The position numbers were made by a program, and so were the translations under genes. From positions 44,841 to 108,840 of the IMG/VR virus record IMGVR_UViG_3300044617_000796: a stretch of 64,000 bases of DNA. One strand, written 5' to 3'. The first letter of the stretch is position 1; every line of letters begins with the position of its first letter. This document shows, in pieces, positions 1-64,000 of this stretch. Origin of the DNA: a virus. The notes under the pieces are model-generated. The model saw nothing but the letters and a program-made list of their open reading frames with translations. It ran no database searches and had not been told where the DNA came from.

Positions 1-1615
1 TCACTCCAGAATCTTGATTTTGACCACGCTCTGCTTGGGCTCCATCTGCTCTTGGGTCGCTTGTTGCCCCATCACCTGTTGGTGACTTAGGCGGTTCTGA
101 TGCAGAGTTGTTATCATTTCCAAAAGGAGCACCAGGACCATTTTTGCCTGAATCGTTTTGTTCTTTCTTAACATTCGTTGGGAATGGAAGAACTTCATCG
201 CCATCATATCTTTCTGGAAGACCGATCTGGCTTCTGACTTCGTTTGGCGTAATAACTTCTGTCCTAAGATATCTATCGTTAATTCTTGACTGGATGTCTT
301 CGTCAACCAAGTCAATCTTCTTAAGATGAATCTGCATTAGATCAGTAAACTCACCAACAATCCTATTTAGTTTTTTTTCAATAATTGCCTGATCTGGTCC
401 AATCACTTGCATCTTAAAACTCTTATCCGCATCTCTTGACACAGCCAGGTTTGCATTGTCATAAACTCCAACTTTCGGGGCAGGGACTCTGTTTGCTACA
501 AGAATTTCATCTCTGTTTGATTTACGATATTTATCAAATGATGAATCCTGAATTCCAGCTTCAAGTTTTTCAAACTTAATGTCAGTATTTGTTCCAAGGC
601 TGGCAGGAAGTGGAATTACCAATGTCCCATGATTACGACCTTTAACTTCATTTCTAAAGTAGTTAATCAATTCCTGTTTTGACTTATTACTAAGCTTTGC
701 ACCCTTAAGAATAATTGCATAACGGGGAATTGCTTTGTTTTCAAAATAATCAATGTTATATTCTTTTGCAAATTTATCACCAATGATCGCTGTTGCGGCT
801 GACACTGCGGAAGGAATTCCATAGTATGTATTGTTTGGTGAATAAATTTTAAAGTGGATTAATTCGTTAGGTTTTGGATCGTTATTAATTGGGTCTGGAG
901 TTTCTTTATCTTGAAACTGTCTAAAAAACACCGCTTGGATTTTATTTGTTTTTGCAATCTGCACATAACCGTCACGCTTTCTGCGAACACGAACTAGCGT
1001 TGCAGGGACATGTCCGATGTAACCAATCTTGCCAGCATTGTTTCTACCAATTTCAAGATATCCGTTCCCTACAGTTAAAACATCTTGCCAAACACGAACC
1101 ATTGTCTCAATCAATGTTTCTTCAATATTTAAACTTTCAAATGTTTCATCAAGATCTTCTTTTAAATCCTGATACTGCTGGCGAAGTCTTGTAAGTTTTT
1201 CTTCACCAGCTTGCGCTTTTTCAATTCTTCTTTTAGCCTTTAGTGTCTCTTGAAACTCGTAACCAAGACCAACTGTGTTCATAACTCTTGCATTAATAGC
1301 TGCATAATGAATTGCGCTTTGATCATACAAGCCAGCCAGCGTGTCTAGATCGTAAGGAGGGTTTACAATGTCGTAAAGTGAATATCCACTTACAACTTCT
1401 GGATCAACATATTTTGACTTGGTACCGTCTTCTCCTTCATGTTTCTTTTGAAGACGCACAGCTTTGCGCTTCATTTTTGGAGAAAGGCTGTCAATTTTTA
1501 CTAAATCAAACGGATCAAATGTTTCAACTTTACTTGTGAACCCCATGTATGAAATATCATCAATTTCTTGATCAAGAATAATTGTTTCTTCAACCAACTC
1601 TGTTTTACTTTCCAT
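1..1615 (-). CDS. Phage portal protein (PBSX/HK97-like), 3' end runs off the window
   Basis: Missing from the ORF track because it has no stop in the window. Manual translation from ATG 1615: MESKTELVEE...NPPYDLDTLAGLY...GNGYLEIGRN...NELIHFKIYSPNNTYYGIPS...YFENKAIPRYAII...RVPAPKVG...VITPNEVRSQIGLP, typical portal motifs. Confidence 0.9.
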   Translation of the reverse strand, partial: MESKTELVEETIILDQEIDDISYMGFTSKVETFDPFDLVKIDSLSPKMKRKAVRLQKKHEGEDGTKSKYVDPEVVSGYSLYDIVNPPYDLDTLAGLYDQSAIHYAAINARVMNTVGLGYEFQETLKAKRRIEKAQAGEEKLTRLRQQYQDLKEDLDETFESLNIEETLIETMVRVWQDVLTVGNGYLEIGRNNAGKIGYIGHVPATLVRVRRKRDGYVQIAKTNKIQAVFFRQFQDKETPDPINNDPKPNELIHFKIYSPNNTYYGIPSAVSAATAIIGDKFAKEYNIDYFENKAIPRYAIILKGAKLSNKSKQELINYFRNEVKGRNHGTLVIPLPASLGTNTDIKFEKLEAGIQDSSFDKYRKSNRDEILVANRVPAPKVGVYDNANLAVSRDADKSFKMQVIGPDQAIIEKKLNRIVGEFTDLMQIHLKKIDLVDEDIQSRINDRYLRTEVITPNEVRSQIGLPERYDGDEVLPFPTNVKKEQNDSGKNGPGAPFGNDNNSASEPPKSPTGDGATSDPRADGAQAERGQNQDSGV

Positions 1616-1952
1616 TAGCGCTCCTGTTTGAGAAATGATCGTCATACATATCTTCAAATGGATCAGCTATCAAACCATCATTCAACCTTTCAACCTGATC
1701 ATCCTTTTCTGATGCTGAGATTTTTCTTGCACCAGCAACCCACTTAACTAAACCATCAGCATCACCGCTCCAGTAGCGACCAGCTTCCAAAACCCTTCTT
1801 TCAACATCTAGGTCATACATAAGACCTTCGGCGCACAGCACGCCTCCATCTCCATCTGAAAGGGCTTCATCTTTTGAAGTAAAGTAAACACACACACCGT
1901 GAGGTCTTTCTGGAACCCAGATGTTTTTGCTTTTAATCATATTTGACGACAT
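1605..1952 (-). CDS. Hypothetical protein upstream of portal
   Basis: 115-aa ORF overlapping the portal start; TATAAT 7 nt upstream of ATG. Confidence 0.75.
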   Translation of the reverse strand: MSSNMIKSKNIWVPERPHGVCVYFTSKDEALSDGDGGVLCAEGLMYDLDVERRVLEAGRYWSGDADGLVKWVAGARKISASEKDDQVERLNDGLIADPFEDMYDDHFSNRSANGK

Positions 1953-2005
1953 ACGGTAAATTATACACCACTTTTATTAAAAAATGATACACAAGTGTTC
2001 AGATA

Positions 2006-3934
2006 TCAACGAATTGGGCATGCGCCTGTAGCACAGTCATCTAATTCAATTGATAAATCGCTTGACATCTGTTGCAATGGTACAGAAAGGTTGAGTTTTG
2101 ACAATGTTTTGTCATACTCTTCCTTTGTAATCTCCTCGTAAGGGGGCAAAGGGAAGTTATGGTCTACATGCAAAAGGAACGATACAGACTTGACACTCTT
2201 ATCATAATTCTTTGCCAGCCATTCTTGAATAGCTGGGAGTTCCTCTTTGCGGTAATAAACTGTCACTGAAACCGCATTATCTGCCCACTCAGCCTGCATC
2301 TTCTTAACCCATTCAAGTTGCTCAATAGCAGTCATGTTTGCTGCCAACACTGCACCCTCTGGTGATTTGCATGGGAACTCAACAACATATCGGCTGTGAT
2401 CTTCTCTACCATCAAGCCCCATATCCCAAGTAACTTTATAACCACGCTTCCTGCATGCGTCAACAAGCGGGTCAACCGAACTAAACCGAACCCTGCGAAT
2501 GTAGTACTGAGCAAAGGCTGGGTGAATTCCAGGAGTAACACCTGGAAGTAAGGACAGCGTTCCAGATGGCTGGACAGTAGTCAAGCGAACAGACTCAGGG
2601 AAGCCTTGTTCACGAGAGTAGTCTTTATCCAGCGCCCGCAAGTATTCATAAGCCGTTTTCAGCCATCCAATTTGAACCTCTGTGCACTGCAAAATTCCAG
2701 TTACAGACTGTCCAAGTCTTGCGTTCTTATGAACAACAGTGTTTGTTTTTTCATATGGGTACGAAAGCCTTGTGATCTGCTTTTGCACCATGTACAAAAG
2801 TCTTGAGATTTCCATGAGTTGTGCTAGCGATTCAATGTTTGGCAAAAAGATTGTTGCAAGGTTGCATGACTCACCATCTGCAAGTGCAATCTCTGCGCAT
2901 GGGTTGAAACCCTCAATAGTTGGGTCTGGCATCTTCTCGCCCAATCTTCCGTGTGTTCTTGCAAGCTTTCTATTCAACAAACCGTATGGCTCGCCAGTTC
3001 CGTCATAACCTTTCCAGAACTCTGCAACAATTTCATCATACGAGTCGGCATAGATAGAGTTGTTTGAGTTTGCTCTCCATGCAGGAACATTGCCGCTACC
3101 CCAATTCTTTGCTCTAATAAACAACATGTCATCAGGGTCTCCAATTGCAATCTGCGCCGATCTGCGTGATGAACCAGAGACAACAATTCTTCCAATGATG
3201 TTGCAAATATCAAGAACATCAATTGAACGAAGCTTCTTTCCAACTCTCTGATCTAAAACTTTTGAAATATCTACAATGCCATCTACAAGCGCACCAGAGC
3301 CAGAGGCTGTTCCACCAAATGTCTTGAGTGGTGTTCCAAACTCACGAATCAACAAAGTTGAGTATGTAAAAGATTTACCAGTTACAAAGTAGGACTCAAG
3401 AACTTTATGGAGCAATTCCCTCCAGCCCTGTCTTGAGTCTGGAACAATAAAATCTGCGTCATTTGTTTTTTCGGCTGTAATGTAATCTACTTTTTTAACC
3501 TTTGGCAAATCATGAATCTTTGAACGCTCAACAGAAAAACCAACCCCACCGCCAAGCATCAAGTAATCAAACAGAAGTTCAAAATCTTCAATCTTCTCAA
3601 TGTTTGTAAAAAAACAATTATTAAGAGAAGTTCCTGAGAACTTCTTTACAAGAGGCGTACCAAGTTGCCAGAGGGCTCTGCCAGAAACTGAGCACCTAAG
3701 GTTGAACATGTGATCAAACAAAGCTTCCGCTTCAGATTGCGTAAATGGAACTCCAATTTCAATAGCGCCATCAATAATTCTCTTGATTGTTTCAACCCAG
3801 GTCTCACTTCTGTCGGTTCCTTCAACTTTACGACTATATGTTCTTAAATAAACTACTTCTCCAAGACCACCAAAACCCCAAGGTGCGGTTCTTGAATTAT
3901 AGCTATTAATAAAATCTGTTGTAAAAATTGACAT
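2006..3934 (-). CDS. nrdJ: Class II (adenosylcobalamin-dependent) ribonucleotide reductase, monomeric RTPR type
   Basis: YLRTYSR, SLNNC, GGGVGF, RRSAQIA, NPCAEI (thiyl Cys), TTVQPSGTLSLL and C-terminal CATGACPIR. Confidence 0.95.
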   Translation of the reverse strand: MSIFTTDFINSYNSRTAPWGFGGLGEVVYLRTYSRKVEGTDRSETWVETIKRIIDGAIEIGVPFTQSEAEALFDHMFNLRCSVSGRALWQLGTPLVKKFSGTSLNNCFFTNIEKIEDFELLFDYLMLGGGVGFSVERSKIHDLPKVKKVDYITAEKTNDADFIVPDSRQGWRELLHKVLESYFVTGKSFTYSTLLIREFGTPLKTFGGTASGSGALVDGIVDISKVLDQRVGKKLRSIDVLDICNIIGRIVVSGSSRRSAQIAIGDPDDMLFIRAKNWGSGNVPAWRANSNNSIYADSYDEIVAEFWKGYDGTGEPYGLLNRKLARTHGRLGEKMPDPTIEGFNPCAEIALADGESCNLATIFLPNIESLAQLMEISRLLYMVQKQITRLSYPYEKTNTVVHKNARLGQSVTGILQCTEVQIGWLKTAYEYLRALDKDYSREQGFPESVRLTTVQPSGTLSLLPGVTPGIHPAFAQYYIRRVRFSSVDPLVDACRKRGYKVTWDMGLDGREDHSRYVVEFPCKSPEGAVLAANMTAIEQLEWVKKMQAEWADNAVSVTVYYRKEELPAIQEWLAKNYDKSVKSVSFLLHVDHNFPLPPYEEITKEEYDKTLSKLNLSVPLQQMSSDLSIELDDCATGACPIR

Positions 3935-4006
3935 GACATACCTCCAAAAGTAAGAACAACCATCTTACCCTGCGGGCAGACTCGGTGCAACCAAAAATAC
4001 TTAGGT

Positions 4007-5020
4007 CTAAGAGAAATTATTTTCGTAGAAAACTATTCTTTCAAGAATTTTATCTGCAACGCTTGACCAAGAGTGCTCGTTGTGCAGTGTGCGTGCAGAT
4101 TGAATTGTATATTTTTTAAACTCATCATATTCAGAAACAACATGAGTCATAAGATCCATCAATTGTTCCATATCAGGATAAGCCCATAACCCTGTGTCTT
4201 CACCGTACTGATGGCTATTCCAATCCGCATTACCCATCTTGCATGAAAGAGGTATTGAATATTTTGCAAAATCACTACATCCAGTTGCATCTGTCACAAT
4301 TGTTGGCATACCAGTACAAATTGCTTCAAAAGGTATCATACCAAAACCTTCACCACTAGTTGGGTAAACAAGGCAATGACATTTGTGATAGAGCTTAACT
4401 AAATCCTCCGTGCTTAAGTTATCTGGAATACCGTATATTTGAGGATGCTGAATAGCTGGAACAAGATTGTTGTCAATATAAACTTCTGCCTGGCAAAAAC
4501 CATTGTATTTAAGTACAAGCTTAAAGTCATCATTACCTTCATAAAGATCAAGAAATGCATCAACAACCATTTGCGCATTTTTTCTTTTTGAATCACCGCC
4601 AACATGCAAGAAATTAAATGTCCCTGTGACTTCTCTATCAATTATTTTGAATTCATCAGAGATGCCGTGCGGAATAACATGAATGTTATGATGCACATTG
4701 TTTTGAATATATACATCTTTTACAAAATTAGATGTAGCCCATATCTCATCCATTTGTTGCATGTTGTATTTCCAACCAACTGGGATTTTGGTTGACTCCC
4801 AAGGAGTATATCCTACCTTGTATAAACTCTGCATTTGATAGTAATGAGGCTGACAGAAGTTAACATGGAAAGGTATTTCATTCCTATTGTAGAACACAGC
4901 TACATCTTTCTCTCTAAGAGCAGCAATAGTGCTAATAGCCGCATTGCTATAGCCTTGACTATACCAATGGACACCACTAACATCAATACTACCAGGACTA
5001 AACCAGCTGATTTTTTTCAT
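4007..5020 (-). CDS. Glycosyltransferase, GT-B/GT4-like
   Basis: RKN...VYPTSGEGFGMIPFEAICTGMP (EX7E-type motif). Confidence 0.9.
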   Translation of the reverse strand: MKKISWFSPGSIDVSGVHWYSQGYSNAAISTIAALREKDVAVFYNRNEIPFHVNFCQPHYYQMQSLYKVGYTPWESTKIPVGWKYNMQQMDEIWATSNFVKDVYIQNNVHHNIHVIPHGISDEFKIIDREVTGTFNFLHVGGDSKRKNAQMVVDAFLDLYEGNDDFKLVLKYNGFCQAEVYIDNNLVPAIQHPQIYGIPDNLSTEDLVKLYHKCHCLVYPTSGEGFGMIPFEAICTGMPTIVTDATGCSDFAKYSIPLSCKMGNADWNSHQYGEDTGLWAYPDMEQLMDLMTHVVSEYDEFKKYTIQSARTLHNEHSWSSVADKILERIVFYENNFS

Positions 5021-5026
5021 AAAATA

Positions 5027-5272
5027 CTATGTGCGCTTTCGCTTTTTTTTTGGTTCCTCAATTGTTCCATTAAAGTCTAAACAGTTTACACCATTTTTAA
5101 AAAAAATTTCTGCGTCTTTTTCAGAAATCTCGCAGGTGACTGGGATGTGTGTGAACATACATCTTGAAGCTGCTACATAGTAATCATTCATTTTTATGAT
5201 TGAGATGAAATCGGAGTCCATTATGGCAGCACCGCTGCATTCATCAGACTCAACAATCCCGACAATTCTCAT
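5027..5272 (-). CDS. Hypothetical protein
   Basis: 81-aa ORF; TATACT 6 nt upstream of ATG. Confidence 0.7.
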   Translation of the reverse strand: MRIVGIVESDECSGAAIMDSDFISIIKMNDYYVAASRCMFTHIPVTCEISEKDAEIFFKNGVNCLDFNGTIEEPKKKRKRT

Positions 5273-5472
5273 AACTGAAGTATACCACCGTATTCTTTAT
5301 ACTAAGAGTACCAAGTGTACTAGTATACTTAATTGTTTATAAGTATATAAGTATATAGAGTACCTCGCTCGCTTTGCATGCGAAGCATACCAGTATTTTG
5401 CGACTTTTGCATCACTTTTGCAATTTTTTTTTATTCAATCAAATCTGGGAAAAGATGGTGTATCATATACCT

Positions 5473-5649
5473 ATGAACTTCTTTTACTTTGTAATTTACG
5501 CCGCTTATTTGGTACTTAATGCATTAATGTTTAAACTCGCAATTAGCTGGGGTTTTGAACACCAAATTGGTTGGAAGTCTGCTTTGATGTTTTCTTTCTT
5601 AGCAAGCAGTTTTGCTCTATTCCATAAAAATCGTGCTAAACCCGAATGA
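5473..5649 (+). CDS. Small membrane protein
   Basis: MNFFYFVIYAAYLVLNALMF..., two hydrophobic segments; TATCAT 6 nt upstream of ATG 5473. Confidence 0.65.
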   Translation: MNFFYFVIYAAYLVLNALMFKLAISWGFEHQIGWKSALMFSFLASSFALFHKNRAKPE

Positions 5650-6034
5650 CATTGATTTCTCATATCTAGAAGGTAAGAGAGTACTTGTTCTCTCAGATAC
5701 AAGCTATAGACATGAGTATATAGTTAACTTTATTGAGAAGCTTAACAAATCTAAAGTTTATATTTATATATCTCCAGCTACAACTTCTAGGTTTATTAAA
5801 CTGTGGACAAAGACTGCAATTGATAAGAATGCTGAAATTATTTACGATAAACATTATGAATATTTTTATACAAATAAAATTGATGATTATGAAATATGCA
5901 TTATACTTGGTAAAAAGAAATCAAAAGAAACTCCCATATTAACTAGATTAGTTCGTGACATGCTTTTGACTTATAAGAATATAACAATTGTTACAGAAAA
6001 AGGAATTGATTGCGATGAGAATTATACCGTATGA
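5633..6034 (+). CDS. Hypothetical protein (Rossmann-like alpha/beta pattern)
   Basis: ORF tightly packed with neighbours; start uncertain (GTG 5633). Confidence 0.6.
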   Translation: MLNPNDIDFSYLEGKRVLVLSDTSYRHEYIVNFIEKLNKSKVYIYISPATTSRFIKLWTKTAIDKNAEIIYDKHYEYFYTNKIDDYEICIILGKKKSKETPILTRLVRDMLLTYKNITIVTEKGIDCDENYTV

Positions 6035-6263
6035 TGGCGAAGAAAATTTAGAAGATATTGAGAGCCTTTCTATTGTGATTAAAGCTGTTCCATTTGAAGG
6101 AAGTTTTGTTCCAGCCTTCTTTATACAAAGTCCAGAAGATAATTATCCAATGACGCTGGATGAAGTTAATTCTTTAATGGATGGAGTTGAAATTGCAAGA
6201 AACTCTTTAGATCACATTATTGCTTATTTAATAAGACAAGACTTTGATGGAGGAAGTTTGTAA
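6015..6263 (+). CDS. Hypothetical protein
   Basis: AGGA SD before ATG 6015; TAATG overlap with next gene. Confidence 0.7.
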   Translation: MRIIPYDGEENLEDIESLSIVIKAVPFEGSFVPAFFIQSPEDNYPMTLDEVNSLMDGVEIARNSLDHIIAYLIRQDFDGGSL

Positions 6264-6550
6264 TGTTGTTGGGTGGTTTAAAAAAAGACTTTCCTTATCC
6301 AGATAAATTGTGCCCGTATTGCAATTGGTTGCTTGTGCCAGTTAATGCAATACATTGGCAAGAGGATATATATCAATACAAAGCTTTATATTTAGACAAG
6401 AATCCCGACTGTCCTGCTTATAATGAAGGTGCAAGACGGGCTTATGCTCGGATATACTATACATCAGAGGATGCCTTCTTTTACTTCAAAGATGTTCAAA
6501 TGCCAGTACAGCGCTGGACTCAAGAGGAGCTATATTCGTATTACCAATAA
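6263..6550 (+). CDS. Hypothetical protein with CxxC motif
   Basis: GGAGG SD; CPYC. Confidence 0.7.
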   Translation: MLLGGLKKDFPYPDKLCPYCNWLLVPVNAIHWQEDIYQYKALYLDKNPDCPAYNEGARRAYARIYYTSEDAFFYFKDVQMPVQRWTQEELYSYYQ

Positions 6551-6569
6551 TATGGTAAAATATTAGATT

Positions 6570-7400
6570 ATGTCATCAAATAACAACCCCGAAAATAATC
6601 TGTCAGAAGAAGAAATTGAGTATGCAATCAAATCTTTGAAGGAATGGTTCAAGGAAAAATGGGTTGATATTTCAAGACCAAAGCCTGGTGGTGGGTTTGA
6701 ACCATGTGGTCGTGCAGATGCAGCATCTGGTAAATATCCAAAATGTGTACCCGCTTCAAGAGCAGCAAGAATGACACCAGAGCAAATTGCCTCGGCTGTC
6801 AGAAGAAAAAGAACCGCAGAGTCTACTCAGCAAAGACAAGATAAGAAGCCAATAAATGTTTCAACAGAAAAAGCTGAAACAAGAAACATTCCAACAGACC
6901 CAGCCTTATACGCTAGAGTTAAAGCAGCAGCTAAAGCTAAATTTGATGTTTACCCATCGGCATACGCAAACGCATGGCTTGTCCGTGAATATAAAAAAAG
7001 AGGCGGAGGCTATAGAACAGTAAGTAAAGGCTTTGATGTTTATAAAGTTGCAGAAGATCTAGCGGAAGAAGAGGCAGCTCTTGCTGATGCTCTTGTAACT
7101 ATTGCCAGAAATTATGGAAAGTTTAACGAAGATGAAACTGGCATCTGGGCTGGCTATGAGAGCGCTGCAGAAAATGAAGTCAAAAATATTGGTGTTAAGT
7201 GCTCTAATTGTGTTCTTTACGAAGGCGATGGGGTTTGTGAAATTATTGCTCAAAAAGTTGAGGATGAGGGAATGTGTAGATTTGCCATCATTCCAGATGG
7301 CGTTGTTAAGCCAGAGGAAGAAGATGACGATATGGAAGATGAAATGGGTAAAAGTGTTGAATCTAGCCTCGCTGATGAGGTTATAGAAAATTTACTATGA
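6570..7400 (+). CDS. Multi-module protein with a C-terminal HiPIP-like four-Cys domain
   Basis: Basic modules WFKEKWVD..CGR..YPKCVP and DPALYARVK..YPSAYANAWLVREYKKRGG, then KCSNCVLY-x5-C-x12-CRF. Confidence 0.75.
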   Translation: MSSNNNPENNLSEEEIEYAIKSLKEWFKEKWVDISRPKPGGGFEPCGRADAASGKYPKCVPASRAARMTPEQIASAVRRKRTAESTQQRQDKKPINVSTEKAETRNIPTDPALYARVKAAAKAKFDVYPSAYANAWLVREYKKRGGGYRTVSKGFDVYKVAEDLAEEEAALADALVTIARNYGKFNEDETGIWAGYESAAENEVKNIGVKCSNCVLYEGDGVCEIIAQKVEDEGMCRFAIIPDGVVKPEEEDDDMEDEMGKSVESSLADEVIENLL

Positions 7401-7437
7401 TATGCTATTAAGCATATCTTAAATACAAGGAGAATAT

Positions 7438-7821
7438 ATGAAAGACAATATGAAGAAAATGGTCTCTGACCATACCGCAATGAAATCTTGGCATGAATCA
7501 GCAGCAAAGACTGCTGCTGAGCAGATGCAAGACCATGTTAAAGCTGCTGCATGGCACAGCTCGCAGGTTGATATTATCAAGGGAATGATTCAAGAAGTTC
7601 CTCTTGACCCAGAGAAAAAGAGCTCTAGTATCCCAGCCGCTGGCTCAGCATCCACCCCAACTTCTGGTGCTGGAAAGACATCACCAACAAAGGAAGTTCC
7701 TCTTGACCCAAAAACTGTTAAGAAGGGCGATCTTGTAGAAATGCTTTCGCAACACGAAGAACAGTTTGGGAAGTTTGACATGCCAGTAGAAGACATCGCA
7801 AGCTTCTTGCTCGCAGAGTAA
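7438..7821 (+). CDS. Hypothetical protein
   Basis: AAGGAG SD; EVPLDP occurs twice. Confidence 0.75.
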   Translation: MKDNMKKMVSDHTAMKSWHESAAKTAAEQMQDHVKAAAWHSSQVDIIKGMIQEVPLDPEKKSSSIPAAGSASTPTSGAGKTSPTKEVPLDPKTVKKGDLVEMLSQHEEQFGKFDMPVEDIASFLLAE

Positions 7822-7830
7822 TGGCTAGAG

Positions 7831-8022
7831 TTGGAAACGATCACTGTTGCGCTAATTGCTGCTGTAGGAGGAATCCTGGCGGCTCTGGTGCAAAAGAGCA
7901 GAGTGGAAAACAAAAACGATCATGGTATAGTCGCTTCTTTACTTCAAGATCTTCATGAAGATGTTGCCAAAGTAGAAGATAAACTAGACAATCACATTGA
8001 TTGGCATTTAAAGAGAAAATAA
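7831..8022 (+). CDS. Small TM plus coiled-coil protein (holin-like/lysis-associated type)
   Basis: N-terminal TM helix ITVALIAAVGGILAAL, C-terminal VEDKLDNHIDWH. Confidence 0.6.
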   Translation: METITVALIAAVGGILAALVQKSRVENKNDHGIVASLLQDLHEDVAKVEDKLDNHIDWHLKRK

Positions 8023-8026
8023 ATTT

Positions 8027-8100
8027 TAACGGGCGTTTCTTGACTGTAGTATTCCGAAAGGTTGCTGTAGGTACAGGGAGCGCCCGTTATTTATTTTTAT
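8027..8100 (+). terminator. Long hairpin with T-rich tail (terminator or structured RNA)
   Basis: TAACGGGCGTTTCTTG pairs with CAGGGAGCGCCCGTTA (G-U pairs on + strand), apical CC-GAAA-GG, followed by TTTATTTTTAT. Confidence 0.6.
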
Positions 8101-8165
8101 AAAAACTGCTTGATTTCCATTTTTATAAATGGTAAGATTTCATTCTTCAATAGAAAGGATGCAAA

Positions 8166-8621
8166 ATGTCAGAAGAAATTGTCAACGAGGAAGAAACCAG
8201 CTTTACTAGTACAGCCGAGTTCTCTAGGGTATATGATCAATTGATTTCCAAGATTCCAGTAAATGACCACAGAGTAGCCTCATGTGTTATCTACGGTCAC
8301 TACAGACAATGGAATGTACAAAAGACATGCAAGTATTACGGAATTTCCATTGAAGAATATAATCATTATTCAGAAATATTTAACTTCAAACAAAGGATGG
8401 TAAAAGAAATGACTGGTAGAAAATCAAAGCAAGACAACATCGTTAATTTTTTAAAAGTAAATGTTGGCAAAGTTGTTACCCCAGTACAAGTAGCTACTGA
8501 CACACAAATTTCACTTCCAACATTTTACAATTTTTACAACGCAAATCGTTCTTACTTTAAGAAGGTAAAGCGTGGTCATTTTGAAATTGTAAATCCAGAA
8601 ATGGAAAGAGCTAACGCTTAA
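8166..8621 (+). CDS. Hypothetical protein, possible HTH DNA-binding
   Basis: AAGGA SD; PVQVATDTQISLPTFYNF resembles an HTH. Confidence 0.65.
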   Translation: MSEEIVNEEETSFTSTAEFSRVYDQLISKIPVNDHRVASCVIYGHYRQWNVQKTCKYYGISIEEYNHYSEIFNFKQRMVKEMTGRKSKQDNIVNFLKVNVGKVVTPVQVATDTQISLPTFYNFYNANRSYFKKVKRGHFEIVNPEMERANA

Positions 8622-8630
8622 TCGGGATAT

Positions 8631-8855
8631 ATGAGCAACCAACAATGGTCATGGTTATTAGCATCAATGGGCATTGTTGGGATGTTCTTTATCGGTAAGA
8701 AAAAATGGGAAGCTTTTTTGTGGATGATCTGCGTAGAATGTTTTTGGACATACTACGCAGTAATCACAAAGCAATATGGTTTCATATTAGGATCATTTGC
8801 ATACGGAATTGTTTATTTAAGAAACGCTTTTATATGGAGAAGAAATGACAGATAA
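8631..8855 (+). CDS. Small three-TM membrane protein (PnuC-like half-transporter pattern)
   Basis: WSWLLASMGIVGMFFIGKKKWEAFLW..., three hydrophobic helices. Confidence 0.65.
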   Translation: MSNQQWSWLLASMGIVGMFFIGKKKWEAFLWMICVECFWTYYAVITKQYGFILGSFAYGIVYLRNAFIWRRNDR

Positions 8856-9099
8856 TTTTTATGACCCAGAGAAAAACTACAACCCCTGGGCGGTTGAAAG
8901 AAGTTTTGAAGATTGGCTTCTTCTTGGAATAAACAACGGTTGGATTTCTAGACCAGTTTGTTCAACACATGATGGATTACCAAGCACTCGTGACGAAGAT
9001 GTTGAGTGGGATGAGGGCGGAGACCCATGTGTTTATGCAGTACGCCTTTTTGCTGATGAGAGTGAAAAGAAAGCTGTGGAAGATAACTGTGGTATATAA
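8845..9099 (+). CDS. Hypothetical protein
   Basis: GGAG SD; GWISRPVCSTHDGLP...DPCV. Confidence 0.75.
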   Translation: MTDNFYDPEKNYNPWAVERSFEDWLLLGINNGWISRPVCSTHDGLPSTRDEDVEWDEGGDPCVYAVRLFADESEKKAVEDNCGI

Positions 9100-9100
9100 A

Positions 9101-9592
9101 ATGGCAAGACAGCCAGCAAAGGTTGAAGAGATGGATGCTTGGGTTATCCGCTATGTAAATAAACTTAAGAACATGATGGGTTTATCCAATTGGACAATTT
9201 TAATGCAAGCAAAGCCATCTAGTGCTGATGCTTTAGGAGAGACAGAGGTTATTCACGGTCAACACCTAGCAAAGATGTATCTACACAAAGACTTCAGAAA
9301 AGACTCCCCAGAAGATATTCGTGCAACAATTGTTCATGAGTTACTTCATTGCCACTTGGCTGTTCTTGAAGAGGCGGTGCATGAAGTTCTTAAGCCAGAC
9401 TCGGATGATGCAAAAGCAAAAGCTGTGCACAAGATGGTTATCTCCCTTATTGAATATGAGAACGAAAGAATTATTGACAGTCTTGCAGAATCAATGGGTA
9501 AATGGATGCCTGTTCCTGATATGCCCAAGGCAAGGGAGAAAAAGAAAGCAGTAAAGAAAGTGGTGAAGAAACAGGTAAGAGGCAAAAAGTAA
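9101..9592 (+). CDS. Putative zinc metallopeptidase-like protein
   Basis: TIVHELLHCH (HExxH); start at ATG 9101. Confidence 0.65.
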   Translation: MARQPAKVEEMDAWVIRYVNKLKNMMGLSNWTILMQAKPSSADALGETEVIHGQHLAKMYLHKDFRKDSPEDIRATIVHELLHCHLAVLEEAVHEVLKPDSDDAKAKAVHKMVISLIEYENERIIDSLAESMGKWMPVPDMPKAREKKKAVKKVVKKQVRGKK

Positions 9593-10191
9593 TGCAAATT
9601 CCAGACAATATGGTTAAGCATATTCAAAAAATATTTGATGGTGAATATGATGTCCCGTATGAAAATCCAAATCCAGTAATTTTAGATATCGGTGGTAATG
9701 TTGGTGGTTTTTGTTTATGGGCTAATAAAAGATGGAAGAATTCAAAAATTTATTCATACGAACCAATTAAAAAAAATTTTGAGTATTTAAAAACAAATAC
9801 AAAAGATCTTGAAAATATTATGGTTATGAATCTTGCAATAGGTTCAAAAACAGAACAAAGAAGAATGTATTATGGAGCTCACAATGTTGGTGAGTGCAGT
9901 TTTCAACATGGCGCTGAACAGATTGAAGAAGGCGAAGATGTTTCTGTTGTAGCAGCAAACCTACTCCCAAAAGCAAACATTGTGAAAATTGATACCGAAG
10001 GTGCTGAGATTGAGATATTAGAAAATATGGTTATCAAACCAGATGTTTATTTGATTGAATACCACTCAGCATATAACAGAAGAAGAATTGATAATATATT
10101 ACATGACTACACTTTGGTATCTGCAGATATTGCCCATCCAGATTACGGCATTGTAAAGTATTTCTTATCAAGTAAAATAAAATATGAATAA
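9592..10191 (+). CDS. FkbM-family SAM-dependent methyltransferase
   Basis: ILDIGGNVG, YSYEP, VKIDTEGAEIEIL. Confidence 0.9.
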   Translation: MQIPDNMVKHIQKIFDGEYDVPYENPNPVILDIGGNVGGFCLWANKRWKNSKIYSYEPIKKNFEYLKTNTKDLENIMVMNLAIGSKTEQRRMYYGAHNVGECSFQHGAEQIEEGEDVSVVAANLLPKANIVKIDTEGAEIEILENMVIKPDVYLIEYHSAYNRRRIDNILHDYTLVSADIAHPDYGIVKYFLSSKIKYE

Positions 10192-10192
10192 C

Positions 10193-10264
10193 GCCCCTTT
10201 AGCTCAGCGGTAGAGCACTTCACTTGTAATGAAGCGGTCCTCGGTTCAATTCCGAGAGGGGGCT
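10193..10264 (+). tRNA. tRNA-Thr(UGU)
   Basis: Cloverleaf GCCCCTT/GGGGGC, anticodon arm CTTCA-CTTGTAA-TGAAG, T loop TTCAATT; no encoded CCA. Confidence 0.95.
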
Positions 10265-10286
10265 CTGATATAAGGAGTAATATAAT

Positions 10287-10922
10287 ATGCCAGAACTAAA
10301 TGCAAATATTCCACCAATTGAATGCTATGTGCGTGGTAACTTTTTACGCAATCAAGTTGATAGCCATGATGTTAAATTTCCATGTGTAATTTTTGGAGTA
10401 GCATCAATACCAGATAGAGCGCCAGTGTTTCATTTCTTAATGGAAGATGGTGGTGTTTGGTGGAGAGCTCCAATAAATGCCTTTTGCTCATCCCTAGATA
10501 GCCCTGAAGTTGATCTACATGATTTGGTTATGTGGAACAGTTTTTCTTCCCACATCACAGTTACAACTTTTGAACACATGCGTGGTATGTCTATGACCTA
10601 TCTTGACAGGCGTAAAAACAAAGTTGATGGCAAATACATGTTCACACTAGATTGGCACACCCCCGATTCAAATATCGTAAACACTGGTTATTCAATTAAC
10701 CCAGGTCAGCATAAGTGTGGTCATGTAATAAACAGAAAAGATGGCAACTTTGCTATTCAGCCAAATAACAGGGTTAGACTATGGGATCCTTCTTATACAA
10801 CAAAGAAAGACGAAAGGTTGATTGAGAGATTGATCAATACAAAAGTCTGGGATGTGGAAGATGGCGATAAATGGGTGACATCAGATGATGACCGATACGA
10901 TTATGACATCATCTCTGAATAA
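10287..10922 (+). CDS. Hypothetical phage protein
   Basis: AAGGAG SD; 211-aa ORF (LNANIPPIECYVR...GNFAIQPNNRV). Confidence 0.85.
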   Translation: MPELNANIPPIECYVRGNFLRNQVDSHDVKFPCVIFGVASIPDRAPVFHFLMEDGGVWWRAPINAFCSSLDSPEVDLHDLVMWNSFSSHITVTTFEHMRGMSMTYLDRRKNKVDGKYMFTLDWHTPDSNIVNTGYSINPGQHKCGHVINRKDGNFAIQPNNRVRLWDPSYTTKKDERLIERLINTKVWDVEDGDKWVTSDDDRYDYDIISE

Positions 10923-10939
10923 TTTTGAGGGGGTGAATA

Positions 10940-11020
10940 ATGTCAAAACAAGATAAGATTACACATGCAGTGTATTTCACACTTCACGCAATTACAATTG
11001 CTATACTGTTGATCAAGTAA
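10940..11020 (+). CDS. 26-aa hydrophobic peptide
   Basis: GAGGGGGTGA SD, MSKQDKITHAVYFTLHAITIAILLIK*; below ORF-track cutoff. Confidence 0.5.
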   Translation: MSKQDKITHAVYFTLHAITIAILLIK

Positions 11021-11025
11021 TACAA

Positions 11026-11101
11026 TGGCGAGTAGCTCAGTTGGCAGAGCAAGGGACTGTTAATCCCTGGGTCGTAGGTTCAAACCCTACCTCGCCAGCC
11101 A
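11026..11101 (+). tRNA. tRNA-Asn(GUU)
   Basis: TGGCGAG/CTCGCCA acceptor stem, AGGGA-CTGTTAA-TCCCT anticodon arm, TTCAAAC, encoded CCA. Confidence 0.95.
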
Positions 11102-11658
11102 TGAACATTATAGATAATTTTATCCCAGAGATGGAGCAAAATGATTTTGAGCAATATGTTGCTACATCTCATTTTCCATACAGGCTGTACAATACCCACA
11201 TTTATTCAGATTCAGAAAATATTGCCTACGAGCACGCCCCGATGCAGTTGTCTCATTTTCTTTATGAATCTGAATCCGACCAGGCATCCCCACACCTGCC
11301 AATCATTACAAAGTTTGTAAAGCAACTTGAGAAGAAATATGGGAAGATTAAATTATTGCGGGCTAAAGTTAATTTGACTTTCCCATATCCTCCGTATATG
11401 AGATATGAACATCAAACCCCCCATATTGACTTGCAATATGATGATGGCAGCCCAGTTGATCATAAGGTGCTCCTTTACTACATCAACGACACAGATGGAC
11501 CGACTTATTTTTTTAATGATAAAAAAGAAATGAGTGACACGGTTTATCCCAAAAAAGGTCGTGCTGTGATTTTTGATGGCAGCGAAATTCACGCTGCGTC
11601 TAATCCTGTTAAGAATCCATTCAGGTTTATACTTAATGTAGACTTCAAGGTTCTATAG
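11101..11658 (+). CDS. 2OG-Fe(II) oxygenase family protein
   Basis: PHID...LYYINDTDGPT...KGRAVIFDG..HAASNP...RFILN (HxD...H...R); true start is after the tRNA. Confidence 0.88.
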   Translation: MNIIDNFIPEMEQNDFEQYVATSHFPYRLYNTHIYSDSENIAYEHAPMQLSHFLYESESDQASPHLPIITKFVKQLEKKYGKIKLLRAKVNLTFPYPPYMRYEHQTPHIDLQYDDGSPVDHKVLLYYINDTDGPTYFFNDKKEMSDTVYPKKGRAVIFDGSEIHAASNPVKNPFRFILNVDFKVL

Positions 11659-11843
11659 TGGATAAAAACAAAATGCTTAAAATGGATAAAGAAACTTTTA
11701 ACGAACTCAAGCAGCTGGAGGCGGAACGGGATAGATGGCGGGATATTGCCAACAACCTCCTCCAGGAATGGTGCGCCAACTATGGAATCAGTCGGGAACG
11801 AGCTATTGAGAAATACTTCCCCGAATTTAAGGAATTGGGATGA
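11658..11843 (+). CDS. Hypothetical protein
   Basis: 61-aa ORF overlapping both neighbours. Confidence 0.6.
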   Translation: MDKNKMLKMDKETFNELKQLEAERDRWRDIANNLLQEWCANYGISRERAIEKYFPEFKELG

Positions 11844-11983
11844 TTTGGATTTGGTGGATGACTCAGTTGACTTTCATATTCTTATCAGAGATGTTAATCC
11901 ACATACTTACAGCAATTGTTCTAATTGAGGTGTATCGTAATCGGCGGCTTATCTTACAGTGGCGCAAAACGGATAAATACTAA
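11840..11983 (+). CDS. Small hydrophobic protein
   Basis: ATGA overlap; MIWIWWMTQLTFIFLSEMLIHILTAIVLIEVY... Confidence 0.45.
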   Translation: MIWIWWMTQLTFIFLSEMLIHILTAIVLIEVYRNRRLILQWRKTDKY

Positions 11984-12016
11984 CTAAAGGATTGTTTACT
12001 TGTGGCTATTGCGAGT

Positions 12017-12262
12017 TTATAATTCTATAAAAATGCATTCACCAGGGCACTCTTCGGCGGCTTCAATAACATCTTCCAACCGATCATCGGGAAAAGATGC
12101 TAAACCAGCTGCGCCTTCGGGGTTTCCTCGGAGCTTGGAATAAACCTTCCCGCTCTCTTGGACATAGGCTAACCCATCCTCCAGCATGGTGAAAACATCG
12201 GGTGCTATCTCGGCGCACAGTCCATCTCCAGTACATAGGTCTTGGTCAATCCAAACTCTCAT
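12017..12262 (-). CDS. Single-cluster ferredoxin (3Fe-4S/4Fe-4S), actinobacterial type
   Basis: IDQDLCTGDGLC...APDVF...AAEECPGECI (CxxDxxC...CP). Confidence 0.92.
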   Translation of the reverse strand: MRVWIDQDLCTGDGLCAEIAPDVFTMLEDGLAYVQESGKVYSKLRGNPEGAAGLASFPDDRLEDVIEAAEECPGECIFIEL

Positions 12263-12660
12263 TTGCTCTTGCGCTTTGCAAGTAGGGCATCAAAGTCTTT
12301 CACCTTGGTCTCCCCCATGTATCCCCAAGCGTAGCCCTCGTCAATGAGCTGCTCGTTCAAGGACTTGGCTGCGCCATCAAGGTATACCCAACCTAAAATG
12401 CGCCCGTACTTTTCGGTGCTATCGGGAAGCTCTGTTTTTATAATAACTGTTTTGGCTGAATCTATCGCACTCTTCACTTTATTTTTAACCTCAAGCCCCA
12501 GAGCCTTCTCTCGCAGGTCTTTGGTGCGTGACTCAGGGGTGTCTATTCCAGCCAGTCGGACTCGTTGTGCGAAAGAGATATTAAAACCCAGATCAATGTC
12601 CACATCAATCGTGTCACCGTCTACTACCTTTGTTACTTTTTTGATATTATATTCGTACAT
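12259..12660 (-). CDS. Thermonuclease (SNase-like)
   Basis: VVDGDTID, RVRLAGIDTPES, KYGRILG, LNEQLIDEGYA. Confidence 0.92.
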   Translation of the reverse strand: MYEYNIKKVTKVVDGDTIDVDIDLGFNISFAQRVRLAGIDTPESRTKDLREKALGLEVKNKVKSAIDSAKTVIIKTELPDSTEKYGRILGWVYLDGAAKSLNEQLIDEGYAWGYMGETKVKDFDALLAKRKSK

Positions 12661-12691
12661 TTATCAAGTATAGCAGGTATACTATAAGACT

Positions 12692-12865
12692 ATGGCTATC
12701 TATCATTACCGCTGCCACAACCAGCACACCTACGAAGAGTCTAGAAAGATGTCTGAAGAACCTAGAGTAGTTACATGTCCTGAGTGCGACCTACCTCTGA
12801 AACAAATATTCTCCCCGCCAGGAATCAACTTCAAAGGTCATGGCTTCTACCGTAACTCTCGGTAA
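12692..12865 (+). CDS. FmdB-family zinc-ribbon protein
   Basis: MAIYHYRCHNQH...CPECD...IFSPPGINFKGHGFYRN (57 aa, manual translation). Confidence 0.88.
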   Translation: MAIYHYRCHNQHTYEESRKMSEEPRVVTCPECDLPLKQIFSPPGINFKGHGFYRNSR

Positions 12866-12919
12866 TACACCCAATCATTATTACTACCCCGCAAATTAGT
12901 ATCTGTGTATACTGATAAA

Positions 12920-13009
12920 GGCAGCGAAAGCTAACCTTAGGACCGTTATAGGTGCAGATGCCTCTGGGCTCAACCCCCAGGGGCATGTGCATGTGTAGCG
13001 GTCTTTTTT
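12920..13009 (+). ncRNA. Candidate structured small RNA (~90 nt)
   Basis: Own TG-TATACT at 12908-12913, 5' AGC-GAAA-GCT hairpin, long stem GACCGTTATA/TGTAGCGGTC enclosing ATGCCTCTGGG/CCCAGGGGCAT, ends in T6. Confidence 0.65.
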
Positions 13010-13207
13010 ATTCTCCCCCAAACTTTTATACTCCTATACCCGCCCTGAACCTTCCTATCCCAAATTTGAGTATACATTTTATGAATGTTACTTTTACTTT
13101 TAGACGCACTGGAAAATCCTGTGTTCACTAGGGTCAATCGCTGGAGTGCGATTCTGCTTAAGCAAAGAATTGTACACCAGCGATTGGGAAAGCGGATACA
13201 AAGGAAA

Positions 13208-13239
13208 TTGAATACACATTTTCTCTCAAATGCTATTGT
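13208..13239 (+). promoter_or_regulatory. Cassette 1 promoter
   Basis: TTGAAT-N20-TATTGT with TGc extension. Confidence 0.75.
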
Positions 13240-13280
13240 AATTTGTGTCAAGGCAATCCCGCCGAGACAGAGAGGACAGT

Positions 13281-13514
13281 ATGATTACTGAACACTGGAC
13301 ACGACAGAATGAGTTGCGTGAGCGTGAGCGCATGGCACTACGCTTGCTCAACCATATCCTGTCAATGACAATACCCGTTGAGGCTAATGACGATTGGTCT
13401 TGCGTCAAGTTCAACCTCAAATTAGAGGGCGGTTCCATTACCGTAATGACAGGCGCACAATATCACCCGTCATGCAATATGTACGAGGTCATGGAATACG
13501 AGGTACAGCGATGA
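13281..13514 (+). CDS. Cassette 1 gene a, hypothetical
   Basis: GAGG SD after 5' stem-loop; MITEHWTRQ... Confidence 0.75.
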   Translation: MITEHWTRQNELRERERMALRLLNHILSMTIPVEANDDWSCVKFNLKLEGGSITVMTGAQYHPSCNMYEVMEYEVQR

Positions 13515-13603
13515 AGTACCTACCACGCATTGGCTTCGGCATTGTGATTGGTTGCTTGGTTCTGATGATTGTTCAGACCATCGCCCACGCCTTTACAATG
13601 TGA
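13511..13603 (+). CDS. Cassette 1 gene b, 30-aa single-TM peptide
   Basis: GAGGT SD, ATGA overlap, MKYLPRIGFGIVIGCLVLMIVQTIAHAFTM*. Confidence 0.65.
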   Translation: MKYLPRIGFGIVIGCLVLMIVQTIAHAFTM

Positions 13604-13607
13604 GCCC

Positions 13608-13652
13608 GAACCCCGAATGCCTCCCCCCTGAGGCATTCGGGGTTCTTTTTTT
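13608..13652 (+). terminator. Intrinsic terminator T1
   Basis: GAACCCCGAATGCCTC/GAGGCATTCGGGGTTC plus T-run. Confidence 0.9.
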
Positions 13653-13791
13653 GTCCCTGCACCCGCCCTATCGCATGTCTGTTCCAATGAACTTTAATAC
13701 ACTCACAACACACATGCGATCGGGTGGTGGGCAAGGGCGCTTCAGCATTGCAATTGCACACCAACTGTTGAGGATCAGAGCATGAACGAGA

Positions 13792-13823
13792 TTGAATACA
13801 CATTTTTCCTCACATGGTATGTT
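13792..13823 (+). promoter_or_regulatory. Cassette 2 promoter
   Basis: TTGAAT-N20-TATGTT, TGg extension. Confidence 0.8.
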
Positions 13824-13868
13824 TATTGTTATCGGAACACACCTAACCCCGATGAAAGGACAAAGACC

Positions 13869-14177
13869 ATGAGTGAAAGAATATGTTCATATCATAGTTG
13901 GAACTACTTGTATGAAGTGCACCCAAGCGGTAAGTACTTCATTGCATACCAGTTCAGTTACGACAATAAAGAGAGACAAGTTATTGCCGTAGTTGACCGC
14001 TATGTAACAGATGACAAGTGGGCTGCTATGCGTTGGTGCAGGGCACAGTATGACCTTGAGGTTGAACCTTGGGACAGAAGTGCTGAAGCCAACGAGATTA
14101 GGGAGAGTGCAAGGGTTGCCTTGCATGAACTCCACGAGTTGGAGAAAGAACAGGACAGGTATCGTATCTACGGGTGA
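13869..14177 (+). CDS. Cassette 2 gene, hypothetical
   Basis: AAGGA SD; MSERICSYH... Confidence 0.75.
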   Translation: MSERICSYHSWNYLYEVHPSGKYFIAYQFSYDNKERQVIAVVDRYVTDDKWAAMRWCRAQYDLEVEPWDRSAEANEIRESARVALHELHELEKEQDRYRIYG

Positions 14178-14182
14178 TACCA

Positions 14183-14210
14183 TCTCCCCTCGCCTTTGGG
14201 CGGGGGGAGA
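14183..14210 (+). terminator. GC-rich hairpin T2 (no U-tract)
   Basis: TCTCCCCTCGCC-TTTG-GGCGGGGGGAGA; nearly identical to T6. Confidence 0.65.
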
Positions 14211-14342
14211 ACCCCGACCTAATTGCGAACGATCATACATGTTTTTTAATACACATTCTCACAAGAAAAAATCATTGGTGTGCGGAGCTGCTTCAGCGAA
14301 AGATTTGTGCACCAACGAATAGGGCACATGCTCTCAACAGCG

Positions 14343-14374
14343 TTTAATACACATTTTTTACAAGATGGTATGTT
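14343..14374 (+). promoter_or_regulatory. Cassette 3 promoter
   Basis: TTTAAT-N20-TATGTT, TGg extension. Confidence 0.8.
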
Positions 14375-14420
14375 TATTTATGTCAAGGACACTCCCTAAC
14401 ACCTTGACAGGGAGATAGCA

Positions 14421-14612
14421 ATGAAAAAGCGGACAGAAGTTAGTCCAAACCACCCAGTCGCAAGACTGACACTGGAACAACAATTCATGGTTGTTGCAGG
14501 CGCACTCAATCGTGCTACCCAGCAGGGCAACACGAAAGGCATTCAGGGCTTGGCAATGATGCTCAAGGGTTACGAGGAAGCAATAGCCAAGAAGAACCAA
14601 GAAGCCAAGTAA
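14421..14612 (+). CDS. Cassette 3 gene, hypothetical
   Basis: GGAGATAGCA-ATG. Confidence 0.8.
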   Translation: MKKRTEVSPNHPVARLTLEQQFMVVAGALNRATQQGNTKGIQGLAMMLKGYEEAIAKKNQEAK

Positions 14613-14629
14613 TACCCTAATCCCCCCAG

Positions 14630-14665
14630 TCCCCTCAAGCCGAAAGGCTTGGGGGGATTTTTTTT
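14630..14665 (+). terminator. Intrinsic terminator T3
   Basis: TCCCCTCAAGCC-GAAA-GGCTTGGGGGGA plus T8. Confidence 0.9.
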
Positions 14666-14803
14666 GCCTAAACACCAGCGTTCTCACATGACCATACCCT
14701 TTATCTTTAATACACATTCTCATCACACAAGAACGGTGGTGTGCAAAGCTGCTTCAGCAAAAGATTTGTACGCCAACGAATGAGGTACACACTATCAACT
14801 CTC

Positions 14804-14835
14804 TTTAATACACATTTTCCATCAGATGGTATGGT
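14804..14835 (+). promoter_or_regulatory. Cassette 4 promoter
   Basis: TTTAAT-N20-TATGGT, TGg extension. Confidence 0.75.
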
Positions 14836-14879
14836 TATCTTGTTCCTAGCAATCCCGCTAGGACAGATTGGAGATAGCA

Positions 14880-15101
14880 ATGAAAATTATGGTTACTATC
14901 CAAACCCCGACTTGCCCCGAATGCGGGCATTGGGGCGAGATCCAAATGACCCGTGATGAATGGGAGTTTGGCAAGACGGCTAGTTGGCAGGGCGAACTCA
15001 TTCAGAATTGTTTCCCTACCCTTACCCCAGCCCAGCGTGAGCAACTCATGAATGGCTACCATTCAGAGTGTTGGGATAAGATGTTTGCGAGTGCAGAATG
15101 A
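14880..15101 (+). CDS. Cassette 4 gene a, small Zn-binding protein
   Basis: GGAGATAGCA-ATG; CPEC...IQNCFPTLTPAQREQLMNGYHSECWDKMF. Confidence 0.8.
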   Translation: MKIMVTIQTPTCPECGHWGEIQMTRDEWEFGKTASWQGELIQNCFPTLTPAQREQLMNGYHSECWDKMFASAE

Positions 15102-15337
15102 GCCCGCAATTACTGGAGACTATCCTCCACGCCGTAGCAGACCTACGGATACCCAAGACTGACGGGGTAATCATTGAGGCTCTCAAGATACCCCGTGAGA
15201 TATTCCAGCAAGACGGTGTAGAGTGCCGTAAATACAAGCGGAGTGTTGAGCATCAGATACGCACTCACCCCGCTATCAAGCCAGTACTTGTCTGGTGGAC
15301 AGTACACGGTGACTGCTACTTGACAAGAGCAGACTGA
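15098..15337 (+). CDS. Cassette 4 gene b, hypothetical
   Basis: ATGA overlap with gene a; stop just before terminator. Confidence 0.7.
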   Translation: MSPQLLETILHAVADLRIPKTDGVIIEALKIPREIFQQDGVECRKYKRSVEHQIRTHPAIKPVLVWWTVHGDCYLTRAD

Positions 15338-15342
15338 AACTT

Positions 15343-15376
15343 CCCCCTCGTGCCTTCGGGTGCGAGGGGGTTTTTT
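15343..15376 (+). terminator. Intrinsic terminator T4
   Basis: CCCCTCGTGCC-TTCG-GGTGCGAGGGG plus T6. Confidence 0.9.
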
Positions 15377-15516
15377 CATGTCCAACACCAGTCTTTCCGT
15401 ATGCCATTGCCCATTGTCTTGAATACACATTCTCATACGAAAAAAAGAATGGTGTACGGAGCTGCTTCAGCAAAAGCTTTGTGCACCAGCCGAAGGGGTA
15501 CACACTCTCAACTACA

Positions 15517-15548
15517 TTGAATACACATTTTTCATGATATGTTATGTT
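15517..15548 (+). promoter_or_regulatory. Cassette 5 promoter
   Basis: TTGAAT-N20-TATGTT, TGt extension. Confidence 0.8.
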
Positions 15549-15595
15549 TATTCATGTCAGCGATTATCCTAACCCCGCTGGCAAGGAGAAAGCAA

Positions 15596-15853
15596 ATGAA
15601 ACGAGTACCTAAAGGCTCTGTCAAGGTAATGAAGCGTGGGCGCAGTAAGTTCCATGACCCGTACCTTGCCAAGTGCGTCAAGGCAGTAAGCAACACTTAT
15701 GATATTGTTGCAACACAAAGGGCAGTACCGAACACGATAGCCAACAAAAACCGTGTTCGTTCCCGCATTATGAGCCTTGCAGGAAACAAAAAACTTGGCG
15801 TGAATTGGTACGCTGAGGGCAAACTTGTAGTGCCAGTAATCACCAAGAAATAA
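15596..15853 (+). CDS. Cassette 5 gene, basic RGR-motif protein (distant paralogue of cassette 7/8 genes)
   Basis: AAGGAGA SD; KRGRSKFHDPYL...NKNRVRSRI...GVNWYAEGKLVV. Confidence 0.8.
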   Translation: MKRVPKGSVKVMKRGRSKFHDPYLAKCVKAVSNTYDIVATQRAVPNTIANKNRVRSRIMSLAGNKKLGVNWYAEGKLVVPVITKK

Positions 15854-15869
15854 GGTCGCTTCTCCAGCG

Positions 15870-15903
15870 AACCCCCAAGCCTACGGGCTTGGGGGTTTTT
15901 TTT
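15870..15903 (+). terminator. Intrinsic terminator T5
   Basis: AACCCCCAAGCC-TACG-GGCTTGGGGGTT plus T-run. Confidence 0.9.
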
Positions 15904-16044
15904 GTGCCTGAACGCCAGCGCCATAGCAAAGTCATAACCAGTTGGTTGAGCACATGTTCTCTCTCTTGATATGTCGTTGGCGTGCGGATTGGGTTTACCA
16001 AACAATTTGAACGACAACGAAAAGGGTACAGGGTCTCAACGGCA

Positions 16045-16076
16045 TTGAATACACATTTTTGATGACATGGTATGTT
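16045..16076 (+). promoter_or_regulatory. Cassette 6 promoter
   Basis: TTGAAT-N20-TATGTT, TGg extension. Confidence 0.8.
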
Positions 16077-16122
16077 TATAGATGTCAAGGACATTCCATA
16101 CCCCCTTGACAAGGAGATAGCA

Positions 16123-16389
16123 ATGACACACCTACCCGAACACCCAAGAGCACTCACGATTGCTCATGAGGATGTTGTCAAAGTTGCCTTGCAACTGAAA
16201 GACAACCTCATCACCAGAGGCGAGATGAATGCTCAGATGCTCAGCATTGTGGTTGGCATGAAAGTTGCCCTGCGCCAAGAGTTCATTGGCGAAGTGCAGG
16301 ACAAGTTGAGCGACATTGAGCAACTGTTCACAGATGTTCAAGGCTCAATTGAGGAAATGGATTACCTCACACTCTTCCAACCAGAGTGA
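16123..16389 (+). CDS. Cassette 6 gene, helical/coiled-coil hypothetical
   Basis: AAGGAGATAGCA-ATG; MTHLPEHP... Confidence 0.8.
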   Translation: MTHLPEHPRALTIAHEDVVKVALQLKDNLITRGEMNAQMLSIVVGMKVALRQEFIGEVQDKLSDIEQLFTDVQGSIEEMDYLTLFQPE

Positions 16390-16404
16390 TTGTTCCTTCC
16401 CCCG

Positions 16405-16439
16405 CTCCCCTCGCCTTCGGGCGGGGGGAGTTTTTTTTT
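16405..16439 (+). terminator. Intrinsic terminator T6
   Basis: CTCCCCTCGCC-TTCG-GGCGGGGGGAG plus T9. Confidence 0.9.
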
Positions 16440-16578
16440 GCCTGAACTCCAACTTTTCCCATATGCCATGTCTCTTTGCTTGAGTACACATTCTCACACT
16501 GGAAAAAAAGCTGGTGGGCGGATCTGCTTTAGCAAAAGATTTGCACTCCAGCCAATGAGGAAGCGAAACGAAACCAGG

Positions 16579-16610
16579 TTGAATACATATTTTTAGCGTA
16601 ATGCTATATT
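16579..16610 (+). promoter_or_regulatory. Cassette 7 promoter
   Basis: TTGAAT-N20-TATATT, TGc extension. Confidence 0.8.
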
Positions 16611-16676
16611 TATCTCATGCCAAAGCGATTAGGCTGAGGCAACACACTGCGGTGTGTATAACCAAGGAGATAAGCA

Positions 16677-16988
16677 ATGCCAAAGGTAAACCTAAGCGAC
16701 CTCAAAGGTCAGTTATCATCTCGTGGGCGAGCCCCGTATGACAACCCTGAACTTGAGGCTGAAATCAAGAGCCTTGACCCAGCCATTGATGGTGATGCAA
16801 CCATCTATGAGGGCAGTCAAGGAGACCCATCAAGCGAGGACTACACGAACCACAAAGCAATGTGGCGTGGGCGTGCCGAGACAATTGCCGACAAGAACGG
16901 CATTGCCATCAGCGTGCAGTGGCTCACCACTGGTCAGATGGTTATCTCGCTTGCCAAGCCTGCAAAGGGCAAGAGCAAGCGCAAGTAA
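16677..16988 (+). CDS. Cassette 7 gene, RGR-motif protein (possible DNA binding)
   Basis: AAGGAGA SD; clear paralogue of 17309..17614. Confidence 0.85.
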   Translation: MPKVNLSDLKGQLSSRGRAPYDNPELEAEIKSLDPAIDGDATIYEGSQGDPSSEDYTNHKAMWRGRAETIADKNGIAISVQWLTTGQMVISLAKPAKGKSKRK

Positions 16989-17010
16989 CCGCATCTCCTG
17001 CGGTTAGTAT

Positions 17011-17045
17011 AGAACCCCCGTACTTCGGTACGGGGGTTCTTTTTT
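17011..17045 (+). terminator. Intrinsic terminator T7
   Basis: AGAACCCCCGTAC-TTCG-GTACGGGGGTTCT plus T-run. Confidence 0.92.
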
Positions 17046-17210
17046 GCTGGCGTTCATCCCGTGCTGAAGCACAATGAACGCCAGCTTTGCGACACATGCC
17101 ATTCTCTCATTTTTAGTACAGATTCTCAATCCCATTCCCTGGCGGGCGTGCGATTGCGCTTTAGCGATGCAATTGCACACCCGCTGTTGGGGTACCAATA
17201 CGAAACCGAA

Positions 17211-17242
17211 TTGAATACATATTTTCACCATAATGGTATGTT
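17211..17242 (+). promoter_or_regulatory. Cassette 8 promoter
   Basis: TTGAAT-N20-TATGTT, TGg extension. Confidence 0.8.
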
Positions 17243-17308
17243 TATTTATGTCAAAGGCAATACCGCCGAGACACACTCATACCGAGTGTTGAACATGGGA
17301 GAATACCT

Positions 17309-17614
17309 ATGGCAAAGATAAACCTCAATGACTTGCAAGGCATGCTGTCCAAGCGTGGGCGTGAGGCGTTCCACGATGAGACACTACAAGCCGAGATTGT
17401 TAGCCTTGACCCAAAGGTTGAGGGTGACGCATTCATTTGGGATGACGCACAGGGTAATCCAAACGATGAGGATTACACAAACCACAAGGCTAAGTATCGT
17501 GGTCGTGTTGAAACCATTGCAGAGCGCAACAATGTCGCTGTGTCCGTTCAATGGACTACAGACGGGCGTTGCGTAGTCTCACTCGCCAAGCCTGCCAAAG
17601 GCAAGCGCAAGTAA
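17309..17614 (+). CDS. Cassette 8 gene, RGR-motif protein (paralogue of cassette 7 gene)
   Basis: GGAGA SD; MAKINLNDLQG..KRGR..EDYTNHKA..RGR..SVQW..SLAKPAKGK. Confidence 0.85.
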   Translation: MAKINLNDLQGMLSKRGREAFHDETLQAEIVSLDPKVEGDAFIWDDAQGNPNDEDYTNHKAKYRGRVETIAERNNVAVSVQWTTDGRCVVSLAKPAKGKRK

Positions 17615-17635
17615 CCCTTACCCCGTAAGGCGTGT

Positions 17636-17670
17636 AGAAGCCCCGTACTTCGGTACGGGGCTTCTTTTTT
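17636..17670 (+). terminator. Intrinsic terminator T8
   Basis: AGAAGCCCCGTAC-TTCG-GTACGGGGCTTCT plus T-run. Confidence 0.92.
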
Positions 17671-18490
17671 GCTGGTGTTCATCCCGTGCTAAAGCACAAT
17701 GAACACCAGTTATCAGAAGGCTTATCGTTACCATTTTTAATATACATATTCCTAATCATAAAGATGGCGGGTGTCCCAAAAAGAAATGCATTTGTTTTTG
17801 TACACCCGCAAAATATAATTAATTTATCGCTTAACTTTATTACATATTTCTAATCATAACTATAAGATTACATATGGCTTTCAAAATGTATTCCAAAATC
17901 TCATAGATAAATACTTATCTAAGGGAGGAAGGTAAAAGTTTACGCACATTTTATTTTTGTTAATCAAATGGGCTGGGAAAGACTTAGCCTGTCTCTCTAC
18001 CTATCGCCTCAGATTACATCAGTGTAATCAAACACTTATACTATTCCTAAATCTATGCATCAACCCGTCATTATTCTGGGTCATCAATCGGTTATAGTAT
18101 TACGCCCCTATATAGTCTAAAAGAGGGGGAATATGTTTGTATTATTCTTATAGATACCCAGTAATAGGGTATTTACATAGGGGAATCTAAATAGATCTCA
18201 ATATCTGAGCTTTTTTGCCCAATTGTTGACCATTTTGGTAGTATTTCTATTAAAAATATTATTAATTAGTGAAAAAAAGACAAAAAAAACACCCAAAAAT
18301 AAGCTTATTTTAAGCCTATAAATGGGTGTTTTCCTTATGTACTATGTGATATATCAGCTATATATTATTGATACATCTATGATATGCCTATGATATGAAC
18401 TCCTGCTATATAGAATATATCTTATACATATTGGAGCGTGTCTCTCTCATACGCTAATGGTTTTTGACACTTATTTTCTATCAATTCAAA

Positions 18491-18862
18491 TTAGTTAGAA
18501 GTATCTTTATATCTAAATGGAATCACATTATCTGGAAGTTCTGGTTTCCAGTCTGCTGTATCATGTCTATGAGGATAGTCTTCACTATCTTCATTCTTTA
18601 ATCTATTACCATAGGCTGGATGATTGTCTAATATCTCATCAATATCATCAGCCCGCCTTTTAAAATACTCTTTCATATACCCTAGGGATATGAGAGACAT
18701 TTCAATTTCAGCTAATCTATTGATATCATCAGTCTCTGGCTTTAGTCTTTCCATAAAGTCTAGGATATTCTCTACCCCAATCTTTAAAGCAAAGACTTCC
18801 ATCCAAGAACCCCAATATTCATTTGGTTCATTATCGTCATGGAAATTGTTTTTGTTAGACAT
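18491..18862 (-). CDS. Hypothetical protein
   Basis: 123-aa ORF, GGAG SD. Confidence 0.75.
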   Translation of the reverse strand: MSNKNNFHDDNEPNEYWGSWMEVFALKIGVENILDFMERLKPETDDINRLAEIEMSLISLGYMKEYFKRRADDIDEILDNHPAYGNRLKNEDSEDYPHRHDTADWKPELPDNVIPFRYKDTSN

Positions 18863-19061
18863 TACTCTCCATCCTCTCTATTTTAATCTTGAGGTCTAGA
18901 AACCTCATTGTTTTTCTATTTATTACTTTATCAAAGAAAACGAGCATCGCTTCATTTTTCCCATAATCCTTAGATAGATCTTCCATTTTAAACTCTATTT
19001 CTTGTATTTCTAAGGCTAGGATGAGCAATTCTTTTTGCATTTCTTCTACCTGGTTAGTCAT
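18855..19061 (-). CDS. Hypothetical protein
   Basis: 68-aa ORF in operon context. Confidence 0.65.
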   Translation of the reverse strand: MTNQVEEMQKELLILALEIQEIEFKMEDLSKDYGKNEAMLVFFDKVINRKTMRFLDLKIKIERMESNV

Positions 19062-19504
19062 TATTTTTCGTCACCTTCCCGCTTTTTTCCATATATATAA
19101 AGAGCTATTCCAATGCCAAAGGTTAGGCTATATACAATAGTCCAACCTACTATTAATGTTTGGTACATTACCTATTCCAATACCTTTCTTCTTTATCCTG
19201 ACCGCCATAGCCACGATGATTATCAACACTATGCTTTGCAATTAAATTAACGACAATACCTAAAGCAATGAAAACACCTATGATTATAGCCATCGTTATC
19301 CCTCACAATCATGACCATAAGCCATGTCCTCTTCACCTAACATTTTGTCACATTCAAAGCAAATATCATAAAACAATTCCCCTGTTTCTGGGTCTTGTAA
19401 TGCTTTAACTGCGTCTATTTTTACCTTTGTCATTCGGTCTTTATTTTCTTGATATTTCATATTTTATCCTTAGTATTATTTGTGGTTTATATTAGGTCTA
19501 ATAA

Positions 19505-20092
19505 TTATACTATTTCTTCCATTATCTTAATAAATGCAGGATAGTAATCAGTTGCAATGAAGCGATTACTTTCTTCTCTCAATGCAGTTCTAAAGTCATA
19601 TCCAGTTACAAAATCTTTCATGACATCTTCCTGAAATTTTACAACTTTTGGATAAATCTCTTCTTTTAAGAACCAGTTACCGTATTCTTCTCGGTACTCA
19701 ATAAGATCAAACTTTCCGTTCTCATCAAAGTATTTCTCCATAATTGGGTAAAGTGTTTCCAATCTTTCAAAATGGATATCATGAATTCTTTGAGCTATTC
19801 CTAGCATCAAAACACTTCTTACATCCATATTCCAATCAGGGTTAGACTGAGCAACAACATCAATAACATCACTACTGCTTGCTGGTCTATCTTCAATTTC
19901 ATAATCATAAAGATCGGGGTCAATGATTTGACCTACTGCACACTTATAACCAAAGTCATTAAAATATGCACAAGACCCTATTTCTTCTTCAAGTTCACCA
20001 GTCCATTCACTTTCGTAAGTTTTATAACTAGGCTTACCCTGTTGAATTAGCTTTTCTTTAATTTTTAAAAGGATATCTTTATCTGTTACCAT
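19505..20092 (-). CDS. Hypothetical protein (paralogue of 24587..24979)
   Basis: SCAY..KCAVGQII..Y..EIE..Q.IHD shared with 24587..24979. Confidence 0.8.
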   Translation of the reverse strand: MVTDKDILLKIKEKLIQQGKPSYKTYESEWTGELEEEIGSCAYFNDFGYKCAVGQIIDPDLYDYEIEDRPASSSDVIDVVAQSNPDWNMDVRSVLMLGIAQRIHDIHFERLETLYPIMEKYFDENGKFDLIEYREEYGNWFLKEEIYPKVVKFQEDVMKDFVTGYDFRTALREESNRFIATDYYPAFIKIMEEIV

Positions 20093-20097
20093 TTTAA

Positions 20098-20433
20098 TTA
20101 TGCCTTCGCTTTCTCTTTGACTAGGATACTGATAGCGTGATTCTTCCTCAGATAGTCTTCCACTTCGGATAGATTAAATTGACTCTCATGGATATTGCAA
20201 ACATGACCGTTGTTATATCGGCTAAGGATAGTGCTGCAGTGAACATGGGCACATACTTTTGTATTTAACTTATCCCTATCAATGTTCATTTCAGCAAGAA
20301 AAGAATTAACTCTGTTTAGTTGCCTTTCTCTTCTTTTCTTGTTATATTCAGTAATAAGCTGAGGATCGCCCTTTGCTTTCTCATATTCGCCATTTACTCT
20401 TTTCTTCTTTGGACTAGTCATTTCTCCATGCAC
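20098..20433 (-). CDS. Zn-finger hypothetical (paralogous domain to 45614..45922)
   Basis: CAHVHCSTILSRYN..VCNIH. Confidence 0.75.
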   Translation of the reverse strand: MHGEMTSPKKKRVNGEYEKAKGDPQLITEYNKKRRERQLNRVNSFLAEMNIDRDKLNTKVCAHVHCSTILSRYNNGHVCNIHESQFNLSEVEDYLRKNHAISILVKEKAKA

Positions 20434-20535
20434 CTTTCCCTTTTGATTCTTTTCTAATTTTTAAATTAATTAAAATAATAAAAGCAATGCCAACAGTGTA
20501 AACAATGCCAATGATATTATCAATACTCATATTAT

Positions 20536-20772
20536 TTACTTTCCTTCCATATCTTCTGGAAGTGGTGGTAATATGTAATAAGATTGCTCATCTTTAAAAC
20601 CAAAGAAAGCACCAGGTCCATTACCTTCTTCATCTTGTGAAGCATAAATAAAAGAACCATCATCTAAAACAATAGAAACTCCAAAATGAGGACTATCATC
20701 CCAACCTTCTTTTTCTCTAAGGTCATCGCTTAATCTTACAACTCCGACTATCTTTCTGCCTATTAAATTCAT
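20536..20772 (-). CDS. Hypothetical protein
   Basis: LIGRKIVGV...LDDG..IYASQDEEGNGPGAFF. Confidence 0.75.
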   Translation of the reverse strand: MNLIGRKIVGVVRLSDDLREKEGWDDSPHFGVSIVLDDGSFIYASQDEEGNGPGAFFGFKDEQSYYILPPLPEDMEGK

Positions 20773-20798
20773 TTTTTTGCCTCTTCCATTTCTTGTTG

Positions 20799-21842
20799 TT
20801 ATTTCTTGAATTTTACTTTTGCTTCCGTAATATCATCAACACCAATAATATTATTTGTTGAAGATGCTTTAATTTCAGCCATTCTTAGTTCATGTCTATC
20901 TCTACCTTGTAAAATAGGCATTATGTAATTTAAAACTTGATCAGTGTTTTTTGCAGTGATTTTTTGTTGTTCAAGATTAAATTCACGCTCATCTTTTAAT
21001 TGACTATCAGTATATCCAAGTCTGTCTTTAAGAACATCGTGATCAATTTTCTTTAAGGCTTGTTCGTGTTCGTTGTCTAGTTTTGTTTTAGCAAGTTCTT
21101 TTAATTCATATTCACGAGCATTGCGTTCGTGTTCTTTGTCTGCTTTTTTTATTTTGAAATTAAGCATTTGTTGTATTAGTGTACAAATAAACGCCATTGC
21201 TAGAATAGACATGATTATAATAAATTCAGATACTTTTAATCCAAACATAAGTGCTTGTTCCTTTTCTTGTTTTGGTGTTGTTGTTATTGTTTTTGGCACA
21301 ACAATTTTCTTTTCTTTTACAATTGTTGTTGTTTCTGGGATTGTTGTTATTGTTTTTGGCACAACAATTTTCTTTTCTTTTACAATTGTTGTTGTTTCTG
21401 GGATTGTTGTTGTGTTGAAAGCAAGATAATTATTTGTATAATGCAATATTAGACCATTATCCCATTTGGTTCCAAGTGAATTAGGTCTAGTATCGGTCCA
21501 TGTCCATTTCATGGATGAAGATTCCATTAATGCGTGAACCCAAAATACTTCCATTTTTCCAGCAGGGAGATTAAAAACATAATCAGTTTGATTTGGGTAA
21601 ATTGTTATCCAAACTTTTGTTTCATCAGGTCCTTTACAGTTATTAGCTACGCAAATTCTATATTCTTTAACATCAGGAATAGTTTCCCAAGATATTTTAA
21701 TTTGTTCAGCATTAATAGATTCAATAGTTACTTTAAATGAAGTTTTCATTCCTGTTGAATCAGCAAAAGCTGCTGTAGAAAATAACAATCCAATAAAAGA
21801 AAAGATAATAGGTACAAATATTTTTATATTATTAAATTTCAT
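20799..21842 (-). CDS. Single-pass membrane protein: signal peptide, beta-rich ectodomain, Thr-rich repeat, TM, coiled coil
   Basis: N-terminal signal (..STAAFA), duplicated TTIPETTTIVKEKKIVVPKTI, TM FIIIMSILAMAFICTLI. Confidence 0.8.
   Translation of the reverse strand: MKFNNIKIFVPIIFSFIGLLFSTAAFADSTGMKTSFKVTIESINAEQIKISWETIPDVKEYRICVANNCKGPDETKVWITIYPNQTDYVFNLPAGKMEVFWVHALMESSSMKWTWTDTRPNSLGTKWDNGLILHYTNNYLAFNTTTIPETTTIVKEKKIVVPKTITTIPETTTIVKEKKIVVPKTITTTPKQEKEQALMFGLKVSEFIIIMSILAMAFICTLIQQMLNFKIKKADKEHERNAREYELKELAKTKLDNEHEQALKKIDHDVLKDRLGYTDSQLKDEREFNLEQQKITAKNTDQVLNYIMPILQGRDRHELRMAEIKASSTNNIIGVDDITEAKVKFKK
21278..21411. repeat. Perfect 63-bp tandem duplication, in frame
   Basis: 21278-21340 identical to 21341-21403. 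Confidence 0.9.
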
Positions 21843-22045
21843 TACTTATTTTCTTTTAGGTGGTCTTTATATTCTAAATGTATCATTTTCCAGTATTTCT
21901 TTAATTCTGCATTTGTAGCTTCAGATGAATCTATGCCATTAGATACAGTATGCTGAAAATCTAAAAGAATTTCAGCATAATCATCATCACATCCAAGTGC
22001 ATCTTTTACCATACTTCTCCAATAGGCTGGGTATTTATTTTTCAT
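21842..22045 (-). CDS. Hypothetical protein
   Basis: Overlaps both neighbours. Confidence 0.7.
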   Translation of the reverse strand: MKNKYPAYWRSMVKDALGCDDDYAEILLDFQHTVSNGIDSSEATNAELKKYWKMIHLEYKDHLKENK

Positions 22046-22671
22046 GATATTACTGCTTCCTGTTCAATGTAATATGGTTCGTCATTTATATTAGCTAAAC
22101 CAATTTCTCCATTCATAATTCTTGTAAGCACATCTACTGCTGTAAGATAATCAATGGTACTAAAGTCAATAGTAAGTTCACTTTCCCACCAATCAATTCC
22201 TTCTTCATTAGCAGCATCCATTGAGCCATAATCTTCTAATTCCAAATCGTACCTTTCAGGCTCATTTTCCATTAGCCATTTCCAGATACAATTGCTATCG
22301 CCATAGTAAAGATTTTTACCTTCTTGATATGTTAAGCCCAAGAAATTATTTGATGTTTGTTCAAATGCATTCATTTGATCAGAATGGTTGTCTACTGATA
22401 ACCATTTTGGTGCTTTCCATTCACTAGCAATTGCTGTAGCAAATCCTGCAATACAACCCATTGATGTACAATTGAAAATGTCTGTACCTTCATCAATACG
22501 ATTGACTCTTGATGCTGGATACTGGCTTGCTAATCTATCATCTTCAAATACATATTGTTCAAATCTTTCATCATTAAGTTTGCCAATGAAAGCGGACATA
22601 TTAAACTTCTTTTGTCCGTCAATCTTAATAGCATCAATTACTCTTTGCATGTTTTCTTTATTCATTTTCAA
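22042..22671 (-). CDS. Hypothetical protein
   Basis: FNMSAF...CTSMGCIAGFA. Confidence 0.8.
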   Translation of the reverse strand: MKMNKENMQRVIDAIKIDGQKKFNMSAFIGKLNDERFEQYVFEDDRLASQYPASRVNRIDEGTDIFNCTSMGCIAGFATAIASEWKAPKWLSVDNHSDQMNAFEQTSNNFLGLTYQEGKNLYYGDSNCIWKWLMENEPERYDLELEDYGSMDAANEEGIDWWESELTIDFSTIDYLTAVDVLTRIMNGEIGLANINDEPYYIEQEAVIS

Positions 22672-22900
22672 TCCATCCTTCGTATTCGTTGATTGTATCT
22701 ACAATTTGATCGTATATTCTTGCTTGTATATGCTCAGTCATATCATCAAATTCATTGACTACTTTTGACCAAGCTTCTTCTTTTATTCCTTTGTCATATG
22801 CGCTTTCAAATAACTCTTTACCCCACCAAGCAATACAAATTTCTTCATCTTGGTCAAGATAATCGTTAAGCATTTTCACTGCTTCTTTTACAGTTGTCAT
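22658..22900 (-). CDS. Hypothetical protein
   Basis: 80-aa acidic ORF in operon. Confidence 0.7.
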   Translation of the reverse strand: MTTVKEAVKMLNDYLDQDEEICIAWWGKELFESAYDKGIKEEAWSKVVNEFDDMTEHIQARIYDQIVDTINEYEGWIENE

Positions 22901-22901
22901 A

Positions 22902-23219
22902 TTAAAATACCAAAGCTTCTTGTACTCTTAAGAAATCAAGAACTTTGAGCCAGCCCATATTGTTATTAGCACCCAACTCAAGGAAATCACTTTCTAATTT
23001 GTCATTCAATCCAAGATCTGCTAGCTCTTTAATATAAGCAACAAATTCTGGTTTGTCTGTTTGAAAATGCTTTGTTTCATTTGTTAATGGGTTTCTAACA
23101 TAGACAAACTTTTGATCCACACAAGGCATCAAAAGACTATAATTAGAATTAGCTGCACTTTGAATTGCAATTTCTTTCTCTGAACGCTTGTCTGTTCTTA
23201 CAATTTTCTTACTAGCCAT
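22902..23219 (-). CDS. Hypothetical protein
   Basis: 105-aa ORF in operon. Confidence 0.7.
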   Translation of the reverse strand: MASKKIVRTDKRSEKEIAIQSAANSNYSLLMPCVDQKFVYVRNPLTNETKHFQTDKPEFVAYIKELADLGLNDKLESDFLELGANNNMGWLKVLDFLRVQEALVF

Positions 23220-23220
23220 A

Positions 23221-23427
23221 TTAATCTCTTTCCTCTAGTTCTACTGATATGTCTAAGATTTGACCTACTAAAAGGTCTTTTTGATATTGAGAAATGTCTG
23301 GAATTAACTCAAACATTTTCTCTATTGCTTCTTCTTCAAGTGGTTCAATATCTTCTGATTCACTTTCCCAGCGGTTGATTGAAACACTATGATAAGGGAA
23401 TACAATTATTGCTGTGTATTTATTCAT
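23221..23427 (-). CDS. Hypothetical protein
   Basis: GGGAG SD. Confidence 0.65.
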   Translation of the reverse strand: MNKYTAIIVFPYHSVSINRWESESEDIEPLEEEAIEKMFELIPDISQYQKDLLVGQILDISVELEERD

Positions 23428-23663
23428 TTTTTACTCCCAACTAATATTGCATATGTTGTTGATAGTTGTGCATGAACTAATGCTTCAGTTAATGCTGGAT
23501 CAGTAATTGTTGGAATACTTCTTGGATCAAATTCAATACTAGCCATTAATTCTTTTGCATGATTAGCATGAATAATAGACAAGTCTTTATATTCATAATC
23601 TAGCTCTAGCTTTCTTTCCCAAGAAATATTAACATCATTATAACTATATCTAATTCTTGTCAT
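23424..23663 (-). CDS. Hypothetical protein
   Basis: Overlapping operon gene. Confidence 0.65.
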   Translation of the reverse strand: MTRIRYSYNDVNISWERKLELDYEYKDLSIIHANHAKELMASIEFDPRSIPTITDPALTEALVHAQLSTTYAILVGSKK

Positions 23664-23904
23664 TATTAATACTCAATCTTTCTTGTAGCATTTGTAATAT
23701 CCTTGTATCTTCTTCCATAATTTTGCCTTCCTCTAGCTTTATCCATTCACCAGTTCCCATATTAAAGACTGGGGTAGGATAAAAGACTTCAACATTTTCA
23801 AGATCTAGATCAAAATTAATTCTGTCTTCTTTATCAATCCATCCCTTTACAATAAAGTGATGTTCTTTTCTATGGATATCTCCATGTCTAATTCCGCTCA
23901 TCAT
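23650..23904 (-). CDS. Hypothetical protein
   Basis: AAGGA SD before ATG 23904. Confidence 0.65.
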   Translation of the reverse strand: MMSGIRHGDIHRKEHHFIVKGWIDKEDRINFDLDLENVEVFYPTPVFNMGTGEWIKLEEGKIMEEDTRILQMLQERLSINNDKN

Positions 23905-24304
23905 ATTCCTTTCTTTGCATCTTGAAAAGAATATTCTTTGCTTCTTCCATAGCAAGATAGATATCATGAAAAATCATATCTAAATGTTCTCCATCTTGAT
24001 CATAAAGATCAAACCAAGGATTCATAATTACTTGTGACCCAGGTTCTGATTCATTAAATATATCTGATAGATCACTATCATTAGTAATACCATTATCTAC
24101 TAGCTCATAGCAATCCCTTATTGTTTCACCGTTATATTCAAGCAACATATCCCCATCACAATAGATAGCAATGAATTTATCTTTAAGATCAACATTGCTA
24201 ACAGTCATTACTAGGTTTGATGTTTGACCTTGACAATAAAATTCAGGTGATGTTGTATCTTCTGTAAAATCAAACTTTGTTTCAAATGTTGTTATTGCGC
24301 TCAT
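23888..24304 (-). CDS. Acidic hypothetical protein
   Basis: 138 aa; MNPWFDLYD. Confidence 0.75.
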   Translation of the reverse strand: MSAITTFETKFDFTEDTTSPEFYCQGQTSNLVMTVSNVDLKDKFIAIYCDGDMLLEYNGETIRDCYELVDNGITNDSDLSDIFNESEPGSQVIMNPWFDLYDQDGEHLDMIFHDIYLAMEEAKNILFKMQRKEYDERN

Positions 24305-24584
24305 CTGTTATCCTTTCAATAGCTTCATGAAATGCAATCAGTTTTTTTGCAACTGCTTCCACTTCTTTTTCGTTTAGAGTTTCTACAGCCTCATTAAATG
24401 ATTCAATCAATCTTTCAGCATCTGAAAGATAGATACCATCACCTTGGTATTCAGATATATACTCTTCATATTTGGTATTGAATACTGTTCTATCTTCCAT
24501 GAACCATTCTTCAGCTTCAACATTATGAAACCAGGTATTATTATCTGTGTCATAACCTAGGATGTAATTATATATTAACGCCAT
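24282..24584 (-). CDS. Acidic hypothetical protein
   Basis: 100-aa ORF in operon. Confidence 0.7.
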   Translation of the reverse strand: MALIYNYILGYDTDNNTWFHNVEAEEWFMEDRTVFNTKYEEYISEYQGDGIYLSDAERLIESFNEAVETLNEKEVEAVAKKLIAFHEAIERITDERNNNI

Positions 24585-24586
24585 GA

Positions 24587-24979
24587 TTAACCTGCCTGTA
24601 TATATTCGTTGTTTTCTCCACCAAAATAACTTTCAAGATATTCTAATTTTAAAGACCATTGATCAGGCTCATACTCATCATGAATATTTTGCAATTCACT
24701 AAGCAAACTTATATTGTAATTCCAATTAGTAATTGAATTCTCAATTGCTTCTTTAACTCTTGGATCATTTGGGGAACTATTTTCAAACTCTTCTGAGTAG
24801 AATCTATCATCTATTAAACAACCAACAGCACACATCAATGGTTTACCCTCTTCATTTTGTGTACGATAATAACAAGACAATGAATAAGGTTCTGTTGATT
24901 TTTCATTCTGATTTAAAAGATGTTGTTTAACATAATTAAATACATCATAATCTGTTTCTAAGTTTATAAGCACCATCAC
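24587..24979 (-). CDS. Hypothetical protein (paralogue of 19505..20092)
   Basis: SCYY..MCAVGCLI..LQNIHD. Confidence 0.8.
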   Translation of the reverse strand: MMVLINLETDYDVFNYVKQHLLNQNEKSTEPYSLSCYYRTQNEEGKPLMCAVGCLIDDRFYSEEFENSSPNDPRVKEAIENSITNWNYNISLLSELQNIHDEYEPDQWSLKLEYLESYFGGENNEYIQAG

Positions 24980-25290
24980 TTAACCTTTCCATATTTAATT
25001 TTTGTAACGATATCATTAGCCCATCTCTGAACATCTTGTTGTGCAGTTTCACCAAGAAAAGCATCTTCCCAGAAATCACCATTTAATTTGTCAGTAATTT
25101 CAGCTTTTTGATATCCACCACTCATGATTTCTTGCTTACCTAGACCATAGATATAGCCTGCATCTGCTTCAAAATAAACGACTTCAATATACCATTTATC
25201 AAAAACAGAATTTTCTCGGTATTCAACAACATTTGTTTCATACCAATCGGATACTCTTGGATACATGTTTATTTGACTTGGCTTAATCAT
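24976..25290 (-). CDS. Hypothetical protein
   Basis: FLGETAQQDVQRWAND. Confidence 0.7.
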   Translation of the reverse strand: MIKPSQINMYPRVSDWYETNVVEYRENSVFDKWYIEVVYFEADAGYIYGLGKQEIMSGGYQKAEITDKLNGDFWEDAFLGETAQQDVQRWANDIVTKIKYGKVK

Positions 25291-25736
25291 GCGAATACTT
25301 CCTTTTCAAATTGTTCTTCTAGTTTCTTTAAACGATATTGCATTTGTGTAGCTGTAAGATCAACTCTTTGATTACGAATTACATTCTTAATCCATTGATT
25401 TCTAGTAAGAGTTGAATGGTTTGTATGCAAACCAATATATTTAACCAACTCTTTTGCTTCTACTGGCTTATCTTTATAAGTATCTTCTTCTTCAACATAC
25501 TCTGATGTAAGGAATGTACTATACATTTCTTCACACAATTTCAATCTTACATACCATTCACTTACATTCTTATAAGTAATTGAACCAAGCGCAACCATAC
25601 CGCCAGCAAAGATTAAACCTTTAAGACGAGGTTTTACATCTTTATAGGTATCACCAAATTGCTTGTATTCTGTATACGCTTCGTCAAAATTATCTTTGTA
25701 CATTGCAATATCTGAAATATCGTAATTCAATGGCAT
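25287..25736 (-). CDS. Hypothetical protein
   Basis: MPLNYD...GSITYKNVSEWYVRL...YIGLHTN. Confidence 0.75.
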   Translation of the reverse strand: MPLNYDISDIAMYKDNFDEAYTEYKQFGDTYKDVKPRLKGLIFAGGMVALGSITYKNVSEWYVRLKLCEEMYSTFLTSEYVEEEDTYKDKPVEAKELVKYIGLHTNHSTLTRNQWIKNVIRNQRVDLTATQMQYRLKKLEEQFEKEVFA

Positions 25737-25737
25737 G

Positions 25738-25938
25738 TTATTTACTCTCTTTCTTGTTTGTTGGTTTTTTATGTGGTACTGTTTTGTAAACAATTACATT
25801 ATCAATATGGACATTGCCATAACTCTTTACAAGCTTTGCTTGCTGGATAGCTTTTTCTTTTGTTGTATTCAGCGTTCTGATTTGAATTATATTTTCTTCC
25901 TTCATCAGAATTAGTGCGTAGTTTTCTTTAGTTGTCAT
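25738..25938 (-). CDS. Hypothetical protein
   Basis: 66-aa ORF in operon. Confidence 0.6.
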   Translation of the reverse strand: MTTKENYALILMKEENIIQIRTLNTTKEKAIQQAKLVKSYGNVHIDNVIVYKTVPHKKPTNKKESK

Positions 25939-26297
25939 TTAATCATTCCAATCATAGTTTCCATTAGTTTTTCATTATCTTCATCAGTTAAATCAGTTTG
26001 ATTACCATATCTATCTTCCTTGATTAAAACAGCTGTACCAGCAATATAATCATTAAAAGATTTTAATTTATAACCATCTTCTTTTAGACAATCAATCCAG
26101 AATTGTGTTGCGATAAGATTTCCATCTTTTGTGAACTTGCCTTCCTCATTAATATAGAAAGCTAGTCTATTTTCTTTACTTACAGTTACACGCTCAACAT
26201 AGCCTCCAACCATTTTTTGTAATTCTTCAAGAGTCAACTCTTCTTTTGTATCTTCTTTTAGAATTGAATTATCTTCTGTGATTACTGCATATCTCAT
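25935..26297 (-). CDS. DUF3846-like protein
   Basis: LEELQKMVGGYVE...YINEEGK...NLIAT...DYIAGTAVL. Confidence 0.85.
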   Translation of the reverse strand: MRYAVITEDNSILKEDTKEELTLEELQKMVGGYVERVTVSKENRLAFYINEEGKFTKDGNLIATQFWIDCLKEDGYKLKSFNDYIAGTAVLIKEDRYGNQTDLTDEDNEKLMETMIGMIK

Positions 26298-26332
26298 TTA
26301 ACTTTCCTTTCGTAGCTTAGTTTATATATAGA

Positions 26333-26495
26333 AAAAGTGGTATAAGAAAGAATTAGGCAAGAAACATTAAGTCGGATACTATGAACCTAAACGACACTTT
26401 GACGATTACTAATAAACCTACAAAATTAGTACATCGCATATTTCTCTTAGACTGAAAGGGTTAGCCTTAGCCTAATTCTTTCCTATACCACTTTT
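26333..26495 (-). ncRNA. Candidate structured RNA closed by a 26-bp stem
   Basis: Minus strand AAAAGTGGTATAGGAAAGAATTAGGC pairs with GCCTAATTCTTTCTTATACCACTTTT (one G-U); internal stems. Confidence 0.55.
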
Positions 26496-26598
26496 AATTA
26501 AGAATGATCATGAACTCCGATTTATTTGAATGTGTGTACCCAAGAAATTGAGTATACATTTTCACTAAACCTAAGAGTTTATAATGACAATATCTTAG

Positions 26599-26672
26599 CG
26601 TATCCGATAGGACTTGAACCTACAACCTAAACATTAGAAGTGTTTTGCTCTATCCAATTGAGCTACGGATAC
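26599..26672 (-). tRNA. tRNA-Arg(UCU)
   Basis: GTATCCG/CGGATAC, AAACA-CTTCTAA-TGTTT anticodon arm, GTTCAAG T loop. Confidence 0.93.
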
Positions 26673-26980
26673 ATAAACATATTGGTTAAACTCGTCTTTT
26701 GCATATGTTAGACAAATAGTTGTTTTCCAGGCTTTAACCAAACCTGTTTTTAATACCAGAGTATAATCAGATATGAGGATTATACATACTTTTTCAATGA
26801 CCAAAAAGAACAAGTATTTTCTGGTATTAAAACTTTACTCCCAGGTTATATAACCTTTTTCATTTATATAAGTTGGAAGACCCATGCTTTTAAGTTGTTC
26901 ATATGTGAACTTAGCTTTTTGATTACTATTGATATGATCAACATAGCCTTGATTTCTTTCGGCTTCTGTTATCTCTGTAT

Positions 26981-27442
26981 CTATTCCCATGATATAACCC
27001 CTGATTTCATTGTCATTTCTTTACCATTAAATGCGTATTGATAATGAGTTCCATCTTCACCTTGCCAATTTAGATATCCGCCTGCTTTTACATATGGGGC
27101 AATTACTTGTAAAAACAAATCTTCAGCACCAGTTTTATTGTCATACCAAAGACTAATCATATTGCCATCTGCATCAAACTTAATATCTTCAAAGCCAAGG
27201 GCATAAAGGATAGTTTGCATATCTTTACATGTCTCAGGATAATTAGCATCCATCCAACTAAACCATCTATTTGGATGATAATTTATTCCTTCAGGTCTTG
27301 TTTCAGATACACCTGCACCCCAACTACCACCAGTTTTTAAATCATCTCTGTCATTAAGTTTGCACATTGCCTCATAGCAATATTCAAAATCATCTTTTGA
27401 TACAAAGATATCTGCTTCGGTTATTCTTGTGTAGTATCCCAT
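26981..27442 (-). CDS. Hypothetical protein
   Basis: MGYYT...IAPYVKAGGYLNWQGEDG. Confidence 0.8.
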   Translation of the reverse strand: MGYYTRITEADIFVSKDDFEYCYEAMCKLNDRDDLKTGGSWGAGVSETRPEGINYHPNRWFSWMDANYPETCKDMQTILYALGFEDIKFDADGNMISLWYDNKTGAEDLFLQVIAPYVKAGGYLNWQGEDGTHYQYAFNGKEMTMKSGVISWE

Positions 27443-27457
27443 CGGATACTCCTTTCT

Positions 27458-27994
27458 CTAGTTACTTATTTTCCAATTCATTAACTTACCTTTTGAATTG
27501 TCCATAATATATTTTGCAACACTTAAGTTGCAATCTAATTCTAATAGACCATTCAAATCTGTACCGCAAACATTTTTAGTTACTGTTTGCCATGAGCTAT
27601 TAATTTGCAGCAAGCCTCTATCAATTGAACCATTCTTATTTAATGTCCAAATAACTTTACCACTTGCATCAAATTTTGCATTTATTGCTTTTGGATTACA
27701 TCCACTTTCTCTCCAAGCAATATATGAAAATACCTGCACAGGTAATTTATATTCTTTGAACTTAGAATGAAACTGAGGACAACGCTTATTCTTATCCGCA
27801 GGAACTCTATCATCTAACCAATCAGGTCTATCAATAGCCATTGGTTTAGTGTTAATCTCTGCTATATCAATGACTACTGAATATGAGTTTGGATTAACAA
27901 CACTTACACTTTCATTAGAAGCGTAAGCGATTGTGCCTACGACTGCTATATACATACTTATAATTACACTTATTAAAGAACTTTTTGTCTTCAT
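27458..27994 (-). CDS. Secreted lytic transglycosylase (SLT-like)
   Basis: Signal/TM, IAWRESGCNPKAIN (catalytic E-S), DRGLLQIN, NLSVAKYI. Confidence 0.85.
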   Translation of the reverse strand: MKTKSSLISVIISMYIAVVGTIAYASNESVSVVNPNSYSVVIDIAEINTKPMAIDRPDWLDDRVPADKNKRCPQFHSKFKEYKLPVQVFSYIAWRESGCNPKAINAKFDASGKVIWTLNKNGSIDRGLLQINSSWQTVTKNVCGTDLNGLLELDCNLSVAKYIMDNSKGKLMNWKISN

Positions 27995-28131
27995 TTTGCC
28001 TCCACAGTTTAGGTTTTGCGATTATTTCGCATTAGCATAGCTTTAGATGCAAAACGAGGGCAATCTACAAATTTGCTCGCTCGCTTTACAGATTTTTTAT
28101 CTTATAATAAACCTCCAGGTTGTATTAAACT

Positions 28132-28473
28132 TTATTGACCAAGTGTTCTTTTGAATTCTTCAAAAGCTTTCTTAGTAAATGAAGGACTCAAAGGAAGAAT
28201 TTCTTTGAGGCTCTCTCTATTTTCATTATAGTATCCTGCATATGCAGAAAAAACCTCTTCAACTTCTTTTTCCAAAGAGGTTGCCATACAAGTTAATAGC
28301 ATTTCAAAATGCACTAAAAATCCAAACAATATGCCTGGAATAAAAGATTCATCATCAAGTTCATCATCATAAGTTGACAATAAACCTTGCATATCTACAA
28401 TCCCTTTATGTGCAAATGCTGTAAACAATTGCATTGTATAATCTGTATACAAGTATTCATCATTATCATTCAT
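28132..28473 (-). CDS. Acidic hypothetical protein (similar to 32928..33296)
   Basis: ELDDE..GILFGFLVHFEMLL versus ELDDD..VILSLLHHLSTII. Confidence 0.75.
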   Translation of the reverse strand: MNDNDEYLYTDYTMQLFTAFAHKGIVDMQGLLSTYDDELDDESFIPGILFGFLVHFEMLLTCMATSLEKEVEEVFSAYAGYYNENRESLKEILPLSPSFTKKAFEEFKRTLGQ

Positions 28474-28521
28474 TATTTAACACCTTTCAAAAAGTTATAT
28501 CTTTCAATTGTAACAAAAATG

Positions 28522-28863
28522 TTATAATTCGTCAAGTTCTTCATCTACAAGCTTGGCATTTAGTTCAACAATATCAGCAGGGACTTCACCTTTTTTGATC
28601 AAGTCATTATGATAGCCAATATTTTTCTCTATCTCCCTAGATGTAGATGAATTTGGATTGTAAAAATATTCACGAACATGACCAACTGTTTTTTCACCAA
28701 CAGTATACTCAAAAATTCTAGCAAACCAATTTGATGGTTTGAATCCGTGTTGTCTTTCACATATCCTATTAGCAATAGATACTGCCGACATTACATTATC
28801 AGCATCATCTACTCTAATAGGTATCCTGAACTCAACGATATAGTAGTTATCAAATTTAGGCAT
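28522..28863 (-). CDS. Hypothetical protein
   Basis: Start MPKFDNYY at 28863. Confidence 0.7.
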   Translation of the reverse strand: MPKFDNYYIVEFRIPIRVDDADNVMSAVSIANRICERQHGFKPSNWFARIFEYTVGEKTVGHVREYFYNPNSSTSREIEKNIGYHNDLIKKGEVPADIVELNAKLVDEELDEL

Positions 28864-28983
28864 TACTTCAACTTTGATCCCATTAAAACCACTGTTATTG
28901 CAACTAACATAAAAGCAATAGCAGGAAATAATATCAAGAAATATAATACCCAAATACCAGCAATCCAATACTTCATATAACTC

Positions 28984-30633
28984 CTACAGTTTATTGATTG
29001 TTAAAAGCTCTGGATCATCAATTGAAAAGCTAATTCCCATTGATTTGCCATCGCTTGATGGAATTAATTGACCATTCATTTGGCTTGATAAAACAGATAC
29101 ATTCTGATCTTCATTAGTAACAAAGAATTTCTTCTTACCAATTTGCATGATCAACCCACCAATTTCTGTTTCGTAAATCTGATAGTTCAAACCACCAAAT
29201 TCACCAAGGTCTTCAATATTAACCCAGAAACCAGCTTCGTTCACATTCAAAATGTTGTTCTCATATGAATCAACAATCAATCTACCGATCCGATTATCTG
29301 CCAGGTTTCTGAATTCTCTGAACATACTATCAGTAATTCCAGTTGAATAGTGATCGTACTCATGAATAATCGTAGATACAATTTCATAGATATTAGAATT
29401 GGTAGCATGACTATGTTCAATAACAATTTGACGCTCACTAATGTCTTTACCAACATTAAAGGTATAACCAAGCGCATCGTTTGATTTTGACTTGAACACA
29501 CCCAATGGCTTATTCATTTTCAAAAGTCCTGGCTCATATGATTCAGCAATTTTCAAAGCTTTAATAAGTTTAGGAAATTTACTGATATCAAGATCAATAT
29601 CATAAGTAAATTCTTCAGTTATGAGTTCGCCAGCTAAATCAACTTTTGCTTCCTTTAGAAGACTATAGAAACCTTCAGATAAACACTTAACTGGGTTACT
29701 GCCTCTGTTCTTAATAAAGGAATCAATTCCTGGAATTAATGATTCAGTAGGGCTAAGCAATACTGCGTTATCGCCATAGATTTTATTGAATACAATATTC
29801 CATTCACGGCAAGGACTGACATAATGGTATGTTGATTCTGAAATAACATCAAATTCCCAAACTCTATTTTGTTTATCAATAACAAGTTTGAAAATCTTCT
29901 TGATTTCATCCTCATTGTCAAGCCTTGCAATAACCTTTGCGATTTCGTATGAAACACTATATATGCTTTTGATCTGCCTATCCTCATTCAATACGGCATT
30001 ATTAATCTCATAGTTATACATATTGTTTCGTTCATCGCCTTCGTGAACCATTACTGATTTGCAATAAATACGCAATGGTCCTTCTATTGCTTCAAGCATT
30101 GAAGATTGGTTTGGTTTGTTACCATAAACAGAAATTACTTTATGATCGTCACAGAAGAAAAAATTATGGTTGTTATAAACTTCCATAATACCTGGGGATG
30201 CAGTAATATAAACACTGAATTCACCAGGTTTAGCTTTTTCAATTGATTCAACAATCTCTCGCTTCCATTCCCCGCTATCCTTAGCATTAGAAACAGCCTC
30301 ACGATAAATTTGAAACTCATCTTCCCAGCTCATAATTCCAGCTTCCAATGTAAATGAAGATGGCTTTACGAATCCATTACAGTAATCGTAGTAGATTGAG
30401 TTGATGCCATTCTCATCAATTGATTTGTACTTTAGAATGTAATCGCCTTCACTATCGCTACCAGTAAAGACCCATTCCAAACCCATTCTTAAGGCTGCAA
30501 TTGGAGCATACTTAATTCCAGAACCAAATTGACCAATGGTATCTGGATTATCCCGTTTAGTTGATAGACCAAGTTTTTCCAAACTTAGTCTATTAACTGA
30601 ATCAGTGTAATTTGTTATTTTGATGTAGGACAT
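28984..30633 (-). CDS. GHKL (HATPase_c) ATPase with C-terminal HExxH region
   Basis: LGLSTKRD...IGQFGSGIKYA, REAVSNAKD, TIIHEYDH. Confidence 0.8.
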   Translation of the reverse strand: MSYIKITNYTDSVNRLSLEKLGLSTKRDNPDTIGQFGSGIKYAPIAALRMGLEWVFTGSDSEGDYILKYKSIDENGINSIYYDYCNGFVKPSSFTLEAGIMSWEDEFQIYREAVSNAKDSGEWKREIVESIEKAKPGEFSVYITASPGIMEVYNNHNFFFCDDHKVISVYGNKPNQSSMLEAIEGPLRIYCKSVMVHEGDERNNMYNYEINNAVLNEDRQIKSIYSVSYEIAKVIARLDNEDEIKKIFKLVIDKQNRVWEFDVISESTYHYVSPCREWNIVFNKIYGDNAVLLSPTESLIPGIDSFIKNRGSNPVKCLSEGFYSLLKEAKVDLAGELITEEFTYDIDLDISKFPKLIKALKIAESYEPGLLKMNKPLGVFKSKSNDALGYTFNVGKDISERQIVIEHSHATNSNIYEIVSTIIHEYDHYSTGITDSMFREFRNLADNRIGRLIVDSYENNILNVNEAGFWVNIEDLGEFGGLNYQIYETEIGGLIMQIGKKKFFVTNEDQNVSVLSSQMNGQLIPSSDGKSMGISFSIDDPELLTINKL

Positions 30634-30647
30634 TTTTTAACCTCTTT

Positions 30648-31211
30648 CTATTTCAATGATAATGATGTAAGGATACGGCTCTTATTGTATTCAGTATATT
30701 GTAGAGCATCAAGAACTTCGCTAATTTCTAGAATAGAAAATGAACGAAGCATTACTTTTTCTTCTTCAATAACAGTTGGTTGGACAATACCTTCTGTTTG
30801 CTTCTTCATATAACCTTCAATAATGGCTTCTACTGATTTGATATATAGACTACCAGTATGGCAAGGAGAATCATAATTAAAAGATGTAAGCAATTCGTCA
30901 GCTAATGCTATAGCATCAGGTTCATCTAAATAATTACCTACTTCACGAGCAATGTCTTTATAATCAAGATTGCTTGCAATTGTATCCATATCCAAATAAT
31001 CTTCTAAATCAATAGAATTAAGAACACCTTCAACTTCATCGTTCCAGTCATGATTGCTAAGACCTGATTCAATCACATCTTCAAAATCGTAATTCTGAAT
31101 GATTTGCTCAACCTGATCGTCAGTCATTGTATAGTCTTTAAACATTTCAATTAACTGTTCTGATGGGAATGTCATTGTTGCTACGACATCTTTTACTTTT
31201 GCTGCTTCCAT
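30648..31211 (-). CDS. Highly acidic protein
   Basis: GGAG SD; repeated [YH]D[FW].D.[IV] helices. Confidence 0.75.
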   Translation of the reverse strand: MEAAKVKDVVATMTFPSEQLIEMFKDYTMTDDQVEQIIQNYDFEDVIESGLSNHDWNDEVEGVLNSIDLEDYLDMDTIASNLDYKDIAREVGNYLDEPDAIALADELLTSFNYDSPCHTGSLYIKSVEAIIEGYMKKQTEGIVQPTVIEEEKVMLRSFSILEISEVLDALQYTEYNKSRILTSLSLK

Positions 31212-31276
31212 TTTATTTTCTCCAATCGGTGTGTTTATATAATTCCCTGCTACTTCTGTTCTCTCTAAATATTCCA

Positions 31277-31672
31277 TTAGAAATACCTTTCAGCTTCCCA
31301 TTCAACATATCTAAACATTGCTGAACCTTCATTAATTTTTCTTCTTGCACCATCAAACCAATCTAAGAAAACATATTGTGCTGATTCAACAACATTGTCT
31401 TCATTAATAATTGCTTCAATATGTGACGAAGGACCACCACCACTTAATTCAATTGTTAATAGTCTCTTCATACTTGAGCCAGCTGCATATTCATAAATTG
31501 TTTGATTATCAATTTCTTCATCTTCAACTTGCTTAAGCAATTCTTTATCGTCTTCATCATCTTCATCAAGATCGTCATCATATACCCTAAACATAAGTTC
31601 AAGATAATCATCTGCTCTACGATATTCTTCTTCAATACGCTCTTGACATGTTTTTTGTTTTGTATTTGACAT
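31277..31672 (-). CDS. Acidic hypothetical protein
   Basis: IELSGGGPS...YVFLDWFDGA. Confidence 0.8.
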   Translation of the reverse strand: MSNTKQKTCQERIEEEYRRADDYLELMFRVYDDDLDEDDEDDKELLKQVEDEEIDNQTIYEYAAGSSMKRLLTIELSGGGPSSHIEAIINEDNVVESAQYVFLDWFDGARRKINEGSAMFRYVEWEAERYF

Positions 31673-32160
31673 TACATCTCCTCTATATAGTTAATATAAT
31701 CTTTATATGTTTCTTTTGTTGGATATTGAATTGTTAGCCTGATAAACTCAAGCAAACATTTAATTTTGTCTTTGAAGGACAAAAACTTTTCTATTTCAAG
31801 ATACTCTTCAAATGTATCTGCATGTGTTTTATAAACAAACTTACCTTGATCATAAGATGTAAATGGCTTTAACCAACCATTACTTCTACCATCTGTAGAG
31901 AACCCAGAATAACCATAAGCAACTGCAATATTCATTGCTTTATCAAAGAAATAATATTGCACCGCTTCATAAATAATTTCATTTGTTTCATCTGAGTTCA
32001 GAGGGTTAAAATTCAGATGATGCATTTTAATATTAATAGCCAAACGACCATTGTGAATATCTTTATCTCTGTCAATACTAGACCAGTTATATTGAACCCT
32101 TTCTTTTTTATAAAATTCAATATCTCTATTATCTGAGTATACATTTTTCATATAAGACAT
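31672..32160 (-). CDS. Hypothetical protein
   Basis: LAINIKMH...DGRSNGWL. Confidence 0.75.
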   Translation of the reverse strand: MSYMKNVYSDNRDIEFYKKERVQYNWSSIDRDKDIHNGRLAINIKMHHLNFNPLNSDETNEIIYEAVQYYFFDKAMNIAVAYGYSGFSTDGRSNGWLKPFTSYDQGKFVYKTHADTFEEYLEIEKFLSFKDKIKCLLEFIRLTIQYPTKETYKDYINYIEEM

Positions 32161-32162
32161 AA

Positions 32163-32540
32163 TCAGTACCCATCCCATCTATCTTTTTCATATGATGTTT
32201 CACATTCAGGACATTCAAAATAAACTGTTCCTCTATATTCTTCTTTTAATATTTCACCTGAGAAATCACAAGGTAATTCAGTAATTTTATCTGAATGATA
32301 AAAGCCATTGATTTCACTCATTAATTTCTTAAGGCGAGTTTCAATTGAATACTCACTGATATTGCCATTTCTTTTAAATTCATTAAACAAAGAAAGTGCA
32401 TGATCACTAAGTTTGTACAACTCTTTTCTTGTAATTAGTACATATTCCATGTCTGCGCTGCAATCAAAATGTTCTTCAAATTCATTGCCCCCAGCAATTT
32501 CATATTCATTACCAGTAACTCCTGGTGGATAATTACTCAT
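32163..32540 (-). CDS. Hypothetical protein with C-terminal CxxC
   Basis: MSNYPPGVTGNEYEIAG...CPEC. Confidence 0.75.
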   Translation of the reverse strand: MSNYPPGVTGNEYEIAGGNEFEEHFDCSADMEYVLITRKELYKLSDHALSLFNEFKRNGNISEYSIETRLKKLMSEINGFYHSDKITELPCDFSGEILKEEYRGTVYFECPECETSYEKDRWDGY

Positions 32541-32564
32541 AGCTTTCTCCAATCTTTTCTTATT

Positions 32565-32600
32565 GGGGCTAGATTAGTGATCAGCCTAACCTAGCCCCAA
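32565..32600. terminator. Hairpin between genes
   Basis: TGGGGCTAG...CTAGCCCCA. Confidence 0.5.
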
Positions 32601-32603
32601 AGC

Positions 32604-32924
32604 TTATTTTGATTTTTTTATTTGTGTTATTGTTTTGTTTATAACAATTGGGACTATTTCAGAATAGTCAATTACATTATAAACTTTCTTAATTGAATTT
32701 CTTTCACGAGAAGAAAAGCCTCCCCAAACACCATGCTCTATGTTTTCATTTAAAGCATAAGATAAGCATTCGGTTTGAACTTTGCAATCACCACAAAATT
32801 CTCTTGCTTTACTAATTTTCTTTGTGCTGTACCTTCCATTTTCAGTTTCAAAAAAGAAAATATCTAATGGATGTTTTTTGCATTTAGCAAAATCTCTCCA
32901 CTCTTCCCGTCTAGTTTTAGCCAT
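32604..32924 (-). CDS. whiB: WhiB-family Fe-S transcription regulator
   Basis: WRDFAKC..DIFF..AREFCGDCKVQTECLSYAL..HGVWGGFSSRER. Confidence 0.92.
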   Translation of the reverse strand: MAKTRREEWRDFAKCKKHPLDIFFFETENGRYSTKKISKAREFCGDCKVQTECLSYALNENIEHGVWGGFSSRERNSIKKVYNVIDYSEIVPIVINKTITQIKKSK

Positions 32925-32927
32925 TAA

Positions 32928-33296
32928 TTACTCCTTATCTTTGTCTTCGTAATAAGGCATGTTTGGATTTTCATGCAACTGATTCATGGTACCTTCTTGA
33001 TATGCTTTATGATACTCATCCATATCAATTTCAGCTAACTCAATAATTGTTGACAAGTGATGTAACAAAGATAGTATAACGCTAACACTTCTATCGTCAT
33101 CAAGTTCACCTTCAACATCGCAAGCAATATTAAGTATTGACATTGATAACTGAGCTCTACTTGTTTTATCTTCATAGTTTGTTGTACATAACTTATTCAG
33201 AACTGATTGCATTATTACTACAAAATCAGTTTCATCACTAAATCCAGTAGGAATTCTATCCTTACCAGCATCATCTAAATCATCTAAATTAAACAT
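32928..33296 (-). CDS. Acidic hypothetical protein
   Basis: AAGGAG SD before ATG 33296. Confidence 0.75.
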   Translation of the reverse strand: MFNLDDLDDAGKDRIPTGFSDETDFVVIMQSVLNKLCTTNYEDKTSRAQLSMSILNIACDVEGELDDDRSVSVILSLLHHLSTIIELAEIDMDEYHKAYQEGTMNQLHENPNMPYYEDKDKE

Positions 33297-33303
33297 ATTC
33301 TCC

Positions 33304-33909
33304 TTAGTTTGCGTATAGGTCAAAATCAATATCTGTTACTTCTTCTGGAACATAATGATGTTCCCATTGATCATGTTGTCTAATTTCACCATTAGCAAAT
33401 ATCAATTGCCCAGCAAAACACATTCCTGGTTCTTCATAATGAATATAACCATTTAGTGTAGGAAATTGTTTAACAATAGCTTCTGCTAATTCATCACAAC
33501 CAGGAGCCCATGCTGTATCATATTCAAAATGAATACTTGCATTACCTGTTAATACAGAAACACCATTTTCAAAATCAACATCACCATCTTCTAGATGTGG
33601 ATAATTAATTTTTGTTTCATAGGAAATGCTTTCAGCATTCATATTGTAATCACCCCATTTAGTTCCCCATTTACTATTGCACCAATCGTACCAGTTATCA
33701 TGACCATATTTATTAATCAAATCTACATTGCCTTCTTTTGAAGGTGATGTAGTTCCTTCTAATTCTTTCGGCATTGGGATCAATGATTCAAATAGATTGT
33801 ATTCATTTTCATCTTTATCATCACCATCATTTTTTACAAGGGCGATGAATTTTTCTACATCATCAATTGGACCAGTTATTCCTAACCTGTTACTGCAATG
33901 ATTTGGCAT
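33304..33909 (-). CDS. DUF1281/YubB ferredoxin-like-fold protein
   Basis: MPNHCSNRL...NWYDWCNSKWGTKW...DTAWAP...YEEPGMCFAG. Confidence 0.85.
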   Translation of the reverse strand: MPNHCSNRLGITGPIDDVEKFIALVKNDGDDKDENEYNLFESLIPMPKELEGTTSPSKEGNVDLINKYGHDNWYDWCNSKWGTKWGDYNMNAESISYETKINYPHLEDGDVDFENGVSVLTGNASIHFEYDTAWAPGCDELAEAIVKQFPTLNGYIHYEEPGMCFAGQLIFANGEIRQHDQWEHHYVPEEVTDIDFDLYAN

Positions 33910-33910
33910 T

Positions 33911-34594
33911 TTAAAACTCCATTTCTAGTTGATTCGGATTATATTTTGATATTTCATTTACTGAAAACTTTGGTCTTTCTAAACTAACTTCATCGCAGAA
34001 ATCAAACCATTTCTGATAATTTTCTGCACTCCAATATTGCAAATTATAGATTGCCATCATGACATCATTATCTTTAAATCCTGATCTAACATCAATATCC
34101 ATATTTATATTTAGCTCATGATAAACTTCAGAAGCCCAGTCTGGATTATTGACAATATCTACATAGCCAGGACTGATGTAATTCCAAAATTCAATACTGT
34201 CAATATTGTCATCATCAATCATTTTGTCGTATGTTTCTTCATCAGCAACTGGATAGTCATCTAATTTGTCTAACCATTCCATTGCTAAATAGAATGAAGA
34301 TGCGATAACTTTTTTGTCTGTATCATCTTCATAAACACGACAAACTAATCTATCAACATTACCAACAGCCCAATGTGCATAGTTTTCAATTCTGAAATCT
34401 TCAGGAAAAATGCCCATCAATTCTTCAGTAATATATTTGAAGTTTGCTTTTTCTAATGCATCAGAGTCTCTATTCTGATCAATATTAGTAAAGCCCCAAG
34501 TATCAAACATATCTTTGCTACCCCAATAACCGAATTCTTCTGGTTTAGTTGTAGCTTGTCTAGCAAATTCTTCTATGTTTTCAACATATGACAT
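33911..34594 (-). CDS. Hypothetical protein
   Basis: RDSDALEKANF...HWAVGNVD...LDDYPVADEE. Confidence 0.8.
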   Translation of the reverse strand: MSYVENIEEFARQATTKPEEFGYWGSKDMFDTWGFTNIDQNRDSDALEKANFKYITEELMGIFPEDFRIENYAHWAVGNVDRLVCRVYEDDTDKKVIASSFYLAMEWLDKLDDYPVADEETYDKMIDDDNIDSIEFWNYISPGYVDIVNNPDWASEVYHELNINMDIDVRSGFKDNDVMMAIYNLQYWSAENYQKWFDFCDEVSLERPKFSVNEISKYNPNQLEMEF

Positions 34595-34621
34595 ACCATC
34601 TCCTATTCAGGTATATTAAAA

Positions 34622-34650
34622 TGGGGCTACTGATTTCTCAGTAGCCCCAG
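34622..34650. terminator. Hairpin between genes
   Basis: TGGGGCTACTGA-TTTC-TCAGTAGCCCCA. Confidence 0.6.
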
Positions 34651-34662
34651 ATTGATTATTTA

Positions 34663-35133
34663 TTATTGTTGTTCTTGGTTATAGCATTCAATTAATTCTG
34701 CAATTGCTTCAGCAAGATCGCCTCTTGCATCACCATAATCAAAAACTGCATTCTCTTTATCATCTTCAAAAGAAATTGCACTTCCAATTTTATTGTCAGT
34801 AGTTGCGTTTACGGTAAGCATAACCCTTCTTCTTTCTGGATGCTTAGAGGGTGCTATTTGTTCATCTTCATTATCACCATCTTTAATTGGTGCCGCCCAA
34901 CCACAAGTTACAAATGTAAAGAAGTTATAACCTTTCATTTTCCAAATGGTATTGAATGGGTTAAGCATTTCATAAACATCTCCGTTCTCAGAGATTTTAT
35001 CAAATGTGATTTGGTTATTCTCATCCATCTTAACACCATACATCAATGCTTTACCCATATTATAATCGGCAGGCATTTGTTTTTGAATTGTTTCTACTAC
35101 TTCTTTGAATTCTGATTCTGTCAATGTTTTCAC
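34663..35133 (-). CDS. Hypothetical protein
   Basis: TCGWAAP...APSKHPERRRV. Confidence 0.8.
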   Translation of the reverse strand: MKTLTESEFKEVVETIQKQMPADYNMGKALMYGVKMDENNQITFDKISENGDVYEMLNPFNTIWKMKGYNFFTFVTCGWAAPIKDGDNEDEQIAPSKHPERRRVMLTVNATTDNKIGSAISFEDDKENAVFDYGDARGDLAEAIAELIECYNQEQQ

Positions 35134-35134
35134 T

Positions 35135-35470
35135 TCAGTTTCCTTTGTTTGCTTTTTCGGATATTTTTTCTTTTGCTATTTCATCCCAATTTCTTGGAAG
35201 ATTCCATTCTACTTTTAATGCCAAAGTTTCTTCTTCTTCAACTTCATCATTATAAGTAATAATAACTTCACCATAAGAACCAAAGTCATGCTGTTGCCAA
35301 TGCTTTTTAAATTGCATTCCTTTATGATTTGCCACTTCTGGGTACATTCTATTTAACTGATCAATGTAGGTTTCCATCTCTTTACTACATTGTTCACGAA
35401 AATTATCATCACCAACTTGAGCACAATTTTCATCTCCAGGTGTTGGTCCTAAATATAAATAATCAATCAT
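35135..35470 (-). CDS. Hypothetical protein
   Basis: LGPTP..CAQVG...HDFGSYGEV. Confidence 0.8.
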   Translation of the reverse strand: MIDYLYLGPTPGDENCAQVGDDNFREQCSKEMETYIDQLNRMYPEVANHKGMQFKKHWQQHDFGSYGEVIITYNDEVEEEETLALKVEWNLPRNWDEIAKEKISEKANKGN

Positions 35471-35596
35471 TTTCTTCTACCTCTCCGATTTCTTCTATTT
35501 TCCAATATTCATCAGGCATATCTTTTTGAGTCCAGCCTGTCTTTTCAGTCCAGTAATACTGAGGTTCAGCTATTTGCTTTACCCATCTCAATACTT

Positions 35597-36064
35597 TTAC
35601 TTTTCCCATTCCCCATCCTTATTTTGCTTTTCCAATATAATTTTTCCAGCTGACATATATTTCATTTGTTCTTTGCCAAAATCATAACTCCATGCCCAAT
35701 CACAACATAAATCATCTTCATACTTTGATGGATGCAGACCACTTAGGTTTTTAGTTTTATTTGGGAACAATGCAAATAATTTAACTGTGCAATCATGACA
35801 AGCATTTACTTTGATAATGTCTTTCTCTGACATACAATCAAAGAATTCGTCATAACCACCTACTAATTCAAAACTTACACCACCATCTAATTGATTAATC
35901 AAAGTGTTAGGAAACATAAAATCAGTATCTACTTCAGTTTCTTCAGCAGAAACCATATCATTTGATTCATCATCCCAAACTCTATTCCAGAATACTGGTT
36001 TTATTTTTTCACCACAACCATCACATTCACGCCAATCTTTTTTATTTAAAATTACTTTGCTCAT
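35597..36064 (-). CDS. Cys-rich hypothetical protein
   Basis: CDGC, CHDC. Confidence 0.75.
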   Translation of the reverse strand: MSKVILNKKDWRECDGCGEKIKPVFWNRVWDDESNDMVSAEETEVDTDFMFPNTLINQLDGGVSFELVGGYDEFFDCMSEKDIIKVNACHDCTVKLFALFPNKTKNLSGLHPSKYEDDLCCDWAWSYDFGKEQMKYMSAGKIILEKQNKDGEWEK

Positions 36065-36137
36065 ATTTTATCCTTTACTAAGATAGTGATTATTAATAAC
36101 ATCATTGAAAGAAGAAGGATTAAGTCCATCGTTCTTA

Positions 36138-36533
36138 TTAAATTTCTTGCCAGATTCTTTGATAGTGCATGGTTTCTTCATCATTCTTTACTAGCCATAA
36201 AGAAATAACTTCTTTTCCAAGTTTACTATCATCACTGCCAATATATGGGTATGTCAATTGAATTGCATATTTGTATTTAGATATGAATTTCAAAGTTGAT
36301 TGATTTTGATCAACATACTTTGTAATGTTATAATCTGTTTCAAGATAATCTTTAACTTTGCCAATAAAAACATATTTGAAATACTTCTTATCAACTAGAC
36401 GAGGAGTAAATCCATCATTATTTTTATCGTTCTCAATAAGCCAAAGACGCTCAAGATGAATAAAGATTTCACCCTCTTCTGAATTTTTAAATTCTTTTAA
36501 AATGTTCATCTGAATTTCAACTCCATTTCCCAT
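36138..36533 (-). CDS. Hypothetical protein
   Basis: 131-aa ORF in operon. Confidence 0.65.
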   Translation of the reverse strand: MGNGVEIQMNILKEFKNSEEGEIFIHLERLWLIENDKNNDGFTPRLVDKKYFKYVFIGKVKDYLETDYNITKYVDQNQSTLKFISKYKYAIQLTYPYIGSDDSKLGKEVISLWLVKNDEETMHYQRIWQEI

Positions 36534-36630
36534 ATCTTCCAGCTTGGATTTTCATCAATATCTAATTCCCAATCATAAATTTCTTCACGCTCATAGTTTT
36601 CTAAATTTCTATTATCCATGATTATTCCTT

Positions 36631-36861
36631 TCAATCAATTTGTTCTAATAGATCGGCTCTTACATTTAGTGATTTTAACTCTGTTTTCTTAACCCAGAAA
36701 TAATTACTTTTATGTAGTAATGCTGGGGTATATATTTTCCTAAATGCTCTCTCTGAAACATCTAGTCCAATTTTTTGACACTTATCAGCTAAGCAATATT
36801 CATAGCCTGCTTCAAATCTTTCTTCAATAAATTCTAGTTCACAATATATGCATTGAGCCAT
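36631..36861 (-). CDS. Small Zn-finger protein (DksA/TraR C4-like pattern)
   Basis: CIYC..ER.EAGYEYC...C..LHKSNY. Confidence 0.7.
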   Translation of the reverse strand: MAQCIYCELEFIEERFEAGYEYCLADKCQKIGLDVSERAFRKIYTPALLHKSNYFWVKKTELKSLNVRADLLEQID

Positions 36862-37057
36862 TTATCATTCTTTCTACTTGATCTTTTAATTCAAAAACTT
36901 GAGACTGAAGATTGATAATAGTTTTAGTATTTGATTCAACAATATCCATAAGAACACTTGTTCGTTGATCAAATTCTTTTGCTAATTCAATAGTATTTAA
37001 ACTTTCAATAGCAACCTTACCATTTTCTTTAGTATCAATCATATTCCATTTATTCAT
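36839..37057 (-). CDS. Coiled-coil hypothetical protein
   Basis: GAGG SD. Confidence 0.65.
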   Translation of the reverse strand: MNKWNMIDTKENGKVAIESLNTIELAKEFDQRTSVLMDIVESNTKTIINLQSQVFELKDQVERMINGSMHIL

Positions 37058-37257
37058 TACATTTCCTCTTTCAATAGAATTTTACAAATCTTTATTGCTT
37101 TATCTAGATTACGATTACCCTCATTAAGAATTTCACCATTACGCATAATCCAACGATAATCTTTTCTTCTAGAAATAGGGATATTCATTGAAGTAGTTAA
37201 TTTTTCCAACTCATTCAATAATTGATTTATTTGAATTTTGTCTAGTTTATCTTTCAC
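37057..37257 (-). CDS. Hypothetical protein
   Basis: MNIPISRRKDYRWIMRN. Confidence 0.7.
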   Translation of the reverse strand: MKDKLDKIQINQLLNELEKLTTSMNIPISRRKDYRWIMRNGEILNEGNRNLDKAIKICKILLKEEM

Positions 37258-37757
37258 TTCATCCTCGCTAATTTCTTAACATTTGAATTAATGCGCTTAT
37301 CAGTTTCTACTTTTTTAATTTCTGCTTTTTTGACATAAGAATTCAATTGATCAATATTTAATTGACTTGCTTCTTCAATATAACCATCAATTAATACATC
37401 AATACCCATTGATAAAATATCAATTACTGCTTTTACTTTTTCAATCTTTGACAAACGAATAAACCTACGGTCATCACCAAGATTATAATCTACACCTTGT
37501 CTTGCTTTACGAATAGCAGTAATTTTAATCAATGCTTTTAGCATAACAATTTCTTCTTCTGTTTCATAAGTTTCACAAACTAAATCAAATGATGTATGAA
37601 TTATTTCTTTGGCTTGTGGTTTTCTTCGGCTTAAGTTTGTCAAATCATTAAGGTTTACTTTAATAAAACCTTCACGCTCAACCTTAGGCAATGGAATATG
37701 ATATGCGTCAATGGTATCAATAAGACCACTGATATCATTTAAATTAATCTTTGTCAT
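37254..37757 (-). CDS. Hypothetical protein with two K[IV]NLND motifs
   Basis: MTKINLNDISG...IKVNLNDLTNLSRR. Confidence 0.75.
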   Translation of the reverse strand: MTKINLNDISGLIDTIDAYHIPLPKVEREGFIKVNLNDLTNLSRRKPQAKEIIHTSFDLVCETYETEEEIVMLKALIKITAIRKARQGVDYNLGDDRRFIRLSKIEKVKAVIDILSMGIDVLIDGYIEEASQLNIDQLNSYVKKAEIKKVETDKRINSNVKKLARMK

Positions 37758-38200
37758 GAGTTTCCCTTTTCGTTATAATAGTTGTTATAATATTCTTGTG
37801 TATATTGCTCTGTGTCAATTTTATTGTTATCTACTGACCAATTAAAATAATCTTGCTCTTTTCTAATATCAAGCAATGACACACCATTTACTTTTGTGTT
37901 ATGGATATCTGTTCCAGCAAGCCTATCTTTATTTATTGTAATAACTTTTGAATTAGTTGGAAACAATACTTTATCAAATTCAAATATAATATCGTCTGGC
38001 TTATTTGGATTGTAATCAATATCAATAACCTTAAAAGGAATCAAACGCTCTCTCTTTAACAAAGAGATTGTATCAAAGTAAACTTCTTTACCAGCATCAT
38101 AGATACCGATCCAATTAATTACATCTCCAACTTCTAAATTAGAAGCTGGGGTAAGATATTTATAATTACCATCTTTTGTAATTTCAGAGTGGGTTTTCAT
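37754..38200 (-). CDS. Hypothetical protein
   Basis: 148 aa, AAGGT SD. Confidence 0.7.
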   Translation of the reverse strand: MKTHSEITKDGNYKYLTPASNLEVGDVINWIGIYDAGKEVYFDTISLLKRERLIPFKVIDIDYNPNKPDDIIFEFDKVLFPTNSKVITINKDRLAGTDIHNTKVNGVSLLDIRKEQDYFNWSVDNNKIDTEQYTQEYYNNYYNEKGNS

Positions 38201-38215
38201 TATTTATACCTTTCG

Positions 38216-38572
38216 TTATTTAATAAGATTAGCGGGATTGATATAACTTGAACCAACGACTGCCTTAGCGTTATGCTTACGCTTTGGACCAAATACTCGT
38301 TTGGAATAATCTGAACCATCAGGATAAACTACTTGTACGCCATTTTTTTTGCAATCAATTAGAAATAACAATTGTAATAATTGATCAACATCAATTTCGT
38401 TATCTTTGTCGGTAACGGCAAACATACGGGTATCGTGATTATTAAACTCATACTTAAACTTAACAATAGTCCCATAATTTAGATGACCATTTTCTATTTC
38501 TAAACCTAATAAACGAGTACGAATATGATTATCGTCAAGATTATCATCAGATTGTAAATTAAGATTTGACAT
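38216..38572 (-). CDS. Hypothetical protein, first gene of the long minus-strand orphan run
   Basis: AAGGAGA SD. Confidence 0.75.
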   Translation of the reverse strand: MSNLNLQSDDNLDDNHIRTRLLGLEIENGHLNYGTIVKFKYEFNNHDTRMFAVTDKDNEIDVDQLLQLLFLIDCKKNGVQVVYPDGSDYSKRVFGPKRKHNAKAVVGSSYINPANLIK

Positions 38573-39011
38573 AATTATCTCCTTTAGTATTTAGTTATTT
38601 ATTTAGTTAATCAATTAATTATTTATTTCGGGACAGAAAAAAACCATAACATGAGTTTATCAGTTAATTTTATTGAAACTACAGTAAGTGAAAAAGAATT
38701 TAAAAATTCTTTTTTTGGTGAGGAGAAACGACAATTGAATGTGCGTTAAAATGTGATCGCTTTGATAAATAGATTATGAAAGCGTTAGCTGAACAGATCA
38801 AAGCTCGCTTATGATATCTAATCCACGATCATGAGATTAGATTTAATGTGAAAACTACTTTTAAAATCGTTAATAGATTGCTAAAGTCAATGGTTTGAAA
38901 TACCATTAAAATTATTAACACCACCCTAATTTTATCATTATACTACGAAATTGAGTATATATTTTTCCTGGGTCTGATGTTTTACTACTGATTTACATTT
39001 TCCAGTAGATT

Positions 39012-39836
39012 TTACTTTTTATCTGAGTATGTAGCATTTCTTTCTAAGAAACTCATCATAGTTCCTTCATATCTCATACGACCTAGGTGAGTCATTTTAA
39101 TTGCAGGATCAACCCAAACTTTTCCTTGAATATCCTGCCAATATCTACAGAAACCATAGTCTTCAGATAAGAATCTATTAAGGTGTGGATCAATGTATGA
39201 ATTAAAGAATGCGTATGTCCAGTCTCTTTCTTCATCATTTAGTGAACCAGTATCATCGTTATACTTTAGATGTGGATATGCTTCAATAAGTTTTGTAAAT
39301 ACTTCTCTCTTAATAAGCATAAATCCAGTTCCAGCGTCAAAAATTTCAATAGCGCCATTGCTAACACTAAGGGAGTTATTCTCTTTATCCTTAACTGCGT
39401 TAACAACATATCTCAAACTATTGCTCATTAGTTCATCTGTTGGTATTCCAGCTTTTACATTTTGCTCTACAAGTTCCCAATTAATAGACTTAATTGGATA
39501 AGCACCAGTCATGATTTCTTTATCATGCCATAACATCTTAATAACATCTTCAGGTTCCCAGGCAATATCAGCATCAATAAACATCATATGAGTTAAATTT
39601 TCTTGTGCCATAAATTTAGCCGACATGCTATTTCTAGCTCTATTAATTAAAGAGTCAGTAATTGTCGCTACAGCAAACCTAATGTTATGATCTCTAAAAT
39701 ACATTAGAGTCTTAATAAGGCTCATCATTGTTGGTTCGCTAATTTGTTGATCATAGCAAGGAATAGCAAAAAGAACATTCCAGCTCTTCAATTGTTCATT
39801 ATCAATTTCTATTGTTTGTGTTTCAAAAAGTCCCAT
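39012..39836 (-). CDS. GT-A fold glycosyltransferase-like protein
   Basis: AIPCY, DSLINRARN, FIDADI (DxD), GTGFMLIKREVF, LSEDYGFC; leaderless start MGLFE at 39836. Confidence 0.85.
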   Translation of the reverse strand: MGLFETQTIEIDNEQLKSWNVLFAIPCYDQQISEPTMMSLIKTLMYFRDHNIRFAVATITDSLINRARNSMSAKFMAQENLTHMMFIDADIAWEPEDVIKMLWHDKEIMTGAYPIKSINWELVEQNVKAGIPTDELMSNSLRYVVNAVKDKENNSLSVSNGAIEIFDAGTGFMLIKREVFTKLIEAYPHLKYNDDTGSLNDEERDWTYAFFNSYIDPHLNRFLSEDYGFCRYWQDIQGKVWVDPAIKMTHLGRMRYEGTMMSFLERNATYSDKK

Positions 39837-39851
39837 GCCAATAGTATACAT

Positions 39852-39890
39852 AAAAAAATGGGCTGAGATTGCTCCCAGCCCATTTTTATT
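39852..39890. terminator. Bidirectional-type intrinsic terminator
   Basis: AAAAAAATGGGCTG...CAGCCCATTTTT. Confidence 0.75.
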
Positions 39891-39910
39891 TATTTTTTTG
39901 TAATTTATAA

Positions 39911-40258
39911 TTACTTAGTTTTTACAGCGCTCTTGACATTCTTAATGTCTTTAGCTTTTACAACTCCCTTTACGGGGGCAATTGTAGTCTCTAATTCTGA
40001 CACCTTAGGGACACGGAAAAACAATGTCTGCTTTGTCTTATCAAAATGAATTTGAACATTAAAATTCAACTTCTTAGCTTGGGCACGAATTCTCTGCTGC
40101 ATTGAATTGTACTTCTTGCCTGGCTGAATACCTTCAATTGAGTAAGGCTTGCCGTTCTCATTTGAAAGAATTAGTGTGTCAATAATTGTCTGCAACTCTG
40201 CCGATGTACGACCAGTTCTAGAAATTACTGGGAAATTCATTGCTTCTTTGATTTGCAT
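39911..40258 (-). CDS. Small basic protein, possible DNA-binding/nucleoid-type
   Basis: AGGAGA SD, own terminator; SRTGR..MQQRIRAQAKKL..VQIHF. Confidence 0.8.
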   Translation of the reverse strand: MQIKEAMNFPVISRTGRTSAELQTIIDTLILSNENGKPYSIEGIQPGKKYNSMQQRIRAQAKKLNFNVQIHFDKTKQTLFFRVPKVSELETTIAPVKGVVKAKDIKNVKSAVKTK

Positions 40259-40356
40259 TTTATTCTCCTAATTATGTGGATTTGTACTGCCAATTGGCAT
40301 GTCATAGACATTATCACCAACAAAACGCAAAGATGCAGTTTTCTGCATTTTTTTAA

Positions 40357-40494
40357 TTAAAAATCTTTTTCGTTAATTTTCTGGGCAGCATTTAACTGAG
40401 CTATTAAGATAGCATTCTGAGTAGTTAACTCTGCAATTTTATCTGATAAAATCTTAATAACAAGCTGGACATCAACTTGAGTTTCATTTTTCAT
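40357..40494 (-). CDS. 45-aa coiled-coil protein
   Basis: GGAGAG SD, ATGA overlap with terminase stop. Confidence 0.6.
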   Translation of the reverse strand: MKNETQVDVQLVIKILSDKIAELTTQNAILIAQLNAAQKINEKDF

Positions 40495-42230
40495 ATACTC
40501 TCCAACCATTTCTCTCCGTCTTGAATTTCAGTTTTGGTTTGCGTATAACCTGGGACAAACCCTCCCAAATCGTTATTATACACTCTCACCGTACCAAATT
40601 CCTCCACATCATCATATTTTTCACTATCTGCATCAAACCCAATTATTTCTATTTCAACATCTTGTTCCATTGCCATGTTCTCAATTGCGTTAAATACAGA
40701 ACCAGCCAATGCGTCAGCTAAATCTTTTGAGCCAGCGTTAGGGTGATCAATCTTATTATTAGAGAACAGTCTTAACTTTAAAAGCTCTTCCTCTACTAAG
40801 ATTTGATTCCAATAGCCCCTAAGTCTTGTATCATAAATTGAGGTCATCAATGTATCATAATCAGTTTTCTTAACTGAGTGAAAGTCTGCGTTAATACCTT
40901 GTGCTCTTAAACTTTGAATCATTTCAATTGATTGCCAACGGTCAAATGTTACTTTTGCTACATCAAACCTCTTGCATAAATCAACTATCAATTGCCTTAC
41001 TGATGCAAAATTAATCTCTTCTCCTGGTGCTGCTTTCCATGAGTGAATTAAATCAATATTAATGATTGGTAAGTATTCAACTCCCATTGATGTTGTAATT
41101 TCTTTAAACCCAGCACAATGAGACATACATAGAGCTGTTCTATCTCTTTTAAATCCAAGGTCAATATGAATATACCTTCTGTGCCCATCTGTATTATTAA
41201 ACCACTTATGAAATCTTCCTTCTTCATCTAATGGATCATCAGCATACAAAAAAGCTTTTCTAACTTTTTCTTCATCTCTAAAATATGCGTCTTCCATTGT
41301 TGGAGGTTCACATTCAAATCTTGATGCTGCTTCAATTGGATTTCTAATATACTCTGATTCCAATTGTTCTCTTTTAATTGTAGGATTAACTTCCCAAGTA
41401 GCAGCTTTAATTGACCAAGTTTTTGGCTCTTTCTTCTCTCTAGAATTAAAATATCTTTGTTGAATAAAGTCACCTTTATAGCGAGGGAAAGACAATAGAA
41501 TTACTTTACCTATTTCTGGGAATCTGGACATGACAGATAATTTACTCATGTTATAAATTGCAGATGCCGATCCTTTTGATCTAATCTCACCTTTTAATTC
41601 ACTATCTGTTTTAAAGGCTGAGATTTCATCCAAGATTACTGTTAATACTTCATAACCTTCCCAACCTTCTGATTCAGAGTGACCAGAGAATAATCTTACT
41701 GGGCGAGAAAAGAAAAATATTTCTGATACTCTAGGTTCAAATCCAACATTATTAAAGAAAGGAGAAGATAGCAAAAGGTTCTTTAATGGTTCAAAGAACA
41801 CTCTCTGAGCCTGCTGAGCGTTAACAGCCAGGTTTAACAAGTCAATATAAACACCGTGAGCTTTACCGTAATAACCCAAAGGGTCTCTTAAGCAATGCAA
41901 TAAGTAAACTGTATAAGCCATAGATATTCTTGCACAATGGTCTTTTCCTGATCCTTTGCCTAACATGCAAATTACTTCATTGTCTGTATACTTGTTGTAA
42001 TACTCTAGACCTTCTTTTTCTCCATAAAGTTTTTGCAAAGTCGGTAATTTCAAAATCTGTGTGCTATGCTTTACGATCTCAAGCTGAATTTCAGATAGGG
42101 GTGGTAATCCTAAATAATGTTTATCTTGAACAAAAGTTTCAATAGAGACAGGTTCTTCCATAAGTTCATCCTGACGGAGTAACCTATCAAAATCATTAAA
42201 CTCAAGATTAATGCCGAGGAAATCAGACAT
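40491..42230 (-). CDS. terL: Terminase large subunit
   Basis: Walker A LGKGSGKD, Walker B VILDEIS, LLSFPR, nuclease HIDLG, TFDRWQS, KIDHP..GSKDLADA. Confidence 0.93.
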   Translation of the reverse strand: MSDFLGINLEFNDFDRLLRQDELMEEPVSIETFVQDKHYLGLPPLSEIQLEIVKHSTQILKLPTLQKLYGEKEGLEYYNKYTDNEVICMLGKGSGKDHCARISMAYTVYLLHCLRDPLGYYGKAHGVYIDLLNLAVNAQQAQRVFFEPLKNLLLSSPFFNNVGFEPRVSEIFFFSRPVRLFSGHSESEGWEGYEVLTVILDEISAFKTDSELKGEIRSKGSASAIYNMSKLSVMSRFPEIGKVILLSFPRYKGDFIQQRYFNSREKKEPKTWSIKAATWEVNPTIKREQLESEYIRNPIEAASRFECEPPTMEDAYFRDEEKVRKAFLYADDPLDEEGRFHKWFNNTDGHRRYIHIDLGFKRDRTALCMSHCAGFKEITTSMGVEYLPIINIDLIHSWKAAPGEEINFASVRQLIVDLCKRFDVAKVTFDRWQSIEMIQSLRAQGINADFHSVKKTDYDTLMTSIYDTRLRGYWNQILVEEELLKLRLFSNNKIDHPNAGSKDLADALAGSVFNAIENMAMEQDVEIEIIGFDADSEKYDDVEEFGTVRVYNNDLGGFVPGYTQTKTEIQDGEKWLESI

Positions 42231-42244
42231 ATATCAATTCCTCT

Positions 42245-42409
42245 TTTTTACATAGGGCGATTTGAAAAGATCTCAAAATATGAGCTTTTTCCCATATGCG
42301 ATTTCTAAAAGATCTCAAAATATGAGCATTTTTGCATAGGGCGATCCAAAAAGATCTCAAAATATGAACTTTTTTACATATGCGATTTTGAAAAGATCTC
42401 AAATTATGA
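42245..42409. repeat. Four tandem 42-bp repeats between terS-like gene and terL
   Basis: CATA...AAAAGATCTCAAA(A/T)TATGA units with CATA at 42251, 42293, 42335, 42377. Confidence 0.92.
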
Positions 42410-43003
42410 TTAATTTTCATCATCATCATGTTCAATTGCATCCTCAACAATTTTTGTTACTTTACCACTCATAATTTCAAATGCAATTTCAAGTTCCTTA
42501 CGGACTTCATTTGCAATATCTGGGTACTTTGAAATAACATCACGCAAAATCTTTGACAAGATCTGATTAACATTCTCTGCCTTTTGCATTCTGGCAATGT
42601 ATTCACCGTCAGTTTGGTTCCCGCCCATAAGCTTGTGCAGCTGAGCTTTCTTTGTTGCCAAATCTCCAGCCAATTTAATAGCCTGGATTCTGGCTGCAAC
42701 CATCCCATTGTCTGTTGCAATAGTAATAGTCTCCCAGGCTTCTTTGCTTAATTCATCAAACTCAGTAAGAGCTTTGATTGTATTAAACTGAACTTTTTCA
42801 AGGAAAAATGGGTCTTCTTCAATTGTTTGATTTAAAATCAATTTATATTCTTCAATATATTCTTTTATTTCATTTACAGGAATAGACATGAGAGTTGATA
42901 TCTCTCTCATTGAATAACCCTTTACATGCAAAAGACCGACTTGTTCAACATCTTTAATTTTCTCAATCAAGCTTTTCGTTTTAACTAATTCAATATCTGA
43001 CAT
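42410..43003 (-). CDS. Probable terminase small subunit
   Basis: N-terminal HTH (GYSMREISTLMSIP) plus helical body, directly upstream of terL. Confidence 0.65.
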   Translation of the reverse strand: MSDIELVKTKSLIEKIKDVEQVGLLHVKGYSMREISTLMSIPVNEIKEYIEEYKLILNQTIEEDPFFLEKVQFNTIKALTEFDELSKEAWETITIATDNGMVAARIQAIKLAGDLATKKAQLHKLMGGNQTDGEYIARMQKAENVNQILSKILRDVISKYPDIANEVRKELEIAFEIMSGKVTKIVEDAIEHDDDEN

Positions 43004-44016
43004 AATCTATCTATATACCTCTCCGACACTTTTTCCCATGTCATGTTTTCATTTATATATAATGCCGACATGTATGTGCGGTTGGAAATTTCTTCGTAAT
43101 TGTTTACTGTATACAACATTTTATCACATAAATCGTCAAAATCTGGCTTTGCCCAGTGCCCTGTGTCTTGATATATGCCAGACATTTTATAATCCGACAT
43201 TGAGTAATCAAGCGGAATAGAGAGATGAGCAAACTCAGTACAAGCAGAAAAGTTTGTGCATATTGTTGGTATGCCCTTCGCTATGCCCTGGAATGGGAGC
43301 AGCCCCCACCCTTCTCCACTTGTAGGGTATAATACGCAATCTACTTTATCGTAAATACGACCAAGTTCTTCTGCGCTGACTTCCCAATCAATTATATTAA
43401 TCTGCGGATGATCAAGCTTGTCCTTCATCCCGTTGATAATTGATCTCGCATCAGCTGGTCCTTTGGATTTATAAATCATTTGGTACTGGTCATTCCCACC
43501 AAACAGTTTAATGAATGCGTCAACAGCCACCTGGGAGTTTTTCCTCGTAGATGGGGAGCCGATACTTAAGAAAGTAAATGGTCCTTTCCTGATTCTCTTA
43601 CGAGGAAAATATATCTCAGGGTCAACGCCTAATTGAAAATTATAAACTGGTTTTGTAACTCCACTGTTTATAAAAACAGACCGCATGAAATCAGATGCAG
43701 TCCAGATTTCATCCATTCTGTTTAAATCATCTATCCACCCACCTGGAAGCTGGTTAGTCTCCCAGTACGAGAACCCAATCTTATAATCGCCATACTTGCC
43801 ATAAGATTCTGGCAGGCAGTGATTGATCACCACACCTTCATGAATATCGTTTGTTCTTGCATACCCAATCTGAAGCCCGCTAATTTCTTGCGGACTTTCA
43901 TTTTCAATCTTACGAAAATCTAACCCGCTCTTACTAATGTGCTTTGTTAGATGATATGAAGCATCGCCATAACCTTCGCCAATTCTTGACGAACCATTAT
44001 CTGTCCAAGTGATCAT
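42985..44016 (-). CDS. Glycosyltransferase, GT-B/GT4-like
   Basis: RKN...LYPTSGEGWGLLPFQGIAKGIP; paralogue of 4007..5020. Confidence 0.9.
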   Translation of the reverse strand: MITWTDNGSSRIGEGYGDASYHLTKHISKSGLDFRKIENESPQEISGLQIGYARTNDIHEGVVINHCLPESYGKYGDYKIGFSYWETNQLPGGWIDDLNRMDEIWTASDFMRSVFINSGVTKPVYNFQLGVDPEIYFPRKRIRKGPFTFLSIGSPSTRKNSQVAVDAFIKLFGGNDQYQMIYKSKGPADARSIINGMKDKLDHPQINIIDWEVSAEELGRIYDKVDCVLYPTSGEGWGLLPFQGIAKGIPTICTNFSACTEFAHLSIPLDYSMSDYKMSGIYQDTGHWAKPDFDDLCDKMLYTVNNYEEISNRTYMSALYINENMTWEKVSERYIDRLCQILN

Positions 44017-44768
44017 TCTTCTACTTGAAACGCAATCTTTTTCCCAGCAGCATCTGCAGCCTCTCTTAGCTTAGGCAAGGGTAATCCGTGAACTTTTGTA
44101 TATTCAACTCGGTAATTAAACCAACCTTCAACAGCTCTCCACATTCGGTCATCTGTTTTATCCGCCAGATCTTCTAATTCTTCTGGCGTGAGTAAGAAAC
44201 TCAGCACACCTAACGGCATATAAACAACAACATCATAATTTGAGTCCTTGTCTTTTGAATATCTACTTAGCAAATTCTGGAATTGCTGGACCATACCCTC
44301 AACTGGTGTCCCAGAAAAGTGTTCTACAATGCCATAAACATTTCTTTCTCTAGGGCAAACATCGTCAACACCGACAAAAGCCCCATAACTTCTGCACACC
44401 AAAGGTCTAAACCCATAGATAGTGCAACCGTCTTTGTAGAAAGCGCATTTCCTTTCAGTTTCACCACCGAACTGCCATGTCTCATCATACATCGCCTCCT
44501 TTAAAGAATTAACTACTGAATTAAACCATTCATCCGCAAAATCCTTACCTTTGTTTTCCAAATGCAAATAAAATTGCTGGGTAATATTGAATGCAATATT
44601 GGCACACTCTGTCATGTGAATTGTTAAACCAATTGAGCAGCAATTACCAGAGCCAAGACATTTGTATTTTGTTTTATTCTGGCTTGCCTCAATCATTCTT
44701 GCTTGGTTATAAACCATGTCAAGCTCTGCGAAAATCCCTAAATCTCCTGCCGCTACTTTTCTTTGCAT
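44013..44768 (-). CDS. YkgJ-family (CxxCxxCC-like) Cys-cluster protein
   Basis: CLGSGNCC...CAFY..GCTIYGFRPLVCRSY. Confidence 0.85.
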   Translation of the reverse strand: MQRKVAAGDLGIFAELDMVYNQARMIEASQNKTKYKCLGSGNCCSIGLTIHMTECANIAFNITQQFYLHLENKGKDFADEWFNSVVNSLKEAMYDETWQFGGETERKCAFYKDGCTIYGFRPLVCRSYGAFVGVDDVCPRERNVYGIVEHFSGTPVEGMVQQFQNLLSRYSKDKDSNYDVVVYMPLGVLSFLLTPEELEDLADKTDDRMWRAVEGWFNYRVEYTKVHGLPLPKLREAADAAGKKIAFQVEE

Positions 44769-45061
44769 TATCTACCCATACCCTTCTTTTTTTGTTGCAT
44801 TGATTTTCTCCTATCACGCTTCATTTGTTCAGCCTTCCTTTGCATTGGCGATTTTGGCTTCTTGGAAGTAGCAGACAAGTTCCTTCCCTTGCCCCTGAAT
44901 TTTAATAGATCGTACTTGTTACACCAGTTATAAAGACCTTGCGGAGTGATTTCAACATTGTAAGTTTGCTTTAATAACTTCACAATGTCAGTTAAGTTCA
45001 TCCGCTTCTTTACATAGTGCTCATAAAGCCAGCTTTTGTCTTTATAAGGTTCAAGAGCCAT
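44768..45061 (-). CDS. Small basic HTH-like protein
   Basis: YKDKSWLYEHYV...TPQGLYNWCNKY. Confidence 0.75.
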   Translation of the reverse strand: MALEPYKDKSWLYEHYVKKRMNLTDIVKLLKQTYNVEITPQGLYNWCNKYDLLKFRGKGRNLSATSKKPKSPMQRKAEQMKRDRRKSMQQKKKGMGR

Positions 45062-45614
45062 TAGATACCACCATTAAATAATACCAAAGACCAATGCCAA
45101 TTGCGTCAACAATGTCATCATCTTTCAAATTTTCCTCTTCCATCTGGAAGTAATCAGTAATAATATCCCTGACACGATCTTTTCTTTCTTTCTTCTTCTT
45201 AGCCTCTGTGTCAAAAACCATTTTATCTGTTTTAGATATATTTTTATACCCGATTCCTCGCTTCCAAAGAATCGGGTTAATGTCCATAACTTTAAAACAA
45301 TAACCCTGAACAATTCCCCAGGTGTAGCCAATTATATAAGATATAACCCTGCTTGTTTGAAAATTTTGTATATAAACTGATTGCTCAATAATAGTTACGC
45401 TAGGATTATGCTTCTTACAAATTTCCTTTAAACCAGCATTAATTTCATTAAATTTTATAGAAATATCATTTGTTTTTGTAAATTTGATTTTACCGCAATC
45501 AACAAGCTTTAGACCGTTGTTAAAATCAATAACAGCCCAACCTAAAGAATGAGATGATGGATCTATTGATAAAATTCTTTTATCATGAGAATTAACTATG
45601 TTCTTAAGATTCAT
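45051..45614 (-). CDS. ruvC: RuvC-like Holliday junction resolvase
   Basis: ILSIDPSSHSLGWAV, IIEQS, WK..IG, DDIVDAIGIG. Confidence 0.85.
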   Translation of the reverse strand: MNLKNIVNSHDKRILSIDPSSHSLGWAVIDFNNGLKLVDCGKIKFTKTNDISIKFNEINAGLKEICKKHNPSVTIIEQSVYIQNFQTSRVISYIIGYTWGIVQGYCFKVMDINPILWKRGIGYKNISKTDKMVFDTEAKKKKERKDRVRDIITDYFQMEEENLKDDDIVDAIGIGLWYYLMVVSNGS

Positions 45615-45922
45615 TACAGACTATCCCTGACGGAGCCTTCTTCCCAACCCCAACCGACCAGCCTTTGAACATATCTTTCTCTTTTACATTTTTCACAGAT
45701 ATTTTCTTTATTATACCGTGACAATATAGTTTCACAACTTTTTGTTTTACAAATTCTTTTTTTATTTATATTAGCTTTTTTTTCATAATAATTACTTAAT
45801 AGCTTTGCATTTGTAACAATTCTTCTACATTCTGCTGAACAATAAATACTATTATAAGATTTAGCCTTAAACGGTCTACTGCAATCTAAATTTTTACATG
45901 TCCTTTCGTCATCATTAATCAC
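45614..45922 (-). CDS. Zn-finger protein
   Basis: C..C..YCSAEC...CKTKSCETILSRYN..CEKC; likely GTG start near 45922. Confidence 0.75.
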   Translation of the reverse strand: MINDDERTCKNLDCSRPFKAKSYNSIYCSAECRRIVTNAKLLSNYYEKKANINKKRICKTKSCETILSRYNKENICEKCKRERYVQRLVGWGWEEGSVRDSL

Positions 45923-46655
45923 TGTCTCCCCAGCATAAAGCAGCCACATTACAATCTGAACAATGCTTAGATGTTCTCTTGTACGGTCTGTCGGGGATAT
46001 TACCGCTAGTGTAATTCCCATAAATATCTCTGTATTTCTTAAAGAGCTTGTCTATGAAAGCCTGGTCTTTTTCAATATAAATAGGAAGAATTTCTTGATT
46101 ATTCTTGCATTCATAAATAACAAAACCGCCATCTAAATTCAAGCACTCCATATAAATCTGCGCTTGTCTGTAATGCTCATCCTTTGGCTTGTTGTGCAGT
46201 TTTCTATAATGGAAACCTTCTGAGCTGATTGACTTTAATTCAATCAACTTCTCCCCATGCCAGTTAATAATTCCATCTGCCGTTCCTTCAATCGGGGGCG
46301 ATGAATAAGTAACAGGAATTTCTTCGGCTACCAGTATGCCCATCTCTCTAAAATATCCGTATAGCCTGTCATGAACAGCATGACCATTATCAAAGATTCT
46401 AAGCGTTTGCGCTCTAAAGTCTGGAGTTACGCTAACCCCATCAAACATATAATACCAATAGCGTGAACATTGGTTGGTATAGCTTGGGTGAAAACCCTTA
46501 ACTTTTTTAAATTCTGGCTTATTTCTTTCCGTCAGACTTTCGTCAATAGCTTTATTTAAACTATCTACTAACTGAGCGGTAGTAAAGCTCTCCTCTGGAA
46601 CTTCCACTGCGACTTCTACTGGCTTTGGATTCCTCAATACTTTTAGTGATTTCAT
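45915..46655 (-). CDS. Cas4-like PD-(D/E)XK exonuclease
   Basis: CSRYWYY, GHAVH, GTADG, IELKS, QAQIYM, C-terminal CSDC-x5-C. Confidence 0.88.
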   Translation of the reverse strand: MKSLKVLRNPKPVEVAVEVPEESFTTAQLVDSLNKAIDESLTERNKPEFKKVKGFHPSYTNQCSRYWYYMFDGVSVTPDFRAQTLRIFDNGHAVHDRLYGYFREMGILVAEEIPVTYSSPPIEGTADGIINWHGEKLIELKSISSEGFHYRKLHNKPKDEHYRQAQIYMECLNLDGGFVIYECKNNQEILPIYIEKDQAFIDKLFKKYRDIYGNYTSGNIPDRPYKRTSKHCSDCNVAALCWGDSD

Positions 46656-46972
46656 TACATTCCGCCTTTCGCAGCGAGTTTAAGTGCATTTATGTTTTCA
46701 CCTAATGCTTCATACATGGTTTTCCATATATCATTAACAAACTTATCTTGATCATTCATAACCGCAGACTTTCTTTTAAAAGCTTGTGATTTAATAATCA
46801 TCAATGTTCTGTACGCCGCTAATATATTAGCATACTTAACAGCCTGCCCGCCTAGATAATGGTCTGGGTTGTGGATAATGTCTTCAACTATCCTTATACA
46901 TTCTATAAATTCCTCCGCTTTATCGCCCATTTGCTCAGCAAGAACTTCTTTATTAATTATAATATCTGGCAT
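46655..46972 (-). CDS. Hypothetical protein
   Basis: 105-aa helical ORF in recombination operon. Confidence 0.75.
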   Translation of the reverse strand: MPDIIINKEVLAEQMGDKAEEFIECIRIVEDIIHNPDHYLGGQAVKYANILAAYRTLMIIKSQAFKRKSAVMNDQDKFVNDIWKTMYEALGENINALKLAAKGGM

Positions 46973-47148
46973 TACATATCCTTTCTAAGATCTTCTGTTT
47001 TAACTAAAGCTTGATATGGCGGATAGACTTTTGCAATCCCAACAAACCAAAATATAAGATTTACACCAATGGCAAATTCATCATGATCAAGGTTTATACC
47101 AAGACTCTTGTGACCAGATAGTTTATCGCAACAAAATTTAAACTTCAT
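46972..47148 (-). CDS. Small hypothetical protein
   Basis: 58-aa ORF filling the gap (MKFKFCCDKL...). Confidence 0.55.
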   Translation of the reverse strand: MKFKFCCDKLSGHKSLGINLDHDEFAIGVNLIFWFVGIAKVYPPYQALVKTEDLRKDM

Positions 47149-47440
47149 ATTCGCTTCCTTTAATTAAATCCTGGAGTACATCCCAATCAATTATAGCGAC
47201 TTTCGTTTGGGAATTCTCACCAAACACAACGGAAATACACGGGTATTTATAATTAGCGTTAAAAGCGTCTTTTCTCATCTTCTCCCAGGCTTTGAGAGTT
47301 AGCGTAAAAGTTTTTTCATTATGCTTGTAATCAACTAAAAACTTGTGAAGAGAGGCATCGCCTTTCTTAAGTCCACGACCTGAATTCTTGACAGCTTTTG
47401 CTTTGTCACGCTTAATTTCTTCTTTTTCAGTTCTTTTCAC
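47138..47440 (-). CDS. Small PD-(D/E)XK nuclease, Hjc-like resolvase
   Basis: E..NSGRG..KGDA..FLVDYK. Confidence 0.7.
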   Translation of the reverse strand: MKRTEKEEIKRDKAKAVKNSGRGLKKGDASLHKFLVDYKHNEKTFTLTLKAWEKMRKDAFNANYKYPCISVVFGENSQTKVAIIDWDVLQDLIKGSEYEV

Positions 47441-47621
47441 TAATAAGTTCTTTCAGTCGGTCTCGGTCAGATTTCATTAGAATGTATTGTACACGAAGAA
47501 TTGCAAGTCTGTTTTCATTTTCTTCAATTCTTTTCTTTAAATCATTAATTTCTTTAGCGTAATCCATTTTCTTTTTAAACATAATAAACCACCTAATCAT
47601 CCTCAGACTCCTTGTCACCAC
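47427..47621 (-). CDS. Coiled-coil hypothetical protein
   Basis: Start uncertain. Confidence 0.55.
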   Translation of the reverse strand: MVTRSLRMIRWFIMFKKKMDYAKEINDLKKRIEENENRLAILRVQYILMKSDRDRLKELISEKN

Positions 47622-47692
47622 ACTCAGGGTTTTCGGGGATGGGCTTGGGACAGAAGCATTTATAGGATCTCACACCTATGATAATCATGCAA

Positions 47693-48940
47693 TCACTCTC
47701 CTAAGTGTTTCGTAATCTCTTGGTCTGTTGGTTGTCTAAAATTAGAATTCATAATTAAATAATTATATTCTTCGTCAGACACCTTCTGCACTGGATTTTC
47801 TTTTGAAAATTTTACACCAGAGCTTGTGCTATACCCAGAGCCTCTTTGAAAATATATATATTTCACCCTAGACACTTTGCCCACAGGCTCAAACATTTCC
47901 ACCCCAACACGCTTAATCAAAGATTTAAGCATCTTATCGCATTGAGATTGCCAGTTGTATTCTTTAATAACTTTAGGGGCTTGCTTATAATAGTAATCAC
48001 ATTGAGCATCAAAATTATCAACTGCGTTCTTCATCAACTCAACGGTTGAGTCAAAATCTGGAAGGATGACATCGCCAGTGTGATAACCAGAGTGCTGTGT
48101 TTTACCAAGAGTTGATTCAATAATATTCTTACCAAGATATTTCTCATACGAACACCATTTGCTTGTTGAGATAGTAGGCATACCTGTTGCTAACGCCTGA
48201 AGAGGTATCAACCCAAACCCTTCACCTTCTGTCGGATAAATTAGGATATCATGATCGTGATATAGCTGAACCATCTCTTCTTGCGAAAGTGTTTTAAATA
48301 TTCTCTTAACATTACTTTCATCACCTTGATTAAAAAGGTCCATAACACTGTAGCCAATTGAATCACCAACCCCGTGATGCTTCAATGTAAGCTCAACATC
48401 CTTACTCCCCCTAAATAACTCAAGAAATGCTGTCTTAACAAGGTCTGCTCTTTTACGAGGACTGTCTGAGTCAACATGAAGAAATCTAATCTTCTTCCGA
48501 TTTCCTCTTTTAAAAGGTGTCCACATATCATCAACACCTAATTCAAAAATATATGTAGGTGTATCAATGCCTGAATTGCGAATCGCATCAACAGAGAATT
48601 GATTGCCTACCCAGATTTCATCAAATGTTTTCATGGTGGGAATCCACCAATCCCAAGCCTTTGTAGCTTCTAAGTATGTGCCATTAATCTTATATTGGTG
48701 ATCATGGTGTTTCTTGAACCCTGGTTGCCTAAAATCATGACCAGTGACAGGGTTATGCCATTCTGGTTCCATATAAAACATTTGAATCTGAGCGGATGGG
48801 TCATTATCCACGACTTCTAATTGTTTACCACGATAAGTAAACTGATTAAAATGTTTTACAATATTGTCGTAGCCATAAGCATACCCAAACACACCGCCCG
48901 CATCTTTAATATGCTGATCAGTATGAATTGAAAATATCAA
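47693..48940 (-). CDS. Glycosyltransferase, GT-B/GT4-like
   Basis: RKR...IYPTEGEGFGLIPLQALATGMP. Confidence 0.9.
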   Translation of the reverse strand: MIFSIHTDQHIKDAGGVFGYAYGYDNIVKHFNQFTYRGKQLEVVDNDPSAQIQMFYMEPEWHNPVTGHDFRQPGFKKHHDHQYKINGTYLEATKAWDWWIPTMKTFDEIWVGNQFSVDAIRNSGIDTPTYIFELGVDDMWTPFKRGNRKKIRFLHVDSDSPRKRADLVKTAFLELFRGSKDVELTLKHHGVGDSIGYSVMDLFNQGDESNVKRIFKTLSQEEMVQLYHDHDILIYPTEGEGFGLIPLQALATGMPTISTSKWCSYEKYLGKNIIESTLGKTQHSGYHTGDVILPDFDSTVELMKNAVDNFDAQCDYYYKQAPKVIKEYNWQSQCDKMLKSLIKRVGVEMFEPVGKVSRVKYIYFQRGSGYSTSSGVKFSKENPVQKVSDEEYNYLIMNSNFRQPTDQEITKHLGE

Positions 48941-49089
48941 TTACAACACCTCGTTCTTTAGCGCCTTCCATGCTTCATCAACTTTCTCTTTCAACTGAGA
49001 TGTGTCAGTTTCTGGGTACGCACTGAGATATGCATCCTCAGCTTTTACATAATTACGAACTATTTCTCGTAACCGCTTAAGATCATCAC

Positions 49090-50004
49090 TCATGAGTTAA
49101 TCTTTTTAAGAATCTCTTTTGATTGTTTATCAGTCAATTCAATTGAGCCCATGCCATTCCATTTGCTTTCCTCATAGGAATACCAAGCGCCCTTGCGTTG
49201 AATAATATCCATCTCAATAGCAATATCAATGATCTCACGATTTTGGTCAATTCTGCCCTCTTGCGGAAGTACATAATAATAACCTGTTGCGCCGATTGTA
49301 GGAATCTGTTTTGTTTTTTCAACAGTCCAGGTCGCTCGTTGTGAGGTAATCATGTTGTTCTCTTCACGCTCCATTTCGCTCTTTGACATGGAAAGAAACA
49401 GCTTGACGATGTTGTGCATGTTGTGATGAACCGTGTTTCCCATTTTGGCTTTTGTTACCGCAAACATTCCGCTCAAGTCAACTGTTTGGTGAGCAACGAA
49501 TAGCATAATGTTACGCTCTTTATGGAGATAGTTCACCAACTTCTGCAGCAGATATCCTTGCGAGCGTGACTGCAAGCCCATTGCTTTACCACCTTCAGGC
49601 TTATCGTAAAACTCTTCCTTAATGATGTTAGATAGTGAGTCAAACAAGAAGATGTGCTTCTCCTTGTCATCTGTCAAATACCCAATCAAGTTCTTCATAA
49701 TGTCTTCTACGATGGTAGATTGGATGATTACTACATCCTCAATGTTTATGCCGCACTTAGCTGCATACGCATCATTATATGATGACTCCGAATCAATGAT
49801 AACAGGGCGATACCCAAGCTTTTGAGCTTCAGCAATAATGCGAAAACACATGGTTGTCTTACCTACCGATGGCGTACCCCAGAATAAATGAGTCGCACCA
49901 GTATTAAGACCACCGCCTAAAGCACGATTTAAACCGATGCTAGGGGTTGGAATAACATCATGAATAGGCATTGTCTGCCCTTTGCGTTTATCTACAATTA
50001 ACAT
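49090..50004 (-). CDS. recA: RecA/UvsX-like recombinase
   Basis: TPSIGLNRALGGG, Walker A GTPSVGKT, IDSESS, FDSLS, IIQRKGAWYSY. Confidence 0.9.
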   Translation of the reverse strand: MLIVDKRKGQTMPIHDVIPTPSIGLNRALGGGLNTGATHLFWGTPSVGKTTMCFRIIAEAQKLGYRPVIIDSESSYNDAYAAKCGINIEDVVIIQSTIVEDIMKNLIGYLTDDKEKHIFLFDSLSNIIKEEFYDKPEGGKAMGLQSRSQGYLLQKLVNYLHKERNIMLFVAHQTVDLSGMFAVTKAKMGNTVHHNMHNIVKLFLSMSKSEMEREENNMITSQRATWTVEKTKQIPTIGATGYYYVLPQEGRIDQNREIIDIAIEMDIIQRKGAWYSYEESKWNGMGSIELTDKQSKEILKKINS

Positions 50005-50013
50005 ATTTCTCCT

Positions 50014-50448
50014 TTATTGAAACATTCTATCTAGAATTCTTGATTTAATAATTGTTGTTGAAATGTGTTCGCTATACGGAACAAAGATTACTTTAATGTT
50101 ATGTTCATCAAGCCATTCCTGGGTAAAGCCCATTTGTTTATGGTAGTCCTTGGTCTCCCAATCTGAACCAACAACAATGACATCTGCTTTCGCCTCTAGG
50201 ATAGCAGGTTTTGAATCAGCTCCGCCTGTGTTAATGATAACTTTGTCCACCCATTTGCAAGAAGATACAACTTCCATTCTTTCAAATAATTCACAAATTG
50301 GCGGTTCTTTATACTGAGCACAGAACTCACTTGGGTTAACCGACACCACTACTTGACCACCGACACCAGCTATATTCTTACATCTCTCTAACAATCGGCT
50401 ATGACCCGAATGAAAAAGATCAAATGTTCCACCTGTATATACAATCAT
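50014..50448 (-). CDS. Cytidylyltransferase (TagD/RfaE-II-like)
   Basis: GGTFDLFHSGH (HxGH), VVGSDW, ISTTIIK. Confidence 0.9.
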   Translation of the reverse strand: MIVYTGGTFDLFHSGHSRLLERCKNIAGVGGQVVVSVNPSEFCAQYKEPPICELFERMEVVSSCKWVDKVIINTGGADSKPAILEAKADVIVVGSDWETKDYHKQMGFTQEWLDEHNIKVIFVPYSEHISTTIIKSRILDRMFQ

Positions 50449-51167
50449 TTTTTCTCCATTGACGCACTAACGAAATTCCATTTATTTGCATTATGAAATG
50501 TAAACTTCTCAACCCCATCAATACCAGAAAGAGCATCGCAGTATTCAAACATCACATTGTCAAAATCTTTAAATTCAAAAAGGTTTGTATCATTTACTAA
50601 AACAGTTGGAGCATTCGGGATGCTTACTGTTTCGCAATTAATTCCAGACCAAGCTAAAACATTCCTTGAGTCAAGATGCTTTGTTCCAATTTTAAAATCC
50701 ATTACATCTCTTTTCCAAATATTCATACTTGCTAATGTCGCAGCAATCACATACGATTTATCATTAAGGCTGTTTATCAATTCAACCATTGTACCAGAAA
50801 ACCCAGGCTTTAATTCCCCAGAGTAAGGGGCGTATTGCATTATTCTATCAACACCATTCAACATAGGCAGTAATGTCGCAATAGCACCTGGGAGTAGAAC
50901 ATCATCATCACCCAGCACCCACACATACTCACCAGTGCCAGATGTTAACCCATGTAGGCAATTGCCATCACAACCTATGTTTTGTTTTCTTACTGAATAC
51001 TCTGTTATATATTCCTTGTACGGGTATAAAAGATCGCCAGCAAAAGCATCTTGGTCGTTGTCAGATATAATTAATTCAATATCATTTGTAAATTGATTAA
51101 CAATACTCTCCACACACTGCACAACTGATTCACGCTTGTATGTTGGTATGTAAATAGTTAGAGGCAC
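50445..51167 (-). CDS. GT2 glycosyltransferase
   Basis: LTIYIPTYKR, ISDN, NIGCDGN, GEYVWVLGDDD. Confidence 0.9.
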   Translation of the reverse strand: MPLTIYIPTYKRESVVQCVESIVNQFTNDIELIISDNDQDAFAGDLLYPYKEYITEYSVRKQNIGCDGNCLHGLTSGTGEYVWVLGDDDVLLPGAIATLLPMLNGVDRIMQYAPYSGELKPGFSGTMVELINSLNDKSYVIAATLASMNIWKRDVMDFKIGTKHLDSRNVLAWSGINCETVSIPNAPTVLVNDTNLFEFKDFDNVMFEYCDALSGIDGVEKFTFHNANKWNFVSASMEKK

Positions 51168-54100
51168 TACACGCTCTCCTTGACAAGGTTTTTCCTCTTT
51201 ACATAATCATCTACAGTAATAATTTTATCTGCCGCTTCAAGCTTGTAAGAGTCAAGACGGTTAAGAGTATCCTTGTCCTCAACCTTTGACAGACGAACTG
51301 CATACCATTCGCCTTCCTTAAGTATCTGCTTAACCTTTTTGTAAACTGCAGCAAATATCACGATCTTAAAGAACTGCTTACCATCCCAGCAGTAAACGCT
51401 AGCCATTTCCTTACCAGATGAGGTAATAAAGTTTCTAATGTTGAAAATATAGGCAAGAGTTTTCTCATCAGTTACATAGCCAATACCGTGTTCGTATAGC
51501 CATGAATACTTATGATCAGTACCAGCTTTTTTCATCATCATGATATTAAACAGTCTAGAATCTTCTGCTTGGTACACATCGCAATACGCATGTAGCGTTC
51601 TATCGCCAATCAACGCATATACATAGTCTCTCTGTGCCAGCTCAGTATTGCGCTCACCAAACACAGTGCAAGATCCTGAGTGATCTTCAAACTCCACCCG
51701 CAAATAGCCAGTAGCTTTCTTTGTAGAGCGCACTACAGCTTTAATAAGAGTAATGCTTGACATTGTTTCATGGAATTCATCTGCATTCTCTACGAACTCA
51801 TCAATAGCAGTCTTGTGCTGATTAGCCGCAATTGGGAACCCAAGAATTGGCAGGTAGTACTTTTCATTATCAAATTGCGATACATGCCCGATTGATTCAA
51901 ACGCACCAACCTTATCCAAGTTCTCTCTAAGTGGAGCTTTGACAGCCGACTTAGAACACTTATGACTAAACTCTTCAAATGAATTGAATGGTCGCTTAGT
52001 TGTGATTTCTTTGATTGCACTAGTACCGCATCCAGTGACATTGGCAAGACCAAAGCGAATCCCTTCGTCTTCACCTGGGAGTGACATTGAAAAGAACTCT
52101 TCTGATTTATTAATGTCAGGAGCGTAGATTTTCAATCCAAGCCTCTGTGCTTCCATCAAGTAAGCGGTGATCTTGTCAGATGCAGACTCATTGTAAAGAA
52201 GCGCCCATATGAATTCAAGAGGGTAGTTGATTTTCAACCACATTGTCTGATATGACATGAGTGAGTAAGCAACAGCGTGTGATTTGTTAAACATATACAA
52301 CGCTGACATTTCAAACTCAGACCAAATCTTTTCAGATTGCGCTGGAGTTAAATACTTGTTATTTACAAACTTCTCTTTGTACTTATCAAACCCAGCCGCA
52401 TCTCGCTTCTTACCAATGATCTTACGCAATGAGTCAGCTTCTGACCAAGTAAAGTCTGCAAGTAGCACAGCCATTTGCATGAGTTGCTCTTGGAAGATTA
52501 CAGTACCATAAGTCTCTTCTAGGATCTCTCGCACTACTTCGTCAGGGTACTTAGGCTTAGTGACTCCCTTTTTGCAATCAATATATTTCTGCCCTTGTGA
52601 AAGCAAGGCTCCAGGTCTAACCAATGCGTTAGATACAACAAGGTCATTAAAGTTGTCAATACCCATTCTTTCAATGAGGTTTCTATAAGCAGCCGCATCA
52701 GCCTGAAAGATACCAACGGTGTTGATATTATTGAAGTTTTCAAACACTTTATGGTCATCCAGCTTCAGTGATTGAGCCCTCACATCTATCCCCAGACGCT
52801 CCTGGATCTTTGCTAAGCAATCTTTAATCACAGATACGGTCTTTAGACCCAAAACATCTATTTTAATAAGCCCAACGGCTTCGGCATCTTCCATAGCGAA
52901 CGCCGTAACAGCCGAACGGTCTCCACCCTGAGAGTCTTTACGAGATTCAACAGGGCAAACATCGGTCAACGGAACGGAAGAAACGACCATCCCAGCCGCA
53001 TGGACTCCAGCGGTACGAATGCGATTTTCCAACCTTGATGCCAACGGTACAACATCGGGATATTTCTTGATAAAGACCTTGCCTTTTTCGGTGGCTTTAA
53101 GCTCATCAATGGTTTCAAAAAACGGTGTGACCGAGTTGATTTCGGCAAAGGGAACTTGTAGCACTCTCGCAACATCTTTAACCGCACTCTTTGATTTGAA
53201 AGTACCATAGATAGAAATTGCCGCTACATTATCTTTACCCCAGCGAGTGGCAAGATAAGTTTTAACCTCATCACGGCGCTTATCCTCAAAGTCCAAGTCA
53301 ATGTCGGGATAGTCGTTACGCTCAGGATTAATAAAGCGAGCGAACAGCAAATTATATTTGATTGGATCAACTTGAGTAATGTCCAACAAAAACGCCATGA
53401 CGCTACCGCCAACAGACCCACGACCAGTTCCACGACCAATGCCATTGTTGTCAGCCCACTTCACCAAGTCCCATACAATCAAAAAGTAATCAGCAAAGCC
53501 GAGTTGCTTAATGATACCCAATTCCTCATCAAGACGCTTCACATAAACTTCATCGGTAATCCCCAGCTCTTGCAAACGGAACTTTGTAATCTCAGCCAAG
53601 TAATCATCCGAGTTCATGGACTTCATATACTTCGGCAACAGGTTCTTCCGCTTTTCCATCCGAGCCGTACACTTCTCCGCAACTTCCATCGTATTTTCCA
53701 GAATGTCAATTCTGTCGTAGCCAGCATCTTTGAACCAAGAAGCCACCTCATCAGCACTAGCCACATACGGGTTAATATCATCAAACCTAAGATGCCTGTT
53801 AGGATACATATTGTTGATTTTTGCCACCATATCAAGGGATGGGTTGTGTAAGCAATCAGCATGGTCCTTGGCATGGCGTTGATCTGCGGCAGATAGGCTT
53901 GGGTATTGTGAGAGCATTAGCAAGACCTCTTCACAACCCTTATCCTTACGACTGGGGAAATGACAATCAGCAGTAGCTAGTACAGGTCGGTTATAGGTGT
54001 CTGCTAATTGGATTAACCCGTCATTTATATGCTTAGGGTTCCAGGATTGAATTTCAAAGTAGAAATCATCTTTAAATATCTTTATAAATCTTTCGGACAA

Positions 54101-54568
54101 CTGAGCTGCTCTGTCCATATCGCCAACATCAATAGCCTTAGAGATAGCGCTACCCATACAACCCGACAATGAGATAACATCATTATCAACAAGTTCTTCT
54201 AGCAGACTAAAATCTATTCTAGGCTTGTAGTAGAAATTACTTCCCCAAGCCTTTTGATTCATCTTAAATAGCTTCTTAAGACCTTCATTGTTCTTAGCCA
54301 ACAAAATTAAATGGAAGCGCTCACTCTTATCTTCGCTGTCAGACTCAATAGATGGTACAAAGTAGGCTTCTACACCAAACAATGGCTTTACATTATTAGC
54401 CAAGCAAGCATCCTGGAACTTCAGAACCCCGCCCATTGTCCCATGATCTGTAATAGCAGCAGCTACTTGACCATTGGTGCTTGTAATTTTTGCTATCTCT
54501 TCTGGTGTTGACATTCCATCTAGCAGTGAGTATTCAGAATGACAATGTAAGTGAACGAAATCCGTCAC
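51167..54568 (-). CDS. dnaE: DNA polymerase III alpha subunit
   Basis: PHP HLHCHSEYSLLDG, GRGSVGGS, PDIDLDF, HAAG, FNKSHAVAY. Confidence 0.97.
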   Translation of the reverse strand: MTDFVHLHCHSEYSLLDGMSTPEEIAKITSTNGQVAAAITDHGTMGGVLKFQDACLANNVKPLFGVEAYFVPSIESDSEDKSERFHLILLAKNNEGLKKLFKMNQKAWGSNFYYKPRIDFSLLEELVDNDVISLSGCMGSAISKAIDVGDMDRAAQLSERFIKIFKDDFYFEIQSWNPKHINDGLIQLADTYNRPVLATADCHFPSRKDKGCEEVLLMLSQYPSLSAADQRHAKDHADCLHNPSLDMVAKINNMYPNRHLRFDDINPYVASADEVASWFKDAGYDRIDILENTMEVAEKCTARMEKRKNLLPKYMKSMNSDDYLAEITKFRLQELGITDEVYVKRLDEELGIIKQLGFADYFLIVWDLVKWADNNGIGRGTGRGSVGGSVMAFLLDITQVDPIKYNLLFARFINPERNDYPDIDLDFEDKRRDEVKTYLATRWGKDNVAAISIYGTFKSKSAVKDVARVLQVPFAEINSVTPFFETIDELKATEKGKVFIKKYPDVVPLASRLENRIRTAGVHAAGMVVSSVPLTDVCPVESRKDSQGGDRSAVTAFAMEDAEAVGLIKIDVLGLKTVSVIKDCLAKIQERLGIDVRAQSLKLDDHKVFENFNNINTVGIFQADAAAYRNLIERMGIDNFNDLVVSNALVRPGALLSQGQKYIDCKKGVTKPKYPDEVVREILEETYGTVIFQEQLMQMAVLLADFTWSEADSLRKIIGKKRDAAGFDKYKEKFVNNKYLTPAQSEKIWSEFEMSALYMFNKSHAVAYSLMSYQTMWLKINYPLEFIWALLYNESASDKITAYLMEAQRLGLKIYAPDINKSEEFFSMSLPGEDEGIRFGLANVTGCGTSAIKEITTKRPFNSFEEFSHKCSKSAVKAPLRENLDKVGAFESIGHVSQFDNEKYYLPILGFPIAANQHKTAIDEFVENADEFHETMSSITLIKAVVRSTKKATGYLRVEFEDHSGSCTVFGERNTELAQRDYVYALIGDRTLHAYCDVYQAEDSRLFNIMMMKKAGTDHKYSWLYEHGIGYVTDEKTLAYIFNIRNFITSSGKEMASVYCWDGKQFFKIVIFAAVYKKVKQILKEGEWYAVRLSKVEDKDTLNRLDSYKLEAADKIITVDDYVKRKNLVKESV

Positions 54569-55113
54569 AAATTCTCCAAATCAATTTCAAACAACGATTC
54601 AATCGTGTCCATCTTGTTCCAATAATCTTGATTGTACCACGCCGCACGAAGATAACACTTGATTCCGTGTTCTTGTAATATTTCTATTTCGTGTGGATTA
54701 TCTTCCACCACAAACAGCGGATCAATTTGTTTGATGATATCAATTTTCTTTCCGAATTCAGAGAATCTTGGTCTAGCTGTATTTATTCTCCACTTGTCAA
54801 GCCAAGGAACTGTCTCTTCAACAGCGGCTGGTTGTCTTCTAGCAGTCACAATATTTACATCAACACCAAGACTAAACCAATGATTTACTTGAAAGAAAGC
54901 ATCCTCAAAAGGTTTCATGTTCTTCCAAAACAAATTGTTCTGAAATATTTTCATGGCTTCCTCATCTTTTGTATTTGTTGTGAACCATGATGAGTAATCA
55001 CATTGGTCAATACTGACACCGTGATTATAAAATAAATGATCAGCTACCGCTGTATCTATGTCAGCAATTACACCGTCTAAATCTAGAACGATTGATGTAT
55101 TTACGAATTCCAT
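54565..55113 (-). CDS. HAD-family 5'(3')-deoxyribonucleotidase-like protein
   Basis: LDLDGVIAD, VTAR, VEDNP. Confidence 0.85.
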   Translation of the reverse strand: MEFVNTSIVLDLDGVIADIDTAVADHLFYNHGVSIDQCDYSSWFTTNTKDEEAMKIFQNNLFWKNMKPFEDAFFQVNHWFSLGVDVNIVTARRQPAAVEETVPWLDKWRINTARPRFSEFGKKIDIIKQIDPLFVVEDNPHEIEILQEHGIKCYLRAAWYNQDYWNKMDTIESLFEIDLENL

Positions 55114-55142
55114 TTTTCTCCGATTATATATTTTTGAGCATG

Positions 55143-55170
55143 AAAAAAGGGAGGGCTTTCGCCCTCCCCA
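55143..55170 (-). terminator. Intrinsic terminator after SSB gene
   Basis: Minus strand GGGAGGGC-GAAA-GCCCTCCC followed by T6. Confidence 0.85.
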
Positions 55171-55182
55171 GTTCATTAGTGA

Positions 55183-55824
55183 TTACCAGGAATCTTTCAT
55201 CTCACCAGTGGTGAGGAACATCTGTTGCTTCTCATATGGAAGCATCATGTAAACAGTGTCTAGCTGATGCATTGGCAATTCAGTGATCTGCTTTGGCTCT
55301 GGTGAAGAGTCCAATGGAATCAATGAATAGTTTGTATCAGATGCTGAAGATCCTGTCCGTGAATACTTGTAGAATCTGTCAGTAATTGAACCGAATTCCT
55401 TTGCATACTCAATAAGTGTAAGACCAATATGGCGTTGGTTAAATGTTGTGTCAAGAACTCGTGGTTCCCAAACACCTGGTTCCATTTCCACCGCAACATT
55501 AATCAAAAGATGGGGCTTTGGTCTCCAAGCCTTATCAACGGTTGCTTGCTCTGTACCCCAACAACGGTAATTGAACTTTTCAAATCCCGCAGTAGAAGCG
55601 ACTCTCCACTTCCAGTTGATTGGCGATGTGATAACTGGAACATTAATTGCTGTCCCGATATTTTCATCATAGTTTTTTGAATCTTCTGTCAATTCCTGAC
55701 GGAAGCGAATGCGGTACGATTGACCAGCTTGAACCGTAAAGAATTTCTTCGGTCCTGCTGACGCACCTGGTTTTGCTACTGACTTTTCCAAGTCTTTTAG
55801 TGATTTTAATGATTGAAATGACAT
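55183..55824 (-). CDS. Single-stranded DNA-binding protein (gp32-like)
   Basis: YRIRFRQEL...WRPK..LLINV...SRTGS..SDTNYSLIP; lies between primase and polymerase. Confidence 0.7.
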   Translation of the reverse strand: MSFQSLKSLKDLEKSVAKPGASAGPKKFFTVQAGQSYRIRFRQELTEDSKNYDENIGTAINVPVITSPINWKWRVASTAGFEKFNYRCWGTEQATVDKAWRPKPHLLINVAVEMEPGVWEPRVLDTTFNQRHIGLTLIEYAKEFGSITDRFYKYSRTGSSASDTNYSLIPLDSSPEPKQITELPMHQLDTVYMMLPYEKQQMFLTTGEMKDSW

Positions 55825-55834
55825 GTTTTGTCTC

Positions 55835-56755
55835 CTATATGATTATTTCTTTGTTGTTTATAGCTTCTGCTATTTGTTCTTTAGTCATCTCCGCAGGGTC
55901 TTTAACTCCTTCGGGGATTCTTGCTACCGAGATTTCTTTGCCTCGGCACATCTCTATCATAGCACATCTCATTGCCATGCCAGCATCATCATTGTCACAA
56001 AATAAGATGACTTTATCAAAAAATCTTCTTATCATATTACCTTGATTTTTTGACACCGCAGCCCCAAGAGTTGCTACCGCATTTGGATATCCAGCTTGAT
56101 GTACGAACATACAATCCACGCTACCTTCAACCACAATAACTGAATTGTAGTTTTTAGCATTGTGAATATTGAATAAAACATCGGCTCGCTTAAAGCCTTT
56201 ATTGTATAAATATCTAGGTTGCTGGGTTGATTCTATAGCTCTACCAATAAGACCTACTAACTCATAGTTGTGAGACCTTACTGGAATAACCACACGATTC
56301 TTTTCAATTGAAAACCCAACCTCAAAGTGCCTCATTGTATCAATATCCAAACCACGCTCAATCATCGTTCTTAGCAAATTAGATTGCGTTTCGTAGTCCA
56401 GCATTAAATTATCAATTGATAACTCTTGAACATCTTCAACCTGATACTTGTAGCTATTTAACTCTTTATCAAGCTTATGGCTATCAAGATCTATGTGCTT
56501 ACTGTACGACTTACCAGTGATGTTAAAATATAGTTGTCTAAAATTGCCTTTCTTCCCACATGACGGGTTGAAGCACTGCCAGAGACCAGTTCTAACATTA
56601 ATATACATAGCGGCACTATGTGTATTCTTGTGGAATGGGCAATAGACATTTAACTCTTCACCATTGGCACTTTGAATTGAGACATTGTAGTTATTAAATA
56701 ACGATAATATCTCTTCTTCAATAGAGCTAGCTAAGAAGTTTGAATTTGTAGACAT
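55835..56755 (-). CDS. dnaG: DNA primase (CHC2 Zn finger plus Toprim)
   Basis: CPFH..CFNPSC, VVEGSVD, DNDDAG, KDPAE. Confidence 0.92.
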   Translation of the reverse strand: MSTNSNFLASSIEEEILSLFNNYNVSIQSANGEELNVYCPFHKNTHSAAMYINVRTGLWQCFNPSCGKKGNFRQLYFNITGKSYSKHIDLDSHKLDKELNSYKYQVEDVQELSIDNLMLDYETQSNLLRTMIERGLDIDTMRHFEVGFSIEKNRVVIPVRSHNYELVGLIGRAIESTQQPRYLYNKGFKRADVLFNIHNAKNYNSVIVVEGSVDCMFVHQAGYPNAVATLGAAVSKNQGNMIRRFFDKVILFCDNDDAGMAMRCAMIEMCRGKEISVARIPEGVKDPAEMTKEQIAEAINNKEIII

Positions 56756-56894
56756 CTCTACCAGCATCATAGTCTGTAATCAATTTAGTTTTACCAAAAT
56801 TTCCATATTTTTTACGAGCTTCGTCTTCCATCCAATCTCTAAGTCTGTGAAGAGTTTCAATGTCTTTGATTTCGCCTTTAACTACAGCTTTCAT
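56727..56894 (-). CDS. Small hypothetical protein
   Basis: 55-aa ORF between helicase and primase. Confidence 0.6.
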   Translation of the reverse strand: MKAVVKGEIKDIETLHRLRDWMEDEARKKYGNFGKTKLITDYDAGRDVYKFKLLS

Positions 56895-58108
56895 TAAATG
56901 TCCCACTCCTCTACCCACTTACCAGTTTCTAGATTCCATCTAAGGTAGAAACCGAAGTGCGATGCTCTACGAACTTTCCTTGATACCACCTGAAATAAAT
57001 CAGATGACAACTCTCTATGGATAGCAAGAACAAGGTCAGCGTCATATGCCAACTGCTTACTCCATGCGACTTCCTCTAGCTCTGGCGGTCTCTCTGAGTG
57101 ACCATCAGCCATAGTTACTGCAGCAACATCTATGATAGGGATACCGTTCTTTACCGCAATACGCTTAAATGCCTTAGAGAGGTTCTTAGCCTTCTCTGTT
57201 TCATTCTTAGCACCGCTTGAATCATCAAACAAGCTGTGGTAATCAAGAATAACCATGTCGGGGTGGTACTGATCAATCTTTGCTTGCACCATGTTTTGGT
57301 CTGCTGTTTCCAGCCCCTCTGATGTAACGAGATGGATAGCGTGCTTACCTTCAAAGGTAGCCTGCGCCCACTTTTCGTAACCATCAACAATCCCTGGGTT
57401 AGCTTTAATCAAGTCTGTGTTAGTGAAATGCCCTTCGCCATTGTTAAGCAATGTGTCAAGTCTCTGACCCTCTTGTTGCTTATTCATTTCCAAAGAAATA
57501 ATTAATGGTCTATAGCCAGCCTTCCAAGCATTGACCGCAAACAATCTTGCAATAAATGATTTACCAACACCAGTCCAGCCGAGCAATACAATGAAGTCTC
57601 CCGATTGCCAACCGCCAAACACTTTATCAATAACATCAATACCACTAGGGATACCAGCAATAGCCTTTGGGTTGAGAGACCTGGCTTTCAAGTCTCTAAC
57701 TCTGTCTTTCCACTCCCCAGCAAGATCAGTATCTTTTAGGTTTGATGAAAACTTATAAAGCTTTGAAGTTTCTTCCATCAAAAACGATAAAGCTTCTTTA
57801 GGACCAGACTCATTGATAAGACCATGTGCCTTAGCAACGATGCCTCTAGTCTGGTAGGACAGCGACTCCTTCTTTGCTTCATCAACATAATAAGCCAACG
57901 GTTCAGGTGTTGAAATGAATTCAAAATCCTGATGGTGTTGCTTTACTGTCTCCTTTGACGGAACTTTACTATGTGTTTCATAGTGAGAAACTATAAAGTT
58001 CCAAACATCTCTGTATTCCAAGAAGACATTCTCAACACCGCTGTTCACGGCGCTTACATAGTCTTGGGTATCAACAATAGAATTTAGAAGTCTTACTTCG
58101 TAATTCAC
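56894..58108 (-). CDS. dnaB: DnaB-like replicative helicase
   Basis: GWTGVGKS, SLEM, ILDY, AYDADLVL. Confidence 0.93.
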   Translation of the reverse strand: MNYEVRLLNSIVDTQDYVSAVNSGVENVFLEYRDVWNFIVSHYETHSKVPSKETVKQHHQDFEFISTPEPLAYYVDEAKKESLSYQTRGIVAKAHGLINESGPKEALSFLMEETSKLYKFSSNLKDTDLAGEWKDRVRDLKARSLNPKAIAGIPSGIDVIDKVFGGWQSGDFIVLLGWTGVGKSFIARLFAVNAWKAGYRPLIISLEMNKQQEGQRLDTLLNNGEGHFTNTDLIKANPGIVDGYEKWAQATFEGKHAIHLVTSEGLETADQNMVQAKIDQYHPDMVILDYHSLFDDSSGAKNETEKAKNLSKAFKRIAVKNGIPIIDVAAVTMADGHSERPPELEEVAWSKQLAYDADLVLAIHRELSSDLFQVVSRKVRRASHFGFYLRWNLETGKWVEEWDI

Positions 58109-58410
58109 TCTGTCTCCATTCTCTTTTTGGTTTCTTCCACTATGGATTTAAATTTATCAGTTGATTTCTTATCAAGCTGAGCTTTCTCTACAAACGATCT
58201 AGATTCTATTGCAAAATCAAAAACTAAGAATGGTCCTGGTCTGCTTCTTACAAAACTTTCCAATCCAAGTCTAAGGTTGTCATTCTTATAGAAACTAACA
58301 AGAGAGTCTGCGACTGCTTCTTGTCGTGGAGAGTCGGGGATGAACAGCTTATTCTGCTTTGCGCAGTAATTTTTGAAGTGTTCTATCAGTTCTGTTCCAG
58401 TTGCTATCAT
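58105..58410 (-). CDS. Hypothetical protein
   Basis: 101-aa ORF upstream of helicase. Confidence 0.7.
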   Translation of the reverse strand: MIATGTELIEHFKNYCAKQNKLFIPDSPRQEAVADSLVSFYKNDNLRLGLESFVRSRPGPFLVFDFAIESRSFVEKAQLDKKSTDKFKSIVEETKKRMETE

Positions 58411-58639
58411 TTTCTTTTTTAGCTTTCTTCCAAGTTGCTAATAGTATATCAAATTCGGAGTAACCACCGTTAACGCCATATATAACATCTTCACCCCATG
58501 CATTGATCAGACATTCTTTTCTGACCTCGCATGATTGGCAAATGTTTTTTGCATATTGAACATCCTCATGTTTATATGAGAACCAATAAATGCTGTTCTT
58601 ATCTTCAGCGCAAAGGGCTTTTGTTCTCCAATTTGCCAA
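58349..58639 (-). CDS. WhiB-like protein (divergent)
   Basis: WRTKALC...AKNICQSCEVRKECL...YGVNGG. Confidence 0.85.
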   Translation of the reverse strand: MANWRTKALCAEDKNSIYWFSYKHEDVQYAKNICQSCEVRKECLINAWGEDVIYGVNGGYSEFDILLATWKKAKKENDSNWNRTDRTLQKLLRKAE

Positions 58640-58849
58640 TTACTTCTCTGCGTCAAGCTCTTGGAGCTTCGCTTCAATTTGTGAGTCAATTGAATCCCAC
58701 AACTTGCCCCAAGACTTTTCATCATCAATACTGGATGCAATTAATCTTGCACCAGCATCAAGACGAAGTGATTCATAGTTACCCAAGTTTTTTGTGATAC
58801 CAACAGAAGCCCACAATTCAACCTGATTTTCATTTAATGGAGTTGTCAT
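58640..58849 (-). CDS. Hypothetical protein
   Basis: VGITKNLGNYESLRLDAG. Confidence 0.8.
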   Translation of the reverse strand: MTTPLNENQVELWASVGITKNLGNYESLRLDAGARLIASSIDDEKSWGKLWDSIDSQIEAKLQELDAEK

Positions 58850-58850
58850 A

Positions 58851-59291
58851 TTACCTTTTTCCTATCTTTATTTTTTCGGATATTCTAATAACTTTTGCTT
58901 GCACATTTATATTCTTGTCTGCAATAGGTCTTCCTGGCGTTCTGCCATTGAAAAATGATACCATATCGTAAACATCTTGTCTCTCATAGTAGCGCCAGTT
59001 TTTATAACTTTCACAAGTTTCACTGAATTTCTTTCCACTAGGGATAAGACCTCTTTTTTCGTACTTTCTGATTGTATCAGATCGTTTTTCAACTATCTTA
59101 GCAATCTCTCCAATTGTATAAATTCTATGCATAATCAATTCTGCATTTTCGTATGGCAAAATCAATTCTTGCTTAGTCGTTAAATCAGTTACATAGACTT
59201 TATTTAAGTTCCTTGTTATTTTTTTTACTTTTACGATGGTATCAGCGTATTTGTAAAATTTATTTAGGATTATTTTCGTCTGCAAACTCAT
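58851..59291 (-). CDS. MerR-type HTH DNA-binding protein
   Basis: YTIGEIAKIVEKRSDTIRKYEKRGLIP...WRYY. Confidence 0.85.
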   Translation of the reverse strand: MSLQTKIILNKFYKYADTIVKVKKITRNLNKVYVTDLTTKQELILPYENAELIMHRIYTIGEIAKIVEKRSDTIRKYEKRGLIPSGKKFSETCESYKNWRYYERQDVYDMVSFFNGRTPGRPIADKNINVQAKVIRISEKIKIGKR

Positions 59292-59487
59292 AACGCTCCT
59301 CTATTGTTTTGAAACCTAATGATCTCAAAATTTTATTAAGCTTTCTTACCTCAATATCCCTACTATCGGCACAATGAATGCATGTAACATCAACCCAATT
59401 CTTACGCATTGCATAATATTGAGAGCCAATCATCTTCTTACCACCGCAGAAAGTGCATCTAAAGTCTTTAACTTTATAAACCAACAT
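59260..59487 (-). CDS. Small Zn-ribbon protein
   Basis: CTFC...CIHC. Confidence 0.7.
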   Translation of the reverse strand: MLVYKVKDFRCTFCGGKKMIGSQYYAMRKNWVDVTCIHCADSRDIEVRKLNKILRSLGFKTIEERYEFADENNPK

Positions 59488-60653
59488 TAGTCTAACCAGC
59501 AGTTATACTCCGCCGTTACCATTCCTTTCTCTGGGTGAACAAAGTACAATGATTGTGACGGTCTACCAACTGCGGCTAGCACCTCAGCCGCATATGTGTT
59601 TACAGATTCAGGACTGCCAGAGATTCTTAACTGGACAGTATTAAATGTCATCTTAGTTGGTGTATGGAAATGACCAATGTAGATATCGTCAAAGTCCTCA
59701 CTCAGTGCGCCGATCTTCCAGCCATACGCTTTCTTTTGGAAAGAGTAAAATGAAGACAAGCTACCAAATTGATCGCCGTGACAGAGCATTGCTTTGTAAT
59801 TTCCAATCTTGTCAATTGCGTACCAATGACGCTCACCACGACCATCAGGAATCTTAAATTCAATCCTCTTTTCATTTTCAAACATCAATTGAGCAATGCG
59901 ATAAAGCATTCTGTCACCGTTGGTCTCAGGGTCGTGATCTCTTCTTGCCCTACCGCCGATAGAACCATGATTACCAATCACACCAACAAATGTAACTTTT
60001 TCAAAGTTTTCAAGCATGATGTTAATAAAGTTCTTAAGGATTCTTGGACCATCAACTGTGATCTGTCTGTAGAGACCACCATCAACTAAGAATGATTGAC
60101 CTGGGAAGATCAATTCACCTTCAATAATGTCACCTAAAGCCCAAATTCTAAGCTCACGAACTGGGTGGTCTTGTCTTTGGATTTCAGTAAGATTGATAAT
60201 CTTCTCAGCAAATTTGTAGATTCTTTCTTCACACACTTGTGAGTTATAATCAGGAGTGATTTTGGCAAGTTGCCAGTCAGCAATGACCGCAACGGCTACC
60301 TCTTCTCCATTCTTCTTTTTGCTAAGAACTGGCTTTGGAACTGGCTTGTACTTATTATCAGCCATGTCATCTTTTACAGCTTGATAAACTGCACTAGCCA
60401 AATCATCGCTCTTGGTTTTCAGTTTGTTATATTCTTGCTGAAGTCTTGTAAACGAGACTCTCAACTCTGGGTCTGAAACTGGCTGTTCACCAGTGATTGG
60501 ATCTTTTGGCACTTCAAATAAACCTTTCTGTCGTCTATATTTGCAGATGCCAGTGCTGTCTATTGACTTACGACAGTCTTTGTCTGCATATTTGTGATTT
60601 GCTGTATTTGGTTCAAACTCTTGGTCGCAACCTTTTGCTTCGCATATTTTCAT
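59487..60653 (-). CDS. Calcineurin-like metallophosphoesterase
   Basis: ADWQ, LGDIIEG, GNHG, HGD, GHFH. Confidence 0.88.
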   Translation of the reverse strand: MKICEAKGCDQEFEPNTANHKYADKDCRKSIDSTGICKYRRQKGLFEVPKDPITGEQPVSDPELRVSFTRLQQEYNKLKTKSDDLASAVYQAVKDDMADNKYKPVPKPVLSKKKNGEEVAVAVIADWQLAKITPDYNSQVCEERIYKFAEKIINLTEIQRQDHPVRELRIWALGDIIEGELIFPGQSFLVDGGLYRQITVDGPRILKNFINIMLENFEKVTFVGVIGNHGSIGGRARRDHDPETNGDRMLYRIAQLMFENEKRIEFKIPDGRGERHWYAIDKIGNYKAMLCHGDQFGSLSSFYSFQKKAYGWKIGALSEDFDDIYIGHFHTPTKMTFNTVQLRISGSPESVNTYAAEVLAAVGRPSQSLYFVHPEKGMVTAEYNCWLD

Positions 60654-60704
60654 AAGGTTAATTATACACGAAAAAAACTTTTTTTTTGGAAAAAGCGGTT
60701 TTTC

Positions 60705-61109
60705 TTAAAGTTTGTTTTTCTTGTTTTCTCTCGTTACTTTATTACGCTCTTTCATATTTGCACGCATTTTATCACGATGTTGCTGGGTAGGCTTCTTGCC
60801 TTCTCTATGCACAGCGCTATGCTCTGGCACTGTACAGAGGTAAAAGTTTTCTACCCTGTTATCAACCTTAATTTCATTAATATGATGTACTGTTTCCCAA
60901 GGCTCTAAAAGTCTACCTAGATAATCTTCCATGACCAATCTATGCTCGTAGACATAACCTTTGATATTGCTAGGGTGCTCTTGCTTTAGCACTCTGACAT
61001 AGCCTTTATCATCAATATACTTTCCACCGCCATAATTAGGGTTGTGCTCCCCACTAACCGATCTTACTGACCACTCAATATCTTTTCTTTGAGAGGCTAA
61101 AGAACCCAA
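60705..61109 (-). CDS. HNH endonuclease
   Basis: YEHRLVME..LGR..VHHINEIKVDNRVEN..EHSAVH. Confidence 0.9.
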   Translation of the reverse strand: MGSLASQRKDIEWSVRSVSGEHNPNYGGGKYIDDKGYVRVLKQEHPSNIKGYVYEHRLVMEDYLGRLLEPWETVHHINEIKVDNRVENFYLCTVPEHSAVHREGKKPTQQHRDKMRANMKERNKVTRENKKNKL

Positions 61110-61111
61110 TT

Positions 61112-61789
61112 TTACAGACCGCCGCCAATATCCTCAACATACAATTGGCATCTAGATGTTGAGTTAGCAGTTACTGAAATTGTTGGAGAGTTGGTTGCTC
61201 CAGAAGAGCCGAATGATCTAGAGACAGCTGCCGAGAATGATTGCTGTGACAAACCACCGCCAGTGTTTATAACAACAGAATACGCACCTGCACCAATAAC
61301 ATTGTGATCAGGATAATTCTTATATGAAATCTCCGAGGCAAGGATGTTCGCATTAGATGAAACATTATAATAATTATATGGAGGAATAGTAAAATTCCAC
61401 TGCATCAGCGGGGCGGTGTTTTCATAATAGTTACCACCCTGCACTTGCTGGTAAACCTTTAATGAAACCATTGAATCCTCAGCGCCTTTACCTCCAACTA
61501 CAAATCCAGGGAATACACATGTAACTCTTACATATCTAGATTGATCTGCATTAACTCTTCTATCAGTACCACCACCTGGGTTGGTAAGGGCAATAATAGA
61601 TTGGTTGAGGGCTACGGTGTTTGCAATTAATGTTCCACTAGTTGCTTCAATAAGTTGAATCAGACCATTAGGTTTATTATCATTAGCATCCCTAACCTGT
61701 TCAACATTTAAAGACATCTGAGCAAGGCGCTCCGATGTTAGAGGTGTTCCGTCTGTCCAAGATACAAATGTGTAATTTTCGTAAGCCAT
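61112..61789 (-). CDS. Probable virion/tail structural protein
   Basis: YTFVSWTDGTPLTSERLAQM, beta-rich, follows the tail fibre gene. Confidence 0.65.
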   Translation of the reverse strand: MAYENYTFVSWTDGTPLTSERLAQMSLNVEQVRDANDNKPNGLIQLIEATSGTLIANTVALNQSIIALTNPGGGTDRRVNADQSRYVRVTCVFPGFVVGGKGAEDSMVSLKVYQQVQGGNYYENTAPLMQWNFTIPPYNYYNVSSNANILASEISYKNYPDHNVIGAGAYSVVINTGGGLSQQSFSAAVSRSFGSSGATNSPTISVTANSTSRCQLYVEDIGGGL

Positions 61790-61807
61790 TTAACTATTAT
61801 ACCTCAT

Positions 61808-63193
61808 TTAGCCTTCTAACTCGGCAATCCTTGCTTCCAAAGAAGATATCCTTGTTCTTAAATCTTTAATATTGGCAACAGAAAGGGCAAGGATATCAAG
61901 ATGTTTATACATTTCAACTTCTCCATTACCGCCTTCTTCGTAGTTATAAACAGACAATAAACCATTACTAACCTCTTCCACTTCCTCTGCAATAAAACCA
62001 ATATTAATAGAAGACTCTCTTCTAGATCGCTCTTCTTCTGTCTCATTCTTTTTAGTATGAGGATTTTTTTTCCATATAAAAGTTACTGGTTTTAAATTAT
62101 CAATTAAAGAAATATCATTGAAATCTTGAATATTGTCTTTTAATTCTCTTTTTGAGCTTACTCTTCTAATTTCTCCAGCACTAACGCACAAGTTAGTTCC
62201 TGATCCAACGAAAGAATTAAGTCCAGTGATGTATCTTTGTGATGCAAATTCTTGTAGATTTACATACCAAGTTGCTCCAGCGAACCAAGAACTCCCTAGC
62301 CCGCTTGTATCTATATATAAGCCCTGCGAGCCTTCAGCGAATATAGAAACCTGAGTTGCGCTACCGCCAGAAGCTGTCCCAAGAAGAATCTGACCGCCAT
62401 CAACTGGCAGGAGAATACGACTTCCCACTGTAATCGTTGAACCATCTATATTGACACCAGAGATGTTAACACCAGTAATATCAGTTGATGATATTGTACC
62501 GCCCACAAGCAAATTACCACTTATTGAACCACTTGTTGCGTTTATTTCTCCATAAATCGTTGCATTTTCAGCATAAAGATTTCCAGATGCATCAACCGAA
62601 AAATTACCACTTGATGTAAATATAGCACCATTGGCATAAATACCAAAAGTACTAGCATTTGATGTTAGATTACCATTGGAGTCAATGTCAATACCTGGAG
62701 TAGAGACAGCACCTGCAGTTAATGTCCCTCTAATAGCGGTGTTTGAGAAGGCAGCAGAGCCAGCACTAGTTATAGCCCACCCAGATGTCCCTTGACTTGT
62801 AATAACACCATTAGCCGCTACAGTCCCATCAAAATTATTACTTCTAATTACATTATTAACAAGAACAATATTTGCAGCCAATGCGGTTGCCGTAATTGAC
62901 CCAGCGGCAATATTGTTTGCCTTAACTTGATTCGGCAATAGCGTGATGCCAGCAGTAGTTAATACATCCTCTCTAACAATTCTAGCGACAACCTCTTTAA
63001 ACTTTCCATAATTATTAGCTTGCGGACCATCTCTCCTAGCCTGTGTCCCCAAAAAGTCTGTTGTAAAATCATAAAGGGAATATTTTGACACATCAATCAA
63101 CGCTGAAGAAACCCCATTATGATTGTGCCCACCGTTGAAAAATATAATAGAACTTTCAGATGTACCAGTTGACAATGTTTGACGCAAAGCCAT
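61808..63193 (-). CDS. Tail fibre/spike with C-terminal intramolecular chaperone (peptidase S74-like)
   Basis: G/S/T-rich repeats; SSKRELKDNI..LKPVTF.WK..GFIAEEV..coiled coil. Confidence 0.85.
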   Translation of the reverse strand: MALRQTLSTGTSESSIIFFNGGHNHNGVSSALIDVSKYSLYDFTTDFLGTQARRDGPQANNYGKFKEVVARIVREDVLTTAGITLLPNQVKANNIAAGSITATALAANIVLVNNVIRSNNFDGTVAANGVITSQGTSGWAITSAGSAAFSNTAIRGTLTAGAVSTPGIDIDSNGNLTSNASTFGIYANGAIFTSSGNFSVDASGNLYAENATIYGEINATSGSISGNLLVGGTISSTDITGVNISGVNIDGSTITVGSRILLPVDGGQILLGTASGGSATQVSIFAEGSQGLYIDTSGLGSSWFAGATWYVNLQEFASQRYITGLNSFVGSGTNLCVSAGEIRRVSSKRELKDNIQDFNDISLIDNLKPVTFIWKKNPHTKKNETEEERSRRESSINIGFIAEEVEEVSNGLLSVYNYEEGGNGEVEMYKHLDILALSVANIKDLRTRISSLEARIAELEG

Positions 63194-64000
63194 TAAACCA
63201 CCTTCCTTACAACCATAGTTTGACTTGGTTGTGATCCATACCCTATCTCTGTACTAATAACCCAATAATCACCATTAATTATATCAAAAGAATCCATTGA
63301 AGATATACGAATTCTGTCCCCTAATTGAATTGTTGGCGTTGGGGTTACAGTTAGATTTAAAACTGGCACTGGATCGCTCATTTTAGATATTATAAAATCA
63401 GCAATAGTTTTAGCATGAGCCAGGTTTGTTATAAATTCATTCTCAATAACAATTTCTTTTAACCCATAAAGGCGAATATTGTCACTTAATGTATTAGTTT
63501 GCTCTCTAATATCGTTATTCGTTTGCTGAACAACAATTGGTATCCCAGCAATTGCAGCTACAGATTGTTCATTGTTTAATTCATCAGTTCCTTTCAGCCA
63601 AACTTCGGAACCGTCTGCGGCGTACTGAGATGCAGCAACGATCAAATTAGCTTTATAGGCATTAGGCTCATATTTTATGATTTCAACCAGTGCTGGCTTC
63701 TTATTGAAAATCCCAGAAATTAAAGGGTTTTGCACTTGATACGCTGGTGCGGCATTATAAGTTACTGTATATTGCTGCACTTCTCTAACTAATGTGTTAG
63801 CAGTGTGCGCAGCGGCTACTGTATTGAAGTAAGCCCTTGTGAGAGTATCTAAGGAATTAGCAGTCTTACTTTCATATCTAATTACTTCATCATCTAACTT
63901 AACATAACCGCTTTTTGGGAAATATGGCTTGTCTGTTGTTATCATTGGTATTGATGCCGCATTGGATGCAATATTTGCATTAAGTTTTCCAACAGCTAAT
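63193..64000 (-). CDS. Minor tail protein, 5' end outside the window
   Basis: Frame open to the window edge; LDDEVIRY..TRAYFNTVAAAH, YGLKEIVIEN, IQLGDRIRI. Confidence 0.75.
   Translation of the reverse strand, partial: LAVGKLNANIASNAASIPMITTDKPYFPKSGYVKLDDEVIRYESKTANSLDTLTRAYFNTVAAAHTANTLVREVQQYTVTYNAAPAYQVQNPLISGIFNKKPALVEIIKYEPNAYKANLIVAASQYAADGSEVWLKGTDELNNEQSVAAIAGIPIVVQQTNNDIREQTNTLSDNIRLYGLKEIVIENEFITNLAHAKTIADFIISKMSDPVPVLNLTVTPTPTIQLGDRIRISSMDSFDIINGDYWVISTEIGYGSQPSQTMVVRKVV

Follow-up and report, generated by a model that had tools for sequence, protein, structure and literature searches.

How does a phage come to carry, in a row, eight small transcription units of a single architecture with mostly unrelated genes, and how does such a row change between relatives? 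The question is raised by the window analysed here, a stretch of 64,000 nucleotides from the complete 108.8-kb (~109 kb) genome of an uncultured freshwater-lake phage, a distant relative of the ~130-kb Streptomyces siphophages, in which eight consecutive units and a ninth degenerate one lie between 13.0 and 17.9 kb. The GC content at 12–17 kb is 0.45–0.485, compared with 0.31–0.38 in the flanks, so that the contrast which the original prediction had judged by eye is borne out by computation, and the island is the GC maximum of the whole genome.

Architecture of the island

Each unit combines a terminator and a covarying hairpin specific to one strand with a box of 15 nt, an extended -10, a 5'-terminal stem-loop and a Shine-Dalgarno sequence (SD), followed by one or two ORFan genes. 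The spacers, of ~200 bp, lead from the intrinsic terminator that closes the preceding unit through the sense-strand-specific hairpin, the box and the extended -10 to the 5' stem-loop. All elements of the grammar originally predicted for the eight units were found:

12692–12865, + strand: c0, zinc-ribbon gene (57 aa; Pfam Zn_ribbon_8, E 2.1e-9), 5' edge of the array
13066–13280, + strand: spacer 1; box variant 13066–13080, hairpin 13142–13179, box B 13208–13222, -10 hexamer 13234–13239, 5' stem-loop from about 13246, then SD
13281–13514, + strand: c1a (77 aa)
13511–13603, + strand: c1b, 30-aa hydrophobic peptide, overlapping c1a
13608–13652, + strand: terminator 1; 16-bp stem, T-run
13693–13868, + strand: spacer 2; degenerate box A 13693–13707, hairpin 13725–13763, box B 13792–13806, -10 hexamer 13818–13823, 5' stem-loop, SD
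13869–14177, + strand: c2 (102 aa), cassette 2
14184–14209, + strand: GC-rich hairpin after c2, without T-run; family D11
14245–14420, + strand: spacer 3; box A 14245–14259, hairpin 14276–14314, box B 14343–14357, -10 hexamer 14369–14374, 5' stem-loop, SD
14421–14612, + strand: c3 (63 aa), cassette 3
14628–14665, + strand: terminator 3; 14-bp stem, GAAA loop, T-run
14706–14879, + strand: spacer 4; box A 14706–14720, hairpin 14737–14775, box B 14804–14818, -10 hexamer 14830–14835, 5' stem-loop, SD
14880–15101, + strand: c4a (73 aa, Cys-rich)
15098–15337, + strand: c4b (79 aa), overlapping c4a
15343–15376, + strand: terminator 4; 12-bp stem, TTCG loop, T-run
15419–15595, + strand: spacer 5; box A 15419–15433, hairpin 15450–15488, box B 15517–15531, -10 hexamer 15543–15548, 5' stem-loop, SD
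15596–15853, + strand: c5 (85 aa), cassette 5, distant relative of c7/c8
15869–15903, + strand: terminator 5; 13-bp stem, TACG loop, T-run
15946–16122, + strand: spacer 6; degenerate box A 15946–15960, hairpin 15978–16016, box B 16045–16059, -10 hexamer 16071–16076, 5' stem-loop, SD
16123–16389, + strand: c6 (88 aa, acidic), cassette 6
16404–16440, + strand: terminator 6; 12-bp stem, TTCG loop, T-run
16480–16676, + strand: spacer 7; box A 16480–16494, hairpin 16512–16550, box B 16579–16593, -10 hexamer 16605–16610, double 5' stem-loop, SD
16677–16988, + strand: c7 (103 aa), cassette 7
17011–17085, + strand: terminator 7 (17011–17040 plus T-run) and extra hairpin 17046–17085 (family D8)
17112–17308, + strand: spacer 8; box A (one mismatch) 17112–17126, hairpin 17144–17182, box B 17211–17225, -10 hexamer 17237–17242, double 5' stem-loop, SD
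17309–17614, + strand: c8 (101 aa), cassette 8, c7 paralogue
17636–17709, + strand: terminator 8 (17636–17665 plus T-run) and extra hairpin 17671–17709 (family D8)
17736–17850, + strand: ninth unit, AT-rich and degenerate; box-like 17736–17750, hairpin 17766–17809, box-like 17836–17850

The closing GC-rich hairpin, also predicted, follows all eight units, with a T-run at seven; these seven have stems of 12–16 bp directly 3' of the cargo genes and mostly TTCG, GAAA or TACG tetraloops, and the region as a whole holds 23 terminator-like sites, compared with 6.4 +/- 2.4 in shuffled sequence. The ninth unit has no evident ORF and is conserved in the related contig G001.

The box, 15–16 nt long, lies at about -38 to -24. 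Allowing at most one mismatch, the pattern TTKARTAYAYATTYT has 18 matches in the window, where 1.02 are expected and none of 100 shuffles reaches 18; every match lies on the + strand, 15 of them between 13066 and 17750. In the 108.8-kb genome there are 15 exact forward matches, with none in reverse and none for the backwards control, and the hairpin core (eight copies) and the -10 block (seven copies) occur in the island only. Box B, the promoter copy, is followed in all eight instances by TGnTAnnnT, and the hexamer begins exactly 26 nt downstream of the first box position, a distance constant in 22 of 22 units. T1, A2, T6 and mostly the upstream TG of the -10 are fixed across lineages and other positions drift (lineage forms TATGKT, TAAGKT and TAGTGT). 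The 5' stem-loops vary in sequence by cassette; they begin no more than about 2 nt from the predicted 5' end, at the very start of the predicted mRNA, and leave the SD free. Internal spacers each have a further box, box A, which ends in ..ATTCT and lies 98–99 nt upstream of box B; it is intact in five and degenerate in two.

The cargo amounts to ten ORFs of 30–103 aa, one or two per cassette, all of them ORFans without an informative family, structure or fold match, and most likely accessory early genes; according to the original prediction they would be immediately expressed host-takeover or anti-defence genes. That most are mutually unrelated, as had been noted, holds for seven of the ten, the exceptions being c7 and c8 (60% identity) and c5 (27% to c8). 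Contigs from one freshwater metatranscriptome library, available as contigs only, cover the gene bodies of c0 (12705–12935), c1b, c3 (14424–14622), c4a, c5 (15568–15843, from a variant allele), c7 and c8 (17266–17613, depth 119).

Turnover of cassettes among relatives

The array was compared with four related viral contigs (G001, L149, L153 and L154) and eight metagenome fragments that carry the scaffold at the same locus. Upstream, c0 is kept in G001 (70% aa identity) and L149 (58%), and the c7/c8 family ends the array in five of five phages, in two or three copies. Between these ends whole cassettes (X, c4 and c5) are gained or lost and alleles (c2 and c6) replaced. Cassette 4 is entirely missing from L138 and L147, and the c3-to-c5 spacer of L138 matches window spacer 4 on its left and window spacer 5 on its right. 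L146 lacks c5, and there all of spacer 5, as far as the ATG, is joined to a c6-like gene, with the junction at the SD/ATG. Window spacer 1 is a chimera of the G001 spacers c0-to-X and X-to-c1, joined by a crossover within the box B/-10 block. In a 59.8-kb contig (X15), c1, c2 and c6 are swapped for unrelated sequence of similar length, including 286 nt at c2 and 221 nt from the c6 ATG onward; the joints fall at box B, in the 5'UTR and at the ATG.

At the boundaries formed by the ATG and the 5'UTR, identity falls steeply, from 84–100% in neighbours to 30–45% or none. The c2 alleles of relatives are only 30–44% identical while neighbouring genes reach 84–100%, those of c6 are 45–47% identical in L146 and L140, and c3 and c8 are 100% identical in G001. 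Relatives carry c1b with a c1a allele 52–56% identical, and L149 has in this slot an unrelated pair (90 aa and 29 aa) of the same layout. Some replacement boundaries lie outside the spacer, at gene ends: in G001 an unrelated 72-aa gene (Y) stands in place of c4b. A c4b homologue (53%) in L149 has different partner genes. L153 and L154 differ in six of nine cassettes, all left of the first c7-type ATG, from which they are collinear rightwards at 68–79% nucleotide identity. Hairpin-to-box B segments are 74–80% identical where the flanking proteins are only 58–60% identical, and the paralogous spacers of L149 are homogenised, at 78% against a mean of only 58% in the window, where identity blocks measure 15–30 nt.

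By this comparison, cassettes are shown to have been deleted, inserted and replaced at conserved spacer blocks; the mapped junctions lie at three different blocks and never in the hairpin. Modular units swapped at the shared element had been predicted, and chimeric spacers at three whole-cassette indels together with the same-size replacements in X15 agree with this; far from relatives keeping the same genes in the same order without swaps, distant ones show near-complete cargo replacement. The "shuffleable library" of the original prediction stands in respect of these swaps, but gene order is identical in every array compared, which indicates that cassettes are gained, lost and replaced and not freely shuffled. 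Only a 26-aa fragment suggests that a gene family has come to occupy a different slot, and neither circular nor deletion junctions were observed within a single population.

The prediction had found no tyrosine or serine integrase in the window and had proposed a phage RecA, Cas4-like and RuvC set instead. In the complete genome neither these integrases, nor a resolvase or Y1 transposase, were found in searches that had positive controls, nor was a sigma factor or T7-type RNA polymerase, whereas the proposed set is present:

45051–45614, - strand: RuvC-like (PHROG match, E 9e-22)
45915–46655, - strand: Cas4-domain exonuclease (PHROG match, E 2.3e-42)
49090–50004, - strand: UvsX/RecA-like (PHROG match, E 6.7e-40)

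We consider it likely, taking the explanation as a whole, that the region is a row of small, autonomous transcription units inside a GC-rich island, similar to the PeSL cassettes of T4-type phages and turning over by homologous exchange, not in the manner of an integron. Host RNA polymerase would fire every unit separately, the 5' stem-loop may stabilise the short mRNA, and the terminator would insulate adjacent units. Since the spacer recurs eight to ten times, its conserved blocks serve as portable homology, on which the UvsX/RecA-like, Cas4-like and RuvC-like enzymes may perform the exchanges in trans. The probable outcome is a stable scaffold with a 3' anchor of two or three c7/c8-family genes and rapidly changing ORFan cargo. 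Several points tell against this explanation: identity blocks of 15–30 nt are short for RecA-type exchange, gene order does not vary, some replacement boundaries are at gene ends, the box differs between lineages, the RNA contigs come from a single library, and the explanation gives no role to the hairpin, the best-conserved structural feature.

Alternative readings of the box, the hairpin and the array

The box is near-identical within one genome and differs between lineages, a pattern that speaks for a phage-encoded factor more than for an ordinary -35 element of the host. It is possible, if unlikely, that the box and perhaps the hairpin are sites for a putative phage regulator, similar to operators or stoperators (PMC9283540), with the units forming a co-regulated regulon switched as a block; cassette turnover would then be a side effect of repeated sites, which is compatible with the homologous-exchange explanation. 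The box is an asymmetric 15–16-mer in a single orientation, box B coincides in part with the -35 region, no -10 stands at the corresponding distance from box A, and the lineage boxes TTGAATACACATTTT, TTGAGTACACATTCTC and TTTAGTACGGTTTCTT differ even where the downstream c7-type genes are 74–86% identical, as would be the case if the box co-evolved with a trans-acting factor. On the other hand, the cognate regulator was not identified, most spacers of L153 and L154 lack box A, the opening tetranucleotide of the box, TTGA or TTTA, is also -35-like, and a lysogeny-type immunity system is unlikely because no integrase was found. Somewhat doubtful, and likewise compatible with homologous exchange, is the sub-hypothesis that the hairpin works at the RNA level when transcripts read through the preceding terminator, as a putative back-up terminator or insulator, processing site or protein-binding signal, so that the next promoter is protected and the units are kept independent. 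Its top strand is the more stable in 33 of 33 copies (65 G.T wobble cells against 3 on the bottom strand), compensatory changes are present, the apical loop is conserved within each lineage, the hairpin begins about 8 nt after the terminator T-run in L153 and L154, and box A offers no clear -10 for a transcript starting upstream of it. Against this, a U-run after the hairpin is absent, its stem, at about 15 bp, would be a short one for RNase III, and top-strand single-stranded DNA would leave the same sequence signature.

The same covariation and strand specificity, together with a fixed position between cassettes in all lineages, could also be read as an attC- or REP-like single-stranded DNA site for a recombinase, i.e., integron-like or HUH-type site-specific capture. 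This reading is disfavoured and we consider it very improbable: the integron analogy of the original prediction fails on the features tested, as the genome shows no such enzyme, all mapped junctions are outside the hairpin, and each cassette bears its own promoter, which integron cassettes do not. Hardly credible, and largely refuted, is the view that the array is only what is left of one ancestral cassette duplicated in tandem, the copies of which diverged without continuing exchange; c5, c7 and c8 are indeed paralogues, L153 and L154 have three c7/c8 copies and all spacers are homologous, but the remaining seven cargo genes share no similarity, spacers are chimeric at indels, and identity changes abruptly at the ATG and 5'UTR.

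Relation to PeSL cassettes

The precedent for the array is given by the PeSL cassettes of T4-type phages (PMC2839356, PMC4122927), which follow the same logic, and the novelty originally claimed for the system was too strong in this respect. New relative to PeSL are the additional hairpin with its covariation, the rigid geometry and the occurrence in a non-T4 phage lineage.

Architecture of the array and its cargo genes

As originally predicted, eight consecutive units on the plus strand at 13.0-17.9 kb share one composite element and one grammar, which was reproduced through the terminators, the fixed spacing and the box pattern, the latter matching 18 times in the window against 1.02 matches expected, always on the plus strand (18/18) and in 15 of the 18 cases inside the island. 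The IMG/VR record, of which the window forms bases 44841-108840, is 108,840 bp long and rated complete; genome-wide, exact box matches number 15 forward and 0 reverse, and scanning both strands of the whole genome places all 8 copies of the hairpin core and all 7 of the extended -10 block in the island. The higher GC content of the island, previously judged by eye, was borne out by computation (0.45-0.485, the maximum of the whole genome, versus 0.31-0.38 in the flanks), and a GC-rich island between AT-rich flanks is present in every relative, the distant contigs L153 and L154 included.

Features of the array and its surroundings (window positions)
4007-5020, 42985-44016 and 47693-48940, minus strand: three paralogous glycosyltransferases (phrog_2170)
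10193-10265, plus strand: tRNA-Thr(TGT)
11026-11101, plus strand: tRNA-Asn(GTT)
13066-13080, plus strand: variant box, TTGAGTATACATTTT
17046-17085 and 17671-17709: extra hairpin 3' of the c7 and c8 terminators
17736-17850: ninth, AT-rich spacer copy (box-like, hairpin, box-like)
26548-26562, 32133-32147 and 38951-38965, plus strand: further copies of the variant box
26598-26672, minus strand: tRNA-Arg(TCT)

The cargo consists of ten ORFs of 30-103 aa, with mutual similarity only among c5, c7 and c8. Seven strong GC-rich terminators with T-runs each lie 3' of cargo, and the stem behind c2 has no T-run. In Pfam and PHROGs searches with all cargo, no curated cut-off was reached except by the zinc ribbon of c0, the gene upstream of the array; c4a gave a weak DUF7167 match, and a PDB sequence search with c2, c4b and c6 returned no significant match. 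The paralogous c7/c8 family was represented by 5 clusters in a search of 5.8 billion proteins and by 39 representatives among 1.84 billion. Its AF2 model (pLDDT 73) had no PDB match in Foldseek at E <= 0.001, its fused homologues showed no consistent partner domain, and in the ESM Atlas it found only unnamed viral clusters, with scores below 0.9. For the island as a whole, blastn against cultured phages gave no match, and Rfam at E <= 1 gave only sub-threshold, terminator-like noise.

Methyltransferase, ferredoxin-like and endonuclease V-like genes are neighbours of the two tRNA genes located just upstream of the island. At its other end, the ninth spacer copy, which is kept in the related contig G001, has no evident ORF downstream and runs into an AT-rich gap of ~600 bp where the plus- and minus-strand blocks converge. 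When scanned for tandem repeats, the AT-rich gap between 17.6 and 19.6 kb revealed nothing notable; immediately 3' of the L153 array (L153:5929-6019) there is a T-tract repeat with a period of 10 nt in ~7 overlapping copies, which has no equivalent in the window gap.

Geometry of the spacer, its hairpin and its predicted transcription

The ~200-bp spacers between cassettes are assembled from the same parts in the same order.

Order of parts in a spacer, 5' to 3'
terminator of the previous cassette
box A, TTKAATACACATTCT, 98-99 nt 5' of box B, intact in 5/7 and degenerate in 2/7 internal spacers
hairpin of 39 nt
linker of 28 nt
box B, TTGAATACACATTTT
extended -10: 11 nt with TGn at their end, followed by a TANNNT hexamer
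stem-loop
SD
ATG

The distance from the start of box B to the start of the hexamer is exactly 26 nt in 22/22 units from three genomes. Setting +1 at 7 nt past the hexamer places box B between about -38 and -24 and the hairpin between about -105 and -67, and the 5' stem-loop starts ~2 nt or less from the predicted 5' end, leaving the SD unpaired. Grammar and geometry are kept across relatives while the sequences drift lineage by lineage: the box reads TTGAATACACATTTT in the window, TTKAATACACATTTC in the related contig L149, TTGAGTACACATTCTC in L153 and TTTAGTACGGTTTCTT in L154, and the hexamer is TATGKT, TAAGKT or TAGTGT depending on the lineage, always at +26.

Box A has no associated -10 and does not belong to the core of the element, being absent in the majority of spacers of L153 and L154. 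The idea of a hidden tandem bipartite unit was rejected, self-similarity at the 98-99 nt offset being only 17-19/60 versus a background of ~15; the signal is strong only at an intact box A, which most L153 and L154 spacers lack. In L154, the box A copies 5' of c7/c8-type cassettes (L154:4241-4255 and 4830-4844) keep the window dialect, TTTAATACATATTCT, and every box B is in another dialect, so boxes A and B do not co-evolve. The three variant boxes beyond the island lie within a minus-strand gene block, that at 26548 being situated 36 nt past the tRNA-Arg gene, with TATAAT 17 nt further on; such copies may serve as antisense promoters or as sites for a regulator.

Covariation in the hairpin was assessed using 33 distinct copies, in which 93.1% of cells are paired as opposed to 84.1% in shuffles (0/500 reaching the observed value) and only 27-42% when the partners are slid, with two-sided changes in 40 cells against 13 expected. 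The top strand has 65 G.T wobble cells against 3 for the bottom strand, and the top-strand fold is the more stable in 33/33 copies (mean -16.6 versus -10.8 kcal/mol). Taken together, this covariation and the top-strand bias in wobble and stability indicate that the hairpin functions in single-stranded form on the sense strand, as either RNA or top-strand DNA. In the relatives the hairpin is kept 25-28 nt from the box and its inner stems covary, the top strand being more stable in 8/8 copies from L153 and 8/9 from L154. The extra hairpins behind c7 and c8 carry an apex, GCTGAAGC or GCTAAAGC, that corresponds in type to the reverse complement of the apex in the main hairpin, and have counterparts 3' of c7/c8-type genes in G001, L149, L153 and L154.

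The phage genome yielded neither a region 2 nor a region 4 domain of sigma-70, and a search of it for the T7-type RNAP family, made without a positive control, gave no match, which makes it likely that the array units are transcribed by host RNA polymerase. The DnaE-type polymerase and TerL are nearest to those of ~130-kb Streptomyces siphophages (38-42% identity), and an actinobacterium is a reasonable guess as to the host; a promoter of the TANNNT/extended -10 type with a weak -35 is consistent with such a host. Array 31-mers were found in lake and freshwater metagenomes, at least half of them in thirteen runs, of which six possibly represent the source sample; in all, 20 runs from 18 studies dated 2016-2025 hold array words. 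One freshwater metatranscriptome library yielded contigs over c0, c1b, c3, c4a, c5, c7 and c8, with the greatest depth on c7 and c8; being assembled contigs, these attest to presence in an RNA library and not to transcript starts or ends. None of the contigs from the RNA library (X20) extends over spacers or beyond terminator stems, such contig gaps not being evidence of absence.

Cargo turnover and the position of junctions

Relatives were retrieved by means of the c7/c8 profile and scans with composite patterns, the latter used in place of a bare 15-mer scan of viral contigs that had returned single chance matches only. The scaffold was found in IMGVR_UViG_3300032321_001491 (G001, also L127), IMGVR_UViG_3300042936_001079 (L149), the more distant L153 and L154, and eight metagenome fragments. 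The arrays of G001 and L149 occupy the same locus as that of the window, with a c0 homologue upstream in both and common flanking genes or DNA downstream.

Cargo of the arrays in order (X and Y, cargo absent from the window; primes, divergent alleles)
Window: c1ab, c2, c3, c4ab, c5, c6, c7, c8
G001: X, c1', c2', c3, c4a+Y, c5, c6, c7, c8
L146 (metagenome fragment): c1', c2'', c3, c4ab, c6' (c5 absent)
L138 and L147 (metagenome fragments): ..., c2''', c3, c5 (c4 absent)
L140 (metagenome fragment): c6', c7, c8
L149: ~12 genes, of which only X, c4b, c7 and c8 are in common, in the same relative order
L153 and L154: nine cassettes apiece

The original prediction of a shuffleable library holds for content, which is swapped between relatives, but not for free reordering, as cassette order is constant wherever genes are common to arrays. 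The c3 and c8 proteins of G001 are 100% identical to their window counterparts, and identity to the window among the relatives is 52-56% for c1a and 30-44% for c2; L153 and L154 match each other at 74-86% by position over their last three cassettes (c7/c8 family), and their first six are unrelated. In the contig L135, the c6 slot (L135:1226-1303) holds a stand-alone gene whose first 26 residues share 54% identity with the c4b homologue of L149, with a normal c4a+c4b cassette upstream. This truncated contig may represent a cargo family in a second slot, the only such hint among the arrays.

A number of spacers are chimeric. The L138 spacer between c3 and c5 equals window spacer 4 until just 5' of box B and spacer 5 thereafter, the L146 spacer between c4 and c6' equals window spacer 5 up to the SD/ATG, and window spacer 1 corresponds to the G001 c0-to-X spacer through box B, joined to the 5'UTR of the G001 X-to-c1 spacer. 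On a 59.8-kb contig from run X15, c1, c2 and c6 are swapped for unrelated sequence of similar length, with left-hand joints at 13221, where box B ends, at 13853 in the 5'UTR and at 16126 (ATG+3), and homology between L153 and L154 stops precisely at the start codon of the first c7-type gene. The mapped joints therefore fall into three conserved blocks (5' of box B, the box B/-10 block and the SD/ATG), never into the hairpin. From another run, X13, a joint of 13221 to 16431 was ignored, one of its sides amounting to merely 20 nt, and a joint going back by 556, considered as a circle, was accounted for by an extra X cassette.

Spacers of the window and G001 are orthologous by position, with 78-96% identity. 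Paralogous spacers share 58% identity within the window and 78% within L149, a difference that points to homogenisation of spacers over time. That no tyrosine or serine integrase is visible in the window could be extended to the complete genome, in which no PF00589 tyrosine integrase, no serine recombinase and no Y1 (HUH) transposase PF01797 were found (controls positive for both Pfam families), and which encodes UvsX/RecA-like, Cas4-domain, RuvC-like and SbcD-like proteins and an SSB. The composite spacers would themselves provide the homology for cassette indels and replacements, no dedicated recombinase being needed.

The clade carrying the array, made up of uncultured freshwater phages and traceable in five genomes and several lake populations, is thus a well-defined natural setting in which to study the way phages keep and renew libraries of small accessory genes, the usual home of host-takeover and anti-defence functions. 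The element itself is a compact set of parts (terminator, fixed-geometry promoter and putative 5' mRNA stabiliser), to which a well-supported structured hairpin and a lineage-specific box are added.

Comparison with known systems

Integrons resemble the array in having tandem, small and mostly unrelated genes, a structured strand-specific repeat between them and content that varies among relatives, but the analogy, which the original prediction named among its precedents, fails on three defining features: there is no adjacent IntI tyrosine recombinase (PF00589 absent), the junctions lie outside the hairpin and not at a fixed recombination point in a folded attC hairpin, and instead of promoterless cassettes under a common promoter each unit has its own box, extended -10 and terminator. 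A hairpin element of the IS200/IS605 or REP/RAYT type was likewise rejected, given that the cognate Y1 transposase (PF01797) is absent with controls positive. Also comparable are the morons of lambdoid and other phages, reportedly described by Juhala et al. in 2000 and by Hendrix and colleagues. A moron is a single gene that brings its own promoter and terminator, departs in base composition from the genome around it and is present in some relatives only, all traits that the units share, promoter and terminator as predicted. Morons, however, occur singly at scattered sites, have control sequences unrelated to one another and are often expressed from the prophage, whereas the array combines 8-10 units under one standardised element in an integrase-free phage. 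Small early genes under several strong host-type promoters also make up the T7 class I region and the host-takeover module of SPO1, which resemble the array as clusters of small genes with many promoters and terminators; to our knowledge, neither consists of copies of a single standard element, and we know of no documented cassette-by-cassette turnover in them.

With regard to the box, operators/stoperators of Cluster A mycobacteriophages are asymmetric repeats in a single orientation to transcription, at promoters and in short intergenic gaps (PMC9283540), and in the SAS/ESAS repeats of Cluster K the ESAS inverted repeats adjoin gene starts (PMC3203893). The box is similarly short, asymmetric, lineage-specific and placed at promoters and gaps, its 15 exact copies all being in plus orientation, with box B at -38 to -24 and box A without a -10. 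The Cluster A and K sites are spread genome-wide, those of Cluster A working with a cognate immunity repressor in temperate phages, in contrast to boxes confined to one island of a phage in which no integrase was found, and compared with ESAS the inverted repeat of the array lies 5' of the promoter and not beside the SD, and shows covariation of the single-strand type. By analogy with stoperators, a box that is near-identical within a genome yet divergent between lineages suggests a phage-encoded factor. A further-reaching reading, which we regard as rather unlikely, is that hairpin and box form the cis site of a co-evolving phage-encoded factor controlling the whole array via read-through sense RNA or top-strand DNA, with the c7/c8 family as a candidate because it closes every array. 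If true, this would constitute a new array-wide regulatory scaffold keeping an ORFan library expressible during turnover, and not a mere string of host-type promoters.

The concept that the array appears to match, judging by its sequence features, is that of PeSLs, the promoter-early stem-loop regulatory cassettes of the T4-type phages RB49/phi1, PST and nt-1, in which recombination between flanking motifs yields mini-circles and for which promoter and terminator activity have been demonstrated experimentally (PMC2839356, PMC4122927). Both have a composite intergenic repeat comprising a stem-loop terminator and a sigma-70-like promoter, with an SD preceding the ATG (predicted in the array), and in both it recurs around small ORFans of a hyperplastic, variable region, the array having 8-10 copies; in both, indels and replacements among close relatives leave a chimeric repeat with variable crossover points, and general phage recombination genes are present with no dedicated recombinase. 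The array differs in that its element is ~2x as long and includes an extra hairpin, covarying and sense-strand-specific, whose apex lies a constant 53 nt from the box, a lineage-specific box of 15-16 nt (often with a second box) where PeSLs have a standard -35/UP element, a 5'-terminal mRNA stem-loop and rigid spacing, and in forming a single contiguous run of 8-10 units closed by the c7/c8 gene family. The phage is not T4-like, as its DnaE-type polymerase and its TerL leading to Streptomyces siphophages indicate, and the array therefore lies outside the PeSL family as narrowly defined. Modular shuffling by PeSLs has been described in T4-type phages only; here, the same device would have arisen independently and in a more standardised form.

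Follow-up and report, generated by a model that had tools for sequence, protein, structure and literature searches.

What is a hairpin doing when it recurs ahead of one small phage gene after another? The question is raised by a 64,000-nt stretch of DNA (hereafter the window; positions 44,841 to 108,840 of IMG/VR virus record IMGVR_UViG_3300044617_000796) from an uncultured freshwater phage, a siphovirus with a genome completeness of 100% according to CheckV. Its intergenic linkers, about 200 nt long and internally duplicated, run in the order intrinsic terminator, motif A, hairpin H, a 28-nt spacer, promoter B, leader hairpin, and Shine–Dalgarno site (Table 1). Every small early-gene cassette carries H upstream of its promoter, and each promoter B is paired with an H. 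An earlier reading of the letters (the sequence-only reading) had reported eight hairpins and placed them between terminator and promoter; this placement was confirmed, and all eight are real and lie within 4 nt of the positions given. The window holds nine copies on the + strand, the ninth (H9) combining a degenerate AT-rich apex with the same GGCGGGTGT/ACACCCGC base as the other copies and being conserved in contigs L006, L007, L012, and L015. Also absent from the sequence-only reading were a second covarying hairpin in the 5′ leaders and inverted copies of H (H0), which are confined to the two to three distal linkers.

Table 1. Coordinates of hairpins, promoters, terminators, and associated motifs (positions within the window; energies in kcal/mol)
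Feature	Position	Strand	Details
Hairpin H1	13138..13183	+	Covariance models R1/R2; RNA MFE −24.7, z −6.8
Hairpin H2	13721..13767	+	Covariance models R1/R2; RNA −17.1
Hairpin H3	14272..14318	+	Covariance models; DNA z −0.49 vs RNA z −2.2
Hairpin H4	14733..14779	+	Covariance models, RNA folding
Hairpin H5	15446..15492	+	Covariance models; RNA −22.1; bottom-strand DNA does not form hairpin
Hairpin H6	15974..16020	+	Apex GG-TTTA-CC; covariance models, RNA folding
Hairpin H7	16508..16554	+	Covariance models, RNA folding
Hairpin H8	17140..17186	+	Covariance models; RNA −29.2
Hairpin H9	17765..17811	+	R1 covariance-model match, 90.4 bits
H0, inverted H directly after terminator T7	17046..17085	-	R2: 24.2 bits on −, 17.9 on +
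H0, inverted H directly after terminator T8	17671..17710	-	R2: 22.5 bits on −, 19.6 on +
Promoter P1	13066..13094	+	TTGAGT-17-TGTTACTTT (TTGAGT, 17 nt, TGT-TACTTT)
Terminator T1	13608..13652	+	
Other terminator stems	14628-14659, 15343-15370, 15869-15898, 16404-16431, 17011-17040, 17636-17665	+	
GC-rich stem-loop after gene 2	14183..14214	+	Without U tract
Promoter B1	13208..13239	+	Box TTGAATACACATT, −10 at +26
Promoter B2	13792..13823	+	TGGTATGTT extended −10
Promoter B3	14343..14374	+	
Promoter B4	14804..14835	+	
Promoter B5	15517..15548	+	
Promoter B6	16045..16076	+	
Promoter B7	16579..16610	+	
Promoter B8	17211..17242	+	
Promoter-like B9	17836..17867	+	TATAAG −10; points into AT-rich non-coding stretch
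Motif A	14245..14260	+	Degenerate upstream promoter-box copy without −10
Other motif A starts	13693, 14706, 15419, 15946, 16480, 17112, 17736	+	
5′-leader hairpin U3	14381..14409	+	TGTCAAGG...CCTTGACA
U3-like covarying leader hairpins	13246-13269, 13829-13855, 14844-14863, 15555-15583, 16083-16111		

The anatomy described in the sequence-only reading is correct: a long imperfect stem, an A-rich 3′ bulge of 2–3 nt, an apical GC stem of two pairs (GG/CC in unit 6), and a TTCA, TTTA, or TTAA loop. H is 37–39 nt long with 17–20 pairs, and its stem base is GCTGGYG/CRCCAGC; the basal pairs (GGNGNGC/GYNCNCC) are invariant, as is the apex (GC, loop ending in A, GC). No U tract is present in H, which is hence not an intrinsic terminator on its own. 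Across the nine window copies, 85.5% of the alignment cells were paired versus 31–40% with the partners slid, changes on both sides were found in 11 of 20 pairs, and the covariation score was reached by none of 500 shuffles. Over all four covariation alignments, that of the window copies and a plain MAFFT alignment not fitted to structure (A5) included, pairing amounted to 79–86% versus 27–48% with partners slid, and the score exceeded all 500 shuffles, bearing out the compensatory changes claimed earlier. No alignment shows any variation in three of the basal pairs, both apical pairs are invariant or nearly so (95–100% paired), and the middle stem varies through double substitutions.

These data bear directly on whether H is a palindromic double-stranded operator bound by a dimeric regulator upstream of each early promoter. 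The basal arms do form an inverted repeat with invariant positions, the N positions need no complementarity (T.T and G.A are frequent there), the apex sequence is present in both orientations (H and H0), which change together between phage types, and the spacing to the promoter is rigid. However, middle-stem sequences within one genome differ yet remain complementary, the 3′ bulge is asymmetric, wobbles are biased to one strand by 4:1, and the half-sites would lie about 35 bp apart, all of which makes an operator quite improbable. The covariation is real and supports the earlier view of a folded, strand-specific single-strand signal rather than a plain palindromic operator.

The strand that folds is the sense (top) strand, as had been proposed. 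G.T/T.G combinations outnumber A.C/C.A on this strand by 103 to 25 in 66 copies and by 174 to 37 in 110 distinct metagenome copies (about 4:1), A-U and G.U interchange freely opposite invariant U, and the sense strand is the more stable one in 63 of 66 copies. When folded as RNA, the nine window copies all lie between −15.6 and −29.2 kcal/mol (z −1.8 to −6.8). Folded as DNA, the top strands reach −6.4 to −15.1 kcal/mol with z as poor as −0.5, and the bottom strands of units 2–7 fold no better than shuffled sequence, so that the cruciform suggested earlier is unlikely.

Among 174 distinct copies, 172 (64/66 and 108/108) keep H 29 nt away from the promoter box, whereas the spacer separating motif A from H ranges over 25–38 nt; the fixed distance ties H to a DNA element, which counts against an RNA reading. 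The main rival, which we consider somewhat unlikely, is a DNA promoter element: negative supercoiling behind a very active promoter would extrude a hairpin of the non-template strand, and a protein or the polymerase would recognise it at a set position, about −67 to −105 relative to the start site, making H a host-polymerase counterpart of the regulatory DNA hairpin of N4. Rigid length and spacing and the presence of H at every promoter B fit this proposal, as do the AC[A/T]CC register, kept about 30 nt before the box at motif A even without a hairpin, and the mixture of invariant and pairing-only stem positions described for N4 promoters (PMC4496689). Against it stand the weak top-strand DNA hairpins, the cost of extrusion from the duplex with bottom strands at shuffle level, stems rich in tandem G.T that are typical of RNA, inverted copies with no leftward promoter to serve, and the lack of a phage RNA polymerase or sigma factor among the genes found.

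An RNA function presupposes that H is transcribed, which the sequence-only reading had thought improbable on account of its position between terminator and promoter. H does sit 75–100 nt downstream of strong canonical terminators (23 terminator-like sites were found versus 6.4 expected), and little RNA should therefore reach most copies. The premise is weak, however: a canonical-looking promoter, P1, lies about 45 nt upstream of H1 and is conserved in every array covering that region; in several units, the stem-loop ahead of H has no U tract; the fold is that of the sense strand; and the G.U-rich stems are stable as RNA but marginal as DNA. Since the stem-loop upstream of H3, after gene 2, has no U tract, a variant that recurs in L006, L012, L013, and L016, H3 is probably transcribed. 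Judged from this arrangement, transcription of H is plausible, and within the earlier interpretation it is the fallback, an RNA element not yet recognised, that has the better support. That H would be the body of an independent small RNA starting at motif A is nonetheless very unlikely. The promoter box does recur in motif A, upstream of H at the variable spacing given above, but motif A has no −10 element at any workable distance, resembles promoter B with an 11-nt deletion, is degenerate, and is missing from some units, and H is not followed by a terminator.

H is best described as a cis-acting hairpin firmly coupled to each early promoter and active as the folded sense strand, most likely as RNA. 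From its observed fold, strand, geometry, distribution, and orientation pattern, we infer an RNA form, recognition by a protein, and an effect on the fate of the transcript; our favoured but tentative proposal, to which we give somewhat less than an even chance, is that H insulates or processes the transcripts that reach each promoter. A polymerase approaching a cassette promoter from upstream, after terminator read-through, passage of a U-tract-less stem-loop, or a start at P1, would transcribe H; a protein would read H through its invariant basal pairs and apex, and the incoming transcript would be stopped, released, or cut just before the promoter. H would thereby serve, in a direction-dependent way, as an insulator or a site of processing, the mode being RNase III-like or one coupled to a roadblock. 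With its 17–20 pairs, H corresponds in length to the minimal RNase III substrate, which speaks for this proposal; RNase III is not encoded by the phage, and no trans factor reading H was identified. To accommodate the fixed 29 nt, it has to be assumed in addition that a polymerase or protein occupying the box, about 7–8 nt past the hairpin, makes the incoming polymerase stall. A promoter such as P1 directly upstream of a blocker would be sensible only if the block were conditional, or if H were a processing or stabilising site. In every array including its right flank, the distal end faces a convergent minus-strand gene block, and no minus-strand terminator-like site was detected between block and array in the window. 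The H0 copies of the last two to three linkers may exert the same action on antisense transcription from this convergent operon.

Covariance-model searches recovered 66 copies of H in seven related IMG/VR phage contigs and 235 further copies in 55 metagenome contigs, i.e., more than 300 in related phages, and none in 185,579 prokaryote genomes; H matches no Rfam family. Cassette shuffling is evident from comparison of the contigs: relative to L013, g1, g2, and g4 are 97–100% identical and g3, g5, and g6 only 44–50%, g6 precedes g4 in four contigs, and L006 has one extra and one replaced cassette. Since H copies are also more uniform within one phage than between phages, H might have no regulatory role of its own and be part of a linker that provides homology, perhaps with a hairpin-stimulated break or template switch, for such shuffling, as linkers do in T4-like phages (PMC2839356), with gene conversion between linkers keeping the copies uniform. 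We regard this as unlikely, because homologous recombination needs no hairpin, because within-genome covariation, invariant pairs, one-strand wobble, and fixed length and spacing beside randomised spacers indicate selection on the fold, and because a tyrosine recombinase and a Y1 transposase are both absent. An integron-like or HUH-type cassette system with H as folded single-strand recombination site is the least probable reading. It would fit small cassettes that stand in an array with imperfect, bulged, strand-specific hairpins between them, but the 100% complete genome contains neither an integrase or tyrosine recombinase nor a Y1/HUH transposase, the stem base differs from the attC core (RYYYAAC/GTTRRRY), and each cassette is equipped with a promoter and a terminator of its own, with H upstream of the promoter and not at the cassette 3′ end. 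Membership in the integron attC or HUH/REP classes is thereby largely refuted, and the third analogue named earlier, the N4 hairpin promoters, fared no better: the phage encodes no N4-like virion RNA polymerase, the 4374-aa ORF being the tape measure protein.

As analogues, these systems remain instructive. Like integron attC sites, H is an imperfect hairpin situated between small gene cassettes, with a conserved structure and strand specificity; it differs in the absence of an integrase and of R″/R′ core sites and in cassettes that bring their own promoters downstream of H. The RNase III sites in the early region of T7 resemble H in several respects: they recur in the intergenic gaps of early genes as imperfect hairpins of about 20 bp, contain an asymmetric internal loop or bulge, and fold in the sense strand. 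They lie, however, inside one long transcript without internal promoters or terminators, whereas H lies between terminator and promoter at a fixed distance to the latter, and its cleavage is putative. At the early promoters of N4, the virion RNA polymerase reads DNA hairpins (PMC4496689), and these share with H a place in early transcription, strand-specific stability, and stem and loop bases of which some are conserved and required and others only have to pair. In contrast to H, with 17–20 pairs on the non-template strand at about −67 to −105, beside an ordinary sigma70-type promoter, the N4 hairpin has a stem of 5–7 bp and a 3-nt loop, lies on the template strand with its centre at −11, and serves a giant virion polymerase. 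By analogy of layout, the closest known kind is the promoter-early stem-loop (PeSL) cassette of T4-like myoviruses (Arbiol et al. 2010, PMC2839356; Comeau et al. 2014, PMC4122927). The two have in common repeated intergenic modules in which a GC-rich stem-loop terminator precedes a strong sigma70-type early promoter. In each system these modules border small ORFan genes of a hyperplastic region, and the linkers are where cassettes have been gained, lost, replaced, or reordered between related phages. To our knowledge, the terminator is the only stem-loop described for PeSLs, and we know of no H-type covariation, invariant pairs, fixed length, fixed 29-nt spacing, or inverted boundary copies there. 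The phage described here is, moreover, a siphovirus with a long tape measure protein and not a T4-like myovirus, and its internally duplicated linker carries, besides the terminator, a second specific hairpin, H.

The hairpin on the sense strand upstream of each early promoter of the array (H; copies H1–H9) was examined in the window and in related arrays. All eight hairpins proposed in the sequence-only reading were recovered, at positions within 4 nt of those given there and with the anatomy it had described, and an AT-rich ninth copy that it had overlooked was added. The proposed covariation held as well: in the nine window copies, 85.5% of cells were paired (31–40% with slid partners), none of 500 shuffles reached the score, and double changes occurred at 11 of the 20 pairs. 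When the copies were aligned together with their homologues, pairing and covariation persisted in both the IMG/VR and the metagenome sets. Aligned by plain MAFFT, with no fitting to structure, 56 distinct hairpins had 80.2% of cells paired versus 30–48% with slid partners (score 0.332 versus at most 0.149), all these counts taking in orthologous copies, so that independent events are fewer than cell counts suggest.

Coordinates of the array and of associated features (window coordinates unless a contig is named)
Feature	Position	Strand	Remarks
Array	about 12.9–17.9 kb	+	44–49% G+C versus about 30–40% in flanks
Structured element	12915–13012	+	about 95 nt
Promoter P1	13066–13094		TTGAGT, 17 nt, TGT-TACTTT
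Leader hairpin (U)	13246–13269
Small ORF	13512–13603	+	30 aa, hydrophobic
Leader hairpin (U)	13829–13855
Stem-loop after gene 2	14183–14214		no U tract
Leader hairpin (U)	14381–14409
Leader hairpin (U)	14844–14863
Leader hairpin (U)	15555–15583
Leader hairpin (U)	16083–16111
Inverted copy (H0)	17046–17085	-	perfect 12-bp hairpin directly after terminator T7
Inverted copy (H0)	17671–17710	-	perfect 12-bp hairpin directly after terminator T8
Ninth H copy	17765–17811		AT-rich
AT-rich stretch	17868–18490		about 600 bp
Isolated box variant	about 26548	+	no H
Isolated box variant	about 38951	+	no H
Tape measure ORF	G000:C1:4812–17939	-	4374 aa, outside the window (L008)
Copy of structured element	L011:4612–4712		apex swapped
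Chance promoter-pattern match	L004:5935–6220		adjoins gene 4 homologue

H has 17–20 pairs, a lower stem of 15–18 pairs, an apical stem of 2–5, a 3′ bulge, and a loop of 4–5 nt whose last base is always A. The apex is of one of two types, GC-TTYA-GC, combined with an AAA bulge, or GTGC-GNNTA-GCAC, combined with AA. Variation is absent from three basal pairs (G:C, G:C, and C:G within GGNGNGC/GYNCNCC) and absent or almost so from the two apical pairs; both N positions of the basal motif are frequently mismatched (T.T, G.A), and in the middle stem compensatory changes are the mode of variation. Because conserved contact points thus lie on a stem that otherwise needs only to pair, the pattern suggests that folded H is read by a protein; the same logic of fixed contact points and pairing-only positions is documented for N4 promoters (PMC4496689).

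The top-strand bias of the fold was borne out by wobble versus A.C mismatches (103:25 and 174:37), and 63 of the 66 copies were more stable as the sense strand. Opposite an invariant U, some pairs switch between A-U and G.U and never show G-C, a mark of selection on sense-strand pairing and not of mutational bias; a duplex operator, i.e., H acting as double-stranded DNA, is a less likely reading. DNA folding of the top strand gave −6.4 to −15.1 kcal/mol, the poorest z being −0.5, and the bottom strand of units 2–7 was at shuffle level, whereas RNA folding gave −15.6 to −29.2 kcal/mol (z −1.8 to −6.8) across all copies. The cruciform considered earlier is therefore unlikely, and RNA fits the chemistry better.

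Every cassette is preceded by the box TTGAATACACATT and, always at +26, by a −10 of the form TAnnnT that often carries a TGn extension, and seven GC-rich stems with U tracts after them were found in the array, both promoters and terminators being called at consensus level. H measures 37–39 nt between its fixed anchors, and its 3′ arm lies 29 nt from the first promoter-box base in 64 of 66 copies and in all 108 distinct metagenome copies, across a spacer that is poorly conserved in sequence except for RGG about 8 nt past the stem. The spacer between H and the preceding motif A, a degenerate box copy that has no −10 and is missing from some units, has no fixed length (25–38 nt). Behind each terminator, GCCYGAAC(A/T)CCAGC precedes motif A in a register matching that of the H 3′ arm before promoter B, the working early promoter. 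By its sequence, the linker is an internal duplication, and to the eye motif A together with H resembles a promoter B and its leader hairpin that have lost the −10. As H is followed by NNNN-RGG and no Us, i.e., by no direct U tract, an intrinsic terminator was rejected; a −35/−10 pair inside the stem, in the style of single-strand promoters, was sought and not found.

Hairpins in the 5′ leaders (U) lie a few bases past the −10 and just before a strong Shine-Dalgarno sequence; their arms are unlike between units yet complementary (e.g., TGTCAAGG...CCTTGACA, CCTAGC...GCTAGG, and CAGCG...CGCTG), and they are probably 5′-end stabilisers. Two isolated box variants, TTGAGTATA(C/T)ATTTT, occur within the minus-strand gene block, one of them about 50 nt from a tRNA-Arg. 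A minus-strand promoter in the promoter box itself was dismissed for lack of a workable −10. Between the zinc-ribbon gene and the array lies an element composed of a GNRA-capped mini-hairpin, a long hairpin of 34 pairs, and a U tract, which is near-identical across related arrays, recurs in an otherwise unrelated phage contig, had no match in Rfam, and might act as a small RNA or as an elaborate terminator. Pairing of the conserved RNA-like upstream element with the promoter box was rejected, the 7-nt complementarity not being kept in the related contig L006.

Inverted hairpins (H0) stand behind the terminator in the final two window linkers and in the final 2–3 linkers of every related array checked. 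Their upper part is the reverse complement of that of H, loop and bulge included, and tracks the apex type of each phage. A hairpin-only model favoured the antisense strand for H0, with 32–37 bits in type II phages and, for the window copies, 24.2 versus 17.9 and 22.5 versus 19.6 bits (antisense versus sense). H0 faces the convergent minus-strand gene block, an arrangement kept in every array with its right flank present, and a simple scan found no minus-strand terminator between this block and the array. The H0 loops TGAA and TAAA are complementary to the H loops TTCA and TTTA, so that loop–loop kissing in read-through RNA is also conceivable. These inverted copies have no promoter to serve, which, together with the poor DNA energetics, weighs against the main rival explanation, namely that H is a hairpin of the non-template DNA strand and part of the promoter; it takes the 29-nt spacing at face value, and we consider it unlikely.

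The sequence-only reading had also held that H is probably not transcribed. This stands insofar as most copies follow strong terminators, so that only read-through RNA would reach them, and is argued against by the sense polarity, by P1, a promoter retained ahead of the first hairpin wherever an array covers that region, and by stem-loops that have no U tract, i.e., the one after gene 2 and homologous ones elsewhere. The stem-loop after gene 2 probably joins two cassettes in one transcript; it lacks both the U tract and the GCCTG that trail other terminators, which looks like a clean deletion, and the variant recurs after homologous cassettes in L006, L012, L013, and L016. Transcription would be expected only for H1, via P1, and for units behind such stem-loops.

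The 108,840-bp IMG/VR record, of which the window comprises bases 44841–108840, was rated complete by CheckV and encodes a terminase, a DnaE-type DNA polymerase, a DnaB-like helicase, and a ribonucleotide reductase. Its 4374-aa ORF matches the tape measure families PF10145 and phrog_167, so this is a long-tailed (siphovirus-type) phage; an exceptionally long tail would be expected if length scales with this ORF as in other siphoviruses. The terminase reached at best about 41–42% identity among phage records, to Streptomyces phages, and the array had no megablast match among 50,697 phage records. A long minus-strand gene block starts directly right of the array, so that transcription converges there. 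The AT-rich stretch in between holds no convincing ORF, has a promoter-like B9 directed into it, is kept in L006 and partly in L007, and could encode a non-coding RNA or serve as a collision zone or an origin. Among ten array-region proteins, the flanking zinc-ribbon protein was the sole Pfam match above cut-off, and cassette gene 4 matched DUF7167 below threshold. The small ORF (MKYLPRIGFGIVIGCLVLMIVQ...) overlaps the gene 1 stop codon, is kept in L006, and may encode a small membrane peptide. For the conserved g7/g8 family, a candidate trans factor, the AlphaFold model had a mean pLDDT of 66, Foldseek against the PDB gave no match at E ≤ 0.001, a PDB profile search gave no meaningful match, and the ESM Atlas gave hypothetical proteins only. 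Profile searches of the genome detected neither sigma region 2 nor RNase III; the search for a T7-type polymerase (PF00940) was empty, as was its control, so that absence is not established.

Related IMG/VR arrays were reached via a cassette protein and the conserved upstream element. With a covariance model of the module, 66 copies were located on 7 contigs; all lie within arrays and on the array strand, and the rest of this genome yielded none. The pattern of H 3′ arm plus promoter box had no match in 185,579 prokaryote genomes, indicating no prophage or host copy, and yielded 235 further copies on 55 metagenome contigs. The exact promoter pattern gave two chance matches in IMG/VR, one of which adjoins a clear gene 4 homologue (zinc-ribbon, ...ECWD.(I/M)F motif) on a 40-kb viral contig that is unrelated; the family of this small protein thus travels between phage groups. 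Rfam at the gathering threshold returned three tRNAs in the window and nothing for H, at E ≤ 5 H matched only microRNA models by chance, a weak NsiR1 match being likewise chance, and H was not found described in Rfam or in the literature searched; that H is an independent small RNA is less likely. A CRISPR-repeat mimic was discarded since copies within a phage are too divergent.

Mosaicism runs cassette by cassette: g1, g2, and g4 are 97–100% identical to those of L013, g3, g5, and g6 44–50%, and the same two levels occur in neighbouring cassettes when L012, L013, L016, and L047 are compared with the window. In addition, L006 has one extra and one replaced cassette, and g6 lies ahead of g4 in four contigs. 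This clear mosaicism speaks for a purely recombinational role of H, which leaves the selection on the fold unexplained and which we regard as quite improbable.

The reading we prefer, tentatively and at somewhat less than even confidence, is that H is a protein-read RNA hairpin of the sense strand acting on transcripts as they near each promoter, as a directional insulator or processing site. It accounts for the strand, the RNA-type chemistry, the length of roughly 20 bp, P1, and how the inverted copies are placed and oriented, and covers the 29-nt spacing only if a polymerase stalled against a promoter-box complex is added: its 3′ end would lie roughly 7–8 nt beyond the hairpin, where the hairpin can release polymerase. 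It seems doubtful, if worth stating, that H is a new promoter-coupled transcription signal, a U-tract-less, protein-read hairpin fixed 29 nt before the box. Such a signal could be (a) a terminator whose roadblock, polymerase or protein on the next promoter, replaces the U tract, giving each cassette a directional shield while inverted copies guard the array against the convergent operon, or (b) a non-template-strand DNA hairpin regulating the host polymerase, a host-enzyme counterpart of the N4 mechanism.

No part of phage genomes is less understood or changes faster than the arrays of early host-takeover ORFans, and the linker described here is unusually structure-rich, with >300 copies conserved throughout a freshwater phage lineage that is widespread. 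Should H be a directional insulator or processing signal, it would show how a phage keeps dozens of strong neighbouring promoters, facing a convergent operon, from interfering when they fire, and it would offer synthetic biology a compact, orientation-dependent part; acting as DNA, it would take hairpin-dependent control of transcription past the N4 case. Either way, H is a metagenomic marker of such arrays, and its covariance models could seed a new RNA or cis-element family.

Several analogies drawn from the sequence alone did not survive comparison. An integron- or HUH-type site is less likely: PF00589 (integrase) had no match in the 108,840-bp genome and matched all control genomes, the attC core RYYYAAC...GTTRRRY is absent at the stem base (consensus GCTGGYG...CRCCAGC), each cassette has its own promoter and terminator with H upstream of the promoter rather than at the 3′ end, unlike promoterless attC cassettes, and the Y1 transposase PF01797 of HUH, REP-RAYT, or IS200-type systems had no match. 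For an N4-type promoter, no virion RNA polymerase gene was recognised, the only giant ORF being the tape measure match, and the N4 hairpin, centred at −11 of the template strand, has a 5–7 bp stem and a 3-nt loop, whereas H, a sense-strand fold of 17–20 pairs with a 4–5 nt loop, stops 29 nt short of the promoter box. With about 20 mostly paired bp, a 3′ bulge, and an RNA MFE of −15.6 to −29.2 kcal/mol, H resembles an RNase III site, which makes it a candidate for cleavage. The closest likeness is to the promoter-early stem-loop (PeSL) cassettes of T4-like myoviruses (PMC2839356, PMC4122927): repeated intergenic sigma70-like early promoters, stem-loop terminators upstream of promoters, and related phages that differ by motif-bounded indels, replacements, and reordering. 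The array as a whole thus appears, at sequence level, to work like PeSL cassettes in a different kind of phage, of siphovirus type. Whereas the stem-loop is the sole structured part of PeSL, the linkers here also carry H, H0, and U, and H is an element beyond PeSL, with a real chance of a new mechanism.

Follow-up and report, generated by a model that had tools for sequence, protein, structure and literature searches.

The question raised by this locus is what holds two short motifs of a viral genome, a hairpin arm and an AATACAYATT box, at a fixed distance from each other, and why the pair recurs 98–99 bp upstream in many of the same intergenic spacers. In the initial annotation, each spacer was thought to hold two bipartite sites forming a phased nucleoprotein complex that might serve as activator, as recombination synapse, or in packaging/injection. 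After our analysis of the window (the whole 64,000-nt stretch of DNA) and of homologous arrays, the bipartite unit with its fixed spacer and the non-promoter distal copy were retained, but not the phased pair, the synapse, or the packaging signal. On balance, we consider it probable that the locus is an array of cassettes similar to the PeSLs of T4-like phages, in which a promoter module with a fixed hairpin-to-box gap is accompanied by a decaying distal duplicate.

Boxes, arm motifs and array layout

A scan of the window resulted in exactly 12 plus-strand matches to AATACAYATT between 13211 and 17223 and a single further match, at 22547, in the other 60 kb. The fuller proximal box TTGAATACAYATTTT matched nine times in the whole 108.8-kb genome with at most one mismatch, always on the plus strand and within the array, while the arm motif TGNRCRCCARC was observed nine times versus 0.42 expected. 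Thus, the initial observation was confirmed and its counts were correct. The reported 43 bp from arm start to box hold at proximal and distal copies in the window and correspond to 29 nt (26 nt plus TTK) from the arm end to AATACA, a gap shared by all proximal boxes and by three of the distal ones (14709, 16483, and 17115). With regard to the arm positions, 13171, 14306, 15909, and 17075 match the motif, while 14666, 15379, 16440, and 17171 are present but one or two bases off. Box-to-box distances of 98, 98, 98, 99, and 99 bp are exact for 14248/14346, 14709/14807, 15422/15520, 16483/16582, and 17115/17214, but two other distal boxes, 13696 (AATACACTCA) and 15949 (AGCACATGTT), carry three to four mismatches and are thus degenerate; a ninth pair (17741/17839, 98 bp apart) had been missed. 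The sequence between the boxes is indeed divergent, its positions carrying 0–0.3 bit with the exception of a GG at -24/-23.

The array (Table 1) displays a GC content of 46–48%, compared with 31–39% in its flanks, and its head promoter P0 is kept in the related arrays examined. Each module consists of a stem-loop of about 45 nt, the 26-nt spacer, an asymmetric 13-nt box (TTKAATACAYATT), a -10 element, a 5'UTR hairpin, and a ribosome binding site, with hairpin and Shine-Dalgarno sequence located downstream of the proximal -10. The -10 (TAnnnT, often TGn-extended) follows 13–14 nt past the box; it was detected at +23 or +24 from the box in nearly every proximal unit of seven arrays (9/9 in the window), with variable inner bases, and extended -10s of the TGGTAnnnT type are present at further promoter-like sites of the genome. 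Judged from sequence, the proximal unit is a predicted promoter of the extended -10 type whose box spans roughly positions -38 to -26, and such a putative promoter module of about 115 bp heads every cassette. None of the cassette ORFs could be assigned a function. The module occurs in a family of uncultured siphoviruses whose WhiB genes suggest that the host is an actinobacterium, and the array is assumed to be active early.

Table 1. Coordinates of array features in the window
Feature	Position	Strand	Description
Whole array	13066–17900	+	head promoter P0, nine regulatory modules (M1–M9), eight gene cassettes
P0 promoter	13066–13094	+	array head; canonical, TTGAGT-17-TACTTT
M1 proximal unit	13136–13239	+	hairpin 13136–13185, 26-nt spacer, box TTGAATACACATT (AATACA at 13211), -10 TATTGT
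ORF A	13281–13514	+	
ORF B	13511–13603	+	
Terminator, cassette 1	13608–13645	+	intrinsic
M2 distal unit	13655–13705	+	arm-like CACCCGCC, 26-nt spacer, degenerate box AATACACTCA at 13696; no -10
M2 proximal unit	13719–13823	+	hairpin 13719–13769, box 13795, extended -10 TGGTATGTT
ORF C	13869–14177	+	
Hairpin, cassette 2	near 14187–14212		no U-tract
M3 distal unit	14207–14257	+	arm-like GAACCCCGAC right after GC hairpin lacking U-tract; box 14248; no -10
M3 proximal unit	14270–14374	+	hairpin 14270–14320, box 14346, extended -10
ORF D	14421–14612	+	
Terminator	14628–14659		
M4 distal unit	14668–14718	+	arm AAACACCAGC, box 14709; no -10
M4 proximal unit	14731–14835	+	hairpin 14731–14781, box 14807, extended -10
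ORF E	14880–15101	+	
ORF F	15098–15337	+	
Terminator	15343–15370		
M5 distal unit	15381–15431	+	arm CCAACACCAGT, box 15422; no -10
M5 proximal unit	15444–15548	+	hairpin 15444–15494, box 15520, extended -10
ORF G-like	15596–15853	+	
Terminator	15869–15898		
M6 distal unit	15908–15958	+	arm TGAACGCCAGC, degenerate box AGCACATGTT at 15949
M6 proximal unit	15972–16076	+	hairpin 15972–16022, box 16048, extended -10
ORF H	16123–16389	+	
Terminator	16404–16431		
M7 distal unit	16442–16492	+	arm TGAACTCCAAC, box AGTACACATT at 16483; no -10
M7 proximal unit	16506–16610	+	hairpin 16506–16556, box 16582, extended -10
ORF G, first copy	16677–16988	+	
Terminator	17011–17040		
M8 distal unit	17042–17124	+	full hairpin 17042–17089, 26-nt spacer, box AGTACAGATT at 17115
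M8 proximal unit	17138–17242	+	hairpin 17138–17188, box 17214, extended -10
ORF G, second copy	17309–17614	+	
Terminator	17636–17665		
M9 distal unit	17667–17750	+	inverted hairpin copy 17667–17714, spacer, box AATATACATATT near 17741
M9 terminal proximal unit	17763–17866	+	hairpin 17763–17813, box ATTACATATT at 17839, -10 TATAAG; no ORF after

The arm-to-box gap and the hairpin

The arm-to-box gap was 26 nt plus TTK in every one of the distinct proximal units (122/122), which were drawn from some 26 contigs of viral or metagenome origin, and 51 of the 53 proximal units of seven arrays had the corresponding 29 nt, the 26-nt spacer being fixed in length and almost unconstrained in sequence. When gaps of 18–34 nt were permitted, 50 of 128 metagenome matches lay at exactly 26 nt with 1–9 at each other gap, as did 18 of 33 matches in IMG/VR, this being the sole peak in both datasets, while a control scan of 185,579 prokaryote genomes was flat (3/64 at 26). 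Since neighboring intervals of the same modules drift (distal-to-proximal 85–120 nt, 5'UTR 31–119 nt), the gap is under selection and not merely inherited, which supports the proposed bipartite site with a fixed, sequence-independent spacer.

The arm itself turned out to be the 3' half of a covarying stem-loop of about 45 nt. Its stem comprises 14 pairs (83.9% paired), with double changes at nine of them, and its covariation score of 0.344, compared with 0.163 in shuffles, was reached by none of 500 shuffles and collapsed in all slid registers. On the sense strand, G·T cells exceeded A·C cells by 64:12 (175:56 in 125 units), which points to a fold on that strand, and the covariance model R1 scored nine copies at 35–55 bits on the plus strand versus 13–23 bits on the minus strand. 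We therefore regard the hairpin as real, with the sense strand as the one predicted to fold. Its stacked helix of about 20 bp includes an asymmetric bulge on the 3' side as well as G·A and mismatch positions, all of them conserved; a search against Rfam gave no match.

Function of the proximal and distal units

No TAnnnT was found at +22 to +25 of any distal box, in agreement with the earlier view that the distal copy does not act as a promoter. Most distal units have kept the 3' arm and the 29-nt gap, the hairpin being gone, though the gap is looser than in proximal units (33 of 38 canonical), and the full distal hairpin of M8 scores as an inverted (minus-strand) copy of the module hairpin. 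While most spacers of the window genome do contain the unit twice, 75 of 125 modules in relatives lack a recognizable distal box, and in the L161 lineage it has decayed to TTGAGTRTGCTCT. The distal unit is a paralogous arm and box copy that lost its -10 and is optional, decaying, and placed at a lineage-specific distance.

For the proximal unit, we favor a reading in which the gap would be measured by a box-bound factor acting together with the sense-strand hairpin; that this factor is trans-acting and the hairpin serves pausing or insulation is a possible, still tentative extension. The box, where an activator or repressor may act, would be occupied by a trans-acting protein or by sigma region 4 with a partner. 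Polymerases entering from upstream, either from P0 or by read-through out of the preceding cassette, would give rise to the hairpin in their RNA or in the sense strand that they displace. Owing to the constant 29 nt, the hairpin would have just emerged from the exit channel when the polymerase front edge reaches the occupied box, so that incoming transcription would be paused or stopped and each cassette promoter insulated. This geometry is derived from established polymerase footprints, in which the polymerase extends at its front edge about 13–14 bp beyond the active site and a pause hairpin stops some 11–13 nt short of the RNA 3' end. Against this reading, little RNA should reach the hairpin because most modules follow strong U-tract terminators, and two full distal hairpins are inverted and would be of no use to an RNA reader that depends on orientation. 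Furthermore, our searches gave no match to sigma region 4, no transcription factor near the array (Pfam and PHROG, about 50 ORFs), and no candidate box-binding protein.

Some of these points would be met by a composite operator in duplex DNA, which we judge unlikely overall: a phage or host protein would bind the arm (TTGNACNCC, centered near -71) and the box (near -31) as one rigid site and act as upstream activator or repressor of the cassette promoters, the complementarity of the hairpin serving another purpose. Since most distal units keep the 3' arm and its gap in the absence of a pairing partner, recognition of duplex DNA fits them better than an RNA hairpin; the inverted hairpins also present the same arm at the same distance, the invariant T, G, C, and C of the right arm exceed pairing needs, and the arms lie about 31–32 bp apart from center to center, i.e., three helical turns. 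However, such an operator would lead one to expect neither the matched double changes at 9/14 stem positions nor the 3–5-fold sense-strand excess of G·T over A·C, its arm-to-box core of about 40 bp amounts to a non-integral 3.8 turns, and no DNA-binding protein candidate was found.

The strand-specific fold with its bulge, mismatch positions, and stacked helix would also suit an element of RNA processing or stability, such as a site of the RNase III type or a stem that protects 3' ends, acting in RNA from read-through or in polycistronic RNA, comparable to the intergenic RNase III sites in the T7 early region. The first hairpin would be transcribed from P0, and read-through is expected after about one third of the upstream genes because these end in hairpins without a U-tract. 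We nevertheless hold this explanation to be improbable: the box distance would be functionless, leaving the gap fixed in 122/122 units unexplained while neighboring intervals drift, the Rfam search was negative, and inverted copies are no substrates on sense RNA.

The phased complex of the initial annotation is less probable still, to the point of being very doubtful. Its best argument is the period, which is tight in the window genome (98–99 bp) and its closest relative (97–99 bp, one 93), and near-constant at its own 92–94 in L161. Across homologous arrays, however, box-to-box distances of 85, 92, 93, 95–102, 104, 114, and 120 nt cover every rotational phase, variable spacing being what the annotation itself had named as incompatible with two copies in helical register, and most modules have either no distal box or a decayed one. 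With the distal copy being optional, decaying, and at a lineage-specific distance, the 98–99-bp period is better attributed to inheritance and concerted evolution than to helical phasing. A recombination synapse finds no enzyme in this genome, rated complete, which encodes no tyrosine integrase, serine recombinase (resolvase), or Y1 transposase, and mosaic breakpoints fall at no fixed site. Nor is there support for a packaging or injection signal: arm and box units are confined to the array of about 5 kb, with none elsewhere in the genome, the terminase neighborhood included, and a distance of about 23 kb separates them from the terminase gene, each being placed in front of a gene with -10, 5'UTR, and ribosome binding site.

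Cassette exchange and comparable systems

Gene order is not constant between arrays, and identities are mosaic: gene A of the window is 100% identical to its counterpart in G001 and 52% to that in G003, while gene D shows 100% to G003 and 44% to G001. Blocks of 97–100% DNA identity begin just past the -10, and exchange boundaries are scattered over the 5'UTR, the hairpin apex, the region after the terminator, and the gene interior. By this pattern, whole cassettes are swapped between related phages, the promoter core staying lineage-specific. Capture and shuffling of cassettes at a recombination site of the single-strand-hairpin kind, integron-like or otherwise, would account for such reordering, for the attC-like, strand-specific imperfect hairpin of each cassette in a one-directional array, and for the G-family cassettes, whose flanking hairpins are in opposite orientation. 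This reading is extremely unlikely given that none of the three recombinase families is encoded, a promoter and a terminator belong to each cassette, the hairpin precedes the promoter, and exchange takes place at varying points.

Among actinophages, comparable systems are start-associated sequences and the repeats of Cluster DJ Gordonia phages, the latter also occurring as multiple intergenic, presumably regulatory copies over several kb (PMC9753669); these repeats, however, are described only as upstream of ATG starts, and no sequence similarity emerged from a blastn search of 50,697 phage records. The operators/stoperators of Cluster A mycobacteriophages resemble the boxes as asymmetric 13-bp sites with many intergenic copies in a single orientation relative to transcription, some overlapping a promoter -35 and others promoterless (PMC9283540, PMC6550527). 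In contrast, stoperators are genome-wide and have no fixed partner hairpin, whereas the boxes lie within the 5-kb array of a phage with neither integrase nor recognized repressor. A conserved box likewise replaces the -35 in T4 MotA middle promoters and in the PmSL cassettes of phage nt-1 (PMC4122927), and our box, a fixed 13–14 bp upstream of a good -10, matches the Mot box "at the appropriate distance"; the box sequence differs, no MotA or AsiA homolog surfaced in our general searches, and the upstream hairpin has no counterpart there.

The array with its terminators resembles the promoter-early stem-loops (PeSLs) of T4-like phages, which are composite terminator/promoter cassettes (PMC2839356, PMC4122927). 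Differences are the siphovirus with WhiB genes here versus a T4-like myovirus there, and three features not described for PeSLs in the available parts of these reports: the additional covarying hairpin fixed 29 nt from the -35 region, the invariant 13-nt box instead of a normal -35, and the dead arm and box duplicate that is often present. Both share repeated intergenic terminator and promoter cassettes around small ORFan genes in a plastic region and lineage-specific consensus sequences, and in both, genes are gained, lost, replaced, and reordered among related phages with boundaries in or beside the cassettes.

Organization of the cassette array and its phage

The cassette array runs in one direction throughout and comprises nine regulatory modules (M1–M9) and ten ORFs encoding 30–103 aa, with a GC content of 46–48% (13,000–17,900) against 31–39% in its surroundings; within 12000–18000, it lies 8–15 GC points above the DNA on either side. 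Each module starts with an intrinsic terminator, followed by a short "arm" TGAACNCCAGC, 26 nt, a distal box TTtAATACACATTCTCA, and about 13 nt, leading to a stem-loop of ~45 nt, the 3' half of which forms the second "arm" TTGYACACCAGC. After a further 26 nt, there is the proximal box TTGAATACACATT, then 13 nt, TGnTATGTT, a 5'UTR hairpin, GGAGA, and a small ORF. All 12 exact boxes are located on the + strand, as are the nine matches of the fuller proximal box motif in the genome, which all fall within the array, and a covariance model of the module hairpin (R1) revealed no copy in the genome outside of it. The terminators were recognized as seven GC-rich stems with U-tracts, and 170–200 nt past each of them lies a TGn-bearing TAnnnT −10, with a 5'UTR and an SD sequence behind it. 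In related arrays, about a third of the cassettes end in a hairpin without a U-tract, so that transcription is likely to continue into the following module at these sites. Among the array ORFs, only ORF E displayed Pfam/PHROG matches, both of them weak, namely a sub-cut-off DUF match and a PHROG without assigned function.

The complete-rated IMG/VR virus genome encodes a capsid protease, a major head protein, a DnaE-like polymerase, a ribonucleotide reductase, a DnaB-like helicase, and a large terminase, by which Streptomyces phages are the nearest isolates (42% identity). The 4375-aa tape measure protein implies a siphovirus tail of exceptional length. It also carries two WhiB genes and a MerR-type HTH gene which, in a genome with a GC content of only 31–45%, suggests a low-GC actinobacterial host. 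Since WhiB proteins are, to our knowledge, confined to Actinobacteria and their phages, an actinobacterium is the probable host. The array was absent from 185,579 prokaryote genomes in pattern scans, so that no host can be named from them.

Comparison of the array with 50,697 phage records via blastn resulted in no match, and a scan of IMG/VR with the 15-mer box yielded single chance matches only. Relatives were recovered exclusively with two-box and arm-gap-box patterns, namely the IMG/VR arrays G001, G002, G003, L148/L150, and L161, as well as 35 further loci in metagenomes.

Features of the array and its genome; positions refer to the window (bases 44841–108840 of the 108,840-bp record) unless marked otherwise
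Feature	Position	Strand	Remarks
Tape measure gene (locus L138)	genome 4812–17939	-	single 4375-aa ORF outside the window; tape measure is its sole PHROG match
tRNA genes Thr-TGT, Asn-GTT, Arg-TCT (n=3)	10193–10265, 11026–11101, 26598–26672		
FmdB-type zinc ribbon	12692–12865		57 aa, just upstream of the array head; PHROGs annotation: transcriptional regulator
Array-head promoter P0	13066–13094	+	TTGAGT-17-TACTTT, 142 nt upstream of first box
Exact boxes (n=12)	13211–17223	+	
Blocks with 97–100% identity to G001 (IMGVR_UViG_3300044547_000816)	13246–13735, 13833–14216, 14857–15118		flanks otherwise closer to G003
Gene with GC-rich terminal hairpin without U-tract	13869–14177 (hairpin 14187–14216)		arm-like GAACCCCGAC directly after
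G-family cassettes	16506–17089, 17138–17714		oppositely oriented module hairpins at both ends, like terminal inverted repeats
Last module	17839–18100		good promoter, box then TATAAG; no convincing ORF downstream
ATTACA-N4-TGTAAT	18013–18028		small hairpin after the last module, kept in five arrays
WhiB-family genes (n=2), MerR-type HTH gene (n=1)	32694–32900, 58454–58630, 58965–59120	-	

Arm-to-box spacing, hairpin, and putative promoter

The initial annotation had reported a rigid arm-to-box distance recurring every 98–99 bp and had explained it by two phased copies of a bipartite site per spacer. Its coordinates and distances all proved correct, apart from degenerate distal boxes at 13696 and 15949 and several arms deviating from the motif by 1–2 bases; a rigid bipartite unit indeed exists, but a phased pair of such units does not. 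In seven arrays, the end of the arm was separated from AATACA by 29 nt (26-nt spacer plus TTK) in 51 of 53 proximal units, i.e., hairpin, spacer, box, and −10, and overall this distance was found in all 122 distinct proximal units. When gaps of 18–34 nt were allowed in scans, a gap of 26 alone rose above background (50 of 128 matches in metagenomes, 18 of 33 in IMG/VR), and the control scan against the 185,579 prokaryote genomes was flat over all gaps. The spacer itself carries almost no sequence information, while the 5'UTR of the same modules drifts between 31 and 119 nt in length. As other intervals drift and the spacer sequence is nearly free, the arm-to-box length is under selection. Mutual information gave only stem pairs and lineage-linked columns, and hence no pairing of spacer or box with the rest of the module.

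The lower stem of the hairpin consists of 14 pairs, which were paired in 83.9% of cases and revealed changes on both sides at nine pairs, e.g., one position with 26 U-A, 10 G-C, and zero mismatches. Its covariation score far exceeded those of shuffled alignments and of all slid registers. G.T cells outnumbered A.C cells 64:12 among 38 copies and 175:56 among 125 copies, and this one-sidedness of the wobble pairs indicates a fold on the sense strand, either as RNA or as displaced DNA. Conserved features comprise a G.A pair and a mismatch, together with the flanking invariant G-C, while the apex and the 3' bulge vary by lineage. Rfam yielded no family above threshold, the best scores of 19–27 bits (thresholds 39–54) lying mostly on terminators. 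A role of the hairpin as a − strand terminator was dismissed, as an A-run precedes it in M3, M5, and M7, but not in other modules or lineages.

Downstream of the box, TAnnnT with variable inner bases occurs at +23 or +24 in almost every unit, that is, 13 or 14 nt after the box end in nearly all of 125 units. A distance of 20–21 nt separates TTG from the −10, and AATACA takes the place of the hexamer at −35. Extended −10s of the TGGTAnnnT type were also detected at other promoter-like sites of the genome. Judged from these sequence features, the proximal unit is a predicted promoter. Assuming a start about 7 nt past the −10, the box would cover approximately −38 to −26 and the right arm −76 to −65, with the ~45-nt hairpin located 66–108 nt upstream of the inferred start. 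A canonical promoter such as P0 heads every array examined, and P0 would transcribe the first hairpin. Two other promoter types were considered: a MerR-type promoter with over-long spacer and dyad operator fits the 20–21 nt, but neither conservation in the second spacer half nor a dyad was found, and a sigma-54 −24/−12 element in the left arm would require a GG-to-GC spacing from which the modules, by eye, are off by one and among which it varies.

Distal units and exchange of cassettes

Across homologous arrays, the box-to-box distance ranged from 85 to 120 nt, and such variable spacing is what the initial annotation had named as refuting its phased two-site model. The period is roughly constant within each lineage, with 92–94 nt in L161, 98–99 nt in the window, and mostly 99–104 nt in G001/G002 (one 98, one 114). 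The earlier view that the upstream box is not a promoter was borne out, since none of the distal boxes has TAnnnT at the proximal position, which is present at nine of nine proximal boxes in the window. Distal arm, spacer motif (ACACA..CTCTC), and box align with the proximal unit, with a slightly looser spacing (33 of 38 canonical) and a more degenerate box, which is largely lost in L161 and unrecognizable in 75 of 125 modules. Distal units are thus paralogues of the proximal units in a state of decay. Periodicity within one genome, however striking, can therefore be a relic of duplication and not a functional phase. Other functions of the distal unit were rejected: on either strand, the box lacks TAnnnT in the right place for a promoter, and a −35/−10-like pair on the − strand is found at M8 only, hence not general; leader ORFs over the box have 6–39 codons (by eye) and no SD sequence; and for an attenuator-like alternative pairing, the distal arm and the left arm of the hairpin that follows revealed no consistent complementarity by eye within modules.

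After both G-family terminators, the "distal arm" turned out to be part of a complete hairpin scoring as an inverted copy, with 24.7 bits on the − strand versus 15–20 on the + strand. The number of G-family copies differs from 2 to 4 between arrays.

Cassette order and content differ in four arrays, with the ORF families arranged as A B C D E F G H G G in the window and K A C D H E F G in G001. Genes A, C, and E of the window are 97–100% identical to those of G001, and for gene D and the final G the identity to G003 is 100%; A and D share 44–52% identity with the respective other of these two lineages. The DNA blocks of 97–100% identity start just after the −10 and end at the hairpin apex, after the terminator, or inside a gene; apex, spacer, and −10 are lineage-specific. 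The three G001-like blocks in DNA otherwise closer to G003 point to recent cassette exchange between lineages. Integrase, resolvase, and Y1 transposase genes are all missing from the 108.8-kb genome, which favours homologous or illegitimate exchange over site-specific capture.

Related regulatory systems and possible modes of action

Gene shuffling in the variable regions of phages is presumably driven by repeated promoter/terminator cassettes, which are documented mainly in T4-like phages. The array was classified as a variant of such regulatory cassettes. It shares with PeSLs the combination of terminator stem-loop and sigma-70-type promoter within a single short intergenic element, the multiple copies that flank small genes without known function in a variable region, and between-phage differences bounded by cassettes. 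Unlike PeSLs, which belong to T4-like myoviruses and display a near-consensus −35/N17/−10, it is found in a siphovirus with AATACA at −35. An exchange pattern like that of the array is described for the PeSLs of T4-like phages (PMC2839356; PMC4122927). This cassette logic now extends to unrelated uncultured siphoviruses, probably of actinobacteria, with the added constraint of a covarying hairpin locked 26 + 3 nt from a box in 122 of 122 units.

Further systems showed partial likeness. MotA-type promoters likewise have a box near −30 at a fixed 11–13 bp from the −10 and no −35, but general Pfam and PHROG scans of ~50 ORFs gave no MotA/AsiA-like activator or co-activator. Cluster A operators/stoperators resemble the boxes as 13–14-bp asymmetric sites with many intergenic copies in one orientation; however, those are genome-wide sites with a cognate repressor in temperate phages, while here the sites are restricted to the 5-kb array of a phage with no integrase and no recognized repressor. 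In contrast to integrons, in which promoterless cassettes are joined at a fixed attC point, the cassettes have their own promoter and terminator with variable boundaries, and an IntI tyrosine recombinase is absent (no PF00589 match in the 108.8-kb genome, controls positive). An N4-type system would require a virion RNA polymerase of ~3500 aa and a 5–7-bp hairpin with a 3-nt loop at the start site, but the only giant ORF is the tape measure gene and the module hairpin is long and far upstream. The Y1 (HUH) transposase of REP/BIME + RAYT systems is missing (no PF01797 match).

The comparisons establish a module of hairpin, box, and −10 with locked lengths. As to its mode of action, a box-bound factor and the sense-strand hairpin may act together on polymerases entering from upstream, which is the reading we prefer but regard as possible rather than probable; the 29-nt distance would fit a hairpin emerging just before the leading edge of the polymerase reaches the box. 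The main rival, a composite operator in duplex DNA, accounts more readily for the inverted copies and for distal arms that lack a hairpin, but it leaves covariation and wobble bias unexplained. That hairpin and box are two halves of a new kind of transcriptional insulator or promoter element seems rather unlikely. In one version, a protein at the 13-nt box would halt an upstream polymerase with the sense-strand hairpin exactly 29 nt behind, just out of the exit channel, this roadblock taking over the part that a U-tract plays in intrinsic terminators; in the other version, a factor carried along by RNA polymerase would read hairpin and box together. If either version is true, a nucleic-acid structure is measured against a duplex DNA site by the footprint of the polymerase. 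A spacer fixed in length and free in sequence implies a measuring device, be it a protein or the polymerase itself, and offers a direct experimental handle.

Pfam and PHROG searches of the array ORFs and ~40 neighbours revealed no transcription factor near the array besides the FmdB-like zinc ribbon, and sigma region 4 had no match in the genome. The AlphaFold model of the G-family ("RGR") protein reached a pLDDT of 72, and since Foldseek gave no PDB match with E < 0.1, it was not identified as a nucleic-acid binder. Overall, Pfam/PHROG, sigma region 4, and Foldseek searches provided no candidate for a box-binding protein. At the far end of the array, the transcript of the last module could be a non-coding RNA converging on − strand genes.
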